Origin: an uncultured Candidatus Saccharibacteria bacterium
Lineage (GTDB): Bacteria; Patescibacteriota; Minisyncoccia; Phycocordibacterales; UBA9973
Length of the DNA: 64,000 nt
Assembly: GCA_964532495.1 (NCBI GenBank)
Contig: CAZHJZ010000002.1
Coordinates: 79,501-143,500 of the forward strand
Direction: 5' to 3'
The notes below the pieces were generated by a model. The model was given only the letters and a program-made list of their open reading frames with translations. It had not been told where the DNA came from and did not search any database. A program made the translations under genes and the position numbers. Positions 1 through 64,000 of this stretch are shown piece by piece. How positions within the stretch are numbered: position 1 is the stretch's first letter; the number at the start of each line of letters is the position of its first letter.

Positions 1-183
1 GATTGCGCGGACTAAGTACTCGCGACCCCGCCTCGCCTGTCGCAGAGCGACATGGCTGCGGCTATCACAATCGCGGCTCCGAGCAAAGCAGTTTGCTCGG
101 AGCCGTCTCTGTGATCCCACGGAGAGTCGAACTCCGGTTAACGGATTGAAAACCCGCTGTCCTAACCACTAGACGATGGGACC
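1..183 (-). repeat. Inverted repeat copy A: tRNA-Glu plus ~110-nt conserved 3' trailer; reverse complement is ~99% identical to 33894-34076 and may extend past the window edge
   Basis: Direct comparison: rc(1-183) matches 33894-34076 with only 2 visible mismatches, one being the anticodon wobble base. The trailer contains a 13-bp stem ggctccgagcaaa/tttgctcggagcc. Confidence 0.8.
112..183 (-). tRNA. tRNA-Glu (anticodon TTC)
   Basis: rc gives GGTCCCATCGTCTAGTGGTTAGGACAGCGGGTTTTCAATCCGTTAACCGGAGTTCGACTCTCCGTGGGATCA. 7-bp acceptor stem, D arm with AGTGGTTAG, anticodon loop TTTTCAA, T-arm GGAGTTCGACTCTCC. Confidence 0.8.
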
Positions 184-246
184 ATTTGAACGCGAATACT
201 ATAGCAGAAAAGTTAGTTTTTTTCAAGTTTTAGCGTCTTCTGGTGT

Positions 247-1086
247 TTGACTATATCGTTTAAATTATATATAACAAGAAAAAACTATACTATGAAAACA
301 AACAACTTGGATGAATACGCTTTCCGTGAAATTTACTCTATTTTAGACGAGATTTGCATAACCGAACAAAATACAGATTTAGACGGCATGGCGAAATCAA
401 TCGGAACGACACCACTGCTTTTGCGCCTGACACTTGATGTTTGGGACACTATTCCCAAAACTCCTGGTGTAGGCACATACGAACAAGGCTTGGAAATATA
501 CAAAACATTAGCAGGAAATCAATATAGCGAAGAAAAAATCATATGCGTTTTAACAATTCTAAATATTGTTGAAAAAGCGGATGAAATTGAATCCATCTTC
601 AGCTTTCCTGAAATACGCGATGGGACGATCCTGCATGAAATTGTTTTAAAGAAGTTCTTGCGCTCAAGCAGCGATTTCTTAAAAATTTTGCGTCGGTACC
701 AAATCTACGTTTCAAGCAATACAAGCAAAGAGCATCACCCGATAACGCGCATCGGCCAGCTCTATAGAATTGCCCTGACAAATTTATTCTTGCACGATAT
801 GGATGGAACATTTAAAACGATTGTTTTTAACGCAAACAAGCTTCGCCAACAATTTGACGATGATGATGAGCCCTATATTGACGGTGATTTCGCAAAAGCA
901 ACCATACAAGATTTTTTTATTTCGAATAACGAAATCGAGGTGCTATCCGACTACATGGATACTATATGGCCAAAAAATATGAAGGACCTCGATATATTTG
1001 CTTATTATCTTAAAGTACAAGGAACTCGGCTTGAATTTTCTGCTTTAGACAAGGTAGCTGAAAAATTTAGCCGTATTACGATGTAG
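247..1086 (+). CDS. hypothetical protein (AT-rich; possible alternative start at 292, MKTNNL)
   Basis: Uninterrupted 279-aa ORF with no recognisable motifs. Confidence 0.45.
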   Translation: MTISFKLYITRKNYTMKTNNLDEYAFREIYSILDEICITEQNTDLDGMAKSIGTTPLLLRLTLDVWDTIPKTPGVGTYEQGLEIYKTLAGNQYSEEKIICVLTILNIVEKADEIESIFSFPEIRDGTILHEIVLKKFLRSSSDFLKILRRYQIYVSSNTSKEHHPITRIGQLYRIALTNLFLHDMDGTFKTIVFNANKLRQQFDDDDEPYIDGDFAKATIQDFFISNNEIEVLSDYMDTIWPKNMKDLDIFAYYLKVQGTRLEFSALDKVAEKFSRITM

Positions 1087-1194
1087 TAGATATTAGCATT
1101 AGTGATTAATATATAACCGCAGTTTCGATTACACGAAACTGCGGTTTTCTTTATATTAGTGCTGAAACATGATATTATGCCAACGTTTAATCAT

Positions 1195-1281
1195 GGAAGA
1201 GTGCGTGAGTGGTTGAAACGAACGGTTTCGAAAACCGTCATGGGGTCAAACCCATCGAGAGTTCGAATCTCTCCTCTTCCG
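1195..1281 (+). tRNA. tRNA-Ser (anticodon CGA), long variable arm
   Basis: Acceptor GGAAGAG/CTCTTCC, anticodon stem ACGGT/ACCGT with loop TTCGAAA, long variable arm catggggtcaaacccatc, T-arm GAGAGTTCGAATCTCTC. Confidence 0.8.
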
Positions 1282-1323
1282 CAAAAAAAATGCCGCCTGG
1301 GGTGACCCAGGAGGCGGTAACTA

Positions 1324-1956
1324 TTATCTATTTCCATGTAATTTAAGTGCCCGTATTTCGGGTATTATTTTTACTCTTTGTTTCTTAATTTTTGTTTTTT
1401 GTATATTCACGCGATCATCATCTAAAAAATGACGCATCCTACACTCAGGTCGTGTATAAATACAGTCATCTATAAATGCCTGATATGGGTATAAGTAAAT
1501 TGGCCAAATTGTAGTAGTCCACTCATATACCTTGCCTGGGAGATAGTGCAGGTTTTTGGGTAGAACTTCTTTATCATTTGCAAGTTTTACAATATCAACA
1601 TCCCATGATTCATATTCTGAAAACTGCTTTTCAAAAAAATCTATGAAGAATTGAAATCTATTACTTTCTACCATTACAATTGCACATATCCTTTTATCTT
1701 CTTCTTCAATTTCTAGTAAGGAAGAGAGATCCTCAAGAACACCTACACAAAGATCTTCTTCTGTAGGGCATTCGTCTAACGGGTAATCTTCAAGGTTAAA
1801 GCAAAGCGGCAGTGGGTAAAACGGAACATCAGTTAATTTTGCAGCCTTCTTTTGGCTTAAATAAAAGAATTCCTCTAATGGCGCCCGTGTGCCGAAATTT
1901 TCTATATACTGTTCATCCATTATCAGATGGGTAATTATCAAGGTATGTTTCTTCAT
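1324..1956 (-). CDS. hypothetical acidic protein
   Basis: 210-aa ORF, no conserved motif recognised. Confidence 0.45.
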   Translation of the reverse strand: MKKHTLIITHLIMDEQYIENFGTRAPLEEFFYLSQKKAAKLTDVPFYPLPLCFNLEDYPLDECPTEEDLCVGVLEDLSSLLEIEEEDKRICAIVMVESNRFQFFIDFFEKQFSEYESWDVDIVKLANDKEVLPKNLHYLPGKVYEWTTTIWPIYLYPYQAFIDDCIYTRPECRMRHFLDDDRVNIQKTKIKKQRVKIIPEIRALKLHGNR

Positions 1957-2048
1957 AAGTAACGCTTTTTCTTAACAATATACCTCAGCCAGCAAAACAC
2001 AAGCCTCTTGAAAAAAACCTTTAAATAGTGTATCTTGTTCTGGTATTT

Positions 2049-2121
2049 GCGCGGTTAGCTCAGTTGGTAGAGCGACCCCTTGACGTGGGGTAGGTCAGAG
2101 GTTCGACTCCTCTATCGCGCA
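2049..2121 (+). tRNA. tRNA-Val (anticodon GAC)
   Basis: GCGCGGTTAGCTCAGTTGGTAGAGCGACCCCTTGACGTGGGGTAGGTCAGAGGTTCGACTCCTCTATCGCGCA. Anticodon stem ACCCC/GGGGT with loop TTGACGT. Confidence 0.8.
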
Positions 2122-2189
2122 CTTTTATAAAAAAAAAATAGCCATGCTAATGAAAGCCCGGCCATTCAAATTTACATATAAATAATTAA

Positions 2190-2762
2190 CTAAAGGAAAA
2201 ATAACGGGCATACGCACACCCATGCAAAAGCGCAGAAATAACAAACTGTTGCCAGCTTCTCTCTCATTACTATTACATTTGTGGTAATTTTGGTTTCCCA
2301 CTCGGAACTAATTATTACCTGAAGGTAACTTCCAATCGAAGGATAAAATTTTAGATAATAGTCAATCCGGGACTCACCATTTCCACGTTTATTCGCTTCA
2401 TCAACCAAGCTCTGATAGTAAGTTTTTTTACTGGTATACTCCGAATTTTCAACCCTCTTCATAATTGCGTAGTAGTTTCTATAAGGGTATAAAGTATTTA
2501 TAACCTCACGGAAGATAGGTTTACCACTCTTTAGCCACTCTTTTTCAAATTGCTTCGCGTCAAAAAAGTACCTTGTTTTTGTTATCCTGAATTTCTCTGT
2601 AATGGTTTCTGTTGTTTCAGCGGGAAGCGCAAGGCCTAAGCCCACAAAAAGTAGAACCCCAAAGGCGGTAACCACCGGCATAGGATTCTTGATTTCAGAG
2701 TGATAGTAAACAGTAAAAGCGGCGGTTGTTGCAATAATGATTGCGATGATTATTTTTTTCAT
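2190..2762 (-). CDS. hypothetical exported/membrane protein (N-terminal signal/TM, C-terminal hydrophobic segment)
   Basis: N-terminus MKKIIIAIIIATTAAFTVYY; C-terminal Cys-rich hydrophobic tail. Confidence 0.45.
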   Translation of the reverse strand: MKKIIIAIIIATTAAFTVYYHSEIKNPMPVVTAFGVLLFVGLGLALPAETTETITEKFRITKTRYFFDAKQFEKEWLKSGKPIFREVINTLYPYRNYYAIMKRVENSEYTSKKTYYQSLVDEANKRGNGESRIDYYLKFYPSIGSYLQVIISSEWETKITTNVIVMREKLATVCYFCAFAWVCVCPLFFL

Positions 2763-2968
2763 ATTATGTTTGGTTTACCAAAAACGACGGAATCGACTTT
2801 GGTAAACCAAACACCTTTTTCAAAGAAACAAACATTGGTAGTACTATAGCATAAAATCATGATAAAGTCAAGTAAAATATACCTTACTAATTAAAGGCTA
2901 TTTACCCTATTCTTCTTATTTCCCTATCAATCCCCTTAAATCTATAAGTAAAATGTTATTATCAAACT

Positions 2969-3532
2969 ATGAAATCTGAAACAGGGCCTACTGCAATAAT
3001 TATTTACGGAGCAATTGCTGTCGGAAAACTAACAATTGGCACCCTACTTGCAAAGAAACTTCAATACAAGCTTACTCATAATCATCTTATTAATGACCTT
3101 GTATGGAGCATTTTTGAACGAGGCACCCCAGAGTCTTCACCACTGATCGAAAAGCTCCGGTATGATTTATACGAGAGAGCTATCAAAGCCGGACAGAGTA
3201 TCATCATTACTCATACATATGCACACGACTATGTTTCAAAGACTGGCTTGTCAGACCCGCAATACCTTATAACACTTGAGAAGAAGCTACAAAAAGCGGG
3301 GGCAAAAGTTTTATTTGTTCACTTAGTGACTGACAACAAGACATTGCTACAACGAGTTACAGGGGAATCTAGAAAAAAACACATGAAAGTTACAAGCAAA
3401 AAAACTCTCAAAGAAGTACTCGCGATTCGAGATTTCACCACATCTGCTCCTGTAAAAAATAATCTAGTAATCGACAATACAAATGAAGAGCCCGATAAAG
3501 TAGTTAAGATCATAATCAATCATCTTAAATAG
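2969..3532 (+). CDS. P-loop NTPase / predicted kinase (AAA_33-like)
   Basis: Walker A motif IYGAIAVGKLT near the N-terminus; ~187 aa, typical of small nucleotide/antibiotic kinase-like ATPases. Confidence 0.55.
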   Translation: MKSETGPTAIIIYGAIAVGKLTIGTLLAKKLQYKLTHNHLINDLVWSIFERGTPESSPLIEKLRYDLYERAIKAGQSIIITHTYAHDYVSKTGLSDPQYLITLEKKLQKAGAKVLFVHLVTDNKTLLQRVTGESRKKHMKVTSKKTLKEVLAIRDFTTSAPVKNNLVIDNTNEEPDKVVKIIINHLK

Positions 3533-3556
3533 ACTCAATATAATAGTAATTTTTTT

Positions 3557-4990
3557 ATGCATTCCACTTCAAACAAAAAATGGCTCACCCTCGCAATTCT
3601 CTGTCTCGGTGCTCTCATGATAGTGCTTGATACAACCATCGTTAACGTCGCTCTTCCTTCTATCAAAGCAAGCCTCGGCTTTTCTGATACCTCGCTCGCC
3701 TGGATCGTGAACGCATACATGCTGACATTTGGCGGATTTCTGCTTCTTGGCGGACGTCTCGGTGATATTTTTGGGCAGCGAAAGTTCTTTTTGATCGGCA
3801 TTGGGATTTTTAGTGCTGCTTCCCTTCTCTGCGGGCTAGCTCACACACAACTCTTTCTAATCATTGCCCGAGCCATCCAGGGACTGGGCGGAGCACTCGT
3901 TGCCTCAATTGCCCTATCTCTTATCATGAATCTTTTTACTGAACCGGCAGAAAGAGCGAAAGCAATGGGAGTGTACGGTTTCGTCTCTGCTGGCGGCGGA
4001 TCTATTGGCGTTCTACTCGGTGGCATCATCACCAGCACACTCAGTTGGAATTGGATCTTCTTGGTAAATATTCCTGTTGGGATCGCTGTTGCCATCCTCT
4101 GTCTCGTACTGCTTCCTGAATACAAAGACAATCAGCAAAAGCATCGCCTCGATATTGCAGGTGCAGTCACTGTAACTTCAGCATTGTTGCTCGCTGTGTA
4201 TGCGATCATCAATGGAAACGTCGTGGGCTGGCTTTCAACACAAACACTACTCATGCTTGGCGCATCAGTAATTCTCTTTGGTATTTTCATTTTTGTTGAA
4301 TCAAAAGTGCACTCGCCGCTCATGCCGCTTCACTTGTTCAAAAAGAAAACGATCGCTGCATCAAATGTGATCGCCATGCTCTGGGCTGCGGCAATGTTCT
4401 CATGGTTCTTCCTTTCAGCATTATACCTGCAACTCGTACTCGGTTATGATCCCCTTCATGTCGGACTTTCATTCCTTCCAGGCAATACAATCATGGCGCT
4501 ACTCTCACTGGGCATTTCAGCAAAGATTGTTATTAAGTTTGGCATCCAGCGCCCACTTGCAGTTGGAATGGGGCTAGTAGCCGTTGGTTTACTGCTCCTC
4601 TCTCGCGCACCAGTCGGTGGTGAATATTTTATTCATGTATTCCCAAGCATGGTATTGCTCGGTATTGGCGGCGGTATAGCTTTCAACCCGCTCTTGCTTG
4701 CAGCAATGAGCGAAGTAACTCCGCATGAGTCTGGACTTGTATCTGGAATGATCAACACTGCCTTCATGATGGGCGGACCGCTCGGACTTGCATTGCTTGC
4801 AAGCGTTGCGGATTCACGAACTCATCATGCAATGGCTGTCGGCATGAACCATCTCGCGTCCCTCGTCAGCGGCTACCATGCTTCATTCATTGTTGGTACA
4901 TGCTTCGCTGTTCTTGCTGCCATTCTCGCGCTGGCTTTCTTGCCAACGTACTCTGACGCGCCTGCAAATGCTTCGCACGGGATGATGTAA
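3557..4990 (+). CDS. MFS transporter, DHA2 (EmrB/QacA) drug:H+ antiporter family
   Basis: 14 predicted TM helices. Canonical MFS/DHA2 motifs GGRLGDIFGQRK and LDTTIVNVALPSI. Confidence 0.9.
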   Translation: MHSTSNKKWLTLAILCLGALMIVLDTTIVNVALPSIKASLGFSDTSLAWIVNAYMLTFGGFLLLGGRLGDIFGQRKFFLIGIGIFSAASLLCGLAHTQLFLIIARAIQGLGGALVASIALSLIMNLFTEPAERAKAMGVYGFVSAGGGSIGVLLGGIITSTLSWNWIFLVNIPVGIAVAILCLVLLPEYKDNQQKHRLDIAGAVTVTSALLLAVYAIINGNVVGWLSTQTLLMLGASVILFGIFIFVESKVHSPLMPLHLFKKKTIAASNVIAMLWAAAMFSWFFLSALYLQLVLGYDPLHVGLSFLPGNTIMALLSLGISAKIVIKFGIQRPLAVGMGLVAVGLLLLSRAPVGGEYFIHVFPSMVLLGIGGGIAFNPLLLAAMSEVTPHESGLVSGMINTAFMMGGPLGLALLASVADSRTHHAMAVGMNHLASLVSGYHASFIVGTCFAVLAAILALAFLPTYSDAPANASHGMM

Positions 4991-5070
4991 TAAAAAAACC
5001 GCCCCAAAAAGGAACGGCTGTATAAATTTCTGTAATTACAATTGTATGTAATTAACTTTCTAGCACGTTG

Positions 5071-5751
5071 TTAGTTTCGATTGTACATTGTTTCCAAAAA
5101 TGTATCTTTGCATGAATTGTAAAGAATAAAATTCCTTACTGCATTATCGAGCGGCAGAGTAGTTTCTACTCTCCGATTCGGACAATCGCATTTGTACTGG
5201 AAAATTTCCGGGTGAACTTTTCCGTACAAATATACCTGAGAGCTCCATGCTTCTTGTTCGTCCTGATACGCGTATTGAACAGAATTAGTAATACCTCTGG
5301 TTAACCGCCCGTTTTCTTGTAAGGCATGAATGAACTCATGTATTAGAATACAAGCCTGAGCATCCAAATCCTGGGTAATTGAATCCAAGTCTTCATTTAC
5401 CAAAATAACTATATGCCGGGTTTTCTGCATCGTCTCGGTATCAAATTGAAACGCAGTTTTTTGAGTAACGGTATTTTTATTCTTATGCAATTTTGCATCA
5501 GGGGCAATCAGCAGGGCAAATTGTTTTTGGTTAGAATAGCTAGCTTTTCCATCCTTATCGGATTGCACTACTATCATTTGCGATAATCCATCGATTATCA
5601 GCTTTTTAGAATTAGCATCAGGAATATAATCACACAGCTGTGCAGCGCGATCAATGATTTGTTGCCCTTTAGTAATACTCATCGTACCATGTGATTGCTT
5701 GCAGCCTGCAAATAAAAGAAGTGCGAAGCAAAGGATTAGATTGTTTTTCAT
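5071..5751 (-). CDS. putative lipoprotein with HExxH zinc-metallopeptidase motif
   Basis: Lipobox LLFAGC after the signal peptide; motif ILIHEFIHAL (HExxH). Confidence 0.5.
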   Translation of the reverse strand: MKNNLILCFALLLFAGCKQSHGTMSITKGQQIIDRAAQLCDYIPDANSKKLIIDGLSQMIVVQSDKDGKASYSNQKQFALLIAPDAKLHKNKNTVTQKTAFQFDTETMQKTRHIVILVNEDLDSITQDLDAQACILIHEFIHALQENGRLTRGITNSVQYAYQDEQEAWSSQVYLYGKVHPEIFQYKCDCPNRRVETTLPLDNAVRNFILYNSCKDTFLETMYNRN

Positions 5752-5875
5752 TTTAAAGAACGGGGTTTTAATTAAGAAATGACCAAATAGTCTCTAGGAA
5801 ACTGCTTGGTCATTTCTTAACATGATTAATATAACATTTATTTATCTTCTTGTCAAAAGTAGTAAAATATAGTTT

Positions 5876-5903
5876 TTGACATTTCTAAGATTAATGCTAT
5901 GGT
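5876..5903 (+). promoter_or_regulatory. candidate sigma70-like promoter (TTGACA-N16-TATGGT) upstream of the 6042 ORF
   Basis: Perfect -35 hexamer and 4/6 -10 match, read directly from the sequence. Confidence 0.3.
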
Positions 5904-6041
5904 ATGCAAAGTCTGTTTCCTTGAAATAGTTAAAGAAAAACAAAGCACTTCATCTTTGTGAAATGCTTTGTTTTTCTTTAACAATAAACAAGTCCCCGTA
6001 AAATAGCTTTAACCAACAGGCAAAGATAGCGAGGCAGCACC

Positions 6042-6497
6042 ATGGCAAAAACAGCCACCATTTTCCAATTCTCTGCATTCTTTACTGTGTTGCATACCCT
6101 TTTACTTGGGTTAGTTACAAACAAAAATACTAAAATTTGTGAAATTGACGGAGACAGAATTCAGGAAATAATAGACCGTGAAAACAAAGGTGACTTTATT
6201 GATGAACTAATCAAATTCATCAATAACAGCGGCCGAGTACAGAGACCTACTGTTAAGCTTAGATCTGCAAAAGTTCTAACCATTGCCGACTACCAGGAAG
6301 CCGCTAAGATTATTGAACAGGACGGAACTAGTGGTATTGAAACCGCAGCAAAAATTGTAGGCTGGGATATAGCCATGGCGCTCCTTATTTCTTCTTTAAG
6401 AATACAATGCGGATCCACCACTTCCTTTCCTGCACCGGAAGATCTTGAAAATAAAGTTAACAAAATACTAGACGAAGAAAACTTAGGATTACAATAA
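6042..6497 (+). CDS. hypothetical protein
   Basis: 151-aa ORF followed by two intrinsic terminator hairpins (6524-6552, 6561-6602). Confidence 0.45.
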   Translation: MAKTATIFQFSAFFTVLHTLLLGLVTNKNTKICEIDGDRIQEIIDRENKGDFIDELIKFINNSGRVQRPTVKLRSAKVLTIADYQEAAKIIEQDGTSGIETAAKIVGWDIAMALLISSLRIQCGSTTSFPAPEDLENKVNKILDEENLGLQ

Positions 6498-6560
6498 ACA
6501 AATATAGTTACATTACTGCTCAAAAGAAGGTCTTACGGCCTTCCTTTTTTATTATTTAAT

Positions 6561-6602
6561 AAAAAAATACCTTGCTGTTTGGCAGCAAGGTATCGTATTT
6601 TT
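6561..6602. terminator. bidirectional rho-independent terminator (stem CCTTGCTG/CAGCAAGG flanked by A-run and T-run)
   Basis: Perfect 8-bp stem with tttg loop. Sits between the convergent genes 6042-6497 (+) and pepE (-). Confidence 0.6.
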
Positions 6603-6616
6603 AGCACTATACTATT

Positions 6617-7369
6617 TTAACTAAAAAGTAATGATAACTCATTCACATCCCTTAAGCCTGTATTTGTAAAAATACCAGCATTTTTAGGACCTAATAGATT
6701 AATCTCACCTTCTCTTATCTCAATGCCTGAACCGTTTCGCAAACATAAAACCTTAGATTCAGGGTTTATGCCGCAATATTCGGATAAGCGCTCACTACGT
6801 GTCTCCCCTAAAGGATTCACATCTTTGCCCTCATCTGGAAAATGCGGGTTCAACTGAAATGGAACTAAATTAAGCCCATCGAAAGAATCTGGCTTAATAA
6901 TAGGCATATCATTAGTAGTGCATATTGTCTTGCCAGCAACGTTGGCCCCAGCACTCCATCCAATATATGGCAATCCATCTAGTACCTTTTGGCGTAATAC
7001 CTGCAATAGTTGAAACTTAATCAACGTATCTAAAAGAAAGAAGGTATTACCACCAGTTACGAATACTGCGTCAGATACACCGATTGCCTGATGCGCTTTT
7101 TCGGGTTTAAGAATAGGCATAATAACCTTAAGTCCTAATGAAGAAAATACCGGAGAGAGTTTTTCATAAATTGCGTCAAATGCATGATCTTTGCCAACTT
7201 TTCCTGCAAATTGCGGGTAAGCTGCATACGCAAGTAATGCAATAGTAGTTACTTTATTCCTCTTAATCAAGGGCTGGATCCACGGCATTGCATGTTCCAA
7301 AAATCCCATATCTTTGTTTACTGAATTGCTAAGCAGCAGTGCTTGTACTTTTTCGTCTATTTTGCTCAT
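6617..7369 (-). CDS. pepE: dipeptidase E (alpha-aspartyl dipeptidase, peptidase S51)
   Basis: Motifs GGNTF, YIGWSAGANVAG, TTNDMPI and QLNPHF align with E. coli PepE. Confidence 0.85.
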   Translation of the reverse strand: MSKIDEKVQALLLSNSVNKDMGFLEHAMPWIQPLIKRNKVTTIALLAYAAYPQFAGKVGKDHAFDAIYEKLSPVFSSLGLKVIMPILKPEKAHQAIGVSDAVFVTGGNTFFLLDTLIKFQLLQVLRQKVLDGLPYIGWSAGANVAGKTICTTNDMPIIKPDSFDGLNLVPFQLNPHFPDEGKDVNPLGETRSERLSEYCGINPESKVLCLRNGSGIEIREGEINLLGPKNAGIFTNTGLRDVNELSLLFS

Positions 7370-7401
7370 ACGTGTAACGTTTTGGTGGTTTAATTTATTT
7401 T

Positions 7402-7857
7402 TTATACTTTATTTTCTCTCTGTTGTTCAATATTGAATTTTCCTTGTTTATCAAACATTGTCTCATACGCAGCAAAGCGGATTTTAAGCAATTCAACTTC
7501 TTCAGTATTAATTTCTACGTTATGTATCACTTTGGCGTACAAAATAAAATACTGCTGATTAGTGCGTTTTAATTCTCTGTTATTATCATGCAGAAGTTTG
7601 CTAGCTCTCGTCATAAACCAAGAAGAATTCATATCTTTTTGCTCAGTCACTTCTTTTTGGAATGTGAGCAACTGATCTAATGCATTCTTGGTTTTAAGGC
7701 ATAATTCCAAAACTCCAAAACTTGCTTCTCCTCCTGGCGGAATAATCCACTTTTCATTAGTTGGCGAAGGTATTTGGTTTTCAACAAATACGTACTTAAA
7801 AGCGAATGGGCAGTTCGTATGCGCCCAATCGATAAACGATTGCAGATTCGGTTTCAT
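7402..7857 (-). CDS. hypothetical protein
   Basis: 151-aa ORF, no recognisable domain. Confidence 0.4.
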   Translation of the reverse strand: MKPNLQSFIDWAHTNCPFAFKYVFVENQIPSPTNEKWIIPPGGEASFGVLELCLKTKNALDQLLTFQKEVTEQKDMNSSWFMTRASKLLHDNNRELKRTNQQYFILYAKVIHNVEINTEEVELLKIRFAAYETMFDKQGKFNIEQQRENKV

Positions 7858-7985
7858 TAGTTCTTTATATTTAGATAAAATGAGTTTAATTGTTTTGCCA
7901 AACTATACCAAATATTTCCATTTCGTCAATGATACTGACTCCGGAGTTTCAAAATCTCATATCTTTGCTACAATACCCACATCAT

Positions 7986-8621
7986 ATGAAAAAAGAAAAA
8001 CTTAACTTTCACATTATCTTGCTCGGGCAAATCGCATCAGGCAAAGATACGCAAGCAAAATTCCTTATGGATAAATACTCTCTCCAGCCCGTACTCTCTG
8101 GTGAGTTTTCTCGCAACCTGATCAAAGCCAAAGGTCCGGACGGAGATTGGGCGCGACGAACGATCGGCAAAGGCCTTGCCTGCCCCGTTCCTCTCATGAA
8201 AAAATTCTTGATCTCACAGATCAATGAAAAACCAAAGAACAAAGATTTGATCTTTGTCGGTAACCCTCGTTTAAAGCCAGAAGCACAGATGCTCAAGAAA
8301 CTCTTTACAGAAGCTAAACAGGATTTTATTGCTTTTTATATCACTCTTCCTGATAAGCAGGTTTATGACCGTTCACTCAGCCGCCAACAAGGTGACGCTC
8401 GTGAAATTCTCAAAGTATTGGATGATAAAAAGTTAATTGCAAAACGAATTGCTTGGCATAAAGACCAAGTTTCCAAGTCAGTCGCTTATTTTGAGACACT
8501 TGGCAAGATGAAAAAGATTAACGGCAATCGTCCGATTGAGGCTGTCGCAAAAGAAATTGAAGCTACGATTCAGACCCACATCAAGAAATCAGCAGCGAAG
8601 AAAGTTACGAAACAAAAATAG
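7986..8621 (+). CDS. adenylate kinase-family nucleoside monophosphate kinase (start chosen at internal MKKEKL)
   Basis: P-loop ILLGQIASGKDTQA (adk-like GxxxxGKxTQ); lysine-rich C-terminal tail. Confidence 0.55.
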   Translation: MKKEKLNFHIILLGQIASGKDTQAKFLMDKYSLQPVLSGEFSRNLIKAKGPDGDWARRTIGKGLACPVPLMKKFLISQINEKPKNKDLIFVGNPRLKPEAQMLKKLFTEAKQDFIAFYITLPDKQVYDRSLSRQQGDAREILKVLDDKKLIAKRIAWHKDQVSKSVAYFETLGKMKKINGNRPIEAVAKEIEATIQTHIKKSAAKKVTKQK

Positions 8622-9621
8622 GTTCTGGCTCAATTGTTACTCCATACGCTTCCTTAACCTTGTTCTGGATATCCAGAACAAGGTTTTGTAATTCAGTAGG
8701 GGTTGCGCCGCCTTTGTTGACGATCACCATAGCATTCCCTGGATAGAGCATGAGGTTGCCGAACTCTTGGCCTTTCAAACCGAGCGAATCGATCATCCAG
8801 CCTGCGCCAACTTTTGAAGTTGTTTCAGTAACGGGAAAGATCACTGCTTTTTCAAATTTAGATTTAAGCGCGTTCGCAGCCTCAGTAGAAATAAACGGAT
8901 TTTTGAAAAATGAACCGACTGAAGCGATTTCTTTTGGATCAGGAAGTTTGGATTTGCGGATTTCGATGATGGCATTTCGAATATCGAGCAGGGTTGGCTG
9001 AGCGATTCCCTGCTTTTCAAAATATGAGGCTACTCCTGGATAGTTAGGTGGGGTTGGTTGTGCCTTAGAAAGTTTGAAAGTTACTGAAACAATGACATAT
9101 CGTCCCTTTGCTTCTTGTTTGAAGATACTGTCGCGATAGGCAAATTTGCACTCACTATTAGAAAGAGTTACGAACGTATTGGTTGTAGTATCAAATGCTT
9201 CAAGCGAGTCGATGAGGTTTGCCACTTCCTGCCCATAAGCACCCACATTCTGTACTGGTGTGCCTCCCACGCTTCCTGGGATTGCTGAAAGAGCTTCCAT
9301 GCCTGAATAGCCAGCTTCTACTGTTCGCATTACAACGCTATCCCATTCTTCTCCAGCACCAAGCTTCAATAATTCATCTGAAATAAATTCATAGCCAGGA
9401 ATTGCGATCTGAATAACAACAGCATTCAATATTCCGGGTTCTGCAAAAATAGTATTCGATCCGCCGCCCAGTACGACAACAGGGAGGCCTTTTTCGCGAG
9501 CGAAAGTATAAGCTTCGAGCACATCTTCCTTAGCATTGATGCTGCAAAAGTACGCCGCCATGCCGCCCATGCGGAATGTGGATAACGAGGCAAGGGCCTT
9601 ATTTTGCTCGATTTGTATCAT
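8605..9621 (-). CDS. murB: UDP-N-acetylenolpyruvoylglucosamine reductase
   Basis: FAD-binding N-terminus LSTFRMGG...VLGGGSNT and MurB C-terminal domain. Confidence 0.9.
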   Translation of the reverse strand: MIQIEQNKALASLSTFRMGGMAAYFCSINAKEDVLEAYTFAREKGLPVVVLGGGSNTIFAEPGILNAVVIQIAIPGYEFISDELLKLGAGEEWDSVVMRTVEAGYSGMEALSAIPGSVGGTPVQNVGAYGQEVANLIDSLEAFDTTTNTFVTLSNSECKFAYRDSIFKQEAKGRYVIVSVTFKLSKAQPTPPNYPGVASYFEKQGIAQPTLLDIRNAIIEIRKSKLPDPKEIASVGSFFKNPFISTEAANALKSKFEKAVIFPVTETTSKVGAGWMIDSLGLKGQEFGNLMLYPGNAMVIVNKGGATPTELQNLVLDIQNKVKEAYGVTIEPEPIFVS

Positions 9622-9658
9622 ATTGCAATTATATCATATATGATATAAAATAGTAAAC

Positions 9659-11185
9659 ATGCCCAAAAAACAAACTACTGAACAGGAGAAGGTCGGCTTT
9701 CTGATCAAGAAGCTTCGCGAACAGCGAGGCATGACTCAGGCGGAATTCGCCAAGGCCCTCAATACCTCACAGAGCGCTGTCGCCCGCATGGAATCAGGCG
9801 GCCAGAACATGACTGTTGAACAGCTCGGCAAAATCAGCGAAGTGCTCGATCACAAGATCATGTCCCTCTCAGACGACTCAGTAGACTTCCAGATCGAAGG
9901 CGGGCGCAAGCTCTCCGGCTCGATCGAAACTAACTTTTCCAAAAACGGTGCAGTGGCGCTTATTCCTGCTGCCCTGCTCAACAAGGCAACTACTACATTA
10001 AATGGTATTCCAAAGATTGAAGAAGTCTTTCGCCAGATCGAACTGATGAAATCTATCGGCGTAGATATTCAATGGGTCAAAGAAAATACCCTCAAAATTA
10101 CTCCGCCGAAACAGTATGACTTCAAAAATATAGACGCAGATGCAGCTAGAAAAATTCGAGTCTCGCTGTATTTCTTTGGCGCACTCGGCAAACAGATTAA
10201 ATCATTTTCACTTCCCCATTCAGGTGGATGCAAAATGGGCAAACGAACTATCAAAGCGCATGAAGTTGGTTTTTCTGAAATGGGTCTCAAGATCAAGACA
10301 ACAGAAACTGAGTATCAGATCTCACATACCAAACTTACTGGACAGGAAATTACTATGTATGAGTCAGGCGATATGGCGACAGTAAACATTCTTTTGCTGG
10401 CTGCTCAGATTCCCGAAGAAACGATCATTCATTTTGCTTCGCCTAACTATATGGTGCAGGATGTCTGTTTCTTTTTGCAGAATCTCGGTGTCAGTATTTC
10501 CGGAATCGGAACAAGCACGCTTCGCATTCACGGCCTCGAGACCATCAGCCAGACTATTGAATACTCAAACAGCGAAGACCCGATTGAATCAATGATGTGG
10601 ATTGCTGCCGGCGTAATGACCAAATCAAAACTCACTATTACTCGCTGTCCGATTGATTTTCTGCGCCGAGAATTGCTGACATTGAAAGATATGGGGCTCA
10701 AATATACCCTTTCAAAAAAGTACCTTTCATATAATGGCAAAACTGACCTTGTTGATGTCACCGTACTTCCTTCAAGCCTGACTGCGGCTGAAGAAAAAAT
10801 CCATGCTGTTCCATTCCCAGGCATTAACAGCGATAACCTCCCTTTCTTTGTACCTATCGCTACTCAAGCCGAAGGAACTACACTCATCCACGACTGGATG
10901 TGGGAAAACCGCGCAATTTACTTTACAGAACTCAATCGTCTTGGCGCAAACATCATGCTTGCCGATCCGCATCGTGCATATGTGAATGGTCCGACAAAGC
11001 TAAAAGGCGCGCAGGTTGTTTGTCCTCCAGCGCTTCGCCCTGCGACGATTATTCTCATCGCAATGCTTGCGGCAGAAGGAACTTCGACGCTTCGAAATGT
11101 ATACTCTATCAAACGCGGCTATGCAGAGATTGCTGAACGATTGAATTCTATCGGCGCAAATATTAAAGTATTGCGGGGAATGTAA
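9659..11185 (+). CDS. murA: UDP-N-acetylglucosamine 1-carboxyvinyltransferase with N-terminal XRE-type HTH domain fusion
   Basis: N-terminal ~70 aa: LREQRGMTQAEFAKALNTSQSAVARMESG (HTH_XRE). Remainder: MurA/EPSP-synthase fold with GGRKLSGSIETNFSKNGAVALIPAALL and active-site GGCKMGKRT. Confidence 0.9.
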   Translation: MPKKQTTEQEKVGFLIKKLREQRGMTQAEFAKALNTSQSAVARMESGGQNMTVEQLGKISEVLDHKIMSLSDDSVDFQIEGGRKLSGSIETNFSKNGAVALIPAALLNKATTTLNGIPKIEEVFRQIELMKSIGVDIQWVKENTLKITPPKQYDFKNIDADAARKIRVSLYFFGALGKQIKSFSLPHSGGCKMGKRTIKAHEVGFSEMGLKIKTTETEYQISHTKLTGQEITMYESGDMATVNILLLAAQIPEETIIHFASPNYMVQDVCFFLQNLGVSISGIGTSTLRIHGLETISQTIEYSNSEDPIESMMWIAAGVMTKSKLTITRCPIDFLRRELLTLKDMGLKYTLSKKYLSYNGKTDLVDVTVLPSSLTAAEEKIHAVPFPGINSDNLPFFVPIATQAEGTTLIHDWMWENRAIYFTELNRLGANIMLADPHRAYVNGPTKLKGAQVVCPPALRPATIILIAMLAAEGTSTLRNVYSIKRGYAEIAERLNSIGANIKVLRGM

Positions 11186-11186
11186 T

Positions 11187-12383
11187 ATGGCTTCTGCAAA
11201 AGCAACATTAATCTTAGGAATAGAAACATCTTGCGATGACACCGGCATCGCTGTTTTGAAAGCAACTGCTGGAAAAACATCTACGCAATTTGAAACACTT
11301 TCGAACGAGCTAAGCTCGCAGACAGAACTCCATCAGCAATACGGCGGCGTATTCCCTGCTATGGCAAAACGAGAACATGCGCGAAATATCGTGCCGCTTT
11401 TTATTGCAGCCCTCGATACCGCAAAGCTTCTCAAAAAACGCAAAAAACAAATTGAAATAAAACCAAAGTTGCTCGAGGCTCTTACAAAACTTCTGACGCG
11501 CGAACTAGAAATGGTAAATAGTTTGGTGGATTTTTATACAAACTACGAAGCCCCAAAAATAGATATGATCGCAGTTACCACAGGTCCAGGTCTCGAGCCG
11601 ACACTCTGGGTTGGCATTAACTTTGCCATGGCGCTTGGACTGCTCTTTGATCTTCCTATCATTCCGACAAACCATATGGAAGGACATATCCTTTCTGTGG
11701 CTATCACAGAGGAAAAGAAATTCAAGATAGACGCCAAAAGTTTCCAATTTCCCATGATGTCTCTGCTTGTTTCAGGCGGACACACTGAGTTAGTCCTCGT
11801 GAAAGACATCGGCAAATATACTATTGTCGGCGCAACCCGCGATGACGCTGCTGGCGAAGCGTTCGACAAGATCGCCCGCATGCTCGACTTACCCTATCCA
11901 GGCGGACCGGAAATTTCTCGGCTCGCACACGAAGGGCGCACTACGCTCGCCTTCTCGGAATTTTCATTTCCTCGTCCTATGATCCACTCTGGTGACTTTG
12001 ATTTTTCTTTCTCGGGACTCAAAACTGCAGTGCTCTATGCGATCCGCGATTTGAACATGGCGCTTTCTGATACTCGGAAGAAAGATATTTCGCGCGAAGT
12101 TGAAGACTCTATCATTGAAGTACTAGTTACTAAAACACTCAAAGCTGTCCAGAAATTTAAAACTAAGGCGATCGTCGTCGGTGGCGGTGTTTCCGCAAAC
12201 CAGCTCCTCCGACAGGAACTGATGCGACGGGGCAAAGAATTCGATCCGAAGATGGAAATCTATTTCCCTACCAAAATCCTTTCTCGAGATAACGCACTCA
12301 TGATCGCCCTTGCTGGCTACATGCTCTCGCTGCGTAAAAAAAAGTTCCCTAAGCCAGTGGCCCAAGGAAACCTAGAACTATAA
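11187..12383 (+). CDS. tsaD: tRNA N6-adenosine threonylcarbamoyltransferase (Kae1/TsaD family), with internal insertion
   Basis: LILGIETSCDDTGIAVL N-terminus, HMEGH metal-binding motif and GGVSAN motif; ~398 aa versus a typical ~340. Confidence 0.9.
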   Translation: MASAKATLILGIETSCDDTGIAVLKATAGKTSTQFETLSNELSSQTELHQQYGGVFPAMAKREHARNIVPLFIAALDTAKLLKKRKKQIEIKPKLLEALTKLLTRELEMVNSLVDFYTNYEAPKIDMIAVTTGPGLEPTLWVGINFAMALGLLFDLPIIPTNHMEGHILSVAITEEKKFKIDAKSFQFPMMSLLVSGGHTELVLVKDIGKYTIVGATRDDAAGEAFDKIARMLDLPYPGGPEISRLAHEGRTTLAFSEFSFPRPMIHSGDFDFSFSGLKTAVLYAIRDLNMALSDTRKKDISREVEDSIIEVLVTKTLKAVQKFKTKAIVVGGGVSANQLLRQELMRRGKEFDPKMEIYFPTKILSRDNALMIALAGYMLSLRKKKFPKPVAQGNLEL

Positions 12384-12505
12384 AACGCCGTTTGACAAAA
12401 TTTCTGTACTTGCTATAAAGAATATATGTATCGAGGTATCAACAACATTGTCGTGGTGGTCAACCTTTCGTTTGAAAGCTGATCTTTGCGTTGATATCCA
12501 CTCAA

Positions 12506-12540
12506 AACAAACACCAGCCTTCAAACAGCTGGTGTTTGTT
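12506..12540 (+). terminator. stem-loop (13-bp stem) downstream of tsaD, probable terminator
   Basis: aacaaacaccagc / gctggtgtttgtt perfect inverted repeat. Confidence 0.45.
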
Positions 12541-12590
12541 CATTAAAAGATACATACCGCCTTTTCTCGGCTGGCACCCGAATTCACCCG

Positions 12591-12941
12591 TTGAGTAAGA
12601 CACGTGAGATCTTACATATTCTCTTAAAATTTAATACGCACAACATGACAACTCAAAAAACAGATCTTAACAAAGAAAACAAATTACACGAAGTAAAAGC
12701 GAACGACTACCGCGAAACAGTAGAAATGAAGGACACTTCCGGACATACAGCGATTGGCTGCTCATGCGGCTTCCTGCATCCGGTAGATACTAACCAATCT
12801 GTTGATACTAACTTAGGTTACAACAAAGAAACAAAACAATTCGAACGCTTAGTATCACACGAAGAAAAATTACTTTTCTCTACAAACTATCAAAAAGCAA
12901 TTGCAACACAAACCGGCCCATATCTGGGAGAAAAATTATAA
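12591..12941 (+). CDS. hypothetical small protein (stand-alone unit between two terminators)
   Basis: 116-aa ORF; no motif recognised; strong terminator at 12962-12992. Confidence 0.3.
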   Translation: MSKTREILHILLKFNTHNMTTQKTDLNKENKLHEVKANDYRETVEMKDTSGHTAIGCSCGFLHPVDTNQSVDTNLGYNKETKQFERLVSHEEKLLFSTNYQKAIATQTGPYLGEKL

Positions 12942-12961
12942 AACACTATCAATGCCCTGTA

Positions 12962-12992
12962 ACGGCTCCCTCACCCTGGGAGCCGTTTTTTT
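12962..12992 (+). terminator. rho-independent terminator (ACGGCTCCC/GGGAGCCGT + T7)
   Basis: 9-bp GC-rich stem followed by tttttttt. Confidence 0.65.
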
Positions 12993-13033
12993 ATGCAGAT
13001 TGAAAAAAACCTTATAAATGCTATATTATCCCT

Positions 13034-15202
13034 ATGGAAAACCCTCCCAACATACCTGAGAAATTTCTCAAACCTTACGACCCATCATCAGTGGAAAAAG
13101 CCATTTACAAGCTCTGGGAAGAGAGCGGTTTTTTTAACCCTGATGTTTTGATTGAAAAAGGCATCATTACCGAAGACGCAAAGCCCTTCACTATCATCAT
13201 GCCTCCTCCTAACGCTAACGGCCGCCTCCATGCTGGTCACGCGCTTTTCGTAACAGTTCAAGACATTATGACCCGCTTCAACCGCATGCGTGGAAAGCGA
13301 ACATTATGGGTGCCTGGAGCTGACCATGCTGGATTTGAAACGCAGATCGTATACGAGCGCAAACTTGAAAAAGAAGGCCGCTCACGTTTTGAAATGCCGC
13401 CAGAACAACTCTATAAAGAAATTTATGACTTCACTATGGAAAGCAAGCAGTTCATGGAAGACGATGTTCGCCGCCTTGGTGCATCATGTGATTGGACGCG
13501 AGAAAAATTCACCCTTGATCCTGAAGTAGTGAAAGTCGTTCAGCAGACATTCGACAAAATGTTCAAGGACGATCTCATCTATCGCGGAGATCGCATCGTA
13601 AACTGGTGCTCAAAACATCAGACTTCCCTTTCAGATGTGGAAACAGAATTCTTAGAGAAGAAAGATCCTTTGTACTACCTCAAATACGGACCATTTACTA
13701 TTGCGACAGCTCGACCTGAAACAAAATTCGGCGACAAGTATGTTGTCATGCATCCTGAAGATTCTCGGTACGCACAATACCAAGATGGGCAAAAAATTGA
13801 TCTTGAATGGATCAACGGACCGATTTCAGCTACGATCATTAAAGATGATGCTATTGATATGGAATTCGGAACTGGTGTCATGACGATCACCCCATGGCAC
13901 GATCAGACTGACTTTGATATTGCTATGCGACATAATCTCGACAAAGAACAAGTTATCGACTGGAAAGGAAAACTCCTTGCCATTGCGGGAGAATTTGAAG
14001 GACAGTACATCACCAAAGCTCGACCGCTCATCATTGAAAAGCTTGCCCAGAAAGGATTGGTTGAAAAGATCGATGAAAACTATGTTCACAACGTCAAAGT
14101 GTGCTACAAATGCAACACGACTATCGAGCCTCAGATCAAAGACCAGTGGTTTGTGAAAATGCGACCGCTTGCCGACCGAGCTCTCGAGGCTGTAAACGCA
14201 GGCAAGATCAAATTCATTCCTGACAACTACGAAAAAATCTTCCGTTACTGGATGGAAAATACTATCGACTGGAATATTTCTCGCCAGATCGTTTGGGGTA
14301 TTCCTATTCCTGCAAAGATCTGTGAAGTTTGCAAAAAAGGCTATTCGGATCTTGAAGACAAACTCACAACCTGTGATTGCGGCGGCATGCTTCGCAAAGA
14401 CACAGATACATTCGACACATGGTTTTCCTCAGGCCAATGGACACTTCTTGCGCTCGGCTATCCAAACTCAAAAGATGTCGATATCTATCACCCAACTTCA
14501 GTAATGGAAACCGGCCGCGATCTTATTTTCAAATGGATCCCTCGTATGGTTATCTTCGGACTCTACCTCAAGAACGAAATCGCTTTTGAAAACGTGTATC
14601 TGCATGGAATGGTAAACGATGAAAAGGGTCAGAAAATGAGTAAATCAAAAGGAAATGTCATCAACCCTATTGAACTCTGCGACCTCTATAGCGCTGACTC
14701 GCTCCGCATGGGACTTGTTGTTGGAAATACTCCAGGCACTGATCTTTCCCTTTCAAAAGACAAGATCAAAGGTTACAAGAACTTCTGCAACAAGATCTGG
14801 AACATAACTCGCTTTATACTTTCAAGCACAGAGAATGTAACTTTGGATGCATCATTTTCTGCTTGGAGCGAGCGGGACAAAGTATTGCATGACGAATTCA
14901 TTGCCTTCAAGTCTGAGATTACAAAAGAATACGAAGAATTTAAATTCCATCTTGTTTCTGAAAAACTATATCACTATGCATGGCACACACTCGCCGATGT
15001 CATCCTTGAAGAAAGTAAAAAAGTATTCACCGAAGGAACTGCGGAAGAAAAAGCTTCTCGAGCACAGTTCCTGCTTTCAACGCTGTATGATCTCTTGAAA
15101 ATGCTCCACCCGCTCATGCCGTTCGTTACTGAAGAAATCTGGAGTTCCCTCGAAACCGATGGTCGGCTCCTCATGGTAACTGCTTGGCCTTCCAAGGATT
15201 AA
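13034..15202 (+). CDS. valS: valine--tRNA ligase (class I, compact 722-aa form)
   Basis: HIGH motif PPPNANGRLHAGHA and KMSKS motif KMSKSKGN; N-terminal region aligns with E. coli ValRS (TLWVPGADHAGFETQ, DLIYRGDRIVNW). Confidence 0.85.
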   Translation: MENPPNIPEKFLKPYDPSSVEKAIYKLWEESGFFNPDVLIEKGIITEDAKPFTIIMPPPNANGRLHAGHALFVTVQDIMTRFNRMRGKRTLWVPGADHAGFETQIVYERKLEKEGRSRFEMPPEQLYKEIYDFTMESKQFMEDDVRRLGASCDWTREKFTLDPEVVKVVQQTFDKMFKDDLIYRGDRIVNWCSKHQTSLSDVETEFLEKKDPLYYLKYGPFTIATARPETKFGDKYVVMHPEDSRYAQYQDGQKIDLEWINGPISATIIKDDAIDMEFGTGVMTITPWHDQTDFDIAMRHNLDKEQVIDWKGKLLAIAGEFEGQYITKARPLIIEKLAQKGLVEKIDENYVHNVKVCYKCNTTIEPQIKDQWFVKMRPLADRALEAVNAGKIKFIPDNYEKIFRYWMENTIDWNISRQIVWGIPIPAKICEVCKKGYSDLEDKLTTCDCGGMLRKDTDTFDTWFSSGQWTLLALGYPNSKDVDIYHPTSVMETGRDLIFKWIPRMVIFGLYLKNEIAFENVYLHGMVNDEKGQKMSKSKGNVINPIELCDLYSADSLRMGLVVGNTPGTDLSLSKDKIKGYKNFCNKIWNITRFILSSTENVTLDASFSAWSERDKVLHDEFIAFKSEITKEYEEFKFHLVSEKLYHYAWHTLADVILEESKKVFTEGTAEEKASRAQFLLSTLYDLLKMLHPLMPFVTEEIWSSLETDGRLLMVTAWPSKD

Positions 15203-15205
15203 TCC

Positions 15206-15955
15206 ATGAATCCAGGCTTCATCCAAAACCCAGGAACATTCATCTTTGCTCTTGTCAGCGGAACACTTCCGTCTGTTATTTGGCTGTGGTATTGGATCAA
15301 GGAAGATGACATCAAGAAACCTCCTCTCGGACTTGTAGCCCTCACTTTTATTACTGGAATGCTAGCCGTGATACTTGTCGTTCCTCTTGAAAAATTCATG
15401 GAAGCTCACTTTCATAATCAGCCAACGTTGATAGTCGCATGGGCTGTTTGTGAAGAAGCGCTGAAGCTTGGAGCATTTGGAGTAATAGCTTGGGCTTCCA
15501 AATATTGTGAGGAGCCGATCGACTATCCCGTGTACTGTATGACAGCGGCACTTGGTTTTGCTGCACTTGAAAACACTATGTATCTTATTAAGCCGATCGG
15601 CATGCAAGATACAACTGTTACGCTTCTCACAACCAACCTGCGCTTCCTTGGTTCAACATTGCTTCACTCGATTACAACTGGCTTTGTGGGATTGATGATG
15701 GGATTGGCTTTTTTCCAGACCGCATCGATACGTTTTTTCTCACTTGTTGTCGGCTTTGCACTCGCCGTAGGCTTGCACTCAGTCTTTAACTTTTTTATAA
15801 TGAAAAACAACGGAGAAAATTTCCTGCAAGTGTTCGCTGTTCTCTGGGTAGTATCCATTATCAGTATTCTAGTTTTTGAAAAGGTTCGTCGTATGAGTGA
15901 AGCAATGTATGTAAGCAGCATACAAGCAGCTCTTCCAGCGGCAAAAACTTTTTAA
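15206..15955 (+). CDS. PrsW-family intramembrane metalloprotease
   Basis: Polytopic membrane protein with the PrsW signature motifs EEALKLG and GFAALENTMY. Confidence 0.65.
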   Translation: MNPGFIQNPGTFIFALVSGTLPSVIWLWYWIKEDDIKKPPLGLVALTFITGMLAVILVVPLEKFMEAHFHNQPTLIVAWAVCEEALKLGAFGVIAWASKYCEEPIDYPVYCMTAALGFAALENTMYLIKPIGMQDTTVTLLTTNLRFLGSTLLHSITTGFVGLMMGLAFFQTASIRFFSLVVGFALAVGLHSVFNFFIMKNNGENFLQVFAVLWVVSIISILVFEKVRRMSEAMYVSSIQAALPAAKTF

Positions 15956-15968
15956 ACAATCACACACC

Positions 15969-16466
15969 ATGCCTAAAAAACGATCTTTCTTCGAGCGGCT
16001 CACTGGAAGCGTCAATCTTGAAGATGATTTTGAAGAAACATTTGAAGAGCCGGCTATTGAGAAAAAAAATATGTTCCACGGCATCAAGCAGGCCGAGAAA
16101 AATGAAAAGGAGGAATGGATGAACGAAGAAGCAGAAGAAGGCCAGCTCTCAGTCGATGTTTACCAAAACACCAATGATATCTATGTTGAGACAATGGTAG
16201 CAGGCGTTCGCCCTGAAGATCTACACATTACTATCACTCGGGACATGATCACCATTCGCGGCAAGCGAGAACAGGCACGAACAGTAAACGATGAAGATTT
16301 CTTTACTCGCGAATTGTACTGGGGTTCATTCTCTCGAACCATTTCCCTTCCGGCTGAAGTTGAAGCCGAAGAAGCAGATGCTATCGAGAAGCATGGATTG
16401 CTTGTGATCCGACTTCCGAAAATAAACAAAGACAAGCAGACAAATTTGAAAGTGAAGTCTGTATAG
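15969..16466 (+). CDS. Hsp20/alpha-crystallin family small heat-shock protein
   Basis: Alpha-crystallin domain pattern: LSVDVYQ...YVETMVAGV...ITIRGKRE...GSFSRTISLP...GLLVIRLPK. Confidence 0.85.
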   Translation: MPKKRSFFERLTGSVNLEDDFEETFEEPAIEKKNMFHGIKQAEKNEKEEWMNEEAEEGQLSVDVYQNTNDIYVETMVAGVRPEDLHITITRDMITIRGKREQARTVNDEDFFTRELYWGSFSRTISLPAEVEAEEADAIEKHGLLVIRLPKINKDKQTNLKVKSV

Positions 16467-16475
16467 TACAAAAAA

Positions 16476-16514
16476 TAAAAAACCATCTGACATATCAGAT
16501 GGTTTTTTATTTTC
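16476..16514. terminator. bidirectional intrinsic terminator (CCATCTGA/TCAGATGG, A-run/T-run)
   Basis: Sits between the convergent Hsp20 (+) and gdh (-). Confidence 0.65.
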
Positions 16515-16541
16515 GAATACAATTTCCTAAAGATCTATACT

Positions 16542-17768
16542 TTAATAGCCCATCGCCTTTTCGAGTCGCTCGAGCGCAACAACGAAGGCAGCGCGTCGAA
16601 GATCTGTTTTGAGTTCTACGGATTTTTCAAAGATAGTCAGTGCTTCCTGTTCCATTATCTTAGTAAGTTTTTCAAACACTTGCTCTTCGGTCCATTTTTC
16701 GTTCTTAAGATTCTGTTCCCATTCAAATGTAGAAACGGTTACTCCGCCAGCATTTGCTAGAATATCAGGCACAACTGGAATTCCTCGTTTGTAGAGAATT
16801 TCATCTGCTTCAGGAGTGGTTGGACCATTCGCGAGTTCAAGAACTACTTTCGCTCGAACGCGTTCCGCGTTCTCGCCAGTAATTTGGTTTTCAAGCGCAG
16901 CAGGTATCAGCACGTCGCATTCAACTTCCAAAAGTTCTGCATTCGTAACTGTCCGTGAACCGGGGAATCCTGCGAGTGTTCCGTTAGCTTTTTTGTAGGC
17001 TTCGAGCTCTTTCACATCAATGCCGTCTTCTTTTACAATACCTCCCTTTGAATCCGAAGTGGCGATGAGTTTATATCCATGAGTAGTAAAAATGTCCGCT
17101 GCATGGCTGCCAGCGTTTCCAAATCCTTGAATCACCATTGTTGCGCCATCTTGGATATTGAACTTTGAACGGAGAACATTAAAAACATAGTAGCCGCCTT
17201 GTGCTGTTGCAGTACCCCGGCCTTGTGATCCGCCGTTTGCAATTGTCTTGCCAGTCACAACTGCGCCTGTCGCATCACCGGTGATCTGCTTATATTCATC
17301 AGCGATCCAATCCATAATCTGCGGAGTAGTATTCACATCAGGAGCCGGAACATCTTTCTGTGGTCCAAGAATATCTGCAAGAGCGCGAGTCCATCCTCGG
17401 CTGAGGGCTTCAAGTTCCTTTGGTGAAAGCTTCTTTGGGTCTACGGTAACGCCACCTTTTCCACCTCCCATAGGGATGTTTACAACTGCGCATTTGAGGG
17501 TCATCCAAAAGGCCAAAGCTCGAACTTCATTAATGTCTGTATCCTGGTGGTACCGAATACCTCCCTTATACGGACCTCGAGCATTGTTATGTTCCACTCT
17601 GTAACCTTCAAAAACGACCGTGGTGCCATTATCCATGATTACTGGTATAGATATCATTACTTCGCGTGCTGGGCGCGAAATACGGGCAATAAAGGCCTCA
17701 TTGAACTGCTTAAGGGCGGTTGCGCGCTCGAGCTGCTTGAGGGCGTTCTCAAATGGGTTGTGTTGCAT
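16542..17768 (-). CDS. gdhA: NADP-specific glutamate dehydrogenase (start at internal MQHNPF; ORF extends to 17876)
   Basis: GDH signature KGGIRYHQDTDINEVRALAFWMTLKCAVVNIPMGGGKGG and Rossmann motif GFGNAGS. Confidence 0.9.
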   Translation of the reverse strand: MQHNPFENALKQLERATALKQFNEAFIARISRPAREVMISIPVIMDNGTTVVFEGYRVEHNNARGPYKGGIRYHQDTDINEVRALAFWMTLKCAVVNIPMGGGKGGVTVDPKKLSPKELEALSRGWTRALADILGPQKDVPAPDVNTTPQIMDWIADEYKQITGDATGAVVTGKTIANGGSQGRGTATAQGGYYVFNVLRSKFNIQDGATMVIQGFGNAGSHAADIFTTHGYKLIATSDSKGGIVKEDGIDVKELEAYKKANGTLAGFPGSRTVTNAELLEVECDVLIPAALENQITGENAERVRAKVVLELANGPTTPEADEILYKRGIPVVPDILANAGGVTVSTFEWEQNLKNEKWTEEQVFEKLTKIMEQEALTIFEKSVELKTDLRRAAFVVALERLEKAMGY

Positions 17769-17829
17769 ATCGACAAGTATACTCCTCTCACTGGAGGCCA
17801 CAATATCTGGACAAAATTCTAATCCATGT

Positions 17830-17864
17830 TTGAAAAAGCAGCGGAACGCGAAGCGTTCCGCTGC
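17830..17864 (-). terminator. intrinsic terminator for upstream minus-strand gene (12-bp perfect stem gcagcggaacgc/gcgttccgctgc followed by T-run on minus strand)
   Basis: Perfect palindrome read directly; the T-run follows on the minus strand. Confidence 0.6.
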
Positions 17865-18113
17865 AAGAGTCACCATTCAATCAGGGGTGTACACGAAATG
17901 TCATTCGAAAGGGCAATTCCCCTTCTTTTGAATGCGGACATACGAGATAGATACAGTACTGGAATAGAACCATAAGAATAATAGTTCTCATAAAAAAGAA
18001 ACAGCGGAGCGCAAGTATTTTCATATGCAAAATTTTAGATGAATTTTATATTCATCCTACAAATCACCGATGAACAAACGATGAAGCAAATCTAAAATTG
18101 TATATATGCTCTC

Positions 18114-18830
18114 TTATTCAATATCAGCGACAATCGCCATGTGGTCGCTCACGCCGCTTATCAAGCGGACATTCTTTGCGACATATGTGGGCGTAGTAAA
18201 AAGTCCATCCACCATGCGCTGCAATCCTGGTACTCGATGTAGTTCCTGATCCAAACTTGTTGTATATTTTTCCGGAATATTATCCTTATATCGTTCAGCC
18301 AATTTCGCAAATGCCGCTCTTCCTCGCGGTGCATTGAAATCTCCAGCGAGAATGAACTGCCCGATTTTATCAAGCGCAAGGAACATGCTGTCGATATCGC
18401 GTAATTGGTAGTCGGTCACTTCGCCGTTAGGTGTCCATGCCGCATGCGTCGTTGCAACTTTGAATTTCACATCATTGATTTCTATAACGCATGAGAGCAC
18501 TGCACACTGGACAAGAAGATGCGTATCATATCCCATGTGAGGATCCATGACGGTTACCTGTTCCTCCGAACCGGCATAATACTGCTTGAGAATATCTTTC
18601 ATTTCATATTTTGAAAAAATTCCCAGACCCATGAGTTTTCCCGCATGAGAAAATGTGTCATAGACCATTGGAACAAAATATCCCTTCATTCCGACTTCCA
18701 ACCCAAAGAATGTGAAATCTTCGAGCAAGATCTCCTGCACGCAGATAACATCGGGCTTCTCGATGCGCACAAACGGAATGACGCGATGAAGATGTTTGTT
18801 TCCTTCAATATTTACTGAGATGAGTTTCAT
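18114..18830 (-). CDS. endonuclease/exonuclease/phosphatase (EEP) family protein
   Basis: N-terminus KLISVNIEG...DVICVQE and C-terminal SDHMAIVADI, typical of the EEP fold. Confidence 0.7.
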   Translation of the reverse strand: MKLISVNIEGNKHLHRVIPFVRIEKPDVICVQEILLEDFTFFGLEVGMKGYFVPMVYDTFSHAGKLMGLGIFSKYEMKDILKQYYAGSEEQVTVMDPHMGYDTHLLVQCAVLSCVIEINDVKFKVATTHAAWTPNGEVTDYQLRDIDSMFLALDKIGQFILAGDFNAPRGRAAFAKLAERYKDNIPEKYTTSLDQELHRVPGLQRMVDGLFTTPTYVAKNVRLISGVSDHMAIVADIE

Positions 18831-18920
18831 ACTGCAGTAGAATATATTTTTTATGAAGATTTAGCAAGAATGGGTATTTAAATACCAATCATCAGTTGAC
18901 CCATTAGATATCAATAAAAC

Positions 18921-19280
18921 TCAAAAAACATTATTTTTCAACTCTTTATATAACTTATTATATTCTTTTTCGCCTTCTTTTGTAGCTAAAAACCAATACC
19001 ATGTGTGTGAGTCAATATTCTCTACTTTTAAGGAATTGATTACTTCTTTCCTGAGACGACTTTCGTCAAGTTGGACTTCTTGGTAACTTCGGTTGTTAAT
19101 AAATTTATATTCTGTTGGAAAAATTTTCTTTTCTTTTACCAAATCAACTACAACTTCAGCTATACGATTAGCTTCAGCCTCCGTTCTTTCTTGCTCATTA
19201 CCCCAAAACTCCCATGAACCATATTCACTTTCAGAGCATACTTCAAGTATATTGAATTGTATTTCTTTTTTATTGATCAT
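18921..19280 (-). CDS. hypothetical small protein, possible orphan immunity protein of the Rhs locus
   Basis: 119-aa ORF in a very AT-rich cassette downstream of the rhs gene; no motif recognised. Confidence 0.4.
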   Translation of the reverse strand: MINKKEIQFNILEVCSESEYGSWEFWGNEQERTEAEANRIAEVVVDLVKEKKIFPTEYKFINNRSYQEVQLDESRLRKEVINSLKVENIDSHTWYWFLATKEGEKEYNKLYKELKNNVF

Positions 19281-19523
19281 CGTAAGCTAAGAAGACTTTT
19301 TCGTCTTTCCAAATTTGAATGATATCAAGCGGATGAAAAACTACTTCGTCTCATGACTTTACAGCTTTGAGAAGTTTTTCTCAGTAAAGATCATCGTCCA
19401 AAATCCCTGTCCATTCAGCTGAATCTTGTTGCTTTGTAATTTTAACCCACTTTCTTTCAGCACCTCACCTTCCACTTCTACTAGAAAATGATTTTTACGA
19501 GCTCCTATGGAATTACTCAGTTT

Positions 19524-19835
19524 TTATAGCCAACCAAATTCTTTTAGAACATTTGTTAAATTATTAAACTTGAAACTCAAATACCAAAAATAATACTTAT
19601 CTTCACTTGATGTATCACGAGGTATGATACAAATACCGTGAGCAACAATTGGTAGATATTTTTTTATTTCTATTTTTTCGATTTGGTCATGGGTAAAACA
19701 ATATTTTTTTCTAAACAATTGATTGTTTAGAATTAGCTCATCTTGGCAAACTTCTAAAGTAACAAATGGCCAAGTAATCTGCCAAGATCCGATCCAAGCA
19801 CCGCCTCTGAATTTATTTTCTTTAGTATTTACCAT
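19524..19835 (-). CDS. putative cognate immunity protein of the Rhs C-terminal toxin
   Basis: 103-aa ORF beginning 4 nt after the rhs stop, same strand, AT-rich like the toxin tip. This gene order is the canonical polymorphic-toxin arrangement. Confidence 0.5.
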   Translation of the reverse strand: MVNTKENKFRGGAWIGSWQITWPFVTLEVCQDELILNNQLFRKKYCFTHDQIEKIEIKKYLPIVAHGICIIPRDTSSEDKYYFWYLSFKFNNLTNVLKEFGWL

Positions 19836-19838
19836 AAT

Positions 19839-22800
19839 TTACTTTGTTAATTTATTAATTAAGTTTGCAACATTTGTAGCACCTTGATTTACGGCACTGG
19901 TTATAGAATTAACCGCATTTTTCATACCATTAATAATACCAGAAATATTACCCTGATATACAGGAGTTGTTTTATTAACACCTCCGCTAAAAGTTACAGG
20001 TATAGGCGTTGGACCCAATCTTGCTCCCATCCCGATACCAACTTCAGTTCCAGAATATTTTCCGCCAGAAAAATTAGTAGTAACATCTCCTCCAAGAAGG
20101 ACTTTACCTCCTAGGGAAGCATAGTTCTCGGTTCCCAATGTATCATTCCAAGTTTTTGCGTTTGAATAACCTGCTGATATTCCAATCGAAGCATCTGCAC
20201 CGGCTAATCCACCACCATGTAAAGACTTTGATATACCAAATGTTCCGTCAGAAGCAAAACCTATATTAAACGAACTACCAACTTCGCCACCCAAACCGAT
20301 GTTAGTTGTTAAACCAAGCTGAAAAGCAAATAGGCCGGTTGGATCGCTCATAGTTATCGGATTATTAAGACCATAACTATATGAATTTAAATTTTGTGGA
20401 TTAGATAAATATTCAAATAAAAATTGGTTATTGAACTGATCTTTTTTTTTATTTGAATTTCGCCAGTTTGTATCCCATTTTTTGTTGAAATCTTGAGAAC
20501 CAATAAGCAAGAACATTGGATCTTGAGAGATGAATTGACCTCTATCCCCCCCATAGTAGCGTGCATTCAGATAATTTAATCCTGTATCGGCATCATACTC
20601 CTGCCCAATAAATTGTTTTTGCTCATTGAATCCTGTCGCCTGTTCATTCAATCGCACTTCGCCGAATGGATAATAATCAAGCAGCTGATTTTTTGCGCCA
20701 GCTGCATCTGAAATGACATTTGATCCCAACACAGTGTCTGTATGCACATAGTATGGAGTAATAGTTGTCCCTACAGTTTCTATCGTTCCTACCAGCTGGT
20801 TGCCGACATATATTTGTTTAGTCTTTTTACTTCCAACTGTATTGTAATATTTGTTCGGATAATGCGTGGTATTTGTCTTGTCATTATAATAGACTCGATT
20901 GCCTGCGTGATCGTACAGATATGAAATAAATCTTGAGCCCTTCACTGTTTTTACAAGCTCATCTTTATAGTTCCAAGTATTAGTCAACTGACCGTTTGTC
21001 AGCATGTCACCATTTCTATTGTATGTAACGGAAGTACCATTGACGCTTGTTGCAGCATGGGGGTTAGCAAAGCTAGTACCAGTAGAACCCAAGTAAGAAT
21101 ACGAACCTACATCAGACTTGGAGAGAATATTCCCAAGCACATTGTAAGCATATGTTTGCGTATACGCGCTCTGCCCAGGCGCAACATTTGTAATAGTTGC
21201 CGATAAGAGACGATTTAGATCGTCGTATGTATAGTTGGCCATCTTTGCTCCATTGGTAGCTGAAGCATCAACTAATTGGGTAATATTGCCATCCACATCA
21301 TACGTATATGTCAGATCCTGCAATGTTATATTTGAAGAATTGAGAGTTTTTTTCGAATTCAATCGATACAGTTCCGCTGCATCATAAGTATTGGTGGTAG
21401 TAACTCCATTCGCGTACACCATTGTTGCAATCATATTTGTTGGAGAATAATCAATGTTTGAAACAATGTTTGCATACGCCGTTGCATTCTCCTTCGCTTC
21501 TGCTTTATCTACCAAGCCTGCGGTGTTGTATGTATATCGAACAGATGCTCCGTCTGGATAGATAATCACTGATTGATTTCCCTGACGGTCATACACATAC
21601 GAAGTGAAATAGTTGGAAGTACCAATCGTTCTGGATTCGGTTGCAATTGTACCGTTTTTATCGTAACCATACACAGTATTGACACCGTTTAGCATCGTTA
21701 CTGAACAGAGCTTTCCTTTCCCATTGGCGCAGGCGTCATATGCATAGGCAATCTCAGTCCCCGTTGCACCAGTGTAGTTTTCCTGGATCTGACGATTGAG
21801 GCCATCGTATTTGTAAGTTGTTTTTGCTTCAGGGCTGGTCAGTATTATTAGATTGCCCACAGTATCATACGCGTATTGCCATGTTCCAAACGATGTATCG
21901 CCTACTGCATGAAGATCTTGCGCTGTTAAGCGATTACCTCGGCCGTCATACGTGAAATCACGGATATTTCCGAGCGCATCAGTAAGTCGCACAAGCTGTC
22001 CTGCAACGTTCCAAAGATACTGCGTAGTGTATGTTGAACCAGCATTGATCTCATCTACTTGAATAAGTTTTCCATACGCATTGAGGAAATAGTTTTTTAC
22101 TTTTCCCATAGGGTCAGTTACTTTTGTTTTAAATCCGGCATATGTATTTGTCGTAGTGCCAATACTATTCTGTTCAGATGTGACTCTGCTGAGAGCATCA
22201 TATGAACGCACGGAGTATAATGCTGCGATAGTAATAGCAGGAGTACGCAAAGCGCCACCGCTTGAATACGGCAGTGATTGTTTCTGAATTCTGCCCGAAG
22301 AATCATACACAGTATCTGCGGTATTAAACATCCCAGCAGTTTCTGATTCCTTGCGTGTCTGAATGCTGCGGCCCAATCCATCAAAGTACTCGTATGCTTC
22401 AACGCCATTTGAGGCATCGAGATATTGTGTGGTTTGTTTTAGTACGTTGTTTGAAGTGTCAGTATATACATATGCTGTTTTTAGAACGGGAGAACTTCCG
22501 CCAGCAGGATCAGGAATGCTTTCCGTAAGCGGTCTGCCAAAACCATCATAACTGCTCATCCATGTATTCCCATTTGCATCGGTCATTGAACTAACCTTGC
22601 CTACTCCATAGTCATATACGTAGTTGGTCGGCTGCAAAATTGCGTTAGTGACTGTTGCGGGATACAAATTGTATGAATCATAAACATATGAAGTTGCATT
22701 ACCGAGAGGGTCTGTTTCAGATGTCACATTTCCAAATGTGTTGTAGGCCTTCTGTTTAGAAGCATATGTTGCTCCGCTTATCCATTGTTCTTGTTTTGTT

Positions 22801-25800
22801 TGATTGCCCTTAGTAACAGAATTAAATGGGCCATTATCGTAATAGAATTTTGATTCCGAAAGCTTTAGAGAAGACTGATCTTTGATAGAAATAGAAATTG
22901 GAACAATCACACCTGTAACGCCATTTCTTACATAGTCATAACTGGAATTTCGCCTATCTGTCCCTGTATCGGTAAACGTTCCGTCAGAAGCTGCAATTAC
23001 CGTTCCGAATTCCGTCTGTTCTGCCACAAATCCTGTAGAAGCATCGTACTTGTAACTTGTCGCCGTGTCCGTATGGGTAGGCAATCCGTCATATTGAAGA
23101 GTAATAGTTCGGTACAGATATACGAAATCAGCGGCTGCTGAAAGCGGTGCCGAATTCCATTGGCTGATCTCTGTCTGATACAAATTGTTAGCAAGGTTAT
23201 ATGTTTCTTTACGATATGGTTTCCCTATTTTGGATCGGCTATCAGCAAGCTCACCCAAAGCAGCATTAGTTGAGTTTCCTTGGTGATAATATGTTTTTAT
23301 TATTGCGTCAGGGCGCGTCTCTGTTACCACACCAAAGCCAGCAAACTTGCGATCGGATGGCGAAGCGTAGTAATAATATCCATCTGCATATGAGTATGAT
23401 GTTGTACTGCTGGAGCCATATCCATCATTTACTGTCACAGCTGCTACTGTGGTAACAACAAGCGGAAGTGAAGGGTTTAGTAAATTTCCTGATTGATCTT
23501 TGTACTGTGCAGAGCTTTTGTAGGTAACTCCATACGAGCCTCCGGCCGGAAGCGTAATCGTTTTTAAAAGATCATTAGGGCTTGTATTTGTATTTGGATA
23601 AATATTGTTATTCGCAACAAAATCCTGCGCTCCGTCGGCATTGATATCCATTAGTAAGTATGGATTCTGGCACAGACAGTTTACCGTTGCACTTATCGAT
23701 GATGTGAAACTTGGACTTGTGACATAGAGCGAAGCGAATCCTTTACCAGTGTTTGTGTATATTCTGTCGCCGATCACATAGATATCATCGAGGCCGTCAT
23801 TATTGAAATCGGCAATTTCAAATTTATTATATGAAGTTCCGAAATACGCATTCTGTAAAAAGTAAAAGTCTGGTGGCAATATATATGAATTATCCAATAC
23901 CCAATTTGTTCCGGTGTTAATATACACATTGTCCGTATAAACGTATTGGCAATTGCCGCAATTATTCAAGCTTCTGCTTGCTTGTATAAAGTCCGGAAGC
24001 TTATCACCATTGATATCCATCATGAAGTAATCAGATCTTCCAGAAAAAATTGGCGTGTACGCGAGAGGCACTGTTCCAGTTCCCGCGTGGCTTAACGTTG
24101 CATTGACATTGAAATTTGTTCCAGTGTTGAGAGATGTTGTTGTATTGTAATAAATCGGCAATCCGCCAGTAGAAGGATTGGTGTCTTGTAAATAGTCTAC
24201 CAACCCATCGCCGTTAAAGTCTTGGGTAAATAACGAGTACCATGGATTCGAAGTATATTTGGGGTATTGTGAGCTACTAGGTGTATACGGCACATTAGTC
24301 CAACCGGCTCCAGTGTTGATATTTTCATCAGGCATCACCGATGCGTTGTATGCGTACGGTGTTCGAAGTAGATCGGGCTTTAGGTCTCCGTTTAGGTCTA
24401 CAAGCCGAGTGCCGCCATCAAATTTACTGTTGCCGTCCGAGTAATTCATAATCCCCGCTGGAGGATTGAATGAAGCAGGACTTTGGGCAAACAGGCCTGT
24501 TGTAGGATTGAACAGCATCGTTTTTTTATCTGAAGTATATGTGTAGACAGTCCATTCATATGCCTTTAAAGCATCTGGATAGGCATCGCCGTTGATATCG
24601 CCAACAATCACTCCATTTTGCACGTCAGTTGGGAATAATCCTGGTACGGATTGGGCATTGGCGGTTTTGAATGTCTGATCAATATTGGAATTGTAGGCAA
24701 ATGCTTCAGCTGGCAAAGTGACTCCTGTTCCGTTTGCATCGTATCTCGTTTCAGTTATCGAAGAAAGCAAAGAACGCAGGCCGTTATTCCCTTGTGTATA
24801 CGAAAAAATGTATTTGCCTTTTAATATATTGTTTGCATAAATCCGAACATCGGAAATGATATAAGAAGTACGAACCAAGTATGCAGTAGCGTAGCTTTCG
24901 ATTACATCAGAGCGACTGATTCTGCTGAAAGTAATTTTATAAATGCCTGGCAATCCAGCAGCGTTTGTATACGTAATAGTATCCGGGTATATCTGCCCGT
25001 CATTTTTGTAATATGTATAGTCAATCGAATTCCCATTTGAATCCTGAGTTTTCTCAAGCATCCATTTTGAAACTTGCGCTGTATCGGCTGGATTGTCTTG
25101 GCGGGATTGTGCTGTTGTTCCATACGTATATGTAGTTCCGGCTTTATCCGTTACTGTCCATGATGTTCCTGAATATGAATACTTAAGCATCTCGCCACCA
25201 TCTGAGCGAGACATGTATGTTGACCCTGCGATATTTGCAAGCTCTCCTGAAACAGAAGAAGTAAACTCATTTTGTGAATACAATGTCTCGGTTCCTTTTT
25301 TGTTTACTCGTTCGATGTACGGAATAGTTATATTCCAACCGTACCCAACGAGCGAAGCATCCTTGCCGCTCTGTGAATTGTAATTTAAAGCAATACTGGG
25401 AGTCATCCCGTTTCTTCCTTGCGGCACAACTATGCTATGGCTGTATGAAAGTGCTCCAGTCGAAGCGTCAGTTTCGGGTTTTACTTGTTTTACTGGAGTA
25501 GGTGGATTGTCGCCATTTGAAGGATTTATCGCGAGCAAAGACTGCTGAACTTGCTGTTGTTGTACGTTTGCCAGTGGAGCAGCTTCCGGCCCCTCGGTGT
25601 GCTTTGGCTCTAAATCAGAAACTATATCTATATTTTTACTATCCAGGGTTACTATTTTTTTATCTGAAACTTCTGATGCCACTGTTTGGAGCGGTGGAGC
25701 AATAATCTGTTCTTTCGAAACTGATCCGCTGCTGCGGAGAGACTCAGCAGCCATTGGAACTTCTTGCGCATATACAGTGATGAGCGGGGCGCTCATCATG

Positions 25801-25868
25801 GTAGCGGCAAGCGAGAGTGATACGACCTTAAGCAGCGCCAAGCGCTCAAAACGTACTAATGTAATCAT
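19839..25868 (-). CDS. Rhs/YD-repeat polymorphic toxin (TcB/TcC-like: signal peptide, SpvB/FG-GAP-like N-terminal repeats, YD-repeat shell, DPTGL motif, Gly-rich C-terminal domain); the ORF is open to 25976
   Basis: Many YD repeats (YTYDVDGN, YLYDHAGNRVYY, YVYDRQGNQ, YKYDGLNR...). FG-GAP-like DxNGDGxxD repeats (DINGDAYPD, DLNGDLKPD, DFNGDGLVDY, DINGDKLPDF, FNNDGLDDIY). Rhs core end ...QDPM...SDPTGL followed by a 163-aa Gly/Ser/Thr/Asn-rich tail. Start at MITLVRF chosen because a promoter-like AT-rich segment and a terminator lie 5' of it. Confidence 0.9.
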   Translation of the reverse strand: MITLVRFERLALLKVVSLSLAATMMSAPLITVYAQEVPMAAESLRSSGSVSKEQIIAPPLQTVASEVSDKKIVTLDSKNIDIVSDLEPKHTEGPEAAPLANVQQQQVQQSLLAINPSNGDNPPTPVKQVKPETDASTGALSYSHSIVVPQGRNGMTPSIALNYNSQSGKDASLVGYGWNITIPYIERVNKKGTETLYSQNEFTSSVSGELANIAGSTYMSRSDGGEMLKYSYSGTSWTVTDKAGTTYTYGTTAQSRQDNPADTAQVSKWMLEKTQDSNGNSIDYTYYKNDGQIYPDTITYTNAAGLPGIYKITFSRISRSDVIESYATAYLVRTSYIISDVRIYANNILKGKYIFSYTQGNNGLRSLLSSITETRYDANGTGVTLPAEAFAYNSNIDQTFKTANAQSVPGLFPTDVQNGVIVGDINGDAYPDALKAYEWTVYTYTSDKKTMLFNPTTGLFAQSPASFNPPAGIMNYSDGNSKFDGGTRLVDLNGDLKPDLLRTPYAYNASVMPDENINTGAGWTNVPYTPSSSQYPKYTSNPWYSLFTQDFNGDGLVDYLQDTNPSTGGLPIYYNTTTSLNTGTNFNVNATLSHAGTGTVPLAYTPIFSGRSDYFMMDINGDKLPDFIQASRSLNNCGNCQYVYTDNVYINTGTNWVLDNSYILPPDFYFLQNAYFGTSYNKFEIADFNNDGLDDIYVIGDRIYTNTGKGFASLYVTSPSFTSSISATVNCLCQNPYLLMDINADGAQDFVANNNIYPNTNTSPNDLLKTITLPAGGSYGVTYKSSAQYKDQSGNLLNPSLPLVVTTVAAVTVNDGYGSSSTTSYSYADGYYYYASPSDRKFAGFGVVTETRPDAIIKTYYHQGNSTNAALGELADSRSKIGKPYRKETYNLANNLYQTEISQWNSAPLSAAADFVYLYRTITLQYDGLPTHTDTATSYKYDASTGFVAEQTEFGTVIAASDGTFTDTGTDRRNSSYDYVRNGVTGVIVPISISIKDQSSLKLSESKFYYDNGPFNSVTKGNQTKQEQWISGATYASKQKAYNTFGNVTSETDPLGNATSYVYDSYNLYPATVTNAILQPTNYVYDYGVGKVSSMTDANGNTWMSSYDGFGRPLTESIPDPAGGSSPVLKTAYVYTDTSNNVLKQTTQYLDASNGVEAYEYFDGLGRSIQTRKESETAGMFNTADTVYDSSGRIQKQSLPYSSGGALRTPAITIAALYSVRSYDALSRVTSEQNSIGTTTNTYAGFKTKVTDPMGKVKNYFLNAYGKLIQVDEINAGSTYTTQYLWNVAGQLVRLTDALGNIRDFTYDGRGNRLTAQDLHAVGDTSFGTWQYAYDTVGNLIILTSPEAKTTYKYDGLNRQIQENYTGATGTEIAYAYDACANGKGKLCSVTMLNGVNTVYGYDKNGTIATESRTIGTSNYFTSYVYDRQGNQSVIIYPDGASVRYTYNTAGLVDKAEAKENATAYANIVSNIDYSPTNMIATMVYANGVTTTNTYDAAELYRLNSKKTLNSSNITLQDLTYTYDVDGNITQLVDASATNGAKMANYTYDDLNRLLSATITNVAPGQSAYTQTYAYNVLGNILSKSDVGSYSYLGSTGTSFANPHAATSVNGTSVTYNRNGDMLTNGQLTNTWNYKDELVKTVKGSRFISYLYDHAGNRVYYNDKTNTTHYPNKYYNTVGSKKTKQIYVGNQLVGTIETVGTTITPYYVHTDTVLGSNVISDAAGAKNQLLDYYPFGEVRLNEQATGFNEQKQFIGQEYDADTGLNYLNARYYGGDRGQFISQDPMFLLIGSQDFNKKWDTNWRNSNKKKDQFNNQFLFEYLSNPQNLNSYSYGLNNPITMSDPTGLFAFQLGLTTNIGLGGEVGSSFNIGFASDGTFGISKSLHGGGLAGADASIGISAGYSNAKTWNDTLGTENYASLGGKVLLGGDVTTNFSGGKYSGTEVGIGMGARLGPTPIPVTFSGGVNKTTPVYQGNISGIINGMKNAVNSITSAVNQGATNVANLINKLTK

Positions 25869-25971
25869 ATGTATACACACACTACTAATAAACAAGGAAA
25901 GAAGCAATTCTAGTAATACGACATGAAAAAACGATAAAATATACATAAAATTCACTGAGACTATATATATA

Positions 25972-26003
25972 AACAAAAAAACGCCCGGACGGCGTTTTTT
26001 TTG
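25972..26003. terminator. intrinsic terminator downstream of tRNA-Ala (minus strand), AACGCC/GGCGTT stem with flanking A/T runs
   Basis: Hairpin and T8 run read directly from the sequence. Confidence 0.55.
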
Positions 26004-26010
26004 TTTATTG

Positions 26011-26083
26011 TGGACCCTATCGGATTCGAACCGATGACCTCCTCATTGCAAATGAGGCGCTCTACCAACTAAGCTAAGGGCCC
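26011..26083 (-). tRNA. tRNA-Ala (anticodon TGC)
   Basis: rc gives GGGCCCTTAGCTTAGTTGGTAGAGCGCCTCATTTGCAATGAGGAGGTCATCGGTTCGAATCCGATAGGGTCCA, including the Ala-identity G3:U70-type acceptor stem. Confidence 0.85.
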
Positions 26084-26198
26084 TTGAAATGTAACTTATC
26101 CCGAACTTCGATAATACTACCTTATTTCCTGATTTTTGCAACTCATCTACCCCACCTATTTATGCATTCTGCCACTACTATTTCATAAGCGCAAATTC

Positions 26199-27152
26199 TT
26201 ATTCTTTTACATTTTTGCCGAGGCCTTGGTTAAGAATATGATCAACGAACTCAGAGATAGTGGATCCGATCTTGCTAACCGCAGCCTGAAGCGGTGCATG
26301 CGGAGCCATAGCAGGTGCAGTGCTTATACTGGATATATAAGTATGCCGCGGGGTAATAGTGAAGCGGGCTTCGGCAAGATGTTTGAGGCCAAGATCTTGA
26401 TAGAGCGAGCGCGTATGATCTTGGAGCGACTGACTTTCAGTGGTTGAGAAAGTATCGCTATATGAATGCGAAGCACCTTTGTGGTTCTTTATACCGACAG
26501 GCATGAATGTATATACATTCTGATTTCTAAATCCATCAGCAACCAACACCGAAGCCTCTTTACCTTCTATATATTCTTCAATAAGAATATCTCCTGGTTT
26601 TTCTGAAGCAGTTCGGAGTGCATCAAGCAGCTCGCTGCGAGTGCGAGCAACTGAAGTAAAGCTGCCATTCATCACATGCCATGGCCCTGGAAATTTCAGA
26701 AAAATTTCCTGTGCTTGTTCCTTTAGATACACTTCAAGAACAGTATCTGAAACATATCGATAATCTCTAATAACGTACTCTGCCCGAGTCTTTAAGCCTC
26801 GTTCTTTAGCCTTAGCCTTGAGGACAGCTCTGTTGCTGCTGAGCGCGGTAGCAAAGGGGCTCGAACCGGTGTGAGGTATCTGGAGCGCTTCAAGCGAAGC
26901 TTGAAGCGCTCCGTCTTCACCATACGCACCATGAAGGGCATTCCAAACAATATCCACACTATCTTTCAATTGTGCGGAATCCACCGGCCGTCCAGCGATG
27001 TGCCACGTGCCATCTTTGGTAACCAAAATATCTACAGCTTTGTAACTGCCAGGAAAATAGTCGCGCAGGATCTGCAAAACAGTCGCGCCTGTTTCAAGCG
27101 ACTGATCGTATTGATGACTCACGCCACCGCGAATTACTCCTACGCGTATCAT
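26199..27152 (-). CDS. ddl: D-alanine--D-alanine ligase
   Basis: N-terminus IRVGVIRGGVSHQYDQSLETG and LHGAYGEDGALQASLEALQIPHTGS match Ddl conserved blocks; ATP-grasp C-terminal half. Confidence 0.8.
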   Translation of the reverse strand: MIRVGVIRGGVSHQYDQSLETGATVLQILRDYFPGSYKAVDILVTKDGTWHIAGRPVDSAQLKDSVDIVWNALHGAYGEDGALQASLEALQIPHTGSSPFATALSSNRAVLKAKAKERGLKTRAEYVIRDYRYVSDTVLEVYLKEQAQEIFLKFPGPWHVMNGSFTSVARTRSELLDALRTASEKPGDILIEEYIEGKEASVLVADGFRNQNVYTFMPVGIKNHKGASHSYSDTFSTTESQSLQDHTRSLYQDLGLKHLAEARFTITPRHTYISSISTAPAMAPHAPLQAAVSKIGSTISEFVDHILNQGLGKNVKE

Positions 27153-27159
27153 GAATAGA

Positions 27160-28464
27160 TTATACCGCGCTTCGCTTCACACTTCCAGTTGAAAGAAAAC
27201 TATTTGCGCGTTTCTTTTTATGAAATGCGATTCCGTACCGATGCGCTTCGCTGTTGGCGAGGATAATTGTTTTCTTGTGTTTCTTCGCCATATCCTCATC
27301 GCCCAAAATTTCTCGCGCCTTGTGATGCTCGTCTTTAACAATTGAAACAACGGGAATGCCAAGCTGATATCTGCTCACCACTTGCTTGCCGACGCGCAAT
27401 TGCGCCTCGCCTCCATCCATAGCAATCAAGTCTGGCATTCCCCATTCAGTATGACGGAATCGTCGAGACAATACTTCTTCAAGCGCTCCCGTATCATTGC
27501 TCCCTGTCTGAGTGCGAATAATGAATTTTCGATACTGGCTTTTGGCCGGCTCACCATCTTCTGTTACCGTCATAACCCCAACCATATTTTTGCCGCTCAT
27601 ATGCGCGATATCATAGGCTTCAATTCTAAATACTTGGCCTTTGATACCTGGCGATGATCGGTCTTCCTTCAAAAGCGCCACATCATTGATGTGTTCAAGG
27701 GCAAAAAGCTGGCGCTTTACTTCATGCGCACGCTCAAACTCCTGCCGCTTCGCATATGACATCATTTCCTTTGTCAGTTCTGCTACAATCTTTTTTTTCT
27801 TTCCTTCAAAGAACAATTGTATGTTTCGGATATTGCGAAGATACGCTTTGCAATTCTCGTCCTGCTGGATTTTTTCAATTGGTTCGTTTGGATCAATCGA
27901 GGGTGCCAATCCAAGCTGGCGATAGAACTGGTAATTATCTTTTTTAATTGAAGAAGTATCGATGAATGGAAAAATGCGGCGAATAATCTTCATTGCTTCT
28001 TTGAGTGAACCCCCGGATGTGAATGGTCCGTAAATAGATTTGAGCTTAAAACCATTACCCGTCTTAGAATCAAAATCAATTTCTTTGCCGCGGATAACCA
28101 TAATCTTCGGAAGTGATTCTTGAGTAATGGTCACATAGTTCCAGCTCTTGTCGTCTTTTTCTTTGACGTTGTAGTAAGGCAAATGTTCCTTGATTAGTTT
28201 CGCTTCTAAGATAAGCGCTTCAAGAACTGTTTCAGTTTTCTCAAAGGTAACCTTGCTCGCCTTAAAAACCATATCAACGATACTTGGTCCGCGAGTGACG
28301 ATCAGATCCTTTGCAAAATAGCTCCGAGTTCGGTCCCGAAGCGATGTGGCTTTGCCAATATACAAAATCTCCTTCCCTTTTCGGAAGAAGTATACGCCTG
28401 GCACATCCGGCAATTTGAGTTTAGCGAGCTGTTGACTGGTCACGGTGGCTGTATTATAGTACAA
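27160..28464 (-). CDS. uvrC: excinuclease ABC subunit C, short form lacking the C-terminal HhH domain
   Basis: N-terminal GIY-YIG block (GVYFFRKGKEILYIGKATSLRDR), central UvrC region and RNaseH-like endonuclease domain (DIAHMSG..., LIAMDGGEAQL). Ends shortly after NSEAHRYGIAFHKKKR. Confidence 0.8.
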   Translation of the reverse strand: MYYNTATVTSQQLAKLKLPDVPGVYFFRKGKEILYIGKATSLRDRTRSYFAKDLIVTRGPSIVDMVFKASKVTFEKTETVLEALILEAKLIKEHLPYYNVKEKDDKSWNYVTITQESLPKIMVIRGKEIDFDSKTGNGFKLKSIYGPFTSGGSLKEAMKIIRRIFPFIDTSSIKKDNYQFYRQLGLAPSIDPNEPIEKIQQDENCKAYLRNIRNIQLFFEGKKKKIVAELTKEMMSYAKRQEFERAHEVKRQLFALEHINDVALLKEDRSSPGIKGQVFRIEAYDIAHMSGKNMVGVMTVTEDGEPAKSQYRKFIIRTQTGSNDTGALEEVLSRRFRHTEWGMPDLIAMDGGEAQLRVGKQVVSRYQLGIPVVSIVKDEHHKAREILGDEDMAKKHKKTIILANSEAHRYGIAFHKKKRANSFLSTGSVKRSAV

Positions 28465-28506
28465 ATCAATAGATTTCTCAATTCATTTTCTAAAACAATA
28501 CTACGT

Positions 28507-29001
28507 ATGAAACCAACCCGTTCAAACAAACTAGCTGTTATCTGCCATTTAAAAGCAATGTTATTCCCGATTGGTGGCGACAACTCATCTTCGATGAAAA
28601 TGGATGTAGCGGTAATTTTGATAACCAGCCGCCATGCACCTAACAGCCACACAATACATGCGCTTATACAAGCAGCACGTGCAAAGAGACCAAGCATGCG
28701 CACTGCCATTGATAATATGTACGACAAACAAATGGGAAAAGAGACCTCACTTTTTCTCAATGAATGCGTAGTTTTAACTTCGGATTTAGAAATAGATGAA
28801 ACATTGGCAATGGATATTCGCACACAATTTGGCGAAATTATTGCAGATAGTAATAGTGTTAAAGCACTATGCACATCGGAGCTATCTCCGTTTAAACTCA
28901 GTTGCACTAACTGTGGAGGAGAAACAGAATACTCCGATAGCGTATATACCTGCAAATCCTGCGGTACTAAACATGACGCTGTTGGCGACGTGATACAGTA
29001 A
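28507..29001 (+). CDS. hypothetical protein with C-terminal CxxC...CxxC zinc ribbon
   Basis: C-terminus CTNCGGETEYSDSVYTCKSCGTKHD. Start chosen at internal MKPTRS to avoid overlap with uvrC. Competes with an antisense ORF 28440-28955 (see rejected). Confidence 0.35.
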   Translation: MKPTRSNKLAVICHLKAMLFPIGGDNSSSMKMDVAVILITSRHAPNSHTIHALIQAARAKRPSMRTAIDNMYDKQMGKETSLFLNECVVLTSDLEIDETLAMDIRTQFGEIIADSNSVKALCTSELSPFKLSCTNCGGETEYSDSVYTCKSCGTKHDAVGDVIQ

Positions 29002-29162
29002 CAAAACTAATAAATACAATATAAATTAGGATTATCCTTAAACTCACAATACCGCCCTACTAATGTTAGGCGGTTTTATTTTGCCATTGACCAGTCTCAT
29101 TTTATGTACTATAGTCTGTAAAATACTCTTATTTCTCAACCGTTTAAAAACATAAGAAAACT

Positions 29163-29594
29163 ATGCTACTACTAGCTCATTCTGCGACCTTCCCCGAGAA
29201 GCGCTCTCTAGGTTTTTACCTCAATTGTTTTTTTGACATGATTGCATACTATCTTTCACTTGCGAACTCTACTTATTTTCCTATTACTTTGCATATTGAA
29301 AAACCTGCAAGCTTCCACCTGGATGATGAGTTTAAATCTCATACTGAAACCAAAACTACGCGGGTGTTTAGAAAAAATGCTTTTGGAAAATTTGAAGTAT
29401 ACGCTCCAATTATCACAACAGGTGGAAAAAAGTTCCATTACTCAAAAAAACAATGGCAACCTTTTAACAAGGAACAATGCAGCACGTTAGAAATGATTAT
29501 TGCCGATAAAAAGGAGATAAAAATTTTTATCGAGGCTGACAGTGATGGGCCATATGTTTCTTTAATTACTGAACACATTCCGGAACAAGAATAA
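29163..29594 (+). CDS. hypothetical protein
   Basis: 143-aa AT-rich ORF, no recognisable domain. Confidence 0.4.
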   Translation: MLLLAHSATFPEKRSLGFYLNCFFDMIAYYLSLANSTYFPITLHIEKPASFHLDDEFKSHTETKTTRVFRKNAFGKFEVYAPIITTGGKKFHYSKKQWQPFNKEQCSTLEMIIADKKEIKIFIEADSDGPYVSLITEHIPEQE

Positions 29595-29625
29595 TTTCCT
29601 TAACCATTCAAAAAATACGTAAGCC

Positions 29626-30045
29626 ATGCAGTATTCATACCTTACCATCGACGGCCATATTGTATGGTCGAGCGAAAATCCAAAAGTAATTGACCAGACA
29701 AAGCTGCCAATTACCAAAGAATCAGCTGAGCAGCCAGTACCATATATTTGCTACCGCACTCCCGACGACCACTACTATTTTATGGCTAACAACAGAGCAG
29801 ACTCCATCTACCCGTTAGATGTGCGCGATGCAGTTCATAGCCAGGGATACTTGTTATTTCTACTTTTTACCGACCGTTTATGGATATACATTTCCGTGAA
29901 TAGTCCAGATAAGTTAGTGGAATATTCCAGGATGACCACCGATCTCAGCAAAATAGCAGAATTAGGCGGAGCAAGAATATTTGACCCAACAAAGCACAAA
30001 CCTTATTTATTACGCCCCGAAGATACCACGCCGGTATACATGTAA
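29626..30045 (+). CDS. hypothetical protein
   Basis: 139-aa ORF followed by a terminator hairpin at 30066-30100. Confidence 0.4.
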   Translation: MQYSYLTIDGHIVWSSENPKVIDQTKLPITKESAEQPVPYICYRTPDDHYYFMANNRADSIYPLDVRDAVHSQGYLLFLLFTDRLWIYISVNSPDKLVEYSRMTTDLSKIAELGGARIFDPTKHKPYLLRPEDTTPVYM

Positions 30046-30065
30046 CTATCTACTGTTAATATATT

Positions 30066-30100
30066 GCAAAAACGTACCTGTTTACAGGTGCGTTTTTTTC
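30066..30100 (+). terminator. rho-independent terminator (ACGTACCTG/CAGGTGCGT + T7)
   Basis: Stem-loop with a single mismatch followed by ttttttt. Confidence 0.6.
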
Positions 30101-30235
30101 TACCTATTTCACAAAACTTTCTTTAAGTTGGTTTCGCATGAGATTTCAGATTATTCTTGCCTTATTGACATTACTATTTATCTGTAATATAAATAACCTA
30201 ATTGACGCATTTTACGTAACTTAAAATCATAAAGG

Positions 30236-30496
30236 ATGAAAGCAGAAAAATATCTTACGCTAAGAAAGAGTATTAGAATACTTTTAATTGCAGCAATAGT
30301 GATTGGTATTGATTTACTATGCGTACGAAGCATAGGATACAGCCCCAAAACATTAACTGGACCCGGAAATGAGCCCTTTGTAATTACAGAAAATACAATA
30401 CTGTGTTTAAGTACTGTATTTATACTGCCATTACTTATTTTTTGGCTCTGGCTAGACCATTGGAACTGGAAACAGGAACAAAAACAAACTCAATAA
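30236..30496 (+). CDS. hypothetical small membrane protein
   Basis: 86 aa with two hydrophobic helices. Confidence 0.35.
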   Translation: MKAEKYLTLRKSIRILLIAAIVIGIDLLCVRSIGYSPKTLTGPGNEPFVITENTILCLSTVFILPLLIFWLWLDHWNWKQEQKQTQ

Positions 30497-30549
30497 AGCT
30501 ACTTACCTTCTACATCGTATCGATCCGAGCAATGCTCAGGATCTTTTTT

Positions 30550-33156
30550 TTATTTACGAAGCACTTTTTTGAGATACTTTCCAGTATGGCTTTTCGGATT
30601 GTTGGCTACTTCTTCTGGGGTTCCAACGGCAACGATTTTTCCTCCGCCAACGCCGCCTTCTGGGCCGATGTCGATAAGATAGTCAGAACATTTAATGATA
30701 TCCATATTGTGTTCAATGAGGATGACAGTATTCCCTTTTGTGACCAAGAGCTGGAGCACCTCGAGAAGTTTCACGACATCATCATAGTGAAGTCCGACGG
30801 TTGGTTCATCGAGAAGATAAATAGTTTTTTCAACATGAGGTCGATAGAGTTCCGAACTGATCTTCACGCGCTGCGCTTCTCCACCGGAGAGTGTTGTTGC
30901 GCTCTGTCCAAGTTTTACATACGAAAGCCCTACTTCACCAAGCGTTTTAATACGATCGTGAATAGCGGGAACATCTTCAAAGAATGTCAGTCCTTCTTCC
31001 ACGGTCATTTCCAAAATATCGTAAATATTCTTTTTCTTATACTTGATTGCGAGGGTTTCCTTGTCAAAGCGCTTGCCTCCGCAGATATCACACGTCACAT
31101 ACACAGTCGGAAGGAAGTGCATTTCAACGGCAATTTCTCCATTACCTTCACAAGCTTCACAGCGTCCACCTTTCACATTGAAAGAGAAACGGTTCGACTT
31201 CCATCCGCGCAATCGAGCTTCTTCTGTTGCGGCAAACATATCGCGAATATGCGTCCATGCCCCAGTATAGGTAGCAATGTTTGATCGTGGTGTTCGGCCG
31301 ATCGGAGATTGATCGATCAAGATAGCGCGAGAAACATACTCCGCTCCTGTAAACGAAGCGACATTGTAACGGTTGTTTGAACGGTAGCGTCGATCGAGTC
31401 TCGCAGCCAAGTTCTTGTGCAAGATCTCATACATGAATGAGCTTTTACCCGAACCAGATACTCCAGTAATGGTAATCATGCGTCCAAGCGGAACTTCAAC
31501 ATTCATGTCTTTGATATTGAATACATTTCCATTCACTACTTTGAGTGAACCTTTGTCATTGCTTCGGCGCACATCTGGCACGGGGATCTTAATTTCTTCA
31601 CGAAGATATCCAAGCGTTCGTGAGCCGCTGTCATTTTTCTTTGCAGCAAGCAGATCATCCAAGAAACCTGAAACAATGACATTTCCGCCATGCACTCCGG
31701 CCTTTGGTCCAATATCGACGATATAGTCTGAAGCGTAAATAGTGTCTTCATCGTGTTCAACAACGAGGATTGTATTACCGAGATCGCGGAGGTTCAAGAG
31801 TGTTTCAATCAAGCGCTCATTGTCGCGCTGGTGCAAACCGATGGTTGGCTCATCAAGCACATACAAAGCGCCCACCAAACGCGAGCCGAGCTGTGAAGCA
31901 AGGCGGATACGCTGCGCTTCTCCTCCGGAGAGTGTGTTAGCACGGCGATCAAGCGTAAGGTAATCAAGTCCGACATCAAGCATGAACTGCAGTCGTGCCT
32001 CGATTTCTCGAACGACAGGAACTGAAATTTCTTTATCTTTCGGTGAAAGTTTCAAACCTTGCGTAAATGTCTGTGCGTCAAAGATAGACTGAGAAGCAAA
32101 TTTCACAATGTTGATTCGAGTCTTTGGATTGTCGCCGATGAATACGTTCAAGGCTTCTTTGCGCAATCGAGCGCCTCCGCAATCATCACATGGCTCGTCG
32201 CCAAAGAAATGCTTGGTTCCAAGACCGTTACAAGTAGGACATGCGCCATACGGTGAGTTGAAAGAGAACAATCGCGGTTCGATTTCTGGGAATGAGAATC
32301 CGTCGTTCGGACATGCGAACTTTGCAGAAAGCAGGAATTCTTCCTGGCCGTCAAACTGAACGATCACGAGCCCATCAGCTTCGAGCAATGCGCGCTCGAC
32401 TGCTTCTGAAAGTCGCAATCGGCTAGCATCTTTGTCTGACTTAAATTCATGCACGCCAAATTCGTCCACAAGCACTTCGATGTTGTGGTTCTTTGTCTTT
32501 GAGAGGACGATCTGCTCGCGAAGATTCTTCATCGCTCCATCAAGTCGAATATGCGAGAATCCCTTGCCGAGCAAATCATAAAGCATCTGATAGTGTTCCC
32601 CTTTTCGTCCGCGGACAAGAGGAGCATAAATATGCACTTTGGCATCATTCCATTCCACACCCATAACTGACTTTTTCTTCGAGCCTTCTTTCATGTAGCT
32701 TTGCATTTTCTCAATGACAAAGTTCACGATTTCTTCATTAGAAAGCTTTTTGATCTCAGTTCCGCATTCAGGACAGATAGGCTTTCCTACGCGCGCGTAA
32801 AACACACGAAGGTAGTCGTAGATTTCCGTTATTGTCGCAACAGTTGAACGAGGATTGTTTGAGCGAGACTTCTGGTCAATTGAAATTGCCGGAGACAAGC
32901 CAGTGATCTCGTCAACATCGGGTTTTGGCATTTGGTTAAGGAATTGTCGCGCGTAGGCTGAAAGCGATTCAACGTAGCGTCGCTGGCCTTCAGCAAAGAT
33001 CGTATCGAATGCGAGCGATGACTTTCCCGATCCAGACATACCAGTAATAACCACCATCTTGTTTCGTGGCATTTCTACATCGATATTTTTGAGGTTATGG
33101 GTTCGAGCGCCTTTGACGATGATCGAATCCTGCTGTTTTTGATCTTTATGTGCCAT
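30550..33156 (-). CDS. uvrA: excinuclease ABC subunit A (start at MAHKDQ; the ORF is open to 33375)
   Basis: Two ABC ATPase modules ([15 protein letters not shown]; GVSGSGKSS), zinc-finger CxxC pairs and ABC signature LSGGEAQR. Confidence 0.92.
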
Positions 33157-33258
33157 AGGAATAGTATAAATTAGGAGTACATAGACGAGAACTTCACCCG
33201 CCAAGCTCGCTTGGGGGTGTCTATCTCTACTCATATATAATACCACAGCCGTCAAATG

Positions 33259-33287
33259 TTGACAAAAGCTTTGCAGAAGCGCAAAAT
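33259..33287 (+). promoter_or_regulatory. candidate promoter TTGACA-N17-CAAAAT for the 33306 ORF (divergent from uvrA)
   Basis: Hexamers read directly from the sequence. Confidence 0.3.
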
Positions 33288-33305
33288 CAGAGAAAACAAC
33301 AACAT

Positions 33306-33764
33306 ATGAGCGAGATATTTGTAAACCCAGTGCAGATACACACCCTGCCAAAAATTGAGCAATTGCTTGAAGCAAATTTGCCCGAACTTAGAAACAATAT
33401 TTTAGAATTCTTTAAAAAAGAGATTACACAGTACAGCATACTAGGAGCCCCACTGGAACTTCTAGTTGAATCGGAACAAGAAAGCTTTGAAATCAGACCA
33501 GCACCAATGCACAGCCCTGAGATGAAAGTTACTGCCGAATCAAAAAAAGTTGAACTTATCGAAAATAAATTATTTTTCACCACTGACAAGCAAATATATC
33601 TTGAAGACGGTGACAGCATTTATTTCATTAGTTCCCAACTTATGATTGAAAAGAAGAAGAACAATGACATGAAAGTCGTTTACGTATACGAGCACCAACT
33701 CACCGAAATGGAAGCTCGCAATACTGCAAACGGCGAAAGCTATGTTAACGAACACAATCACTAG
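33306..33764 (+). CDS. hypothetical protein
   Basis: 152-aa ORF followed by a terminator hairpin at 33779-33812. Confidence 0.45.
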   Translation: MSEIFVNPVQIHTLPKIEQLLEANLPELRNNILEFFKKEITQYSILGAPLELLVESEQESFEIRPAPMHSPEMKVTAESKKVELIENKLFFTTDKQIYLEDGDSIYFISSQLMIEKKKNNDMKVVYVYEHQLTEMEARNTANGESYVNEHNH

Positions 33765-33778
33765 TCCTATACCTCCCC

Positions 33779-33812
33779 GCCCCATGACCAAAAGTCATCG
33801 GGGCATTTTTTA
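33779..33812 (+). terminator. intrinsic terminator (GCCCCATGAC/GTCATCGGGGC with one bulge, T-run)
   Basis: Stem-loop and T6 run read directly from the sequence. Confidence 0.55.
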
Positions 33813-33893
33813 TTGAAAAAAAACCTTTTTTCTGGTATCGTACACCCGTGCCATCAAAGGCCTGCCCTGCGAAGCTCGCCTCGAGCGAAGAAG

Positions 33894-33965
33894 GGTCCCA
33901 TCGTCTAGTGGTTAGGACAGCGGGTTCTCAATCCGTTAACCGGAGTTCGACTCTCCGTGGGATCA
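33894..33965 (+). tRNA. tRNA-Glu (anticodon CTC)
   Basis: Identical to the 112-183 copy except the anticodon loop is TTCTCAA (C34) instead of TTTTCAA. Confidence 0.8.
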
Positions 33966-34076
33966 CAGAGACGGCTCCGAGCAAACTGCTTTGCTCGGAG
34001 CCGCGATTGTGATAGCCGCAGCCATGTCGCTCTGCGACAGGCGAGGCGGGGTCGCGAGTACTTAGTCCGCACAATC
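33894..34076 (+). repeat. Inverted repeat copy B (tRNA-Glu + 110-nt structured 3' trailer)
   Basis: ~99% identical to rc(1-183). Confidence 0.8.
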
Positions 34077-34113
34077 CGAGCGGAAGCGAAGAGATGAGCA
34101 GACTTAGTAACTC

Positions 34114-34731
34114 GTGACCACAAACATACTTATGAAAGATAAGCCGATCATTGCGATAGATATAGACGATGTAATTGCTGCTAATGCATCAGCTTTTGTA
34201 GCGTACAGCAACGAAAAGTACGGCACGAACTTAACAATTGACGACTATCAAGAACACTGGGCAGAAATTTGGAAAATTGAGCATTCAGAAGTCTTACACA
34301 GAGCTACTGAATACCACGCTTCAGGATACATTGCCACATATTCTGTTATTGATGGTGCATATGCCGCTCTCAAGCAGCTAGCTGAGCGATTCACCATCAT
34401 TGCAGTCACCTCACGCCGCAATTCAATAAATCAATTGACACATGAATGGATAGAGAAACATTATCCCGCGATTTTTCAGGATATTATTTTTTGCGGATTT
34501 TTTGATAGCGAACAACCCAACATTCACCTAACAAAAGGTGATGTGGTTAAAAATATTCAGGCATCATATTTTATTGATGACCAGCTCAAACACGTTTCTG
34601 CTGTAGCAGAAAATGGTATCCACTCACTATTATTTGGAGACTACTTTTGGAATAAAAGTGATGCATTGCCTTCTAATATCATTAGAGTCCAAAACTGGGA
34701 GGAAGTGATCGAGTATTTTCAAAACCTCTAG
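34114..34731 (+). CDS. HAD-superfamily hydrolase, 5'(3')-deoxyribonucleotidase-like
   Basis: Motif I IAIDIDDVIA (DxDxV) at the N-terminus; ~205 aa. Confidence 0.6.
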   Translation: MTTNILMKDKPIIAIDIDDVIAANASAFVAYSNEKYGTNLTIDDYQEHWAEIWKIEHSEVLHRATEYHASGYIATYSVIDGAYAALKQLAERFTIIAVTSRRNSINQLTHEWIEKHYPAIFQDIIFCGFFDSEQPNIHLTKGDVVKNIQASYFIDDQLKHVSAVAENGIHSLLFGDYFWNKSDALPSNIIRVQNWEEVIEYFQNL

Positions 34732-34790
34732 CTATGAGGTATTGAACATAAACCAGTACTTGTTTCTCTATACTTTGATATACTTCGTTC

Positions 34791-35441
34791 ATGATACCCA
34801 CAACCACCCCCTCTTCAAATTCCCCTCTTCCAGATATTCCTACAACAACTAAAAAACGAGGAAGATTCATAGTCCTCCTAATCATGTGTTTCGGCATTAT
34901 TGTTATTTTATTTTTTGTATTTAAAACGAAACTGTCTTACATAATAAATCCAGCCAATTCATCAGTCAGCCTTAGTTCTGGTGAGAGCTGCTTACAAGGA
35001 AGTTTTTACAATTTGCACGATCCGGCAAATTCCATAGTAACAGAGGCAGAAAATCAATTTATTTCGAAAACCAACATATCAAAGCAATATTTCGACACGC
35101 ATTTCGCATTTGAATGCGGCGCGAGTGCGCAAAATGGAGAGCATGTTATATACCGTTATAAAGTTGGTGATTATGCAACCGAAATACATCTGACTCGATT
35201 TAAAGGCCGCTCTGATTTTTCTTTTGATTATGGAGGATTTCATGAAATCAATTCCCTTCCGCCAAAACAAGAAGCCTTGATCACATTGCAAAAATGCCTT
35301 AAAGCCAAACCTGAAAATCTAGAAGTTTCCTTGTTCCAAAATATTCTTACTCTCACTGGTTCCACTTCGGACTATACAGCAAGCCTAAACCTTGAAAACG
35401 GCAGCTGCGAACGAGTACATATTGATCCTTATCGTTTCTAA
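34791..35441 (+). CDS. hypothetical membrane-anchored exported protein
   Basis: Pro/Thr-rich N-terminus, single TM (FIVLLIMCFGIIVILFFVF), then an extracytoplasmic domain. Confidence 0.45.
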   Translation: MIPTTTPSSNSPLPDIPTTTKKRGRFIVLLIMCFGIIVILFFVFKTKLSYIINPANSSVSLSSGESCLQGSFYNLHDPANSIVTEAENQFISKTNISKQYFDTHFAFECGASAQNGEHVIYRYKVGDYATEIHLTRFKGRSDFSFDYGGFHEINSLPPKQEALITLQKCLKAKPENLEVSLFQNILTLTGSTSDYTASLNLENGSCERVHIDPYRF

Positions 35442-35477
35442 CCTTTCAAATACGGTATTTTTTGTTATGCTGAACAT

Positions 35478-35954
35478 ATGACCGACCAGGACATATTCCA
35501 GCACCTATTCACAGTCGCTGCCACCTCGAAAGACCCTCGAGGAGTGGTTTCTGCATGCCTGGTAGAAAATGGAACTATTCTTGCTTCGGCAGCAAGCTCA
35601 GACGATGGGGTCTATCATGCAGAAGACATTCTCTTTGCAGAAGCAGCGAAAAACGGACTTTCACTTTCAAAGCAAACAATCCTCTATGCAACTCTTGAAC
35701 CATGCGGCAAACGATCCCGTTCGGGCATGATAGATTGCGTGACTCATATCATTGACGCTGGAATTGGCGAAGTAGTCTTTGGCGCTCGAGATCCAGAACA
35801 GAGCGCTTTTTCCAAAACAAGACTTCCCGCTGCCGGAATAGCAATTCGGCAAGTGGCCGACAGCACTATCATTCAAGAATGCGCTCGGATATTCAACACT
35901 TCAGTCACCATGGAAAACGCTCGCCTTGATGTAACATTCAAACCTGTCGACTAG
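35478..35954 (+). CDS. cytidine/deoxycytidylate deaminase family protein (RibD-deaminase-like)
   Basis: Zinc-binding motifs VYHAED (HAE) and TLEPCGKRSRSGMIDC (PCx(n)C). Confidence 0.6.
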   Translation: MTDQDIFQHLFTVAATSKDPRGVVSACLVENGTILASAASSDDGVYHAEDILFAEAAKNGLSLSKQTILYATLEPCGKRSRSGMIDCVTHIIDAGIGEVVFGARDPEQSAFSKTRLPAAGIAIRQVADSTIIQECARIFNTSVTMENARLDVTFKPVD

Positions 35955-36042
35955 TCACAGAGATATTTCATCTTATAAACAAAAAAAATAAGCTGGCATA
36001 CTTAGGTATGTCAGCTTATTTGCTTATTTCTTTCACGTTACT

Positions 36043-36687
36043 CTAACAAAGTTCTATCGGTCGAACGATTATTTTGTTCATATTGTCTTTGCTCCGGCTT
36101 TTATTAAGCGCAATACTAGTCGTGGAGTTTGGATCCCATCCTGGCGAGAAAATCGCAGCGTACCATGTCGGCAGCGGATTGCAATTTTCGTCAAAAATAA
36201 CTACGGTCTTATTAATTGATTCATCCTCTTCTGTTTTTAACTGAAATTTAACAATAAAAACTTTCAGAGGTTTCTGGCCAATTAATTTTTTATCTGTTTT
36301 GCAATATGTACCTCTATCAAATCTCTGTCCGCGGTGCTTAGTCTTTTCTGCCATAATAAGCTGAGAAACTTCTTCCGAGATGCTTTCGATTGATCTTTTC
36401 ATACCACCTGCATGGTCTGGTACCGGCCAGCCTTCTGCGTTTGGATACACAACTTCTTTAGTTACTACCACTGTTTCTATTCCTGCTGCAATCAGATCTT
36501 TTCCTAATTGTTTTTTAAACTGAAAACGTAGGTATATTTCTACAGTGTTCTTAGCTAAGTCCCGTACATTCTCTTTCAGAAATCTCGTTGCAAGCAAAAT
36601 AGTTTCTTTGGTTGGCCGAGAGAATCGAGGTGTTTTTGGTGTTTGTTTTTTCGTTGCCATGGCGTGTATTTGAATTGGTTTTTTCAA
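36043..36687 (-). CDS. hypothetical protein (possible start at 36660, MATKKQ)
   Basis: 214-aa ORF, no recognisable domain. Confidence 0.4.
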   Translation of the reverse strand: MKKPIQIHAMATKKQTPKTPRFSRPTKETILLATRFLKENVRDLAKNTVEIYLRFQFKKQLGKDLIAAGIETVVVTKEVVYPNAEGWPVPDHAGGMKRSIESISEEVSQLIMAEKTKHRGQRFDRGTYCKTDKKLIGQKPLKVFIVKFQLKTEEDESINKTVVIFDENCNPLPTWYAAIFSPGWDPNSTTSIALNKSRSKDNMNKIIVRPIELC

Positions 36688-36835
36688 CTTCCTGAAGAAA
36701 CTGAAAAAACCAATTCAATCGCGCGAAACATTGTTAAAGAAATTGTACGTCAGTATTATATCATATTTACACTTAAATGTCAAAAAGCCTTATACTAAGG
36801 CTTTTTGCAAGTTTCTATTTCTAGCAATATGATTC

Positions 36836-38143
36836 TTATCGTTTATCCCACTCACTCTCTTGTCGGACCAACAGCTCTGATGCTTTGCTTGGATCAGCCA
36901 ACAATGCTTTGGTAACGCGCTCGAGTCGTACGCTCTGTGATCCTTTAATGAGCACAATGTCTCCCCCATGAACCGTTGTCTTTAGAAATTCTCCTGCCTG
37001 TTCTGCGGTATCAAAATGTTTTATGCGAGTGAGACTGAATGCCGCTTCTTTTGCGCCTTCATCAATATACTTTGATCTCTGGCCAACGGTAACGAGAAAG
37101 TCGCAGGATTCGGGAATCTGTTTTCCGACAAGTTCGTGTGCCTCCTGCGTATATTTGCCGAGTTCCATCATGTCGCCCAGGACGGCGATCTTGCGGCCAC
37201 CTGAGACTTGAATTTCTTTCAAGAGTTCGAGCGCCGATCGCGAAGCGATCGGCGACGAGTTGTATGTATCGTCTATCAAAATACTTCCATTCAATCCTGC
37301 GAGAAGCGCAAGTCGTCCCGGTGGCGTATGGTATTCTCGCAACGCAGTAACTGCTTTCTCCATTTCAAAACCAAGACCATACACAACTGCGCATGCAGCC
37401 AGAGCAGCAGTCACATGGCTTTCTCCGATGATATATGGCATGGATACGATATATTCGTACTCTGGTACTACCAAAGTCCATTCACGGCCTTTCGGAATCT
37501 TGTGCCCAAAACCGTCATCTATGTAACTGAACTTCAAATGCTTTCCACGGATAGGCAGCATGTCATTAAATCCATACAATGCTGTGACTGCGCCATGTTT
37601 TCCGAACAATACCGAAACAACTGGATCATCGCCATTTAAAACAAGCAGACCGTCTGCCTTGAGCGCCTGCGCCAAGCTGGTTTTTTCTTCGATGACATGC
37701 TCTTTTGATTCAAAAAATTCTATATGCACTGGTACATCTGGGAAACGAGTAAGTACCACGACATCTGGCTTGAGCCATTTTGCAATGCTTTTAATATCTC
37801 CTGGTTTGTCAGCACCGATTTCTAGCACCAACCATTCTGGATATTTGTGCGGGAAAACAATAAGCCCAAGTCCGCCGATCAGCGTCTTTGCCCAGATAAA
37901 AGGATTGGTCCAGCCGTTCGGCATGCCAAGAATAGAGAGCGGTACTCCCATTTCACTGTTATAGCTTTTTTCACTGCGGCGCACATGCACATATGGAGCA
38001 AGCGCTATGTAGATAGCGTCTTTGGTAGAAGTCTTTCCTACGCTTCCTGTTACGGCAACGATTTTAGGCTTGTAACGCTTGAGAACCATGCGGGCTTCCC
38101 ATGTGAGAATATTGACTATTATGTTCTTGAATGTTGATTTCAT
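36836..38143 (-). CDS. murF: UDP-N-acetylmuramoyl-tripeptide--D-alanyl-D-alanine ligase
   Basis: Mur ligase P-loop VAVTGSVGKTSTKD, NSEMGVPLSIL block and C-terminal Mur ligase domain; sits in the dcw-cluster position. Confidence 0.85.
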   Translation of the reverse strand: MKSTFKNIIVNILTWEARMVLKRYKPKIVAVTGSVGKTSTKDAIYIALAPYVHVRRSEKSYNSEMGVPLSILGMPNGWTNPFIWAKTLIGGLGLIVFPHKYPEWLVLEIGADKPGDIKSIAKWLKPDVVVLTRFPDVPVHIEFFESKEHVIEEKTSLAQALKADGLLVLNGDDPVVSVLFGKHGAVTALYGFNDMLPIRGKHLKFSYIDDGFGHKIPKGREWTLVVPEYEYIVSMPYIIGESHVTAALAACAVVYGLGFEMEKAVTALREYHTPPGRLALLAGLNGSILIDDTYNSSPIASRSALELLKEIQVSGGRKIAVLGDMMELGKYTQEAHELVGKQIPESCDFLVTVGQRSKYIDEGAKEAAFSLTRIKHFDTAEQAGEFLKTTVHGGDIVLIKGSQSVRLERVTKALLADPSKASELLVRQESEWDKR

Positions 38144-38146
38144 AAG

Positions 38147-39874
38147 TTATCTGTCTGGAGCTACATCATAATACGTAAGAAGGAATTTTGCGAGGTCCAT
38201 AAATGGCACTGCCATGGTCTGTGATGAGTAACTTACATTCTTTGGATTGATGCCGTAGAGGACCACAAGGAAGCGAGGATTGTATGCTGGATAATATCCG
38301 AACATAGAGTGGAGGTATTGATCAGCGTAATACCCTCTTCCATCTTCTCGAGCCATTTGAGCAGTACCTGTTTTTGCTGCAACTGCATAATGTTCAAGCT
38401 TGAGCGTACCGCCAAGGAGGTTGGTGTCCACAGTCTGCACAAGCATGCGAGTAATAGTAGCCGATGTTTCAGGTTTCAAGACTTGCACTGGCTCTGGCCG
38501 CTTGATCTCTTGCGTAAATCCATCAGGGAAACGAATTGCTTTCACTACGCGAGGAGATACTGTCTTGCCGTCATTTGCGAGCGCCGAGAAAGCGCGAGCT
38601 GCAGAAACAGGCGTAAGAGCGATACCTTGTCCGAATGATGCAGTAGCATATTCAACCTCACGAGTGCTCTTCAAGTTATTCATGATGTTGCTCACTTCTC
38701 CCGGCATATCGACACCAGTTTTTTCAGTGAGACCAAACTTTACGAAATAGTCGCGGAACTTTTCCTTGCCCAATCGCTGCATGACGAATGTCGCACCCAT
38801 GTTGAGCGACTTATCAAAAATAGTCTGCATGGTCGTAATGCCTCGCGCTGTTTTATCAAAGTTACAGATATGTTCCGTATTTAAATTCATACAGCCAGTA
38901 TCGTTGTATGTTGTCTGTTCATTGATGACACCTGCATCCATTCCCGCAGCAAGTGTTAAAGCTTTGACGATAGAGCCGAGCTCATACACATCTTCAACGT
39001 TAGGATTCTGGAATGAACTGATGTTTTTCACAGAAGAATACGCACCCGGATCAAAGTCAGGGAAACCTGCCATTGCGATAATATCACCAGTCTTTGGATC
39101 AATGATAATACCGCCGGCTTTGTCGTTATGCCATTTTGCAATAACGTCAGTCAGCGTTTGCTCAAGAGCATGCTGAGCCTCAGGATCGATTGTTGAAATA
39201 ATATCTCCTTCGGAATGCGGATCGCGGAATAACGTCTTGTGCAGGTTGGTAAAAAGTTCCGCAAAGAAGTTCACATACAAATCACTTTTGTTGCGAGACA
39301 ACACATCATTGTATTCACGTTCAAGGCCATAGCGGCCAATCAGTTCGTCGCCTTTGAATCCAACGAATCCGAGCGTCTGTGATGCCATGCGTCCTCCTGG
39401 ATAGAAACGTTCTTTGCCGTCTTCAAGACGAACGCCTTTCAACTTGAGCGCGGTAATATCTTTCTTGTTTGCTTCAGAAAGATGGTCACCCAATACTTCA
39501 TACTGATCGTTCGCCCTTACGAAGCCAGCATCAAACACTTTTCGTTCTATAGGCACGACGGCATTCAAGGCTGTGTAAACAGATTCTTTTACTTCTGGCT
39601 TTATCTCCATCGGAGAAATAATGAGCTTGTATCGCGCATTCAACGTTGCCGCTGGTACTAGCGTACCGTTCGACTGGGTAAAATAAATGGTACCGCGGTC
39701 ATAGAGGCCATTCACTTGGCTTGTATATTCGCCAATTGCAGCGCTCGCATAATCCTTATGATGGACTATCTGAACAAGAAAAAGCTTGGCTACAATAAAG
39801 AGCGCAAGCCCAACGAGAACAACACTGACGATTGCTAATCGAGTTGAAAAATTAGAATTCATGTGGAGCAGCAA
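38147..39874 (-). CDS. ftsI: penicillin-binding protein (FtsI/PBP3-type transpeptidase)
   Basis: N-terminal TM, PBP dimerisation domain, SxxK (GSIVK), SxN-like region and KTGTAQ motif. Confidence 0.9.
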   Translation of the reverse strand: MLLHMNSNFSTRLAIVSVVLVGLALFIVAKLFLVQIVHHKDYASAAIGEYTSQVNGLYDRGTIYFTQSNGTLVPAATLNARYKLIISPMEIKPEVKESVYTALNAVVPIERKVFDAGFVRANDQYEVLGDHLSEANKKDITALKLKGVRLEDGKERFYPGGRMASQTLGFVGFKGDELIGRYGLEREYNDVLSRNKSDLYVNFFAELFTNLHKTLFRDPHSEGDIISTIDPEAQHALEQTLTDVIAKWHNDKAGGIIIDPKTGDIIAMAGFPDFDPGAYSSVKNISSFQNPNVEDVYELGSIVKALTLAAGMDAGVINEQTTYNDTGCMNLNTEHICNFDKTARGITTMQTIFDKSLNMGATFVMQRLGKEKFRDYFVKFGLTEKTGVDMPGEVSNIMNNLKSTREVEYATASFGQGIALTPVSAARAFSALANDGKTVSPRVVKAIRFPDGFTQEIKRPEPVQVLKPETSATITRMLVQTVDTNLLGGTLKLEHYAVAAKTGTAQMAREDGRGYYADQYLHSMFGYYPAYNPRFLVVLYGINPKNVSYSSQTMAVPFMDLAKFLLTYYDVAPDR

Positions 39875-40205
39875 AGGAAAGCTTCGACACTGCTGAAGCT
39901 CCGCGGCTCACGAACGATATTTTGTTCGCTTCGTGCAATCCAAGCGATGCTCCAGTATTCAAATTGATACTCTGAGCTTTTGCGAGATATTCAACCTGCA
40001 AAGTACCGATGTGCGCTGAGAGTTCTTGTGCTTCTTTCTGTGACGATCCTCGAGCGATAACGAAGTGGATGGTTGAACAGAGTGCGTACGCATATAAAAT
40101 GACCCCGACAGCAATCAATCCGATGCAAACCAAAGCAGCGCGCTTATAGACGAGCGTTTCTTCAAGATTGCGAGTATGTGATTGTATGAATGCAGCTGTT
40201 GTCAT
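39852..40205 (-). CDS. ftsL: cell division protein FtsL-like (small bitopic membrane protein)
   Basis: 117 aa with a single TM, located between rsmH and ftsI. Confidence 0.5.
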   Translation of the reverse strand: MTTAAFIQSHTRNLEETLVYKRAALVCIGLIAVGVILYAYALCSTIHFVIARGSSQKEAQELSAHIGTLQVEYLAKAQSINLNTGASLGLHEANKISFVSRGASAVSKLSFAAPHEF

Positions 40206-40208
40206 ATA

Positions 40209-41102
40209 TTATTTTTTCTCAATGATGCGTAATTTCGCACTGCGCGACCGTGGGTTTGATTGTGATTCTGAGAGAGTTGGAACAATGGGCTTTTTTGTAA
40301 TCGTGGTTGCGATGCCCTCTGTGTGGAATTCTCTGAAAGCATTTTTGACGATGCGGTCTTCGAGAGAATGGAATGTGATGATCGCGAGCCGTCCGCCAGG
40401 AGCAAGCATTTCTACCGCGCCTGCAATTCCCTGCCTCAGTGCCCCTAATTCATCATTAACGGCGATTCTGAGTGCTTGGAAGGTCTTTGTGGCAGGATTG
40501 GTCTTCCCTTTTTGGAAACGCGCAGGAAGGGCTGACTGGACGACTTTGACCAAGTCAAACGTTGTCTTGATCGGAGCTATCAATCGAGCTTCAACGATAG
40601 CTTTTGCGATGCGTCGTGCAAATGTATCTTCGCCATATGCGTAGATAATGTCAGCAAGAGCAGATTCGCTTGAAGTATTCACCAGATCAGCAGCAGTTAA
40701 TGTGACATCTGGAATGATCGTATCTTCCATTGTCATCAAGAGCGGCTCATCTTTCTGAAACGTAAAACCTCGTCCAGAATCATCAAGCTGCACTGAGCTG
40801 ATGCCGATATCCATGAGAATTGCGTCTACCTGAGTGAAACCGTGTTCTTTGAGCTGTGAAGCAATATTTCTAAAGCTGTCATTGATCAAGATCGGTTTTG
40901 CTCCAAGAGCTGTGAGCAATTTCTCAGAACGCTTGAGCGCATCGCCCTCGCGGTCGAATCCGATGATCGTCACATTCTTCTGCGATTGAAATGCCGCAGC
41001 AGCGTGACCACCGGAACCAAGCGTGCCATCTACATAGATAGCTCCAGGCTTGAGGTTGAGGCCAGTAATTGTTTCTTCTAAAAGGACAGGAATGTGCGCC
41101 AT
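40209..41102 (-). CDS. rsmH: 16S rRNA (cytosine1402-N4)-methyltransferase
   Basis: MAHIPVLLEETI...VDGTLGSGGHA SAM-binding motif of the MraW family. Confidence 0.9.
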   Translation of the reverse strand: MAHIPVLLEETITGLNLKPGAIYVDGTLGSGGHAAAAFQSQKNVTIIGFDREGDALKRSEKLLTALGAKPILINDSFRNIASQLKEHGFTQVDAILMDIGISSVQLDDSGRGFTFQKDEPLLMTMEDTIIPDVTLTAADLVNTSSESALADIIYAYGEDTFARRIAKAIVEARLIAPIKTTFDLVKVVQSALPARFQKGKTNPATKTFQALRIAVNDELGALRQGIAGAVEMLAPGGRLAIITFHSLEDRIVKNAFREFHTEGIATTITKKPIVPTLSESQSNPRSRSAKLRIIEKK

Positions 41103-41232
41103 AAATGTTATTTTGTAACACCGCACTTATAAAGAATTTTGATTCGGAGGAAGCGAGCCCCTCGCCTTGCCCTTAATTGCGGGGCGCGGCGGAGAATCAA
41201 AATTATTTATAAGTAAGGTGTGAACGAATTAT

Positions 41233-41667
41233 TTATAAAACCCCAACCCCTCCCAACTTCTCTGCCAATTGGTCAGCTTCTTTTTCGACCACTGCCTTGT
41301 AATCCGCCCAGACCTTCTCATTCCAGATTTCAACACGGTTCTGAACGCCGATAACAGCCACTGTCTTTTTGAGGCTTGCGCGATCCTTCAAGAAGTCCGG
41401 CACCAAGATGCGTCCGCTTCCATCCACATCAACTTCAACTGCTCCTCCGAACATAAATCGGTTGAAGCTTCGATTGTCAGCTTGGAGCATTGAGTTCTCG
41501 CCCAAACGGCTGGCGATCTTTTCCCACTCTTTGACGGTGAACATGAAAATCGACTTGTCCAACCCTGGAGCAAGCACGACCTTCTTACCCAACTCACTTC
41601 GAAATTTAGCCGGCAATGACATGCGGTTCTTTTCGTCGAGCGTGTGTATGTATTCGCCGATGAGCAT
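41233..41667 (-). CDS. mraZ: transcriptional regulator MraZ
   Basis: Two MraZ/SpoVT-AbrB-like halves with the DxxxR motif (LDEKNRMSLP...). Confidence 0.9.
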   Translation of the reverse strand: MLIGEYIHTLDEKNRMSLPAKFRSELGKKVVLAPGLDKSIFMFTVKEWEKIASRLGENSMLQADNRSFNRFMFGGAVEVDVDGSGRILVPDFLKDRASLKKTVAVIGVQNRVEIWNEKVWADYKAVVEKEADQLAEKLGGVGVL

Positions 41668-41749
41668 TAGTAAATCTCGTTATCGCATCTCCCAATAAAA
41701 CGCACCATATCTCCTCTCATTTGCACTAAATCCTCACAAAACTAGATAT

Positions 41750-41815
41750 CCCACTTCTTCCCACTTAAGACTAATTTTACTCCACTTCATCCCACAATGC
41801 AAAGAACTAACCCAC
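41750..41815 (-). promoter_or_regulatory. MraZ-box-like direct repeats (five CCCAC on + strand = GTGGG on the mraZ strand, with two GTGGG-N5-GTGGR pairs)
   Basis: CCCAC at 41750, 41760 and TCCAC at 41781, CCCAC at 41791, 41811; 10-nt periodicity within pairs. E. coli MraZ binds GTGGG-N5 direct repeats upstream of Pmra. Confidence 0.5.
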
Positions 41816-41844
41816 AAAAAACTGTGGATAAATAAGGGTTTTTT

Positions 41845-41860
41845 GTGAACTATCGTTCAC
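41845..41860. promoter_or_regulatory. perfect palindrome GTGAAC-TATC-GTTCAC (Cheo/LexA-box-like GAAC-N4-GTTC)
   Basis: Read directly from the sequence. Matches the Gram-positive SOS-box consensus CGAACnnnnGTTCG core. Confidence 0.35.
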
Positions 41861-41870
41861 TTACCTTCAA

Positions 41871-41902
41871 AATAAAAAACCGCTTTGGTAGCGGTTTTTT
41901 AT
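41871..41902. terminator. bidirectional intrinsic terminator downstream of lysS (ACCGCT/AGCGGT, A-run/T-run)
   Basis: Hairpin with T7 run. Confidence 0.6.
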
Positions 41903-41929
41903 TACATATTGAAATCCTTTTATTTGTTT

Positions 41930-43879
41930 TTATGAATATCGCTCAAGGTCACCGGTGAGCTTTTCTACTTCGCTCTTTGATCCATAGACTAGTACGCCAA
42001 GATATTCCACTTCATCATAATTTTTTGCCGCAGTCATCTCTATCACCTTCTTGTCGTTCGTCGTTTCTATCATTTCGCGAGTGAATTCGTCTACTTCAAG
42101 TTTAGCGGCTTTGGCGTCGCGAGCAAGCGACTGGAGCGCCGTCGAAGACGGCGCGACTTTGATGATGATAGCTTGCTTAGTATTGAGCTTGATAGAAACA
42201 TTATCTTTTGACGTAATCGTGTCTTGCGTAAACAACTGCTTTCCGAGATGGGCGCCGAATGCGGCATTGAGGTGCGCAACAGTATTAAGTTCCTGCCATT
42301 TTTCAAGACCGATGCCTGAATTTAAAACCGCTACTGCGAGCATAGTTTCTTTTTTCTTTGGAGCGCCTTCTTCTTTTGGACGCATCAATGGGAAGAGCTG
42401 CGTTTCGCGAACTGGCTTATCCATCAAAAAGCTGATGAATCGTTCTGACATTCCAAAACCGAATGCCGGCGGCATGCCATACTCAAGTGCTTCGACGAAA
42501 TCCATATCTGCCATCTGCGCTTCATCATCGCCTGCATCGCGAAGAGCCTGCTGTTCCATGAATCTGCCGCGCTGATCAACTGGATCGTTAAGCTCGCTGA
42601 ATCCCTTGCCCATTTCGCTGCCCGCGAGAATAACCTGGAATCGTTCTACCGTCTTTGCGTTGTTTCGATTTCGTTTTGCCAATGGTTCAAGATATACCGG
42701 AACGTTAATCAAAAAGCCTGGGCCGCCGATAGACTTTCGAACTCGCTTCCAAAGCATATCAACTCCGCGCTGAATATTCATTTCAGAGGGCTTGTATTCA
42801 ATGTCGAATTTCTTGAAAGCGGCAATAATCTCCGCCAGCGTTTTGTCATTCGTCTCAGATGCTTCTTCGGTGACGGCAAGAGCGTCGATGCCATATTCTT
42901 GCTTGAGAATATCTACGAAGTCATACGTCTTCCATTCATCTGCAAGATCTATTTCGAATCCTTTGATGGTAAACTTTGTCGTTCCGAATACCTTCTGCCC
43001 GATCAAGCGATACAGCTCCTTGGTCATTTCCATGCCTTCCTCATAGTCAGAATATGCCATGTAATACTCGAGCTGCGTATAGTCCTGGAGATGCTCGTTC
43101 GACATTCCTTCGTTTCGGAAAATGCGTCCAATTTCGAATGTTCGAGGGATTCCAGCAACGAGCAATTTCTTCTGCCAGAGCTCTCCCGCAGAAATACGGA
43201 GGAACACATCGATGTTAAGCGCATTGTGATGAGTTGCGAACGGACGAGCATCTGCGCCGCCAGTCGTATTTTCAAGTACGGGAGTTTCAACTTCGATAAA
43301 ATTCTTTTGCAGGAGATATTCGCGGATAGTATTCCAAAAGAGTGAGCGCTTGCGAGCCATTTCAGCAAGTTCGGGATGGAGCAAAATATCCAAGTAGCGC
43401 TTTCGCAAGCGCTCATCCTCATCTTCAATGCCGAAGTATTCTGTCGGGATAGGAAGCAATGACTTTGAAGCCATTTTCCATTCTTTAGCCAAGATGCTGA
43501 ACTCACCTCGCTGAGTGGTAAACAATGTTCCAGTTATTTGGATAAAGTCCCCCATGTCAGCGCATTCGGTAAAGAGATCGAATTGAGCTGCTTCCATATC
43601 GTCCTTTTTGAAGACTGCCTGAAGCTTGTCCGTTCCATCAAAAATAACAGCGAACAAGATCGCTCCCTGTCCTCGAATAACCATTACGCGGCCCGCGATG
43701 GTAATAGTCTGTCCGGTTTCTGACAATGACGCGAATTTCTCGCGCACATCTGCAAGCGTATAGTCTCGTTCAACATGCGCGGGATAGGGTTCCATTCCTG
43801 CCTGTGTAAGTTTTGCTAATTTTTCCAAGCGGGTTGCGCGGATTTCTTCGAGTGATGCCATATGGGAGGAGTATAGCAA
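41930..43879 (-). CDS. lysS: lysine--tRNA ligase (class II) with ~145-aa C-terminal extension of unknown function
   Basis: Class II motifs (FEIGRIFRNEG, ...GFGMSERF), N-terminal OB anticodon-binding domain. Sequence after ...RPKEEGAPKKKE has no LysRS counterpart. Confidence 0.9.
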   Translation of the reverse strand: MLYSSHMASLEEIRATRLEKLAKLTQAGMEPYPAHVERDYTLADVREKFASLSETGQTITIAGRVMVIRGQGAILFAVIFDGTDKLQAVFKKDDMEAAQFDLFTECADMGDFIQITGTLFTTQRGEFSILAKEWKMASKSLLPIPTEYFGIEDEDERLRKRYLDILLHPELAEMARKRSLFWNTIREYLLQKNFIEVETPVLENTTGGADARPFATHHNALNIDVFLRISAGELWQKKLLVAGIPRTFEIGRIFRNEGMSNEHLQDYTQLEYYMAYSDYEEGMEMTKELYRLIGQKVFGTTKFTIKGFEIDLADEWKTYDFVDILKQEYGIDALAVTEEASETNDKTLAEIIAAFKKFDIEYKPSEMNIQRGVDMLWKRVRKSIGGPGFLINVPVYLEPLAKRNRNNAKTVERFQVILAGSEMGKGFSELNDPVDQRGRFMEQQALRDAGDDEAQMADMDFVEALEYGMPPAFGFGMSERFISFLMDKPVRETQLFPLMRPKEEGAPKKKETMLAVAVLNSGIGLEKWQELNTVAHLNAAFGAHLGKQLFTQDTITSKDNVSIKLNTKQAIIIKVAPSSTALQSLARDAKAAKLEVDEFTREMIETTNDKKVIEMTAAKNYDEVEYLGVLVYGSKSEVEKLTGDLERYS

Positions 43880-43925
43880 AATCCGCTTAGTATGGAAACT
43901 AAGCGGATTTGAGCGACAAGTATGA

Positions 43926-44393
43926 TTATTTGATGTCTACGATTGTGTATTTTGTTTCCCCTTTTGGAGTAACGAATGTTACAACATCGCCTTTCTTTTT
44001 TTCATAGAGAGCTTCGCCCAGCGGTGAGTTGTGAGAGATCATGCCGCGCGCCATATCTGACTCTTGAGCGCCGACAACAGTGAAGATCTTTTCTTCCTTT
44101 TCTTTTTCCTTGCGAACAGTGACAACTGAGCCAATACCTACTGCTGCGGTCGTGTGCTTGGTAACAATTTCTGAATTCTGGAGGATCTCTTCGATCTGGC
44201 CAATGCGTTCTTCGAGACGTCCCTGTTCTTCGCGAGCGTTGTGATATTCTGCGTTTTCTGAAAGGTCGCCGAGTGATTTTGCGAAAGCGAGGGCATCAAG
44301 AATCTTCTGTCGAGCGGGACCCTTGAGGTCTGCTAATTCTGCCTCAAGTTCAATTTTCTTTTCAGGTGAGATAAAGTTTTTTCCGTTTTGCAT
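43926..44393 (-). CDS. greA: transcription elongation factor GreA
   Basis: N-terminal coiled coil and the FKBP-like C-terminal domain; motif GDLSENAEYH. Confidence 0.9.
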   Translation of the reverse strand: MQNGKNFISPEKKIELEAELADLKGPARQKILDALAFAKSLGDLSENAEYHNAREEQGRLEERIGQIEEILQNSEIVTKHTTAAVGIGSVVTVRKEKEKEEKIFTVVGAQESDMARGMISHNSPLGEALYEKKKGDVVTFVTPKGETKYTIVDIK

Positions 44394-44488
44394 GGCACAA
44401 CTATAGCGTAAAATGAGGAAATCGTCAATGACGCTCTCAAGAAAATATGAAGAAAACCTTTAGGAAATTCTTTCGCAAGAACGCTCGA

Positions 44489-45481
44489 TTAGCACCATCC
44501 GTTTAGTATTTTTCTAAGCTTGTACCCTATTTGATAGACAAAATATAAGCCTGGCATCACAACCAAATCATAGCTTCCAGCCATTTCTACAATGCTGCCT
44601 CCGTAGCCTTTTTTAAAATCTGTAAAACCTGCCCACGGATTTTTGGGGTCAGTGACGTCGGGCGGAAGGATGCCCCATAAATCGAGTTTTGATGCACCAT
44701 GCTCTTTCCCGAACAAAATAACATGCCATACGAGCGCATTCATCGCTTTTAAATTTCGGTGTTCAGTAGTGGAGCCAGCGTACGTATAATACAGCGTGCC
44801 TTTATACAAAAAAAGTTCGCATGCTGCCAGCGGTTTTCCTCCAAGATATGCGACGAGAATATGAGAAATTCCTTGCTTTGAAAATATGTCCCAAATCGCC
44901 TTGTGGTATTTTTTCGTATGACCGCCAAAATGCTGCCGCTTCGTAGTGCTTTCGTAGAGAGAATAGAAATCTTCAAACCCTTGCTCAGTATCTTGGGTAG
45001 AAACAATAACGCCTTTGCGCTCAGCGAGCCCTACATTGTATCGAGTGGTTGCTTCAAGTTCGCTCTTGAGAATTTCAGCTGTTTTTGAGAGATCGATGAC
45101 ACGAGTATATTTATAAAACAATGGTGTCGCAGAAACGCGAAGTATTGGATGCGCGTGAGTGGCACTAGCAGCTTCTTCGTTCGGCTCAAACTGCACAGAA
45201 ATGATTTTATATTTCTTGCAGTATTCTTGCAGGTATTTCAAAAATGCTTCACTCGGCATTACAGAGCGAGGGACATACCCAACAAAATACGGAAGTCCGG
45301 GGATTTTATGCAAGGTCATCTGATATATTTCTACCAATACCTCGCCTTGGTACGCGCCAAATCTTCGGACTGGAAGTCCTGTCGTTTCTCGAATCTTACC
45401 CCATGCAAAAGACTGCAGCGGATGGGTCGCTGTCTCGTCAAAAATAGGTTCTTCTATTGTGTGCAGTTCTCGTACGGTCAT
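44489..45481 (-). CDS. FemAB-family peptidoglycan-branch aminoacyltransferase-like protein
   Basis: LQSFAWGKIRE resembles the FemX QSYEWG block; ~330 aa two-lobed GNAT-like size; adjacent to PBP2. Confidence 0.55.
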   Translation of the reverse strand: MTVRELHTIEEPIFDETATHPLQSFAWGKIRETTGLPVRRFGAYQGEVLVEIYQMTLHKIPGLPYFVGYVPRSVMPSEAFLKYLQEYCKKYKIISVQFEPNEEAASATHAHPILRVSATPLFYKYTRVIDLSKTAEILKSELEATTRYNVGLAERKGVIVSTQDTEQGFEDFYSLYESTTKRQHFGGHTKKYHKAIWDIFSKQGISHILVAYLGGKPLAACELFLYKGTLYYTYAGSTTEHRNLKAMNALVWHVILFGKEHGASKLDLWGILPPDVTDPKNPWAGFTDFKKGYGGSIVEMAGSYDLVVMPGLYFVYQIGYKLRKILNGWC

Positions 45482-45484
45482 ACA

Positions 45485-47194
45485 TTATTCAACATATTCA
45501 GGAGTGTTCTCCGCCATCCAGGTGAGCTGATCGAGAGCGACGGCTGCCGCACCCGGAGAGGGAACCTCAGTTCCTTTTTCCATCATTACGGCGAACGCAT
45601 ACTTTGGATGGTCATAGGGGAAAAATCCGGTCGCCCACGCATTGATGTACTGATTGTTAACGCCCACTTGCGCAGTACCGGTTTTGGCCGCTACTTTAAA
45701 CGGTAGCGCATTCAATGCCTTAGCTGTTCCCAGCGGATCAGTCACAACAAGACGCATTCCTTCGCGCACGACTTGGAAGTAGGACGCTTTCAAATCTAGT
45801 GTTGTTTTTTTTGCTTCAAATGTCTTGTCGTCTTTTAGAATGTGCGGAGAGACCAGTGTGCCGTTGTTTGCGATTGAAGCTACAGCACGAGCCATTTCAA
45901 TCGGAGTTACCTGAACGCCATACTGTCCGATAGCTGTGTTGTATGTATCTCCAATACGCCATGGATCTCCATTAAAGTTTTTTAATTTCCAATCCGGACT
46001 TGGAATGACTCCCCCCTTTTCATTTGGAAGATCAATGCCTGTTGGCACCCCTATACCAAACATCGTTAAATATTTACCGATATTGTCGATGCCGATCCCA
46101 CGCTGAGATTGGTATCCACCGCCAACGTTATAAAAGAAAATGTTTGAAGAAAAGGCTAACGCATGTCTGACATCGACAACGCCGTTATCTGGTCGGTAGT
46201 CTTTGAAAACCGTAGGACGAGATGGGTCATACGGGTTTGGAATACTGATCGTTCCATGCGAAGCAATCATAGTGTTGGGAGTAATAACCCCTTCAGTAAG
46301 CCCTGCCATTGCCATATATGGCTTCACGATCGATCCTGGAGAATACAATCCGCCGACCGCACGGTCTAGAAATGGTTTGCTTGCATCATTCAAGTAGTGC
46401 TGAATTTTTTCGCGGTCATCTCCCGCCGACATTATTTCCGAAGAATATTCGGGAATACTCGTAAGCGCCAAAACTTCTCCGTTCTCAATATTGATTATGA
46501 TACCTGCGCCTCCCTTGTATCCAGACTTCTGCATGATGGCGTGAATAGCTTCGGCAAAATGCCCTTGCAATCGCGAATCAATCGAAAGGGTTACGTTATC
46601 GCCTGGTATTGGTTTGTATATCTGGTTTGAGAGAGTAGTTTTGCCATGCACATCGCGCTCAATCAATCGTGTCCCGTTCTCCCCGCGGAGAAGATTGTTA
46701 TATTGTTTTTCGACGCCGTTCTTTCCGACAAATTCAGTTTGCCAAAAATTTCCTGAAGAGTCTTTTGATGGATAACTGACATATCCCAGCAAATGCCCGA
46801 AGCCAGGCTTGTCGATATACACTCGGCGAGAAAATGCCTCATCGGTAGTCGTGGTTTCGTTCCATGCAAGCAGGTTTTCGTTACGGTCATATATCACTCC
46901 GCGTTCTGCAAAAATAGGCTCGCGTGCAAGCTGATTCTGCTGGCTTTGCGCATAGTATGCGCTCCCCTTAACTCCCTGCATATAGAGCAAGCGTGCGCCG
47001 AATACAAAAAATACGATAAGGAAAAAAGCTTGTACGCCCTTCAGAGTTTTTTTGCTGATGGCTTTTTCTATACGGCCCTCGAATTGCTGCTTATCAAATT
47101 GGGGCAAGTTTTGGGAATCTAAAAAAATCTCGTCGGGTTCGACGAATGCGTGCGAGTACTTATTCCTTTTTCCAAAAAAATTAAGAATTCCCAT
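45485..47194 (-). CDS. mrdA: penicillin-binding protein 2 (elongation-type transpeptidase)
   Basis: N-terminal TM, SxxK (GSIVK), SSN (AFSSNIFF) and KTGTAQ motifs. Confidence 0.9.
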   Translation of the reverse strand: MGILNFFGKRNKYSHAFVEPDEIFLDSQNLPQFDKQQFEGRIEKAISKKTLKGVQAFFLIVFFVFGARLLYMQGVKGSAYYAQSQQNQLAREPIFAERGVIYDRNENLLAWNETTTTDEAFSRRVYIDKPGFGHLLGYVSYPSKDSSGNFWQTEFVGKNGVEKQYNNLLRGENGTRLIERDVHGKTTLSNQIYKPIPGDNVTLSIDSRLQGHFAEAIHAIMQKSGYKGGAGIIINIENGEVLALTSIPEYSSEIMSAGDDREKIQHYLNDASKPFLDRAVGGLYSPGSIVKPYMAMAGLTEGVITPNTMIASHGTISIPNPYDPSRPTVFKDYRPDNGVVDVRHALAFSSNIFFYNVGGGYQSQRGIGIDNIGKYLTMFGIGVPTGIDLPNEKGGVIPSPDWKLKNFNGDPWRIGDTYNTAIGQYGVQVTPIEMARAVASIANNGTLVSPHILKDDKTFEAKKTTLDLKASYFQVVREGMRLVVTDPLGTAKALNALPFKVAAKTGTAQVGVNNQYINAWATGFFPYDHPKYAFAVMMEKGTEVPSPGAAAVALDQLTWMAENTPEYVE

Positions 47195-47450
47195 AGCGAG
47201 TAAATTGCTTGCCTACTTCAGCGAAAATGAAGAGTGCGATACTGACCATAGTTCCGACCATCAAAAAACCGTGGAAACGCAGGAGCGGACTGCCAAACAC
47301 TATGTCAGTTACTAGTACGGCAAGTACTCCTTCAATATACCAGTCAAACAAGACATAACCAACTAATGCGAATATGAGCGTTGCCCAATAAGGAAAAAAA
47401 GATGCTGAAAATAGGCAAAGTATGGAAAATAAAGGTCTCAGGTAGGTCAT
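47181..47450 (-). CDS. hypothetical small membrane protein
   Basis: 89 aa, three hydrophobic segments; overlaps the PBP2 start by 14 nt. Confidence 0.4.
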   Translation of the reverse strand: MTYLRPLFSILCLFSASFFPYWATLIFALVGYVLFDWYIEGVLAVLVTDIVFGSPLLRFHGFLMVGTMVSIALFIFAEVGKQFTRYGNS

Positions 47451-47451
47451 A

Positions 47452-47937
47452 TTAGACTATTACGTTTAAGCGGCGAAGAATAAACCGAAGAATGAAAAAT
47501 ACTGCCAGTAAAATGATGCCGTAAAACAAATAGCCATTCAAGAATATGAACGAGAGAGCGCTATAGAAATAGTACGCAGAACTCGGTGATTCTACGACTA
47601 CTTTTTTATCTGAACTTACTTTGACAGAAGCAGGCTTTATTGCATCCGCTTTGTCTCGAAGAGCAGCATACTTTAACCCAAGACTTAATCGTTTTTGATC
47701 AATAGAATTAAACCAGTTTTTTACTGGCAGTGGAACTTTCGCAACCACTTTTTTTTCCCATTCCGCTATGACTGATAGTTCGTTAGAAACTGCTGGAGAA
47801 GAAGCCCTCGAACCTTGCTGGATCGGTTGTTGTTGATTTCGGGACGGCGCAAGCTCAAGCGTTTGCTGAGCAAAAACCACCGTACAGCTAAAAGCTAGAG
47901 CGGCAAAAATACTGGTTCCGAGCAAAAATCGCTTCAT
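47452..47937 (-). CDS. hypothetical secreted/membrane protein
   Basis: Signal peptide and C-terminal TM. Confidence 0.45.
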   Translation of the reverse strand: MKRFLLGTSIFAALAFSCTVVFAQQTLELAPSRNQQQPIQQGSRASSPAVSNELSVIAEWEKKVVAKVPLPVKNWFNSIDQKRLSLGLKYAALRDKADAIKPASVKVSSDKKVVVESPSSAYYFYSALSFIFLNGYLFYGIILLAVFFILRFILRRLNVIV

Positions 47938-47975
47938 ATATCTCTAGTATACCTCGGAGGTACTGAAAAATGAAA

Positions 47976-48983
47976 TTAGAGGCCGAGACCTGGAAGTGAA
48001 ACGCTTGGCGTAACTGGCGGAACAGCTACAGTAGGAACAACGGGTGGAATATTAATTTCAGAAGGTACGGCATTTACAACTGGTGGAAGTACTCCTGGCG
48101 CGGAAGTAACGGGAATTTCAACATCAGTTCCCGCCTGACCGCCTGCTGTATCTGACGGCGGGGTTATGGTAAGCGTATTATCTGGGTGTTCGATTTCGCT
48201 CGTGTGCTGATTTGAATGCGGATTTGAATCTTGAGTTACTTTGAATTCTGGTTTGCGTATAACTGGTTTTGGATATTTAGCCTCAACCTCAGTTTCATTC
48301 TTTTTTGTGTCTCCATCCAGAATATCTCGAACAACAGCCGCGACTTCAGTGATTTCCTTGTTTGAATCCAAACGAGCATTTGCGATTGCCTGCAAAATAG
48401 TCTGATGATCTGTAAGGGACACATTAAAATCGGCACTCATTTCCTCAGGTTCTTTTGTATTTCCTTCAAGGGCCAGCAACTTCAGCTTTTCTCTGAATTG
48501 AGTTTCTTTATATTTAAACGCAGAAGTAAGATCTTTTTTCTTTCCTTCATCAAGCCTATTCTCACGAGCCAATTGCTCTGCTTCTTGCAAGCGAGTAAGG
48601 GCATGCTTTGCCTGAAGAGCTGCTTTTGCTTTTATACCGATAGTAAATAATTCTTCGGCATTTTCAGATATATGTATTTTAACTGGATACAATATGTCAC
48701 CCGGGATTGACTCCTGTGCCGCATATACGCTTCCTGCCGCTAGAAGAAATAGTACAAAGCATCCCATTACAGGCGTGAGTACGCGCAAGGAATATGCCTG
48801 CCAAGGACTTGGCACGGCTCGTGGTCGGGGTGCAACAGTAAGTGGATTCTCCTTCATATGAAGTTTTAGAGAAGCGAGCATTGATTCTTTTTCATCGCTA
48901 TCTAATGATACTTCTTGCGTCACAATAAAAGAATCCTCCAGCTGTTTAGCTGATATTTTTTTAGGATGGTTAAAAAATTTCAT
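47976..48983 (-). CDS. putative anti-sigma factor (single-pass membrane protein with Pro/Val-rich extracytoplasmic tail)
   Basis: Immediately downstream of an ECF sigma gene; one TM (LTPVMGCFVLFLLAAGSVYAA). Confidence 0.5.
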   Translation of the reverse strand: MKFFNHPKKISAKQLEDSFIVTQEVSLDSDEKESMLASLKLHMKENPLTVAPRPRAVPSPWQAYSLRVLTPVMGCFVLFLLAAGSVYAAQESIPGDILYPVKIHISENAEELFTIGIKAKAALQAKHALTRLQEAEQLARENRLDEGKKKDLTSAFKYKETQFREKLKLLALEGNTKEPEEMSADFNVSLTDHQTILQAIANARLDSNKEITEVAAVVRDILDGDTKKNETEVEAKYPKPVIRKPEFKVTQDSNPHSNQHTSEIEHPDNTLTITPPSDTAGGQAGTDVEIPVTSAPGVLPPVVNAVPSEINIPPVVPTVAVPPVTPSVSLPGLGL

Positions 48984-48988
48984 ATATA

Positions 48989-49579
48989 TTAGTCCTCTAG
49001 CGGTCCTGACAGGCGGCTGACAAGCTCTCGCAATTTTTTCATTCCTCTATGCGCCCGCACTCGTATTACCCCTTCTCCTTCACCTAACACTTCAGCTATT
49101 TCTGCGTGTGAAAGCCCTTGCGAATACCTCATTTGTATCACATCTTGATACTCTCGCGAAAGTGACCCAACAAGCTTCATAATATGAGCGCCATCCAAGG
49201 TATCAATGAGCGACTCCACCGTATCTTCACCAGGATCAAAACCTTTTTCTTGAAGCAAATCCAAAGACTCCGATGTATGTAGTCGATAATGATCGACGAC
49301 AATATTATGAGCAGTCCGATACAAGAAGGCTTTGTAGTTATCGATACATTCGCCTTTTACGAGGTAGTTCCAGGTTTTAACAAACACCTCCTGGGTCAAG
49401 TCTTTCGCGACTTCTCTGTTGCTTACCTTCCAAAAACAATACCGGAATATTGGATCGGCGTACTCCTGATATGCCTCTAAATATTGTTGCTCCGCTTCTT
49501 GCATACTAGATGACGGAATAACTCCGAATTCGTTACATAATAACTTCGGCCTCTCTTTAATCTTTATTGAGTATAGCAA
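48989..49579 (-). CDS. RNA polymerase sigma-70 factor, ECF subfamily
   Basis: Region 2 (YRTAHNIVVDHYR) and region 4 HTH (GLSHAEIAEVLGEGEGVIRVRAHRGMKKLRE). Confidence 0.85.
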   Translation of the reverse strand: MLYSIKIKERPKLLCNEFGVIPSSSMQEAEQQYLEAYQEYADPIFRYCFWKVSNREVAKDLTQEVFVKTWNYLVKGECIDNYKAFLYRTAHNIVVDHYRLHTSESLDLLQEKGFDPGEDTVESLIDTLDGAHIMKLVGSLSREYQDVIQMRYSQGLSHAEIAEVLGEGEGVIRVRAHRGMKKLRELVSRLSGPLED

Positions 49580-49648
49580 AGTGACATTTTTATAAACCTT
49601 GACGAGCCTTCAATTCGTTTCGTTTTGCAATAATCCCTATGAAAACCT

Positions 49649-50017
49649 TTATTTCTTAGGCTTTTTTGCTTTATTCTCTTTTACCCGATATGTAACTATT
49701 TTTCGGATAAGAGGAAGCGGGAGCGGCTCAGTATGCTGAAATTGAACTGTGCCTTTTGAGGTCTTGTAGCTGCTTAGTTCCTTTTGGAAAACCACACCAG
49801 TCTGAGGCAATGCGTAGAGACCGATATGATTTTTGAAGCCCGCAAAATATACGAGCGGACCATGTAACTTGTATGAGGGCATTCCATAGCTGATACCCTC
49901 ATCTGCTTGAGGAGCTAGTTTCTGTACGATCTTTCTAATTGCAGTAAGACGTTCAGCAATGTCCTTTGGGAACATTTTGATGTAGCCCTCTACTGTTTTT
50001 GTTTGAAGCATTTTCAT
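49649..50017 (-). CDS. DUF1801 (YdhG-like) domain protein
   Basis: MKMLQTKTVEGYIKMFPKDIAERL... is typical of DUF1801. The long upstream ORF extension overlaps the ABC-F gene and is rejected. Confidence 0.55.
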   Translation of the reverse strand: MKMLQTKTVEGYIKMFPKDIAERLTAIRKIVQKLAPQADEGISYGMPSYKLHGPLVYFAGFKNHIGLYALPQTGVVFQKELSSYKTSKGTVQFQHTEPLPLPLIRKIVTYRVKENKAKKPKK

Positions 50018-50036
50018 GCGTATATTGTAGCAAAAC

Positions 50037-51509
50037 CTATTTCTCCAAGTCGAATGTGTCGTCGATACGGATCTGCTCCACAAACTCTGGAACGTGAGAA
50101 ACAATAACCATGGCGCCTTGATACTGGTCGAGAGCTTTAGCAATGATCGGCAAATGGCGGAAGTTAATATGGTTAGTCGGCTCGTCGAGAATGAGCAAGC
50201 CTGGCTTTTGGAGTACAAGCCCTGCAAATGCCACCAATCCCTTTTGTCCTTCAGAGAGATTACCAATGCGTGTTTTAATAAGTTCAGAGGTAATAAGGAA
50301 TCCTGCAGCAACGCCGCGAAGGTATTCTTCGTTCACCTTTGCTCCGGATTGCTCCATAGCTTTTGCCAATGACTGATAGACAGTGTCGTTAAAATCAAGA
50401 GTAGAAAAATCCTGACGGTAGTAACCAACGTTTGTTCCGGGAGTAATGATGGCTCCTTCGGACTTGCCGCTCGCCAGTGTTTCAAGGAGTGTGGATTTGC
50501 CGATGCCGTTTGGGCCCTTCAAAAGCAAGTGCTGGTTTTTCTTGAGGGTAATGTTTGCCTTCTGTTCCACGATCTTGCCATTTTTCATGCGAGTGAATGA
50601 ACTGATCTTGAGGATCTCGCCGTTAATGTCTGCAGGAGTCTGGATCGTAAACGGACGAATAGTCTTGTCCTCTTTGCGCACATCAACCATTTCTTCTTCA
50701 AGCTCTTCTGCAAGTTCCTTCATGCGTTTTGCGACGAGACGCAAACGTCCTCCTTTGTGAGCGAACTCATTGGACTTGTCTTTTTTTGCCTGAATCTGTT
50801 TTGCGAGCTGGGCGTTCTTTGCATTTTCTTTTTCTACGCGGGCAGTGATCTGCTTGACCACGTCAAAGTAGTTACCGACATAGTTTTCAATCTTTCGAGT
50901 GTACACATCGAGATATACGACACCTTCGGTAAATGAATTCAAGAATTCTGCATCGTGAGAAATGACCATAACGGTTTTTGTATAGTTTTTCAAAAATTCA
51001 GTAAGGTGGGCAATGCCAGCTTTGTCGAGGTTGTTTGTCGGCTCATCGAGCAAAAGCAAGTCTGGATCTTGTATGAGCGCAGATGCCAAAAGAAGACGTG
51101 CCTGCTGTCCGCCAGAGAATGTGCGAATGACGCGGTCGTGCACTTTCTCGTGTCCAACAAGATGCACCACTTCCAAGATCTCATCGATCTTCACATCGAT
51201 ATCGTAAATCTTTTTTGAGAAGCATTTCTGAAAGAAGTCTCGCACGCTGAGATCGAGCTCATCGCGAGGAATCACCTGGCGGGAAGTTGCAATAGTTACG
51301 CCGTTAACGACGTTGATCATTCCTTCTTCAGGCTTGTATTTGCCTGCGATCAAGCCAAAAATAGTGCTTTTGCCGGCACCATTTTGTCCCATGAGCGTGA
51401 GTTTTGCGCCCTTGCGAATTAAAAAATCAACCTCTTCGAGGATGGGTTTATTTTCGTTATATTCAAATGTGACCTTGTCGAATCTGACGATCGCTTCTTC
51501 TTTTGCCAT
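50037..51509 (-). CDS. ABC-F family ATPase (tandem ABC domains, no TM; translation-factor type)
   Basis: Two Walker A motifs (GQNGAGKST; GPNGIGKST), two signature motifs (LSGGQQARL; LSEGQKGLV) and an inter-domain linker. Confidence 0.85.
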   Translation of the reverse strand: MAKEEAIVRFDKVTFEYNENKPILEEVDFLIRKGAKLTLMGQNGAGKSTIFGLIAGKYKPEEGMINVVNGVTIATSRQVIPRDELDLSVRDFFQKCFSKKIYDIDVKIDEILEVVHLVGHEKVHDRVIRTFSGGQQARLLLASALIQDPDLLLLDEPTNNLDKAGIAHLTEFLKNYTKTVMVISHDAEFLNSFTEGVVYLDVYTRKIENYVGNYFDVVKQITARVEKENAKNAQLAKQIQAKKDKSNEFAHKGGRLRLVAKRMKELAEELEEEMVDVRKEDKTIRPFTIQTPADINGEILKISSFTRMKNGKIVEQKANITLKKNQHLLLKGPNGIGKSTLLETLASGKSEGAIITPGTNVGYYRQDFSTLDFNDTVYQSLAKAMEQSGAKVNEEYLRGVAAGFLITSELIKTRIGNLSEGQKGLVAFAGLVLQKPGLLILDEPTNHINFRHLPIIAKALDQYQGAMVIVSHVPEFVEQIRIDDTFDLEK

Positions 51510-51810
51510 GTTGTGGAGTTACTATAGCACATAATTTCAATTTTTCAGCTCTTGTCAGGCGTTTCAGTTCCCCTTCGCGCCTACGGACGTCAGCATACGT
51601 TTTGTGCTTTTCCGAATATCGCAAGAAAACTGGGCGCCGGATCTTGGTGTAATGCGCTCCGGATTTGAGATTATTATGGGAGTGCAGGCGCTTTTCAAGG
51701 TCGTTAGTGGAGCCGACATAGAGAGTTTTGTCAGCACATTCGAGAATGTACGCAAAATACTTCACAGAAGTTTTTACGATTGGACGTTTTCTTACAGCTC
51801 CTTTTGCCAT
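51463..51810 (-). CDS. GIY-YIG nuclease family protein
   Basis: YFAYILECADKTLYVGSTNDLEKRLHSH matches the GIY-YIG core. Its 3' end overlaps the ABC-F start by 47 nt. Confidence 0.7.
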   Translation of the reverse strand: MAKGAVRKRPIVKTSVKYFAYILECADKTLYVGSTNDLEKRLHSHNNLKSGAHYTKIRRPVFLRYSEKHKTYADVRRREGELKRLTRAEKLKLCAIVTPQHGKRRSDRQIRQGHI

Positions 51811-51861
51811 AGTTCAAGTATATACTATACTTAAAGAATTACAGGAATAGTTTTTAAACAT

Positions 51862-51996
51862 ATGGAAGAAGAAAAAGTAATCATGTGCCCGAAGTGCAAA
51901 ATCCCGATGGAAAACGGCGTCTGCCCTGTTTGCGACATGCGAGCAATCGATATCGAAGACGAGGATGAGTACAACGACCGACGGGAGCGAAGATAA
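51862..51996 (+). CDS. small zinc-ribbon protein (44 aa)
   Basis: MEEEKVIMCPKCKIPMENGVCPVCDMRAID... (CxxC-x8-CxxC); followed by a strong terminator. Confidence 0.35.
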   Translation: MEEEKVIMCPKCKIPMENGVCPVCDMRAIDIEDEDEYNDRRERR

Positions 51997-52002
51997 TCAA
52001 TA

Positions 52003-52037
52003 CAAAAGGCCGGCGCGCGAAGCGCGCCGGCCTTTTG
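52003..52037. terminator. bidirectional terminator, 11-bp GC stem GGCCGGCGCGC/GCGCGCCGGCC
   Basis: Perfect palindrome flanked by A-run and T-run. Confidence 0.7.
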
Positions 52038-52045
52038 CTTAGAAA

Positions 52046-52651
52046 TTATTTCTTCTTCTTAGCTACTACTTTCTTCGCAGCAACTTTCTTTACTTCTTTC
52101 TTTGCTGGAGCAGCAGCCTTCTTGTCTGCCTTCTTTTCTTCAACTTTCTTTCCGAATGAAGGAGCTGGAACTGGAGCTGAAACTTTTTCCTTAACAGATT
52201 CTGCTGGAGCAGCTGGTCGGCCAGATGCGCGAACCATATCCATCAAGCGATCAAGCTTTGAGTTTGCCATATCGAGCTGACGAACCAAATTGTCGATACG
52301 CTTGTCTTCTCCGGCTGGAGCTGGCTTCTGATATGGAGCAGCTGGACGATCGTTAGTGAATTCACGTCGTGGAGCAAAATCTCGTCCGCCACCGCGTTCT
52401 TCACGAGGATTGTTCCCTTCTTTCATAGCACCGAAACAGTCGCTGCAGTATACTGGCTTTTCGCCATTTGGACGAAATGGAACTTCACATGTCTTTCCGC
52501 AGTTTGCGCAAGTTGCCTTGTGCATCTGAGGAGCACGGTCGCCGCCACGATCTCCGCCACGATTATCTCTGTTTTCCCATGGCTTCTTGTTAAAGCTAGG
52601 TCGTCCTCCAAATCCTCCACCACGATTTCCTCGGTCATCAAATTTTCCCAT
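52046..52651 (-). CDS. RGG-rich zinc-ribbon protein with histone-H1-like Lys/Ala/Pro-rich C-terminal tail (putative nucleic-acid-binding protein)
   Basis: N-terminal RGG/RGGD repeats, CANCGKTC...YCSDC zinc ribbon, C-terminal KKAAAPAKKEVKKVAAKK repeats. Confidence 0.6.
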   Translation of the reverse strand: MGKFDDRGNRGGGFGGRPSFNKKPWENRDNRGGDRGGDRAPQMHKATCANCGKTCEVPFRPNGEKPVYCSDCFGAMKEGNNPREERGGGRDFAPRREFTNDRPAAPYQKPAPAGEDKRIDNLVRQLDMANSKLDRLMDMVRASGRPAAPAESVKEKVSAPVPAPSFGKKVEEKKADKKAAAPAKKEVKKVAAKKVVAKKKK

Positions 52652-52824
52652 AAAACTCTTGTATTAGTTGATTAATTGCTTCTTGTACCGAAGATACTAC
52701 GCTATTCTTGACAAAATTGCAAGTTCTGGGATAAAAAGTACTCTTTCACTAGGCAAATATACATTATGTTGAAAACATTATATAGTACCTTGCATAACAT
52801 AGTACTATGTGCAATAATTGAATT

Positions 52825-53157
52825 ATGGAAAAAAGCACTACAGACGAAGCACATGCTCAAATGCGCAAAGGAATGATAGAGTTCTGCGCAATGCTCATTA
52901 TAGAGCGAGGTAAGGCATATACTTCGGATATATTAAAAGAATTAAAAGCGGCAGACCTTCTGGTCGTCGAAGGGACGCTCTACCCTCTTCTCTCGCGGCT
53001 TAAATCACAAGAATTGCTAGAATATGCTTGGGAAGAATCAAAAACGGGGCCACCAAGAAAATATTACACACTTACTCCCGCGGGAAAGCTTTCACTCTCC
53101 CAGTCGAAGGAAGCCTGGAAAGAACTTTCATCCTCTATTAACTCACTTTTGAAATAA
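52825..53157 (+). CDS. PadR family transcriptional regulator
   Basis: Winged-HTH block with GTLYPLLSRLKSQELL and a C-terminal helix. Confidence 0.85.
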   Translation: MEKSTTDEAHAQMRKGMIEFCAMLIIERGKAYTSDILKELKAADLLVVEGTLYPLLSRLKSQELLEYAWEESKTGPPRKYYTLTPAGKLSLSQSKEAWKELSSSINSLLK

Positions 53158-53158
53158 C

Positions 53159-54823
53159 ATGAAAAAAACAATCAGCATCAGCATCGCCCATACACTCTTC
53201 AATATTGAAGAAGACGCATACGCAAAGCTTGAACTTTATCTACGCTCGATCAAGGAACATTTTGCTGCAAATCCAGACAATGAAGAAATTGTCGGTGATA
53301 TCGAATCACGCATCGCAGAACGCCTCTCAGAACTTCCACATAAGATAATTACGCTTGCCGACGTAGAAAGGATTACGGCAGATATGGGAACGATCAATCA
53401 GTTCGATGAGACAGAGGCACATGAAGAGAAAACACATTCTTCAAAAAAAGGACATCGCAAGCAGCTCTACCGGGATCCTGACGGTGCGGTTATCGCTGGC
53501 GTAGCATCGGGATTAAGCTATTACACCGGAGTGTCTGCTGACGTAATGCGTTTGATATTTGTTATCGCAGCATTCATTCACGGCATTGGAATTCCTGTAT
53601 ACATTGTTTTATGGTTCCTGCTCCCAGAAGCCACAACGCCCTCTCAAAAGCTTGAGATGCGCGGAGACCCTGTTACGCTTTCAAATATGAGCAGCATGGT
53701 CAAAGAAAAAATAGACAGCATCGATATGAACTCCGGCAAAAGCACGCGAAAAAAAATACTGTCAATTCCTGGCAAAGTATTGCGTGAGATAGTTAACCTC
53801 ATACAAAACGGCATCTTCCCTGCGTTTAGGGTTATCATCGGCAGCATGCTTGCCGTCAGCGGATTCGGACTTGCAGTAGGCGGAACGATACTTGCCGGCA
53901 TTCTTCTCTTTTCAGCGCCAATCGCATTCATGCCGATCGGCATGGGCGAAATGATGAACGGCACTCTCTTCTATGTTGCGCTCGCAGGTTCATATATTGC
54001 AGGATTGATTCCTTGCATCCTCATCTTCTTTTTGGGTCTTGGTCTGCTCAATAAAAAAACCTTTCTTTCAACAAAAATAATATTGGCACTCCTTGCTCTC
54101 TTCTTTGCAGGCTTAGTCGTTTCTGGAATCACCATTTCAAGACTTTCTGTCAGTATCGGCGAGCGATTGCAAACCAATCCGAACTACGCACAAACTTCTA
54201 GAGTATTGGCTCTCGATGAATTCTCTACCCTTTCAGTATCAGATGGTTTCAATGTTACCTATGTGCCGGGAACTGAATATTCTGCCACTATTTCTGGAAG
54301 AGGATATGACATAGACCATATTAGTGCACAGGTTTCAGACAAAACACTTTCAATCAAGAATGTACCGTTCGATCATCGATGCTTATTGTTCTGCTGGCAT
54401 ACTCCGCTCTCTATTACTGTTACTTCCCCGACTTTATCTGGAATTACTGTTCACGATGGGGTGTCACTCAGAGGAAGTTTGACAACGCGCGGACCGCTTT
54501 CCCTCACAAGTACTGATGGGAGCGATATTGATATGACCATCTCTGCAAATACACTGAACGCAACGCTTTCTGACGGATCGCATGTTACCCTTTCAGGTAC
54601 GATTACGACAGAAACCATCAGCGCTAAAGATGGATCGCATTTTGATGGAAAAGATTTGCAGGCATCGCAAGCAACAATCACTGCGCGTGATGGAGCAAAC
54701 ATAGAGGTCAGCGCTTCTCAAACATTGAATGTTACAGGAAGCGACGGCAGCTCGATCCAATACCAGGGTGAACCACAGATCACTAAAAATCTATCTGACG
54801 GCTCTTCCCTCCAAGCACTTTAA
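53159..54823 (+). CDS. PspC-domain membrane protein with C-terminal DUF4097/DUF2807-like beta-repeat domain
   Basis: PspC domain (DGAVIAGVASGLSYYTGVSADVMRLIFVI), several TMs, and C-terminal repeated TxSDGSxVxxSG units. Confidence 0.8.
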   Translation: MKKTISISIAHTLFNIEEDAYAKLELYLRSIKEHFAANPDNEEIVGDIESRIAERLSELPHKIITLADVERITADMGTINQFDETEAHEEKTHSSKKGHRKQLYRDPDGAVIAGVASGLSYYTGVSADVMRLIFVIAAFIHGIGIPVYIVLWFLLPEATTPSQKLEMRGDPVTLSNMSSMVKEKIDSIDMNSGKSTRKKILSIPGKVLREIVNLIQNGIFPAFRVIIGSMLAVSGFGLAVGGTILAGILLFSAPIAFMPIGMGEMMNGTLFYVALAGSYIAGLIPCILIFFLGLGLLNKKTFLSTKIILALLALFFAGLVVSGITISRLSVSIGERLQTNPNYAQTSRVLALDEFSTLSVSDGFNVTYVPGTEYSATISGRGYDIDHISAQVSDKTLSIKNVPFDHRCLLFCWHTPLSITVTSPTLSGITVHDGVSLRGSLTTRGPLSLTSTDGSDIDMTISANTLNATLSDGSHVTLSGTITTETISAKDGSHFDGKDLQASQATITARDGANIEVSASQTLNVTGSDGSSIQYQGEPQITKNLSDGSSLQAL

Positions 54824-54835
54824 AGTACTCACTAA

Positions 54836-54873
54836 TAAAAAAAACCGATACCTCAGAGTATCGGTTTTTTTTA
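54836..54873. terminator. bidirectional intrinsic terminator (CCGATAC/GTATCGG, A8/T8)
   Basis: Read directly from the sequence. Confidence 0.65.
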
Positions 54874-54910
54874 TTAGTGTTCTAGAACAGATGATAACCG
54901 TCCTATATAT

Positions 54911-55030
54911 TTATTTCTTTTTTGGTGACTTTGATTTTTCGTAGTTCCAGCAAATAGTACAGCGGCTACCGATGTATTGATGTCCACGGCTGCATGTTTT
55001 TTCTTCCGATGTTTTCTTGGCTTTGCTCAT
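54911..55030 (-). CDS. possible 39-aa Cys-containing micro-protein (MSKAKKTSEEKTCSRGHQYIGSRCTICWNYEKSKSPKKK)
   Basis: Short ORF between a terminator and the next gene; CxxGHxY...CxxC pattern. Low confidence. Confidence 0.2.
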   Translation of the reverse strand: MSKAKKTSEEKTCSRGHQYIGSRCTICWNYEKSKSPKKK

Positions 55031-55037
55031 TGAGAGA

Positions 55038-57548
55038 TTATTGCGTTGCGATATATGAGCGAGTAACTGGTCCAAAGTATCCTATTGCAGGCTGTATGCC
55101 ATGAGCTTTCTGATATGCGGCAAGCGCTGCCTGCGTCTTTCTGCCAAATCGAGTGACTTCTTTTCCAAGTGATCCATCTCCGGAAAGCGCAATCGGATAG
55201 CCATGCGTATTCAAGAATACTTGCAGACGCTGCACATCTTCGTTATCCGAACCAAGCGTCAATGATCGAGAGAATATGAATGAAGATTGTACTGGAACGG
55301 AGATTGCAGAAGTTTCAGTAGCGCATTTCTGTCCCGTAATCGGCGAGTACTGAATAGTAGCGTTGCATCCAAGTGAAATTGTGGTAAGCGGCGCAATGCT
55401 AACTGGAGCTTTTGCTGTATTAAGAGCCACAGGAACCAAGCCGCCTCCTGTTCCAGAACTTACGATCGTCTGAGGAGTTTGGCAATCAGCGCTCATTCCT
55501 CCATCGACTATTGTCCAATGATAGGTTGTAGCCAGGCTGAAACGAGCAGGTGTGGCAGCACAGTATATACTGTTGCCTCCATCAAATGGGACGTTGGATC
55601 GTACATTTTGCGCTGCCCAAGAAGTCAGCATCGAATCATAGTTCGCCTTCGAAAGGGTTACATTGGTAAACAAATCAGTCATATTAGTTACATGACTAAT
55701 ATCCCAAGTTCCTAAATTCTGATCGAAACCAGTAGCTAAGTAGAATGCACTATCTAAATTGACTAAATTATGTGTGTCCCATCCGCTGATGTCTTGGTTG
55801 AATGCTGTATCGTATGCAAACATTGCATACATGTCAGTTGCAGCGCTTACATCCCATCCGCTGATGTCTTGATTGAAGCTTGTGCCTTGAAAGGCGTTCC
55901 CAAAATAAGTTACATGACTAACATCCCAATTATCCAAAGGCTGATTGAAAAGCTCAGCACCCATAAACAAAGTTCCCATTCCAATGACACTTGAAGTGTC
56001 CCAATTATTGAGGGGCTGGTTGAAAGCGTTCGCTTCATAAAACATTCCACCCATTCCGGTAACATGTGACACATCCCATGAATTGAGCGGCTGGTTGAAT
56101 GCATTTGTGCTCATAAACATTGAAGACATATTCGTCACATTGGCAGTATTCCAGTTGCTTATGTTTTGGTTGAATACGGAAGCTCCCATAAACATGCCAT
56201 CAAAACTTGTCGCACTTGATACATCCCAGTTATTGAGCGGCTGGTTGAATGCAGCTGCACCGGTAAACATCGAATCAAATCGAGTAACATGAGAGACATC
56301 CCAAGAGTTGAGCGGCTGGTTGAATGCGGCATCAGCGTAAAACAAACCAATCATATTAGTCACATTTGAAGTGTCCCACGATGAAATGTCTCCATTGAAT
56401 GCTGTTCCTTGAAAAACCCCGATCATTGAAATGATAGATCCAGTATCCCAACCGCTCAGATCTTCGGTAGTGACTCCGCTGTCTCGAAGCATATATGTCA
56501 TATCTGTGACGCCGGAAAGGTCGGGAGCATCAGTGGCGGTAATTGCAAGATTGGTACATCCAAAAAATGCACCAGCCATATTTTCCCATGCTATCGTGCC
56601 CCATTGATCAACTGAGAGTATTTTATTTTTATCACCAGCATATGCAAACGTTATCGCTGGAAAAACACCAGAAATTGATACTGTGTATGTACCGGGCGTC
56701 ACATAGGTATGTGTAATTGCCCCTGTAACACCAGTATCTGTATTTGAATCTCCCCAATCAACATTGTAGTTATACGTAAGACCATTTGTTGTTGGAATAG
56801 TGATCTGATTGCTGCTGGATACTCCAGGATTGTCTGTTTTCCAAGTAGTAATAAATTCTGTTGCAGGAGCATCAAGGTCCGTAATTACAATCTCATCAAC
56901 ATAGTCACGATCAACTGCAGCTCCATATCCAGCTGTGTATTGAACAAGACCAGATGGGTAGGTCGCATCTGTTGCAGAACCAAGCAGCGTATAGGTAACG
57001 CCGTCATCTGAATAGTAAAAACTCAATGAAGTGCCAATTGCGGTTGCCTTAAACCAGCGCGGCTGTGATTTCGGCAAACTACCACTCCACAGCGGAGTGT
57101 ATGTTCCTGAAGAAACTCGCCATATATACACGTTGCTTGAGTCATAGACATGGAATAGATACCCCATTCGAGCACCGGCTGAGTTTGCGACACTTGTATC
57201 TGTTGCCTGAGCGCGCAGGGTAAATCCCCCACGACCGAGATCATTTGAATATGCCTGTTTCCATATTACTGATTGATCAGCTGAACCAGCAAAGTTATCA
57301 AATAATATTCCAGCAATAACGCCAGTTTGCGTAACTGCTCGCAATGAATTACCCAATGTTGGTTCATTTTGAACGTCGAAAGTTCCGGCAGTTACTGTTG
57401 TATTTGCGGGAACTTGCCCGATAGTATCAGCCTCAAAATTATATGTAGACGCAGCGTATGTATGCGACGGAATAAACAAAAAAGAAAGTACGAACAGTAA
57501 AAAAAGTATGCCGGCAAAAGATCTGCCTTTGAGATATAGAATAGTCAC
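55038..57548 (-). CDS. secreted DUF285 (BspA-like/Mycoplasma-type) repeat protein with C-terminal PG_binding_1 peptidoglycan-binding domain
   Basis: Signal peptide. ~12 tandem repeats of the FNQPLNxWDVSxVTxMxxMF type. C-terminal DVQRLQVFLNTHGY...AALAAYQKAHGIQP matches PG_binding_1. Confidence 0.75.
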   Translation of the reverse strand: MTILYLKGRSFAGILFLLFVLSFLFIPSHTYAASTYNFEADTIGQVPANTTVTAGTFDVQNEPTLGNSLRAVTQTGVIAGILFDNFAGSADQSVIWKQAYSNDLGRGGFTLRAQATDTSVANSAGARMGYLFHVYDSSNVYIWRVSSGTYTPLWSGSLPKSQPRWFKATAIGTSLSFYYSDDGVTYTLLGSATDATYPSGLVQYTAGYGAAVDRDYVDEIVITDLDAPATEFITTWKTDNPGVSSSNQITIPTTNGLTYNYNVDWGDSNTDTGVTGAITHTYVTPGTYTVSISGVFPAITFAYAGDKNKILSVDQWGTIAWENMAGAFFGCTNLAITATDAPDLSGVTDMTYMLRDSGVTTEDLSGWDTGSIISMIGVFQGTAFNGDISSWDTSNVTNMIGLFYADAAFNQPLNSWDVSHVTRFDSMFTGAAAFNQPLNNWDVSSATSFDGMFMGASVFNQNISNWNTANVTNMSSMFMSTNAFNQPLNSWDVSHVTGMGGMFYEANAFNQPLNNWDTSSVIGMGTLFMGAELFNQPLDNWDVSHVTYFGNAFQGTSFNQDISGWDVSAATDMYAMFAYDTAFNQDISGWDTHNLVNLDSAFYLATGFDQNLGTWDISHVTNMTDLFTNVTLSKANYDSMLTSWAAQNVRSNVPFDGGNSIYCAATPARFSLATTYHWTIVDGGMSADCQTPQTIVSSGTGGGLVPVALNTAKAPVSIAPLTTISLGCNATIQYSPITGQKCATETSAISVPVQSSFIFSRSLTLGSDNEDVQRLQVFLNTHGYPIALSGDGSLGKEVTRFGRKTQAALAAYQKAHGIQPAIGYFGPVTRSYIATQ

Positions 57549-57613
57549 ACAGACATCATATCAAACCCACCATCATCGAACCAGCCAAAAACAGTAAAAT
57601 CTGTGCAAAAACA

Positions 57614-60520
57614 TTACCACCAGAGTGCGGCAAGTTGCGTAGATTTCATGTGGTTGCGAGTCTTCGCGCCTAAGTAGCCAGATGCAGGAGTAATCTTGTT
57701 TTTAGTTTGATATCGAATGAGTGCTGCTTTTGTCTGTGATCCAAAATATCCCGTGATTCCTGCAGATAGAGAATACCCCTGGGCAATAAGCACAGACTGC
57801 AGTGCTTTGACATCTTCACCTGACATTCCTGACCGCAAGTCCCGTACTGGCAAGCTTGGCGTTTTTGGCGCAGAGGTTGTTTGAATGGAGGCAATAGGTG
57901 GAGTCGGGATAGATGGAGTTACAGAAGAATTAAGAAATTCTACTGGTACCATTCCCCCATTAGTTAGAGTTGGAATAACGACGGTGTCGATAGAATAATT
58001 TGCTGATGTGCCTCCGTTCATTGGAACAATTTTAGCAATATCATCGCTGCCTACATTTACTGCCCACAAATTTGTACCATCAAAGGCAAGGTCTCGTGGA
58101 TTTGATCCGACTCCTGAATATTCTGTTACAACACCAGTTGGAGTAATTTTTGAAACCGAATCCGCGCCGTAGTTCGCAGACCACATATTAGTACCGTCAA
58201 AAGCAAGGCCGTATGGACTGGATGGAGCGTCATATGTAGTTACAATGCCAGCCGGGCTGATTTTAGAAACTGTACTTGTACCCACGTTGCCCGTCCACAT
58301 GTTTGTGCCATCGAATGCGATACCGATTGGGTATGAAGTAGATGGGAGCGAATACGTTGTCATGACTCCGCTTGGTGTAATCTTGGTCACACTGCTTCCA
58401 TCAGAGTTCGCAGTCCACATGTTTGTGCCATCGAATGCAATACCCCATGGACCTGCACCAGTTCCTGTATATGTTGTTTTTGTGCCGTTCGGCGCTACTT
58501 TTGAAACACTATTATCCCCATAGTTCGATGTCCACATGTTGGTGCCATCAAATGCAATACCAAAAACATTTTGCCCTATGCTTGAATAGTTAGTAACCGC
58601 TCCGCCCAACGTCACCTTACTTACTGAATTCCCTGCGTTGTTTCCTGTCCACATGTTGGTGCCATCGAAGGCGATGCTAAACGGCTGCGCTCCTGTGCCA
58701 GTATAGTTTGTAATAACGCCAGATGGTGTGACTTTGCGAACAACATCGCCGTATCCGTTAGATACCCACATGTTTACGCCATCAAATGACACATCGGTTC
58801 CGCTTCCGCCTGTGTATTTTGTAATAGCAACTTTTGATCTAACTGAAATAGTATTATTTACAATCGCGATTGCTGCTGTCGGTGTAAATGTTGCTGTATA
58901 TACTTTTGGATCTCCAGTCACTGCTAAATTACTGATAGTTCCATTTTCAGCAGTTATATCGCCAACAGTGAAATCAGTTGGAGCAGTTGGAAATATAAAT
59001 GTAACAGTTGCCGTCTCGCCTACCCGGAGATTATTGCTCGACATTGTAACCACCGCTGATCCTACAGTGTTCCCCGCATTTGCAACAGGCAGTACGCCGT
59101 TAAACATCGCATCGATAGCAGCCTGAACCTGTCCCTGTGTAGTGGCATTACTTGCGGCAAGAATTATATTGATATTTGAAAGTTCATCGCTGGTGACGCC
59201 GGTAATTCCTGCATTGGTATAGTCGGTAAGCGTAGGTACTGTGGTTGTTCCATGACTGGAAGCGTATGCAAGTATTTTTGTAAGTGAAGCCTGCGCTGGT
59301 GTTGGAGCACTTGTGGTAACACTGATAGAAGCTATAGCATTTGCGGTCGATGGATCTTTTACTGTTGATTCAGGTACTGCGCTTATAGTGTGATTGAGGT
59401 TAGTAGTGCTTAATATATCCGCTCCCACTGTTCCACTGACCACCACAGTTACTGTTGCACCTCCAGGAATAGCTCGGTGAATTGTGCCGATATCCGCTCC
59501 AGTACCTGAAGCAGATCCGCCAGCAGTTGAAGTGAGATTCCATGTAATATTATCGATTCCAAGAGTTCCGACAGGAATTGAGTTGGTTATAGTCGTATCG
59601 GAAGAACTATTTGCGCTCAAATTGGTGACAGTATATGTGTAAGTAAATGCATCTCCTCGATGATACGTTCCGCTCGGCGGCACCGTAACTTGCGTTCGAA
59701 GATCAACAGGAAGAATTACTTCTAGGTTACCTATTGCGTGAATGTTTGTAGAGCCTCCAGTACTTGCCGCAAATCCAAGTTTCAAATTTGTAGGCGGAGC
59801 GACGTTGTATACGTAATCATTGATGACTGTGTTCCATGTTGCTCCTTCATCCCAGCTCATCTCAACGCGAATCGTTGCGTTACCAGATCCTGGCGTGACA
59901 GTTACTCGAGCTGTTCTCCATCCGCCATCAATACTCTGACCGAAAGCTGAAGATACGTTAGTATGTGTCAGGTATGGATATCCAATCAAACCATTTCCAG
60001 CACCACGAAGCACAACTGTATCTGGGGTTGTTGGGAATCCCGAATCTTCAACTGAGATATAATTTCCCCATTCATCAAATCCAACCCCGAGATACGCATG
60101 CGGTATGCCTGGAGTTCCGCCAGTAGTTTCCTGAGCATATCCTAAAGCGCCACCCGCCGCTCCTGCTGCAATATTTGTTTCGTCAACTTGGTCACCGTCC
60201 ACTAAAAAGAACGAGAGACCGTCAGCACCGTTTCCTCCTCCATCGTAATATCTAAATTGCGCCACGATACCCAGAGTCGAAGAAAAGGAGTCGTTGTAAA
60301 ATCCAAGTCCACTCTGAGCTGTGCCGGCGGATGTGAGCCGCAATGTTTGATCTCCTGAAACTGTAGTATTCCAAGCAGCACTTGATCTTAATTCCCAGTC
60401 ACCAGGCTTTGATCCGGAAAATGTTTGAGTTATCGGAAAGGTGGCCGCAAATGCTGGTGTAATAAATGTTGCAACTAATAATAAACCAAGAGCGGTGAAG
60501 CAAATTTTTTGGAATTTCAT
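57614..60520 (-). CDS. secreted L-type-lectin-like / DUF11-repeat / beta-propeller protein with C-terminal PG_binding_1 domain
   Basis: Signal peptide. Legume-lectin-like blocks ADGLSFFLV and LGVGFDEWGN. At least seven ~42-aa repeats (P.GIAFDGTNMWT.N.G..SVSKI.P.G..T.Y). C-terminal DVKALQSVLIAQGY...AALIRYQ matches PG_binding_1. Confidence 0.75.
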   Translation of the reverse strand: MKFQKICFTALGLLLVATFITPAFAATFPITQTFSGSKPGDWELRSSAAWNTTVSGDQTLRLTSAGTAQSGLGFYNDSFSSTLGIVAQFRYYDGGGNGADGLSFFLVDGDQVDETNIAAGAAGGALGYAQETTGGTPGIPHAYLGVGFDEWGNYISVEDSGFPTTPDTVVLRGAGNGLIGYPYLTHTNVSSAFGQSIDGGWRTARVTVTPGSGNATIRVEMSWDEGATWNTVINDYVYNVAPPTNLKLGFAASTGGSTNIHAIGNLEVILPVDLRTQVTVPPSGTYHRGDAFTYTYTVTNLSANSSSDTTITNSIPVGTLGIDNITWNLTSTAGGSASGTGADIGTIHRAIPGGATVTVVVSGTVGADILSTTNLNHTISAVPESTVKDPSTANAIASISVTTSAPTPAQASLTKILAYASSHGTTTVPTLTDYTNAGITGVTSDELSNINIILAASNATTQGQVQAAIDAMFNGVLPVANAGNTVGSAVVTMSSNNLRVGETATVTFIFPTAPTDFTVGDITAENGTISNLAVTGDPKVYTATFTPTAAIAIVNNTISVRSKVAITKYTGGSGTDVSFDGVNMWVSNGYGDVVRKVTPSGVITNYTGTGAQPFSIAFDGTNMWTGNNAGNSVSKVTLGGAVTNYSSIGQNVFGIAFDGTNMWTSNYGDNSVSKVAPNGTKTTYTGTGAGPWGIAFDGTNMWTANSDGSSVTKITPSGVMTTYSLPSTSYPIGIAFDGTNMWTGNVGTSTVSKISPAGIVTTYDAPSSPYGLAFDGTNMWSANYGADSVSKITPTGVVTEYSGVGSNPRDLAFDGTNLWAVNVGSDDIAKIVPMNGGTSANYSIDTVVIPTLTNGGMVPVEFLNSSVTPSIPTPPIASIQTTSAPKTPSLPVRDLRSGMSGEDVKALQSVLIAQGYSLSAGITGYFGSQTKAALIRYQTKNKITPASGYLGAKTRNHMKSTQLAALWW

Positions 60521-60599
60521 GTGCCAAAATTATAGCACGTGATATTAGAAGAAAAAAGGAAATAACTAAATTCGCGAAATAACAAGACGAAACCTAACA

Positions 60600-61280
60600 C
60601 TATATCTTTTTTCTTGGCAACATCTCATATAGTGCAATAGTCATAAAAGTATCAAGGAAATAAAAGATATACTCCCCAAGTGGAATTCCGAGAACCAGCT
60701 TGGCTGGCAGACCAGCAAGAATCCAATACTGTTCTATCCACCCAGGCTGTAAATATGATCCATATAAGTAGCCTGGGACCGAAATGAGCGTTACCAAAAT
60801 TGCAGTGATTAGGACACTCTTTACTATCTCGGGAGTTTTAGGGAAAACAAATATGCTTACAAAAAGCATTGTTGCTATCGTCGCCCAAAATGAACCAAGA
60901 TGTAGTATGTAAAAACCACCAAACATGGTAATGATACTCCCTACTGCAATAAAGATTTTGTACCATCGAGTGAGTATTGTCGTCTGTATTTGCTTGAAAT
61001 ACCTAGCAACAAAAACATACAGACTGATAATAAATCCAGTAATTACAAAACTAAAAAGCGGATCTTCAAACGGAATATTTTCCCATATGAATACAGGATT
61101 CCACCAATCCACCAGATACATATGTCGGATGAAAAGATTGAATACAGCAAAAACAATACTGATTATCAGCACGCGTTTACGCGTATTCCAATCTCGAATA
61201 GAGAAAAACGAAAGCGCGAAAAAAACAAGGAAGTATAGGCAAGAGAGGAAGTAAAGATGTTCCGCGAAGAAAGCAATCAT
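60600..61280 (-). CDS. lycopene-cyclase-domain-like polytopic membrane protein
   Basis: Two internal repeats, each with a PxE(D/E)xxF-type motif (WENIPFEDPLF; LGIPLGEYIFYF); ~7 TMs. Confidence 0.5.
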   Translation of the reverse strand: MIAFFAEHLYFLSCLYFLVFFALSFFSIRDWNTRKRVLIISIVFAVFNLFIRHMYLVDWWNPVFIWENIPFEDPLFSFVITGFIISLYVFVARYFKQIQTTILTRWYKIFIAVGSIITMFGGFYILHLGSFWATIATMLFVSIFVFPKTPEIVKSVLITAILVTLISVPGYLYGSYLQPGWIEQYWILAGLPAKLVLGIPLGEYIFYFLDTFMTIALYEMLPRKKI

Positions 61281-61286
61281 CGAATA

Positions 61287-61790
61287 TTAATTTAAGGGAA
61301 TTTCTAATATTATTTTAAATCCTGTGACTACCGGCTCGTAGTCCGGAGATGCTTCCTCAAATTCTTTTCGCTGCACAAGATATGCTTTTTCTCCTTTGGT
61401 GATTTTGAATACATATCCCAATCCCGCGTAGTAACATTGAATGTTTGCTGAACCGGCGACGCTGTCGAGTTCTGCTTCGTACAGCTCGTTGCAGCTTCCT
61501 TGAGTTGTATCGATCAGGCTTCGCTTCGTTGTTCCGTTCGAGTAACGAACACTGAGAAAAACATTGGTTTGCGGATTGCCGTCTGGATTGAGCGAATCAT
61601 CTGCTTCATAGCTCCAAGTAAATGTTGGGAGTTGAACCGATGCTGTAGGTTCGGGAATTGTTGTGGTCGGTTCAGAAACGATCGGTTCTGTGGTTTGGAA
61701 AAAAGTTTTGTACGCCAAAATGCCGAGACCGATAACAATCAAAAAAGCGAAAACGATGGCTCTCTTGATAAAAAATTCATGTACTGTCAT
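61287..61790 (-). CDS. hypothetical membrane-anchored protein
   Basis: N-terminal TM, then a Thr/Pro-rich linker and a globular domain. Confidence 0.45.
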   Translation of the reverse strand: MTVHEFFIKRAIVFAFLIVIGLGILAYKTFFQTTEPIVSEPTTTIPEPTASVQLPTFTWSYEADDSLNPDGNPQTNVFLSVRYSNGTTKRSLIDTTQGSCNELYEAELDSVAGSANIQCYYAGLGYVFKITKGEKAYLVQRKEFEEASPDYEPVVTGFKIILEIPLN

Positions 61791-61834
61791 AGCATGTAGT
61801 ATAGCAAATGAATAAACCTTTATATGAAACGTTT

Positions 61835-62287
61835 CTAACTCTCAAACCCGAACTCATGAACTTCATTTGGCACAACTGTAAAATCTGAATATCGAATCCA
61901 TGATGGAGCAACTTTGAAAAAACATTGCTTGGGATCTTGGGCAAACTTTGATGAACCAGGATTTTTGCCAATATGTTGTTGCATATATTTCTCTCGTTCG
62001 TCATTTGAAATAAGTTCGGCCTTCCCTTCAAACTGAACGTTCTTGTTTTCTTTTCCAAAACTCCAGCCGATAACAAATGACACATGAGGATGCTTCATCA
62101 GATTTTGATACTTTCGAGTTTCAGATGAAGTGCTGAAAACAATTTCGAGATTCTCTGTTTCCGAGAAACCAACAACGGCAGATTCTGGAGATTGGCTTGT
62201 AGCGGAATTGGTAGCGATAACCCCAAGGTTTTGGGTTTTCAAAAATGCCAGTATTTTTTGTTTTGTTTCTGGAGCTATAGATGTCAT
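61835..62287 (-). CDS. pyridoxamine 5'-phosphate oxidase-like FMN-binding protein
   Basis: Split-barrel pattern: ILAFLKTQNLGVIATNS...PHVSFVIGW...; ~150 aa. Confidence 0.7.
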   Translation of the reverse strand: MTSIAPETKQKILAFLKTQNLGVIATNSATSQSPESAVVGFSETENLEIVFSTSSETRKYQNLMKHPHVSFVIGWSFGKENKNVQFEGKAELISNDEREKYMQQHIGKNPGSSKFAQDPKQCFFKVAPSWIRYSDFTVVPNEVHEFGFES

Positions 62288-62496
62288 GAAATCAGTATAT
62301 CATTTTTACAAACTCTGCACTTTCACCAAATAGACGTATCCGCTTAGATACGCTACAATCTATTTGTTGGAAAATCTCCTCGCCCTTTCCTTGGGGCATT
62401 CAAGAGGAACCAATCTAAAAGCAAGGACTCCAAAGTTGCCCGTAGTCGAGCGGCTGACGAATTACAAACCACACGTTCATATTTATGAATCACCAA

Positions 62497-62646
62497 ATGA
62501 CAGACGAGAACTATCCATACCAGGATCTTCCTTGGAAAGCATGGGGCTCATGGTTTAGCTGGGGTTCCCCTGTTGGATTGAGCATCTTCATTCTCTCGAT
62601 CGGCGGATTTCTAGTGTTATTGCATCTCGCAAACATTATCCGCTAG
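62497..62646 (+). CDS. possible 49-aa Trp-rich membrane micro-protein
   Basis: MTDENYPYQDLPWKAWGSWFSWGSPVGLSIFILSIGGFLVLLHLANIIR; followed by a 48-bp perfect palindrome terminator. Confidence 0.3.
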   Translation: MTDENYPYQDLPWKAWGSWFSWGSPVGLSIFILSIGGFLVLLHLANIIR

Positions 62647-62693
62647 CCACTCAATTAAAAAACCACCAATTGGTGGTTTTTTAATTGAGTGGC
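62646..62693. terminator. 48-bp perfect palindrome / bidirectional terminator (gccactcaattaaaaaaccaccaattggtggttttttaattgagtggc)
   Basis: Read directly from the sequence. Confidence 0.65.
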
Positions 62694-62705
62694 TTCTATA
62701 CTTTT

Positions 62706-63167
62706 TTATTTATGAGTACAAATATACACTGCGAGCAAGAATAATCCTCCCCACCAGCCAATGTCAGATACAATCAGGCTTATCATTATTTTGTGCTGCC
62801 AAGGTGCGGGCAACAATTCTCCCGATCGTCCTTCTTGTTCTCGCGCCAGCATGAACGGACTGACCTTGAAGGTAAGGAAATAGCCATTTGCGATGAGACA
62901 CAGAGCGATGATGGCATGAACAAGTGGTATTCCTGTAAATGGCGCAGATCGGTAAAACAGCAACCCGCCGAGTATAGCAAGAAAAATCCCAGCCCAGATC
63001 ATAGGCTTGGTAACTTTATGCGTTCGAGTAGTAGCTTCAGTCCAATACGAAGATTTCCTACCGAGAAATCCATGAATATCAATGACAGTAACCGCACCAA
63101 GACCAATGACAAAACCCATCATAAATAAAAATAATCCGATCGCGTCAATCCATGCATGCATTGTCAT
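62706..63167 (-). CDS. hypothetical 4-TM membrane protein
   Basis: 153 aa with four hydrophobic helices. Confidence 0.5.
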   Translation of the reverse strand: MTMHAWIDAIGLFLFMMGFVIGLGAVTVIDIHGFLGRKSSYWTEATTRTHKVTKPMIWAGIFLAILGGLLFYRSAPFTGIPLVHAIIALCLIANGYFLTFKVSPFMLAREQEGRSGELLPAPWQHKIMISLIVSDIGWWGGLFLLAVYICTHK

Positions 63168-63197
63168 AAGGTAGGTACTCGATTATATAGATAAGAT

Positions 63198-63623
63198 TTA
63201 TTTATTGGGATTGAATTCAATTACCCATTCGATACCATAGGTGTCTCGAAACATACTGAAATATGTTCCCCATGGACTGTCACCCATTGGCATTTCCACC
63301 TGTGCGCCAACTGAAAGTCCGGCAAACAATCTATCAGCCTCTTCCTTGGTATCTACATTTACTTGGATCTTGCTTCGGTTTTCGTTTTCATTTACCTTGC
63401 CCATAAATTCAGGAACATCATTCCCAATCAGCATGCCTCCGCCAACTGGAAGAACAATCTGCATAATTTTATTAGCATCTTTTTCTGCAACTGGAAATTC
63501 AGCGCTAGCAAGATCCTTCATGCGGACGATCTTCGAAAACTCGCCGCCAAAAACAGACTTATAAAAAGTGAACGCTTCTTCGGCGTTGCCGTTAAAATTG
63601 ATCCATGGGTTTAATGTTGTCAT
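63198..63623 (-). CDS. VOC-superfamily protein (PhnB/glyoxalase-like)
   Basis: LNPWINFNGNAEEAFTFYKSVFGGE N-terminal block is characteristic of PhnB-like VOC proteins. Confidence 0.7.
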   Translation of the reverse strand: MTTLNPWINFNGNAEEAFTFYKSVFGGEFSKIVRMKDLASAEFPVAEKDANKIMQIVLPVGGGMLIGNDVPEFMGKVNENENRSKIQVNVDTKEEADRLFAGLSVGAQVEMPMGDSPWGTYFSMFRDTYGIEWVIEFNPNK

Positions 63624-63631
63624 ACATGTAA

Positions 63632-64000
63632 TTATATAATGGTATCCAAATCAAAACTACTCAAAGATGCATTTTCAACTTCTCCCAATACTTGTCCAGT
63701 TTCAAGAAAATGCAGCATTCGAATTGTACCGCCATGCGCAACGATCAAAGCTTCTCCATCTCCATTTTCCGCCTTTATCTTTTTCAAGATGCTAAGTATT
63801 CGATCTTTCACGTCTTTCATTGACTCGCCTCCATATTGCCTCCAATCATATTCCATAGATCGGTGCTTTTCTTTGTATTCTTCCAAATATGGTGTTCCGT
63901 TCAAATCTCCGAAATTCACTTCCTGCAGTTCGTCATGATATGAAATCGGGAGCTGTAATGCTTCATTGATGATATTTGCGGTTTGGCGAGCGCGATTCAA
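63632..64000 (-). CDS. histidine phosphatase (phosphoglycerate-mutase-like) family protein, partial (N-terminus beyond window)
   Basis: C-terminal block ALIVAHGGTIRMLHF; ORF runs off the window edge. Confidence 0.6.
   Translation of the reverse strand: MNRARQTANIINEALQLPISYHDELQEVNFGDLNGTPYLEEYKEKHRSMEYDWRQYGGESMKDVKDRILSILKKIKAENGDGEALIVAHGGTIRMLHFLETGQVLGEVENASLSSFDLDTII

What the first reader, a model, noticed from the sequence alone, without database searches (positions are those of the whole stretch)
55038..60520. Tandem pair of giant secreted repeat proteins, both ending in PG_binding_1 domains, with near-identical intragenic DNA repeats
Gene 1 (836 aa) carries ~12 DUF285/BspA-like repeats (FNQPLNxWDVSxVTxM). 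Gene 2 (968 aa) has an L-type-lectin-like N-terminal domain (ADGLSFFLV, LGVGFDEWGN), DUF11-like repeats and a 7+-bladed propeller made of ~42-aa repeats. Both end in PG_binding_1-type peptidoglycan-binding domains, so they would be non-covalently attached to the wall. This is plausibly a carbohydrate-binding adhesin pair, which fits a surface-attached/episymbiotic lifestyle. The repeats are highly similar at the DNA level (e.g. 58250-58560; 55900-56350), which provides a substrate for recombinational length or antigenic variation.
Basis: partly seen in the sequence, partly recalled or inferred. Interest (0 to 1): 0.55.

Follow-up and report, generated by a model that had tools for sequence, protein, structure and literature searches.

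The report
Two wall-tethered lectin-type surface proteins
Two neighbouring genes of an uncultured ultra-small (Patescibacteria/CPR-type) bacterium encode secreted, modular, sugar-binding-type surface proteins that probably hang on the cell wall. They are real and assembled by module shuffling, but their internal DNA repeats are old and diverged, so they are not a repeat-driven variation switch.

Summary
Both ORFs are real, on the minus strand: gene 2 at 57614-60520 (968 aa, upstream) and gene 1 at 55038-57548 (836 aa).

**Confirmed.**
- DUF285/PARCEL repeats are present in gene 1, and PG_binding_1 ends both proteins.
- Gene 2 has an L-type-lectin N-terminal domain (confident model, best fold matches are legume lectins).
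- Gene 2 also has one DUF11 domain and an exactly 7-bladed propeller related to virginiamycin B (Vgb) lyase. The propeller lacks the catalytic His.

**New.**
- Gene 1 also starts with a lectin/CBM-type beta-sandwich. Its closest fold match is CBM66, and Pfam has no model for it.
- Gene 2 is a chimera. A lectin-DUF11 module was inserted behind the signal peptide of a Big_12-propeller-PG_binding gene that stands alone in a related genome.
- Gene 1 shares a 998-nt perfectly identical tract with a genome whose other genes are about 72% identical, which points to recent recombination.

**Not confirmed.**
- The repeats are not near-identical. Units are 51-53% identical on average (maximum 71%), and the longest exact repeat is 22-26 nt.
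- Repeat number is identical among orthologues.
- The adjacency of the two genes is conserved in one related genome only.

**Verdict.** These are ordinary, independently evolving, wall-tethered glycan-binding adhesin candidates. The proteins are large, not giant. Their function is inferred, not shown.

The parts
57614..60520 (-). Gene 2, 968 aa. Order of modules: signal peptide, L-type lectin, DUF11, linker, Big_12, 7-bladed propeller, linker, PG_binding_1.
   Evidence: ORF; domains; the exact protein is present in public data as P0001.
60529..60537 (-). Extended -10-like box TGCTATAAT, 8 nt upstream of the gene 2 ATG. No Shine-Dalgarno motif is visible, so the start looks leaderless.
   Evidence: Sequence. 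The same GTGCTATAATTTTGGCACATG precedes the stand-alone propeller gene in L002. 86% DNA identity over window 60504-60570.
60446..60520 (-). Gene 2 Sec-type signal peptide MKFQKICFTALGLLLVATFITPAFA. The first codons are homologous to the L002 propeller gene.
   Evidence: Read from the sequence. No signal-peptide predictor was available.
59711..60448 (-). L-type (legume-like) lectin domain, aa 25-270.
   Evidence: Pfam PF18483 at E 5.5e-13, below the cut-off. AF2 model pLDDT 91.5. Foldseek top 50 hits are legume lectins and ERGIC-53, E about 1e-11, TM about 0.65. Alignment to peanut lectin keeps D83, D123 and N127, has Y125->W, and replaces E121 by Gly.
59306..59710 (-). Single DUF11 (Ig-like) domain, aa 271-405.
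   Evidence: Pfam PF01345 at 31 bits against a cut-off of 24.6.
59111..59305 (-). Linker of about 65 aa (..TLTDYTNAGITGVT..) shared with the lectin-DUF11 family. The 3' junction of the inserted module lies at about aa 466-471.
   Evidence: No Pfam hit. Homology to P0002-P0014 ends at aa 466. Homology to the L002 527-aa protein starts at about aa 470.
58790..59110 (-). Big_12 bacterial Ig-like domain.
   Evidence: Pfam PF19078 at E 4.6e-17.
57971..58789 (-). Seven-bladed beta-propeller of the Vgb-lyase family (FDGTNMW motif at aa 579, 618, 657, 696, 736, 774, 813). Probably non-catalytic.
   Evidence: Pfam PF24684 at 86 bits. The family profile hits Vgb lyase 2Z2N at E 9.5e-25 over residues 24-295. 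Catalytic His270 aligns to Arg in gene 2 and Ala in the family consensus. Blade spacing.
57617..57850 (-). PG_binding_1 domain of gene 2, preceded by a Pro/Thr/Ser-rich linker.
   Evidence: Pfam PF01471 at 48.5 bits. PDB sequence hits to PG-binding domains of cell-wall enzymes.
55038..57548 (-). Gene 1, 836 aa, GTG start. Order of modules: signal peptide, CBM66-like beta-sandwich, PKD-like Ig domain, about 12-13 DUF285/PARCEL repeats, cap, linker, PG_binding_1.
56865..57458 (-). N-terminal concanavalin-like (CBM66-like) beta-sandwich, aa 31-228, with no Pfam model.
   Evidence: No Pfam hit even at E<=10. 138 representative clusters among 1.84 billion proteins. AF2 pLDDT 95. Foldseek top hit is CBM66 4AZZ at E 8e-11, TMt 0.78, followed by ERGIC-53 and legume lectins. 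Relatives also carry SASA esterase, Lectin_C, Big_5 and PG_binding_1.
56649..56864 (-). PKD-like Ig domain (..TEFITTWKTDNPG..YNYNVDWGD..), the usual prefix of BspA-type DUF285 proteins.
   Evidence: PKD_4 at 24.5 bits, below the cut-off of 27. Conserved in 119 retrieved homologues and in metagenome hits.
55629..56648 (-). DUF285/PARCEL 25-aa repeat solenoid: 9 canonical units (FNQPLNxWDVSxVTxMxxMF) plus degenerate flanking units.
   Evidence: PF03382 at E 1.4e-100; TIGR02167 at 111 bits. Register.
55254..55628 (-). C-terminal cap of the DUF285 array (aa 641-700, shared with 84 homologues) and a divergent linker.
   Evidence: Only 37% identical to the orthologue that is 94-100% identical further upstream.
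55041..55253 (-). PG_binding_1 domain of gene 1.
   Evidence: PF01471 at 30.1 bits. 41% identical to the gene 2 copy. 63% identical to the PG_binding_1 domains of propeller-family proteins.
56044..57041 (-). 998-nt tract of gene 1 that is 100% identical to contig CAYVDC010000005.1. This is a recombination or transfer footprint.
   Evidence: Other shared genes are 70-76% identical at the DNA level.
54911..55030 (-). Conserved 39-aa Cys-rich basic small ORF, 7 nt downstream of gene 1. Probably co-transcribed.
   Evidence: The same ORF follows the gene 1 orthologues in L002 and L003.
54835..54870 (-). Intrinsic-terminator-like hairpin (CCGATAC...GTATCGG) with flanking A and T runs, between convergent genes.
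   Evidence: Sequence. Equivalent hairpins are seen in L002 and L003.

Best explanation
These are two separately evolving, Sec-exported, modular surface proteins of a peptidoglycan-bearing Patescibacteria (CPR)-type bacterium. Each is built the same way.

- At the N-terminus sits a concanavalin-like sugar-binding module: an L-type lectin in gene 2 and a CBM66-like domain in gene 1.
- Next come Ig-like spacers: DUF11 and Big_12 in gene 2, a PKD-like domain in gene 1.
- Then comes a rigid repeat scaffold that offers a second binding surface. In gene 2 it is a non-catalytic 7-bladed propeller related to Vgb lyase. In gene 1 it is a DUF285/PARCEL solenoid.
- A flexible linker and a C-terminal PG_binding_1 domain finish each protein.

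The likely mechanism is as follows. After export, PG_binding_1 holds the protein non-covalently on the cell's own wall, and the N-terminal modules project outward. There they bind glycans on another cell or on a polymer, that is, short-range adhesion or host recognition.

Diversity comes from exchanging whole modules and tracts between genes and lineages, not from slippage of the internal repeats.

**Shown:** ORFs, domain identities, folds, chimerism, mosaic identity.
**Inferred:** export, wall tethering, glycan binding, role in adhesion.
For: - **Domains and folds.**
- **Lectin sugar-contact residues.** They align with peanut lectin.
- **Gene 1 N-domain relatives.** They are fused to SASA carbohydrate esterases, C-type lectin, Ig domains and PG_binding_1, which is how carbohydrate-binding modules behave.
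- **Propeller.** It is homologous to Vgb lyase, but the residue mutated in the inactive variant (H270A, 2Z2P) is Arg or Ala here. Vgb's Mg and substrate site is in blades 6-7 (PMC8916777).
- **Propeller on pilins.** Close propeller relatives (44-55% identity) are borne on prepilin-type proteins (PF07963). In Saccharibacteria an L-lectin-like and a heptabladed-propeller minor pilin are candidate glycan-binding host adhesins, and loss of the latter halves host binding (PMC11623550).
- **Wall anchoring.**
  - PG_binding_1 is the recurrent C-terminal module of many CPR-labelled multidomain proteins.
  - The window encodes two PBPs and a MurA-type enzyme.
  - PGB1 is listed among non-covalent wall-binding domains (PMC5817068).
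- **Chimerism of gene 2.**
  - aa 1-466 are 74% identical to the 703-aa lectin-DUF11 protein P0002.
  - aa 470-968 are 61% identical to a full-length 527-aa Big_12-propeller-PG_binding protein. That protein has the same promoter and start region.
- **Mosaic gene 1.** A 998-nt identical tract against about 72% background identity.
Against: - No binding, localisation or expression data exist for these proteins or any close relative.
- The lectin hit is below Pfam's curated cut-off, and the Mn-ligand Glu of legume lectins is Gly here.
- The CBM66 match is fold-level only (17% identity). There is no significant sequence or profile link to any solved CBM or lectin.
- PG_binding_1 is best known from cell-wall enzymes and is itself poorly characterised as an anchor. 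It could bind a partner cell's wall instead of the cell's own.
- Taxonomy rests on labels of related MAGs only.
- Signal peptides were judged by eye.
Confidence: 0.68

Rival explanations
1. One reading: a contingency locus. The intragenic repeats recombine or slip, changing repeat number or antigenic type of an adhesin pair.
For: Both genes contain tandem protein repeats. DUF285/PARCEL genes are known for variable repeat number and horizontal spread (PMC2996958). Gene 1 does show recombination between lineages.
Against: - Repeat units are only 51-53% identical at the DNA level, with a maximum of 71%.
- The longest exact repeats are 22-26 nt.
- TRF finds one weak 1.9-copy array.
- The DUF285 region aligns without a single gap among three orthologues, and both propellers have 7 blades.
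- A closed propeller cannot easily change blade number.
Confidence: 0.07
2. Secreted enzymes rather than adhesins. PG_binding_1 targets the proteins to peptidoglycan (the cell's own or a host's), and the propeller or the beta-sandwich carries a catalytic activity (lyase, lactonase or glycan-modifying).
For: PG_binding_1 is typical of cell-wall hydrolases (PDB hits). The propeller is homologous to Vgb lyase and streptogramin lactonase. Relatives of the gene 1 N-domain are attached to SASA esterases.
Against: - No catalytic domain is detected in either protein.
- Vgb catalytic His270 is not conserved. By my recollection of Korczynska 2007, His228, Glu268 and Glu284 align to Tyr, Asn and Gly.
- In the esterase relatives the domain accompanies a separate catalytic domain, as a CBM does.
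Confidence: 0.12
3. A functional two-gene system: the two proteins act together (co-transcribed, forming one complex on the wall), so the adjacency itself matters.
For: They are on the same strand, 65 nt apart, with no convincing terminator between them. The same order (propeller gene then DUF285 gene) occurs in contig CAYVDC010000005.1. Elevated DNA similarity spans the end of gene 2, the spacer and gene 1.
Against: The gene 1 orthologue in L003 has no propeller neighbour. None of the other 75 propeller loci has a DUF285 gene within the flanks. The lectin-DUF11 relatives have other neighbours. The two PG_binding_1 domains are only about 40% identical.
Confidence: 0.1
4. The 998-nt identical tract is a metagenome assembly artefact (consensus collapse of two co-occurring populations), not biology.
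For: All sequences are MAG or Logan assemblies. The Logan contig for this genome breaks 204 nt into gene 1. That fits several alleles being present in the sample.
Against: - The contigs come from different accessions: SRR12404947, SRP170004 and SRR14800548.
- The flanks of the tract are also far more similar (78-96%) than the genomic background of 70-76%.
- A third genome shows its own 97-99% block at nt 801-1000.
- Both contigs are collinear on both sides.
Confidence: 0.2

Closest known systems
Gram-positive surface proteins with an N-terminal L-type lectin module: YwfG of Lactococcus lactis (PMC9815576) and, from my own knowledge, SraP of Staphylococcus aureus
   Same: Secreted multidomain wall-associated protein. 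An N-terminal L-type lectin domain is followed by Ig-like or repeat stalk domains. In YwfG the lectin domain binds alpha-1,2-mannose and mediates cell-cell aggregation.
   Different: YwfG is covalently anchored through LPXTG and sortase, whereas gene 2 ends in PG_binding_1. The stalk modules differ (DUF11, Big_12 and a propeller here). No sugar specificity is known here, and the Mn-ligand Glu is missing.
Saccharibacteria type IV pilus minor pilins PilX1 (L-lectin-like jelly roll) and PilX2 (heptabladed propeller) (PMC11623550)
   Same: CPR bacteria display an L-lectin-like fold and a 7-bladed propeller as candidate glycan-binding host adhesins. Relatives of the gene 2 propeller also occur on prepilin-type proteins.
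   Different: Gene 2 has a Sec signal peptide and no prepilin (N_methyl) domain. It joins both module types in one polypeptide and is wall-tethered rather than carried at a pilus tip. Homology to PilX1 or PilX2 themselves was not tested.
DUF285 / PARCEL / 'BspA family leucine-rich repeat surface protein' (PF03382, TIGR02167; PMC2996958)
   Same: Tandem 25-residue amphipathic repeat, surface targeting, a PKD-like prefix and a conserved C-terminal cap as in thousands of Bacteroidota and Mollicutes proteins, and signs of horizontal exchange.
   Different: Most relatives end in a T9SS sorting domain or are lipoproteins, whereas this one ends in PG_binding_1 and begins with a CBM66-like domain. That architecture is seen in only two close relatives. 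No dyad symmetry was detected in the coding DNA.
Virginiamycin B lyase (Vgb; PDB 2Z2N, 2Z2P)
   Same: Homologous 7-bladed propeller (profile E 9.5e-25, aligned over nearly the whole enzyme).
   Different: Catalytic His270 is not conserved. The propeller is embedded in a secreted multidomain protein. It most likely serves as a binding scaffold.
CBM66 (Bacillus subtilis levanase SacC module; PDB 4AZZ, 4B1M)
   Same: Best structural match of the gene 1 N-terminal domain (TMt 0.78, rmsd 3.0 Å). Both occur appended to carbohydrate-active enzymes.
   Different: 17% identity and no sequence-level relationship. Ligand-binding residues were not compared. This domain is larger (198 aa against about 165 aa).

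Membership tests
L-type lectin domain (Pfam PF18483 Lectin_L-type_dom) | Sequence match to the family HMM at or above the curated cut-off | tested here: not met
   49.7 bits against a cut-off of 78.3, although E is 5.5e-13 over profile positions 10-211 of 215. Many homologues carry a precomputed PF18483 hit.
L-type lectin domain (Pfam PF18483 Lectin_L-type_dom) | Legume-lectin beta-sandwich fold | tested here: met
   Model pLDDT 91.5. The top 50 Foldseek PDB hits are all legume lectins or ERGIC-53, E 8e-12 to 2e-10, TM 0.60-0.67.
L-type lectin domain (Pfam PF18483 Lectin_L-type_dom) | Conserved sugar and metal site (peanut lectin Asp83, Gly104, Tyr125, Asn127; metal ligands Glu121, Asp123) | tested here: inconclusive
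   HMMER alignment to peanut lectin keeps Asp83 (in GADG), Asp123 and Asn127, and has Tyr125->Trp/Phe. Gly104 aligns to Ala/Ser and Glu121 to Gly. The residue roles come from my knowledge of legume lectins.
L-type lectin domain (Pfam PF18483 Lectin_L-type_dom) | Demonstrated carbohydrate binding | not testable with these tools
   Needs glycan array or ITC.
DUF285 / PARCEL repeat surface protein (PF03382, TIGR02167) | HMM match above cut-off and tandem 25-residue units | tested here: met
   331.9 bits against 25; TIGR02167 at 111.5 bits against 30. 25-aa register.
DUF285 / PARCEL repeat surface protein (PF03382, TIGR02167) | Dyad symmetry (palindromy) of the repeat-coding DNA (PMC2996958) | tested here: not met
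   No inverted repeat of at least 14 nt within 120 nt in 55600-56700. The paper's own palindrome method was not reproduced.
DUF285 / PARCEL repeat surface protein (PF03382, TIGR02167) | Membrane or surface targeting signal | tested here: inconclusive
   Sec-type N-terminus visible in the sequence. No predictor was run.
PG_binding_1 wall-binding module (PF01471) | HMM match above cut-off | tested here: met
   Gene 1 at 30.1 bits, gene 2 at 48.5 bits, cut-off 23.
PG_binding_1 wall-binding module (PF01471) | The organism makes peptidoglycan | tested here: met
   Two PBP transpeptidases and a MurA-type enzyme in the window. PBP, FemAB and Mur ligase in related contigs.
PG_binding_1 wall-binding module (PF01471) | Binding to peptidoglycan and retention on the cell's own wall | not testable with these tools
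   Needs sacculus pull-down or fractionation.
Virginiamycin B lyase family (PF24684) | HMM match and seven-bladed propeller | tested here: met
   86 bits against 50 for the isolated domain. Seven FDGTNMW blades. Profile hit to 2Z2N at E 9.5e-25.
Virginiamycin B lyase family (PF24684) | Catalytic and Mg-binding residues in blades 6-7 (His270 and others) | tested here: not met
   His270 (Ala in the inactive variant 2Z2P) aligns to Arg in gene 2 and Ala in the family consensus. Site location from PMC8916777.
CBM66 | Fold similarity | tested here: met
   4AZZ at E 7.9e-11, TMt 0.78, rmsd 3.0 Å.
CBM66 | Sequence-family membership | tested here: not met
   No Pfam hit at E<=10. The profile against PDB gives only E of about 0.1 to GH43 C-terminal domains.
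Repeat-driven contingency (phase- or length-variable) surface gene | Long, near-identical tandem DNA repeats | tested here: not met
Repeat-driven contingency (phase- or length-variable) surface gene | Repeat-number differences among close relatives | tested here: not met
   Gap-free alignment of the repeat regions among orthologues. Read-level heterogeneity was not testable.
Type IV pilus minor-pilin adhesin (PilX-like) | Prepilin N-terminal methylation/cleavage domain | tested here: not met
   No PF07963 hit in gene 2. Some propeller relatives do have it.

The most novel reading that the evidence does not exclude
Diverged CPR lineages (about 72% DNA identity) actively trade adhesin modules. 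One sign is the 998-nt perfectly identical tract in gene 1. Another is the in-frame insertion of a lectin-DUF11 cassette behind the signal peptide of a propeller gene. Both would be snapshots of a shared 'adhesin mobilome' that lets ultra-small episymbionts re-tool host recognition. Gene 2 would then unite, in one wall-tethered protein, the two module types (L-lectin and heptabladed propeller) that Saccharibacteria deploy on separate pili. It would act as the proposed close-range adhesin of a two-step attachment.
Probability: 0.2. Interest if true: 0.6.

Novelty: new member of a known kind. Interest (0 to 1): 0.33.

Why it matters
- **Host attachment in CPR bacteria.** How CPR/Patescibacteria recognise and hold on to host cells is largely unknown beyond type IV pili. 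These two genes are concrete candidates for wall-tethered, glycan-binding adhesins.
- **A recurrent tail.** PG_binding_1 is a common C-terminal tail of such proteins in this group.
- **A domain family without a Pfam model.** It is CBM66-like, with 138 representative clusters, and is often attached to sialate-type esterases.
- **A worked example of adhesin evolution.** The locus shows evolution by module insertion and by tract exchange between lineages.
- **Limits.** None of this is unexpected for bacterial surface proteins, and no function has been demonstrated.

Tried and rejected
- **Full-length Pfam scan of gene 2.** It missed the lectin, DUF11 and propeller domains. They appeared only when the domains were scanned separately.
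- **Is the gene 1 N-domain a distant L-type lectin?** Profile-profile comparison with the gene 2 lectin family gave no support (hhalign probability 0.2%). The profile against PDB sequences gave nothing significant.
- **Inverted-repeat search for PARCEL palindromy.** Nothing found.
- **Search for the gene 1 N-terminal region in other collections.** JGI metagenome contigs and viral contigs returned only PKD-prefix matches from unrelated DUF285 proteins. There were no close relatives and no phage link.
- **Literature check of Vgb catalytic residue numbers.** It found only the general site location.
- **Ideas rejected.** A genomic island (GC is flat at 0.43-0.45), a repeat-slippage switch, and a conserved two-gene system.


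Full report
**1. Observation**

Both begin with sequences that read as Sec signal peptides: MKFQKICFTALGLLLVATFITPAFA|ATFP and ...FLFIPSHTYA|AST. This was judged from the sequence, as no predictor was available. GC content is flat across the region.

**2. Domains of gene 1**

| Region (aa) | Assignment | Evidence |
|---|---|---|
| about 301-640 | DUF285/PARCEL repeats | Pfam E 1.4e-100; NCBIfam PARCEL repeat 111 bits |
| 229-300 | PKD-like, sub-threshold | 24.5 bits against a cut-off of 27 |
| 766-836 | PG_binding_1 | 30.1 bits against a cut-off of 23 |
| 641-700 | C-terminal cap of DUF285 arrays | shared with 84 retrieved homologues |
| 31-228 | CBM66-like beta-sandwich | see below |

- In a 25-aa register there are 9 canonical units (FNQPLNxWDVSxVTxMxxMF) plus about 4 degenerate ones.
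- The first 200 mature residues (aa 31-228) have no Pfam hit even at E<=10.
- An exhaustive search of 1.84 billion representative proteins found only 138 related clusters for this domain.
- An alignment of these relatives gave a very confident AlphaFold model (pLDDT 95, all-beta).
- The best PDB match of that model is the carbohydrate-binding module CBM66 (4AZZ, E 8e-11, TMt 0.78). Next come the lectin domains of galactocerebrosidase, ERGIC-53/VIP36 and legume lectins.
- In other proteins the domain accompanies SASA carbohydrate esterases, C-type lectin, Ig-like domains and, again, C-terminal PG_binding_1. That is how a carbohydrate-binding module behaves.
- At the sequence and profile level it is not detectably related to the gene 2 lectin or to any solved structure.

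**3. Domains of gene 2**

The full-length scan reported only Big_12 and PG_binding_1 (48.5 bits). Scanned by segment, it shows:

| Region (aa) | Assignment | Score |
|---|---|---|
| 25-270 | Lectin_L-type_dom | E 5.5e-13; 49.7 bits, below the cut-off of 78.3 |
| 271-405 | DUF11, one copy | 31 bits against 24.6 |
| 406-470 | linker, no Pfam hit | - |
| 471-577 | Big_12 | E 4.6e-17 |
| 578-850 | Vgb_lyase-family propeller | 86 bits against 50 |

*Lectin domain.* The model is confident (pLDDT 91.5), and its top 50 PDB matches are legume lectins and ERGIC-53 (E about 1e-11, TM about 0.65). A profile alignment to peanut lectin gives:
- The sugar-binding Asp83 (in GADG), Asp123 and Asn127 are kept.
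- Tyr125 becomes Trp or Phe.
- Gly104 becomes Ala or Ser.
- The Mn-ligand Glu121 becomes Gly.

The residue roles come from my knowledge of legume lectins. A working, possibly Ca-only, sugar site is therefore plausible but unproven.

*Propeller.* It has exactly seven FDGTNMW blades spaced 38-40 aa apart.
- The family profile hits S. aureus virginiamycin B lyase at E 9.5e-25 over residues 24-295 of 299.
- His270, the residue replaced by Ala in the inactive variant 2Z2P, aligns to Arg in gene 2 and Ala in the family consensus.
- Vgb's Mg and substrate site lies in blades 6-7 (PMC8916777).
- By my recollection of the Vgb papers, His228, Glu268 and Glu284 align to Tyr, Asn and Gly.
- The propeller is therefore most likely a binding scaffold, not a lyase.

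**4. The DNA repeats**

The claim of near-identical intragenic repeats fails.
- TRF finds one weak array (56189-56327, 1.9 copies, 75% matches).
- Repeat families are 60-88% identical over 32-115 nt.
- Mean pairwise nucleotide identity is 53% for DUF285 units (maximum 71%) and 51% for blades (maximum 62%).
- The longest exact repeats are 22 nt and 26 nt.
- The repeat regions of three gene 1 orthologues align without a gap. The length differences lie in the C-terminal linker. Both available propellers have seven blades.
- There is thus no evidence for repeat-number variation and little substrate for it. Read-level heterogeneity could not be tested.

**5. What does vary: modules and tracts**

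*Gene 2 is a chimera.*
- Residues 1-466 are 74% identical to the N-terminal two thirds of P0002. P0002 is a 703-aa lectin-DUF11-linker-...-PG_binding_1 protein from a family of about 14 such proteins.
- Residues 470-968 are 61% identical to an entire 527-aa Big_12-propeller-PG_binding_1 protein. That protein has its own signal peptide and is encoded on contig CAYVDC010000005.1.
- The promoter and start region is the propeller gene's. GTGCTATAATTTTGGCACATGAAAT is shared, with 86% identity over window 60504-60570.
- So about 445 codons of a lectin-DUF11 cassette were inserted in frame just behind the signal-peptide start of an ancestral propeller gene.
- No other fusion of this kind appeared among 77 propeller loci.

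*Gene 1 is a mosaic.*
- Against its orthologue on the same contig, gene nt 508-1505 (window 56044-57041) are 100% identical over 998 nt. The 5' flank is 78-96% identical, the 3' part falls to 45-70%, and the C-terminal linker is only 37% identical at the protein level.
- The other shared genes of the two collinear contigs (PBP, ABC ATPase, a 226-aa membrane protein, a glyoxalase-family protein, the propeller) are 70-76% identical in DNA.
- A third orthologue (L003) has its own 97-99% block at nt 801-1000.
- This is a signature of recent recombination or transfer between diverged lineages. It agrees with the horizontal mobility described for PARCEL genes (PMC2996958).
- Assembly collapse cannot be fully excluded for the perfect stretch, but the contigs come from different accessions and the flanks are also unusually similar.

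**6. Is it a pair?**

- The propeller-then-DUF285 order recurs only on CAYVDC010000005.1.
- The 74%-identical gene 1 orthologue in L003 has a cation ATPase upstream.
- None of the other 75 propeller loci has a DUF285 gene in its flanks.
- Lectin-DUF11 relatives sit in other contexts.
- The two PG_binding_1 domains are only about 40% identical. Each resembles the tails of other CPR surface proteins as much as its own orthologue's tail.
- The adjacency is therefore lineage-specific, not a conserved system.

**7. Organism and wall**

- Named relatives of the propeller module are labelled Candidatus Paceibacterota/Pacebacteria, Taylor-, Nomura-, Yonath- and Kaiserbacteria, 'Patescibacteria group'. 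The closest contig is labelled 'uncultured Candidatus Saccharibacteria'.
- The window's own genome name could not be recovered.
- The window encodes two PBP transpeptidases and a MurA-type enzyme, so a peptidoglycan wall is available for PG_binding_1.
- That domain is listed among putative non-covalent wall-anchoring domains, with the caveat that it needs characterisation (PMC5817068).

**8. Mechanism proposed**

The proteins would be exported by Sec. The C-terminal PG_binding_1 would hold them non-covalently on the wall. Ig-like spacers and a rigid repeat scaffold would push an N-terminal glycan-binding module outward to bind glycans on a partner cell or a polymer.

Supporting parallels:
- YwfG of Lactococcus has an N-terminal L-type lectin that binds alpha-1,2-mannose and aggregates yeast (PMC9815576).
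- TM7x minor pilins PilX1 (L-lectin-like) and PilX2 (heptabladed propeller) are candidate glycan-binding adhesins. Deleting PilX2 roughly halves host binding (PMC11623550).
- Propellers 44-55% identical to the gene 2 propeller are carried by prepilin-type proteins.
- Large surface proteins with concanavalin-type domains have been proposed as host-recognition candidates in another patescibacterium (PMC13059738).

All functional steps are inferred. Only the sequence anatomy, folds and evolutionary mosaicism are shown.

**9. Rivals**

- Repeat-driven variation is largely refuted.
- An enzymatic role is unlikely, because no catalytic domain is present and the Vgb His is lost.
- An obligate two-gene system is not supported by synteny.
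- PG_binding_1 might target a host's wall rather than the cell's own. This cannot be distinguished here.

**10. Verdict**

This is a correct domain-level observation with an over-stated repeat claim. The locus is an ordinary but well-resolved example of modular, wall-tethered, lectin-type surface proteins in a CPR-type genome. Three modest additions came out of the work:
- a CBM66-like domain family with no Pfam model;
- a clear module-insertion chimera;
- a strong recombination footprint between lineages.

Noticed in passing
window 54911-55030 (-): A 39-aa basic, Cys-rich ORF (MSKAKKTSEEKTCSRGHQYIGSRCTICWNYEKSKSPKKK) starts 7 nt after the gene 1 stop and precedes a terminator-like hairpin. 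The same ORF, about 80% identical in protein despite about 70-74% DNA identity, follows the gene 1 orthologues in L002 and L003. It is probably a real, co-transcribed small gene of unknown role.
   Followed up: partly
window 60521-60537 (-); L002 about 5336-5356; L004 about 7983-8003: An extended -10-like box (TGCTATAAT) lies 8 nt upstream of the gene 2 ATG, with no Shine-Dalgarno motif. It is identical upstream of the stand-alone propeller gene in L002, and a similar TGATATAAT precedes the lectin gene in L004. This suggests leaderless or near-leaderless transcripts.
   Followed up: partly
window 19839-25976 (-): A 2045-aa protein with SpvB, FG-GAP, DUF6443 and RHS-repeat hits. This is a Tc/RHS-type polymorphic-toxin-like giant protein in the same small-genome context. 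Its C-terminal tip and any immunity gene were not examined.
   Followed up: no
window 9659-11185 (+) and 41930-43879 (-): Two unusual fusions by Pfam: an HTH_3 (XRE-type) domain fused to an EPSP_synthase/MurA-type enzyme, and a class II aminoacyl-tRNA synthetase fused to a C-terminal DUF2000.
   Followed up: no
L001 (Logan SRR12404947_166309), locus end at 5213: The independent Logan assembly of the same sample reproduces gene 2 exactly but breaks 204 nt into gene 1. Gene 1 is not indexed as a complete gene there. This would fit allelic heterogeneity of gene 1 in that sample.
   Followed up: no
window 60600-61790 (-); L002 3609-4289; L004 7409-7912: The neighbours upstream of gene 2 mirror its two parents. 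The 226-aa membrane protein is 72% identical to one that lies near the propeller gene in L002. The 167-aa protein is 37% identical to the gene immediately upstream of the lectin-DUF11 gene in L004. This hints that the fusion arose by a rearrangement joining two neighbourhoods.
   Followed up: partly
window 52046-52651 (-): A 201-aa protein with Gly/Arg-rich N-terminal repeats, a CxxC...CxxC motif and a Lys/Ala-rich tail, read by eye. L004 has a 209-aa zf_Tbcl_2 protein in its neighbourhood. Homology between the two was not tested.
   Followed up: no
proteins P0267, P0279, P0284, P0310, P0316, P0317, P0323, P0336: Propellers 44-55% identical to the gene 2 propeller are attached to prepilin-type N-terminal methylation domains (PF07963). 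The same module is therefore displayed either on pilins or on PG_binding_1-tailed proteins.
   Followed up: partly
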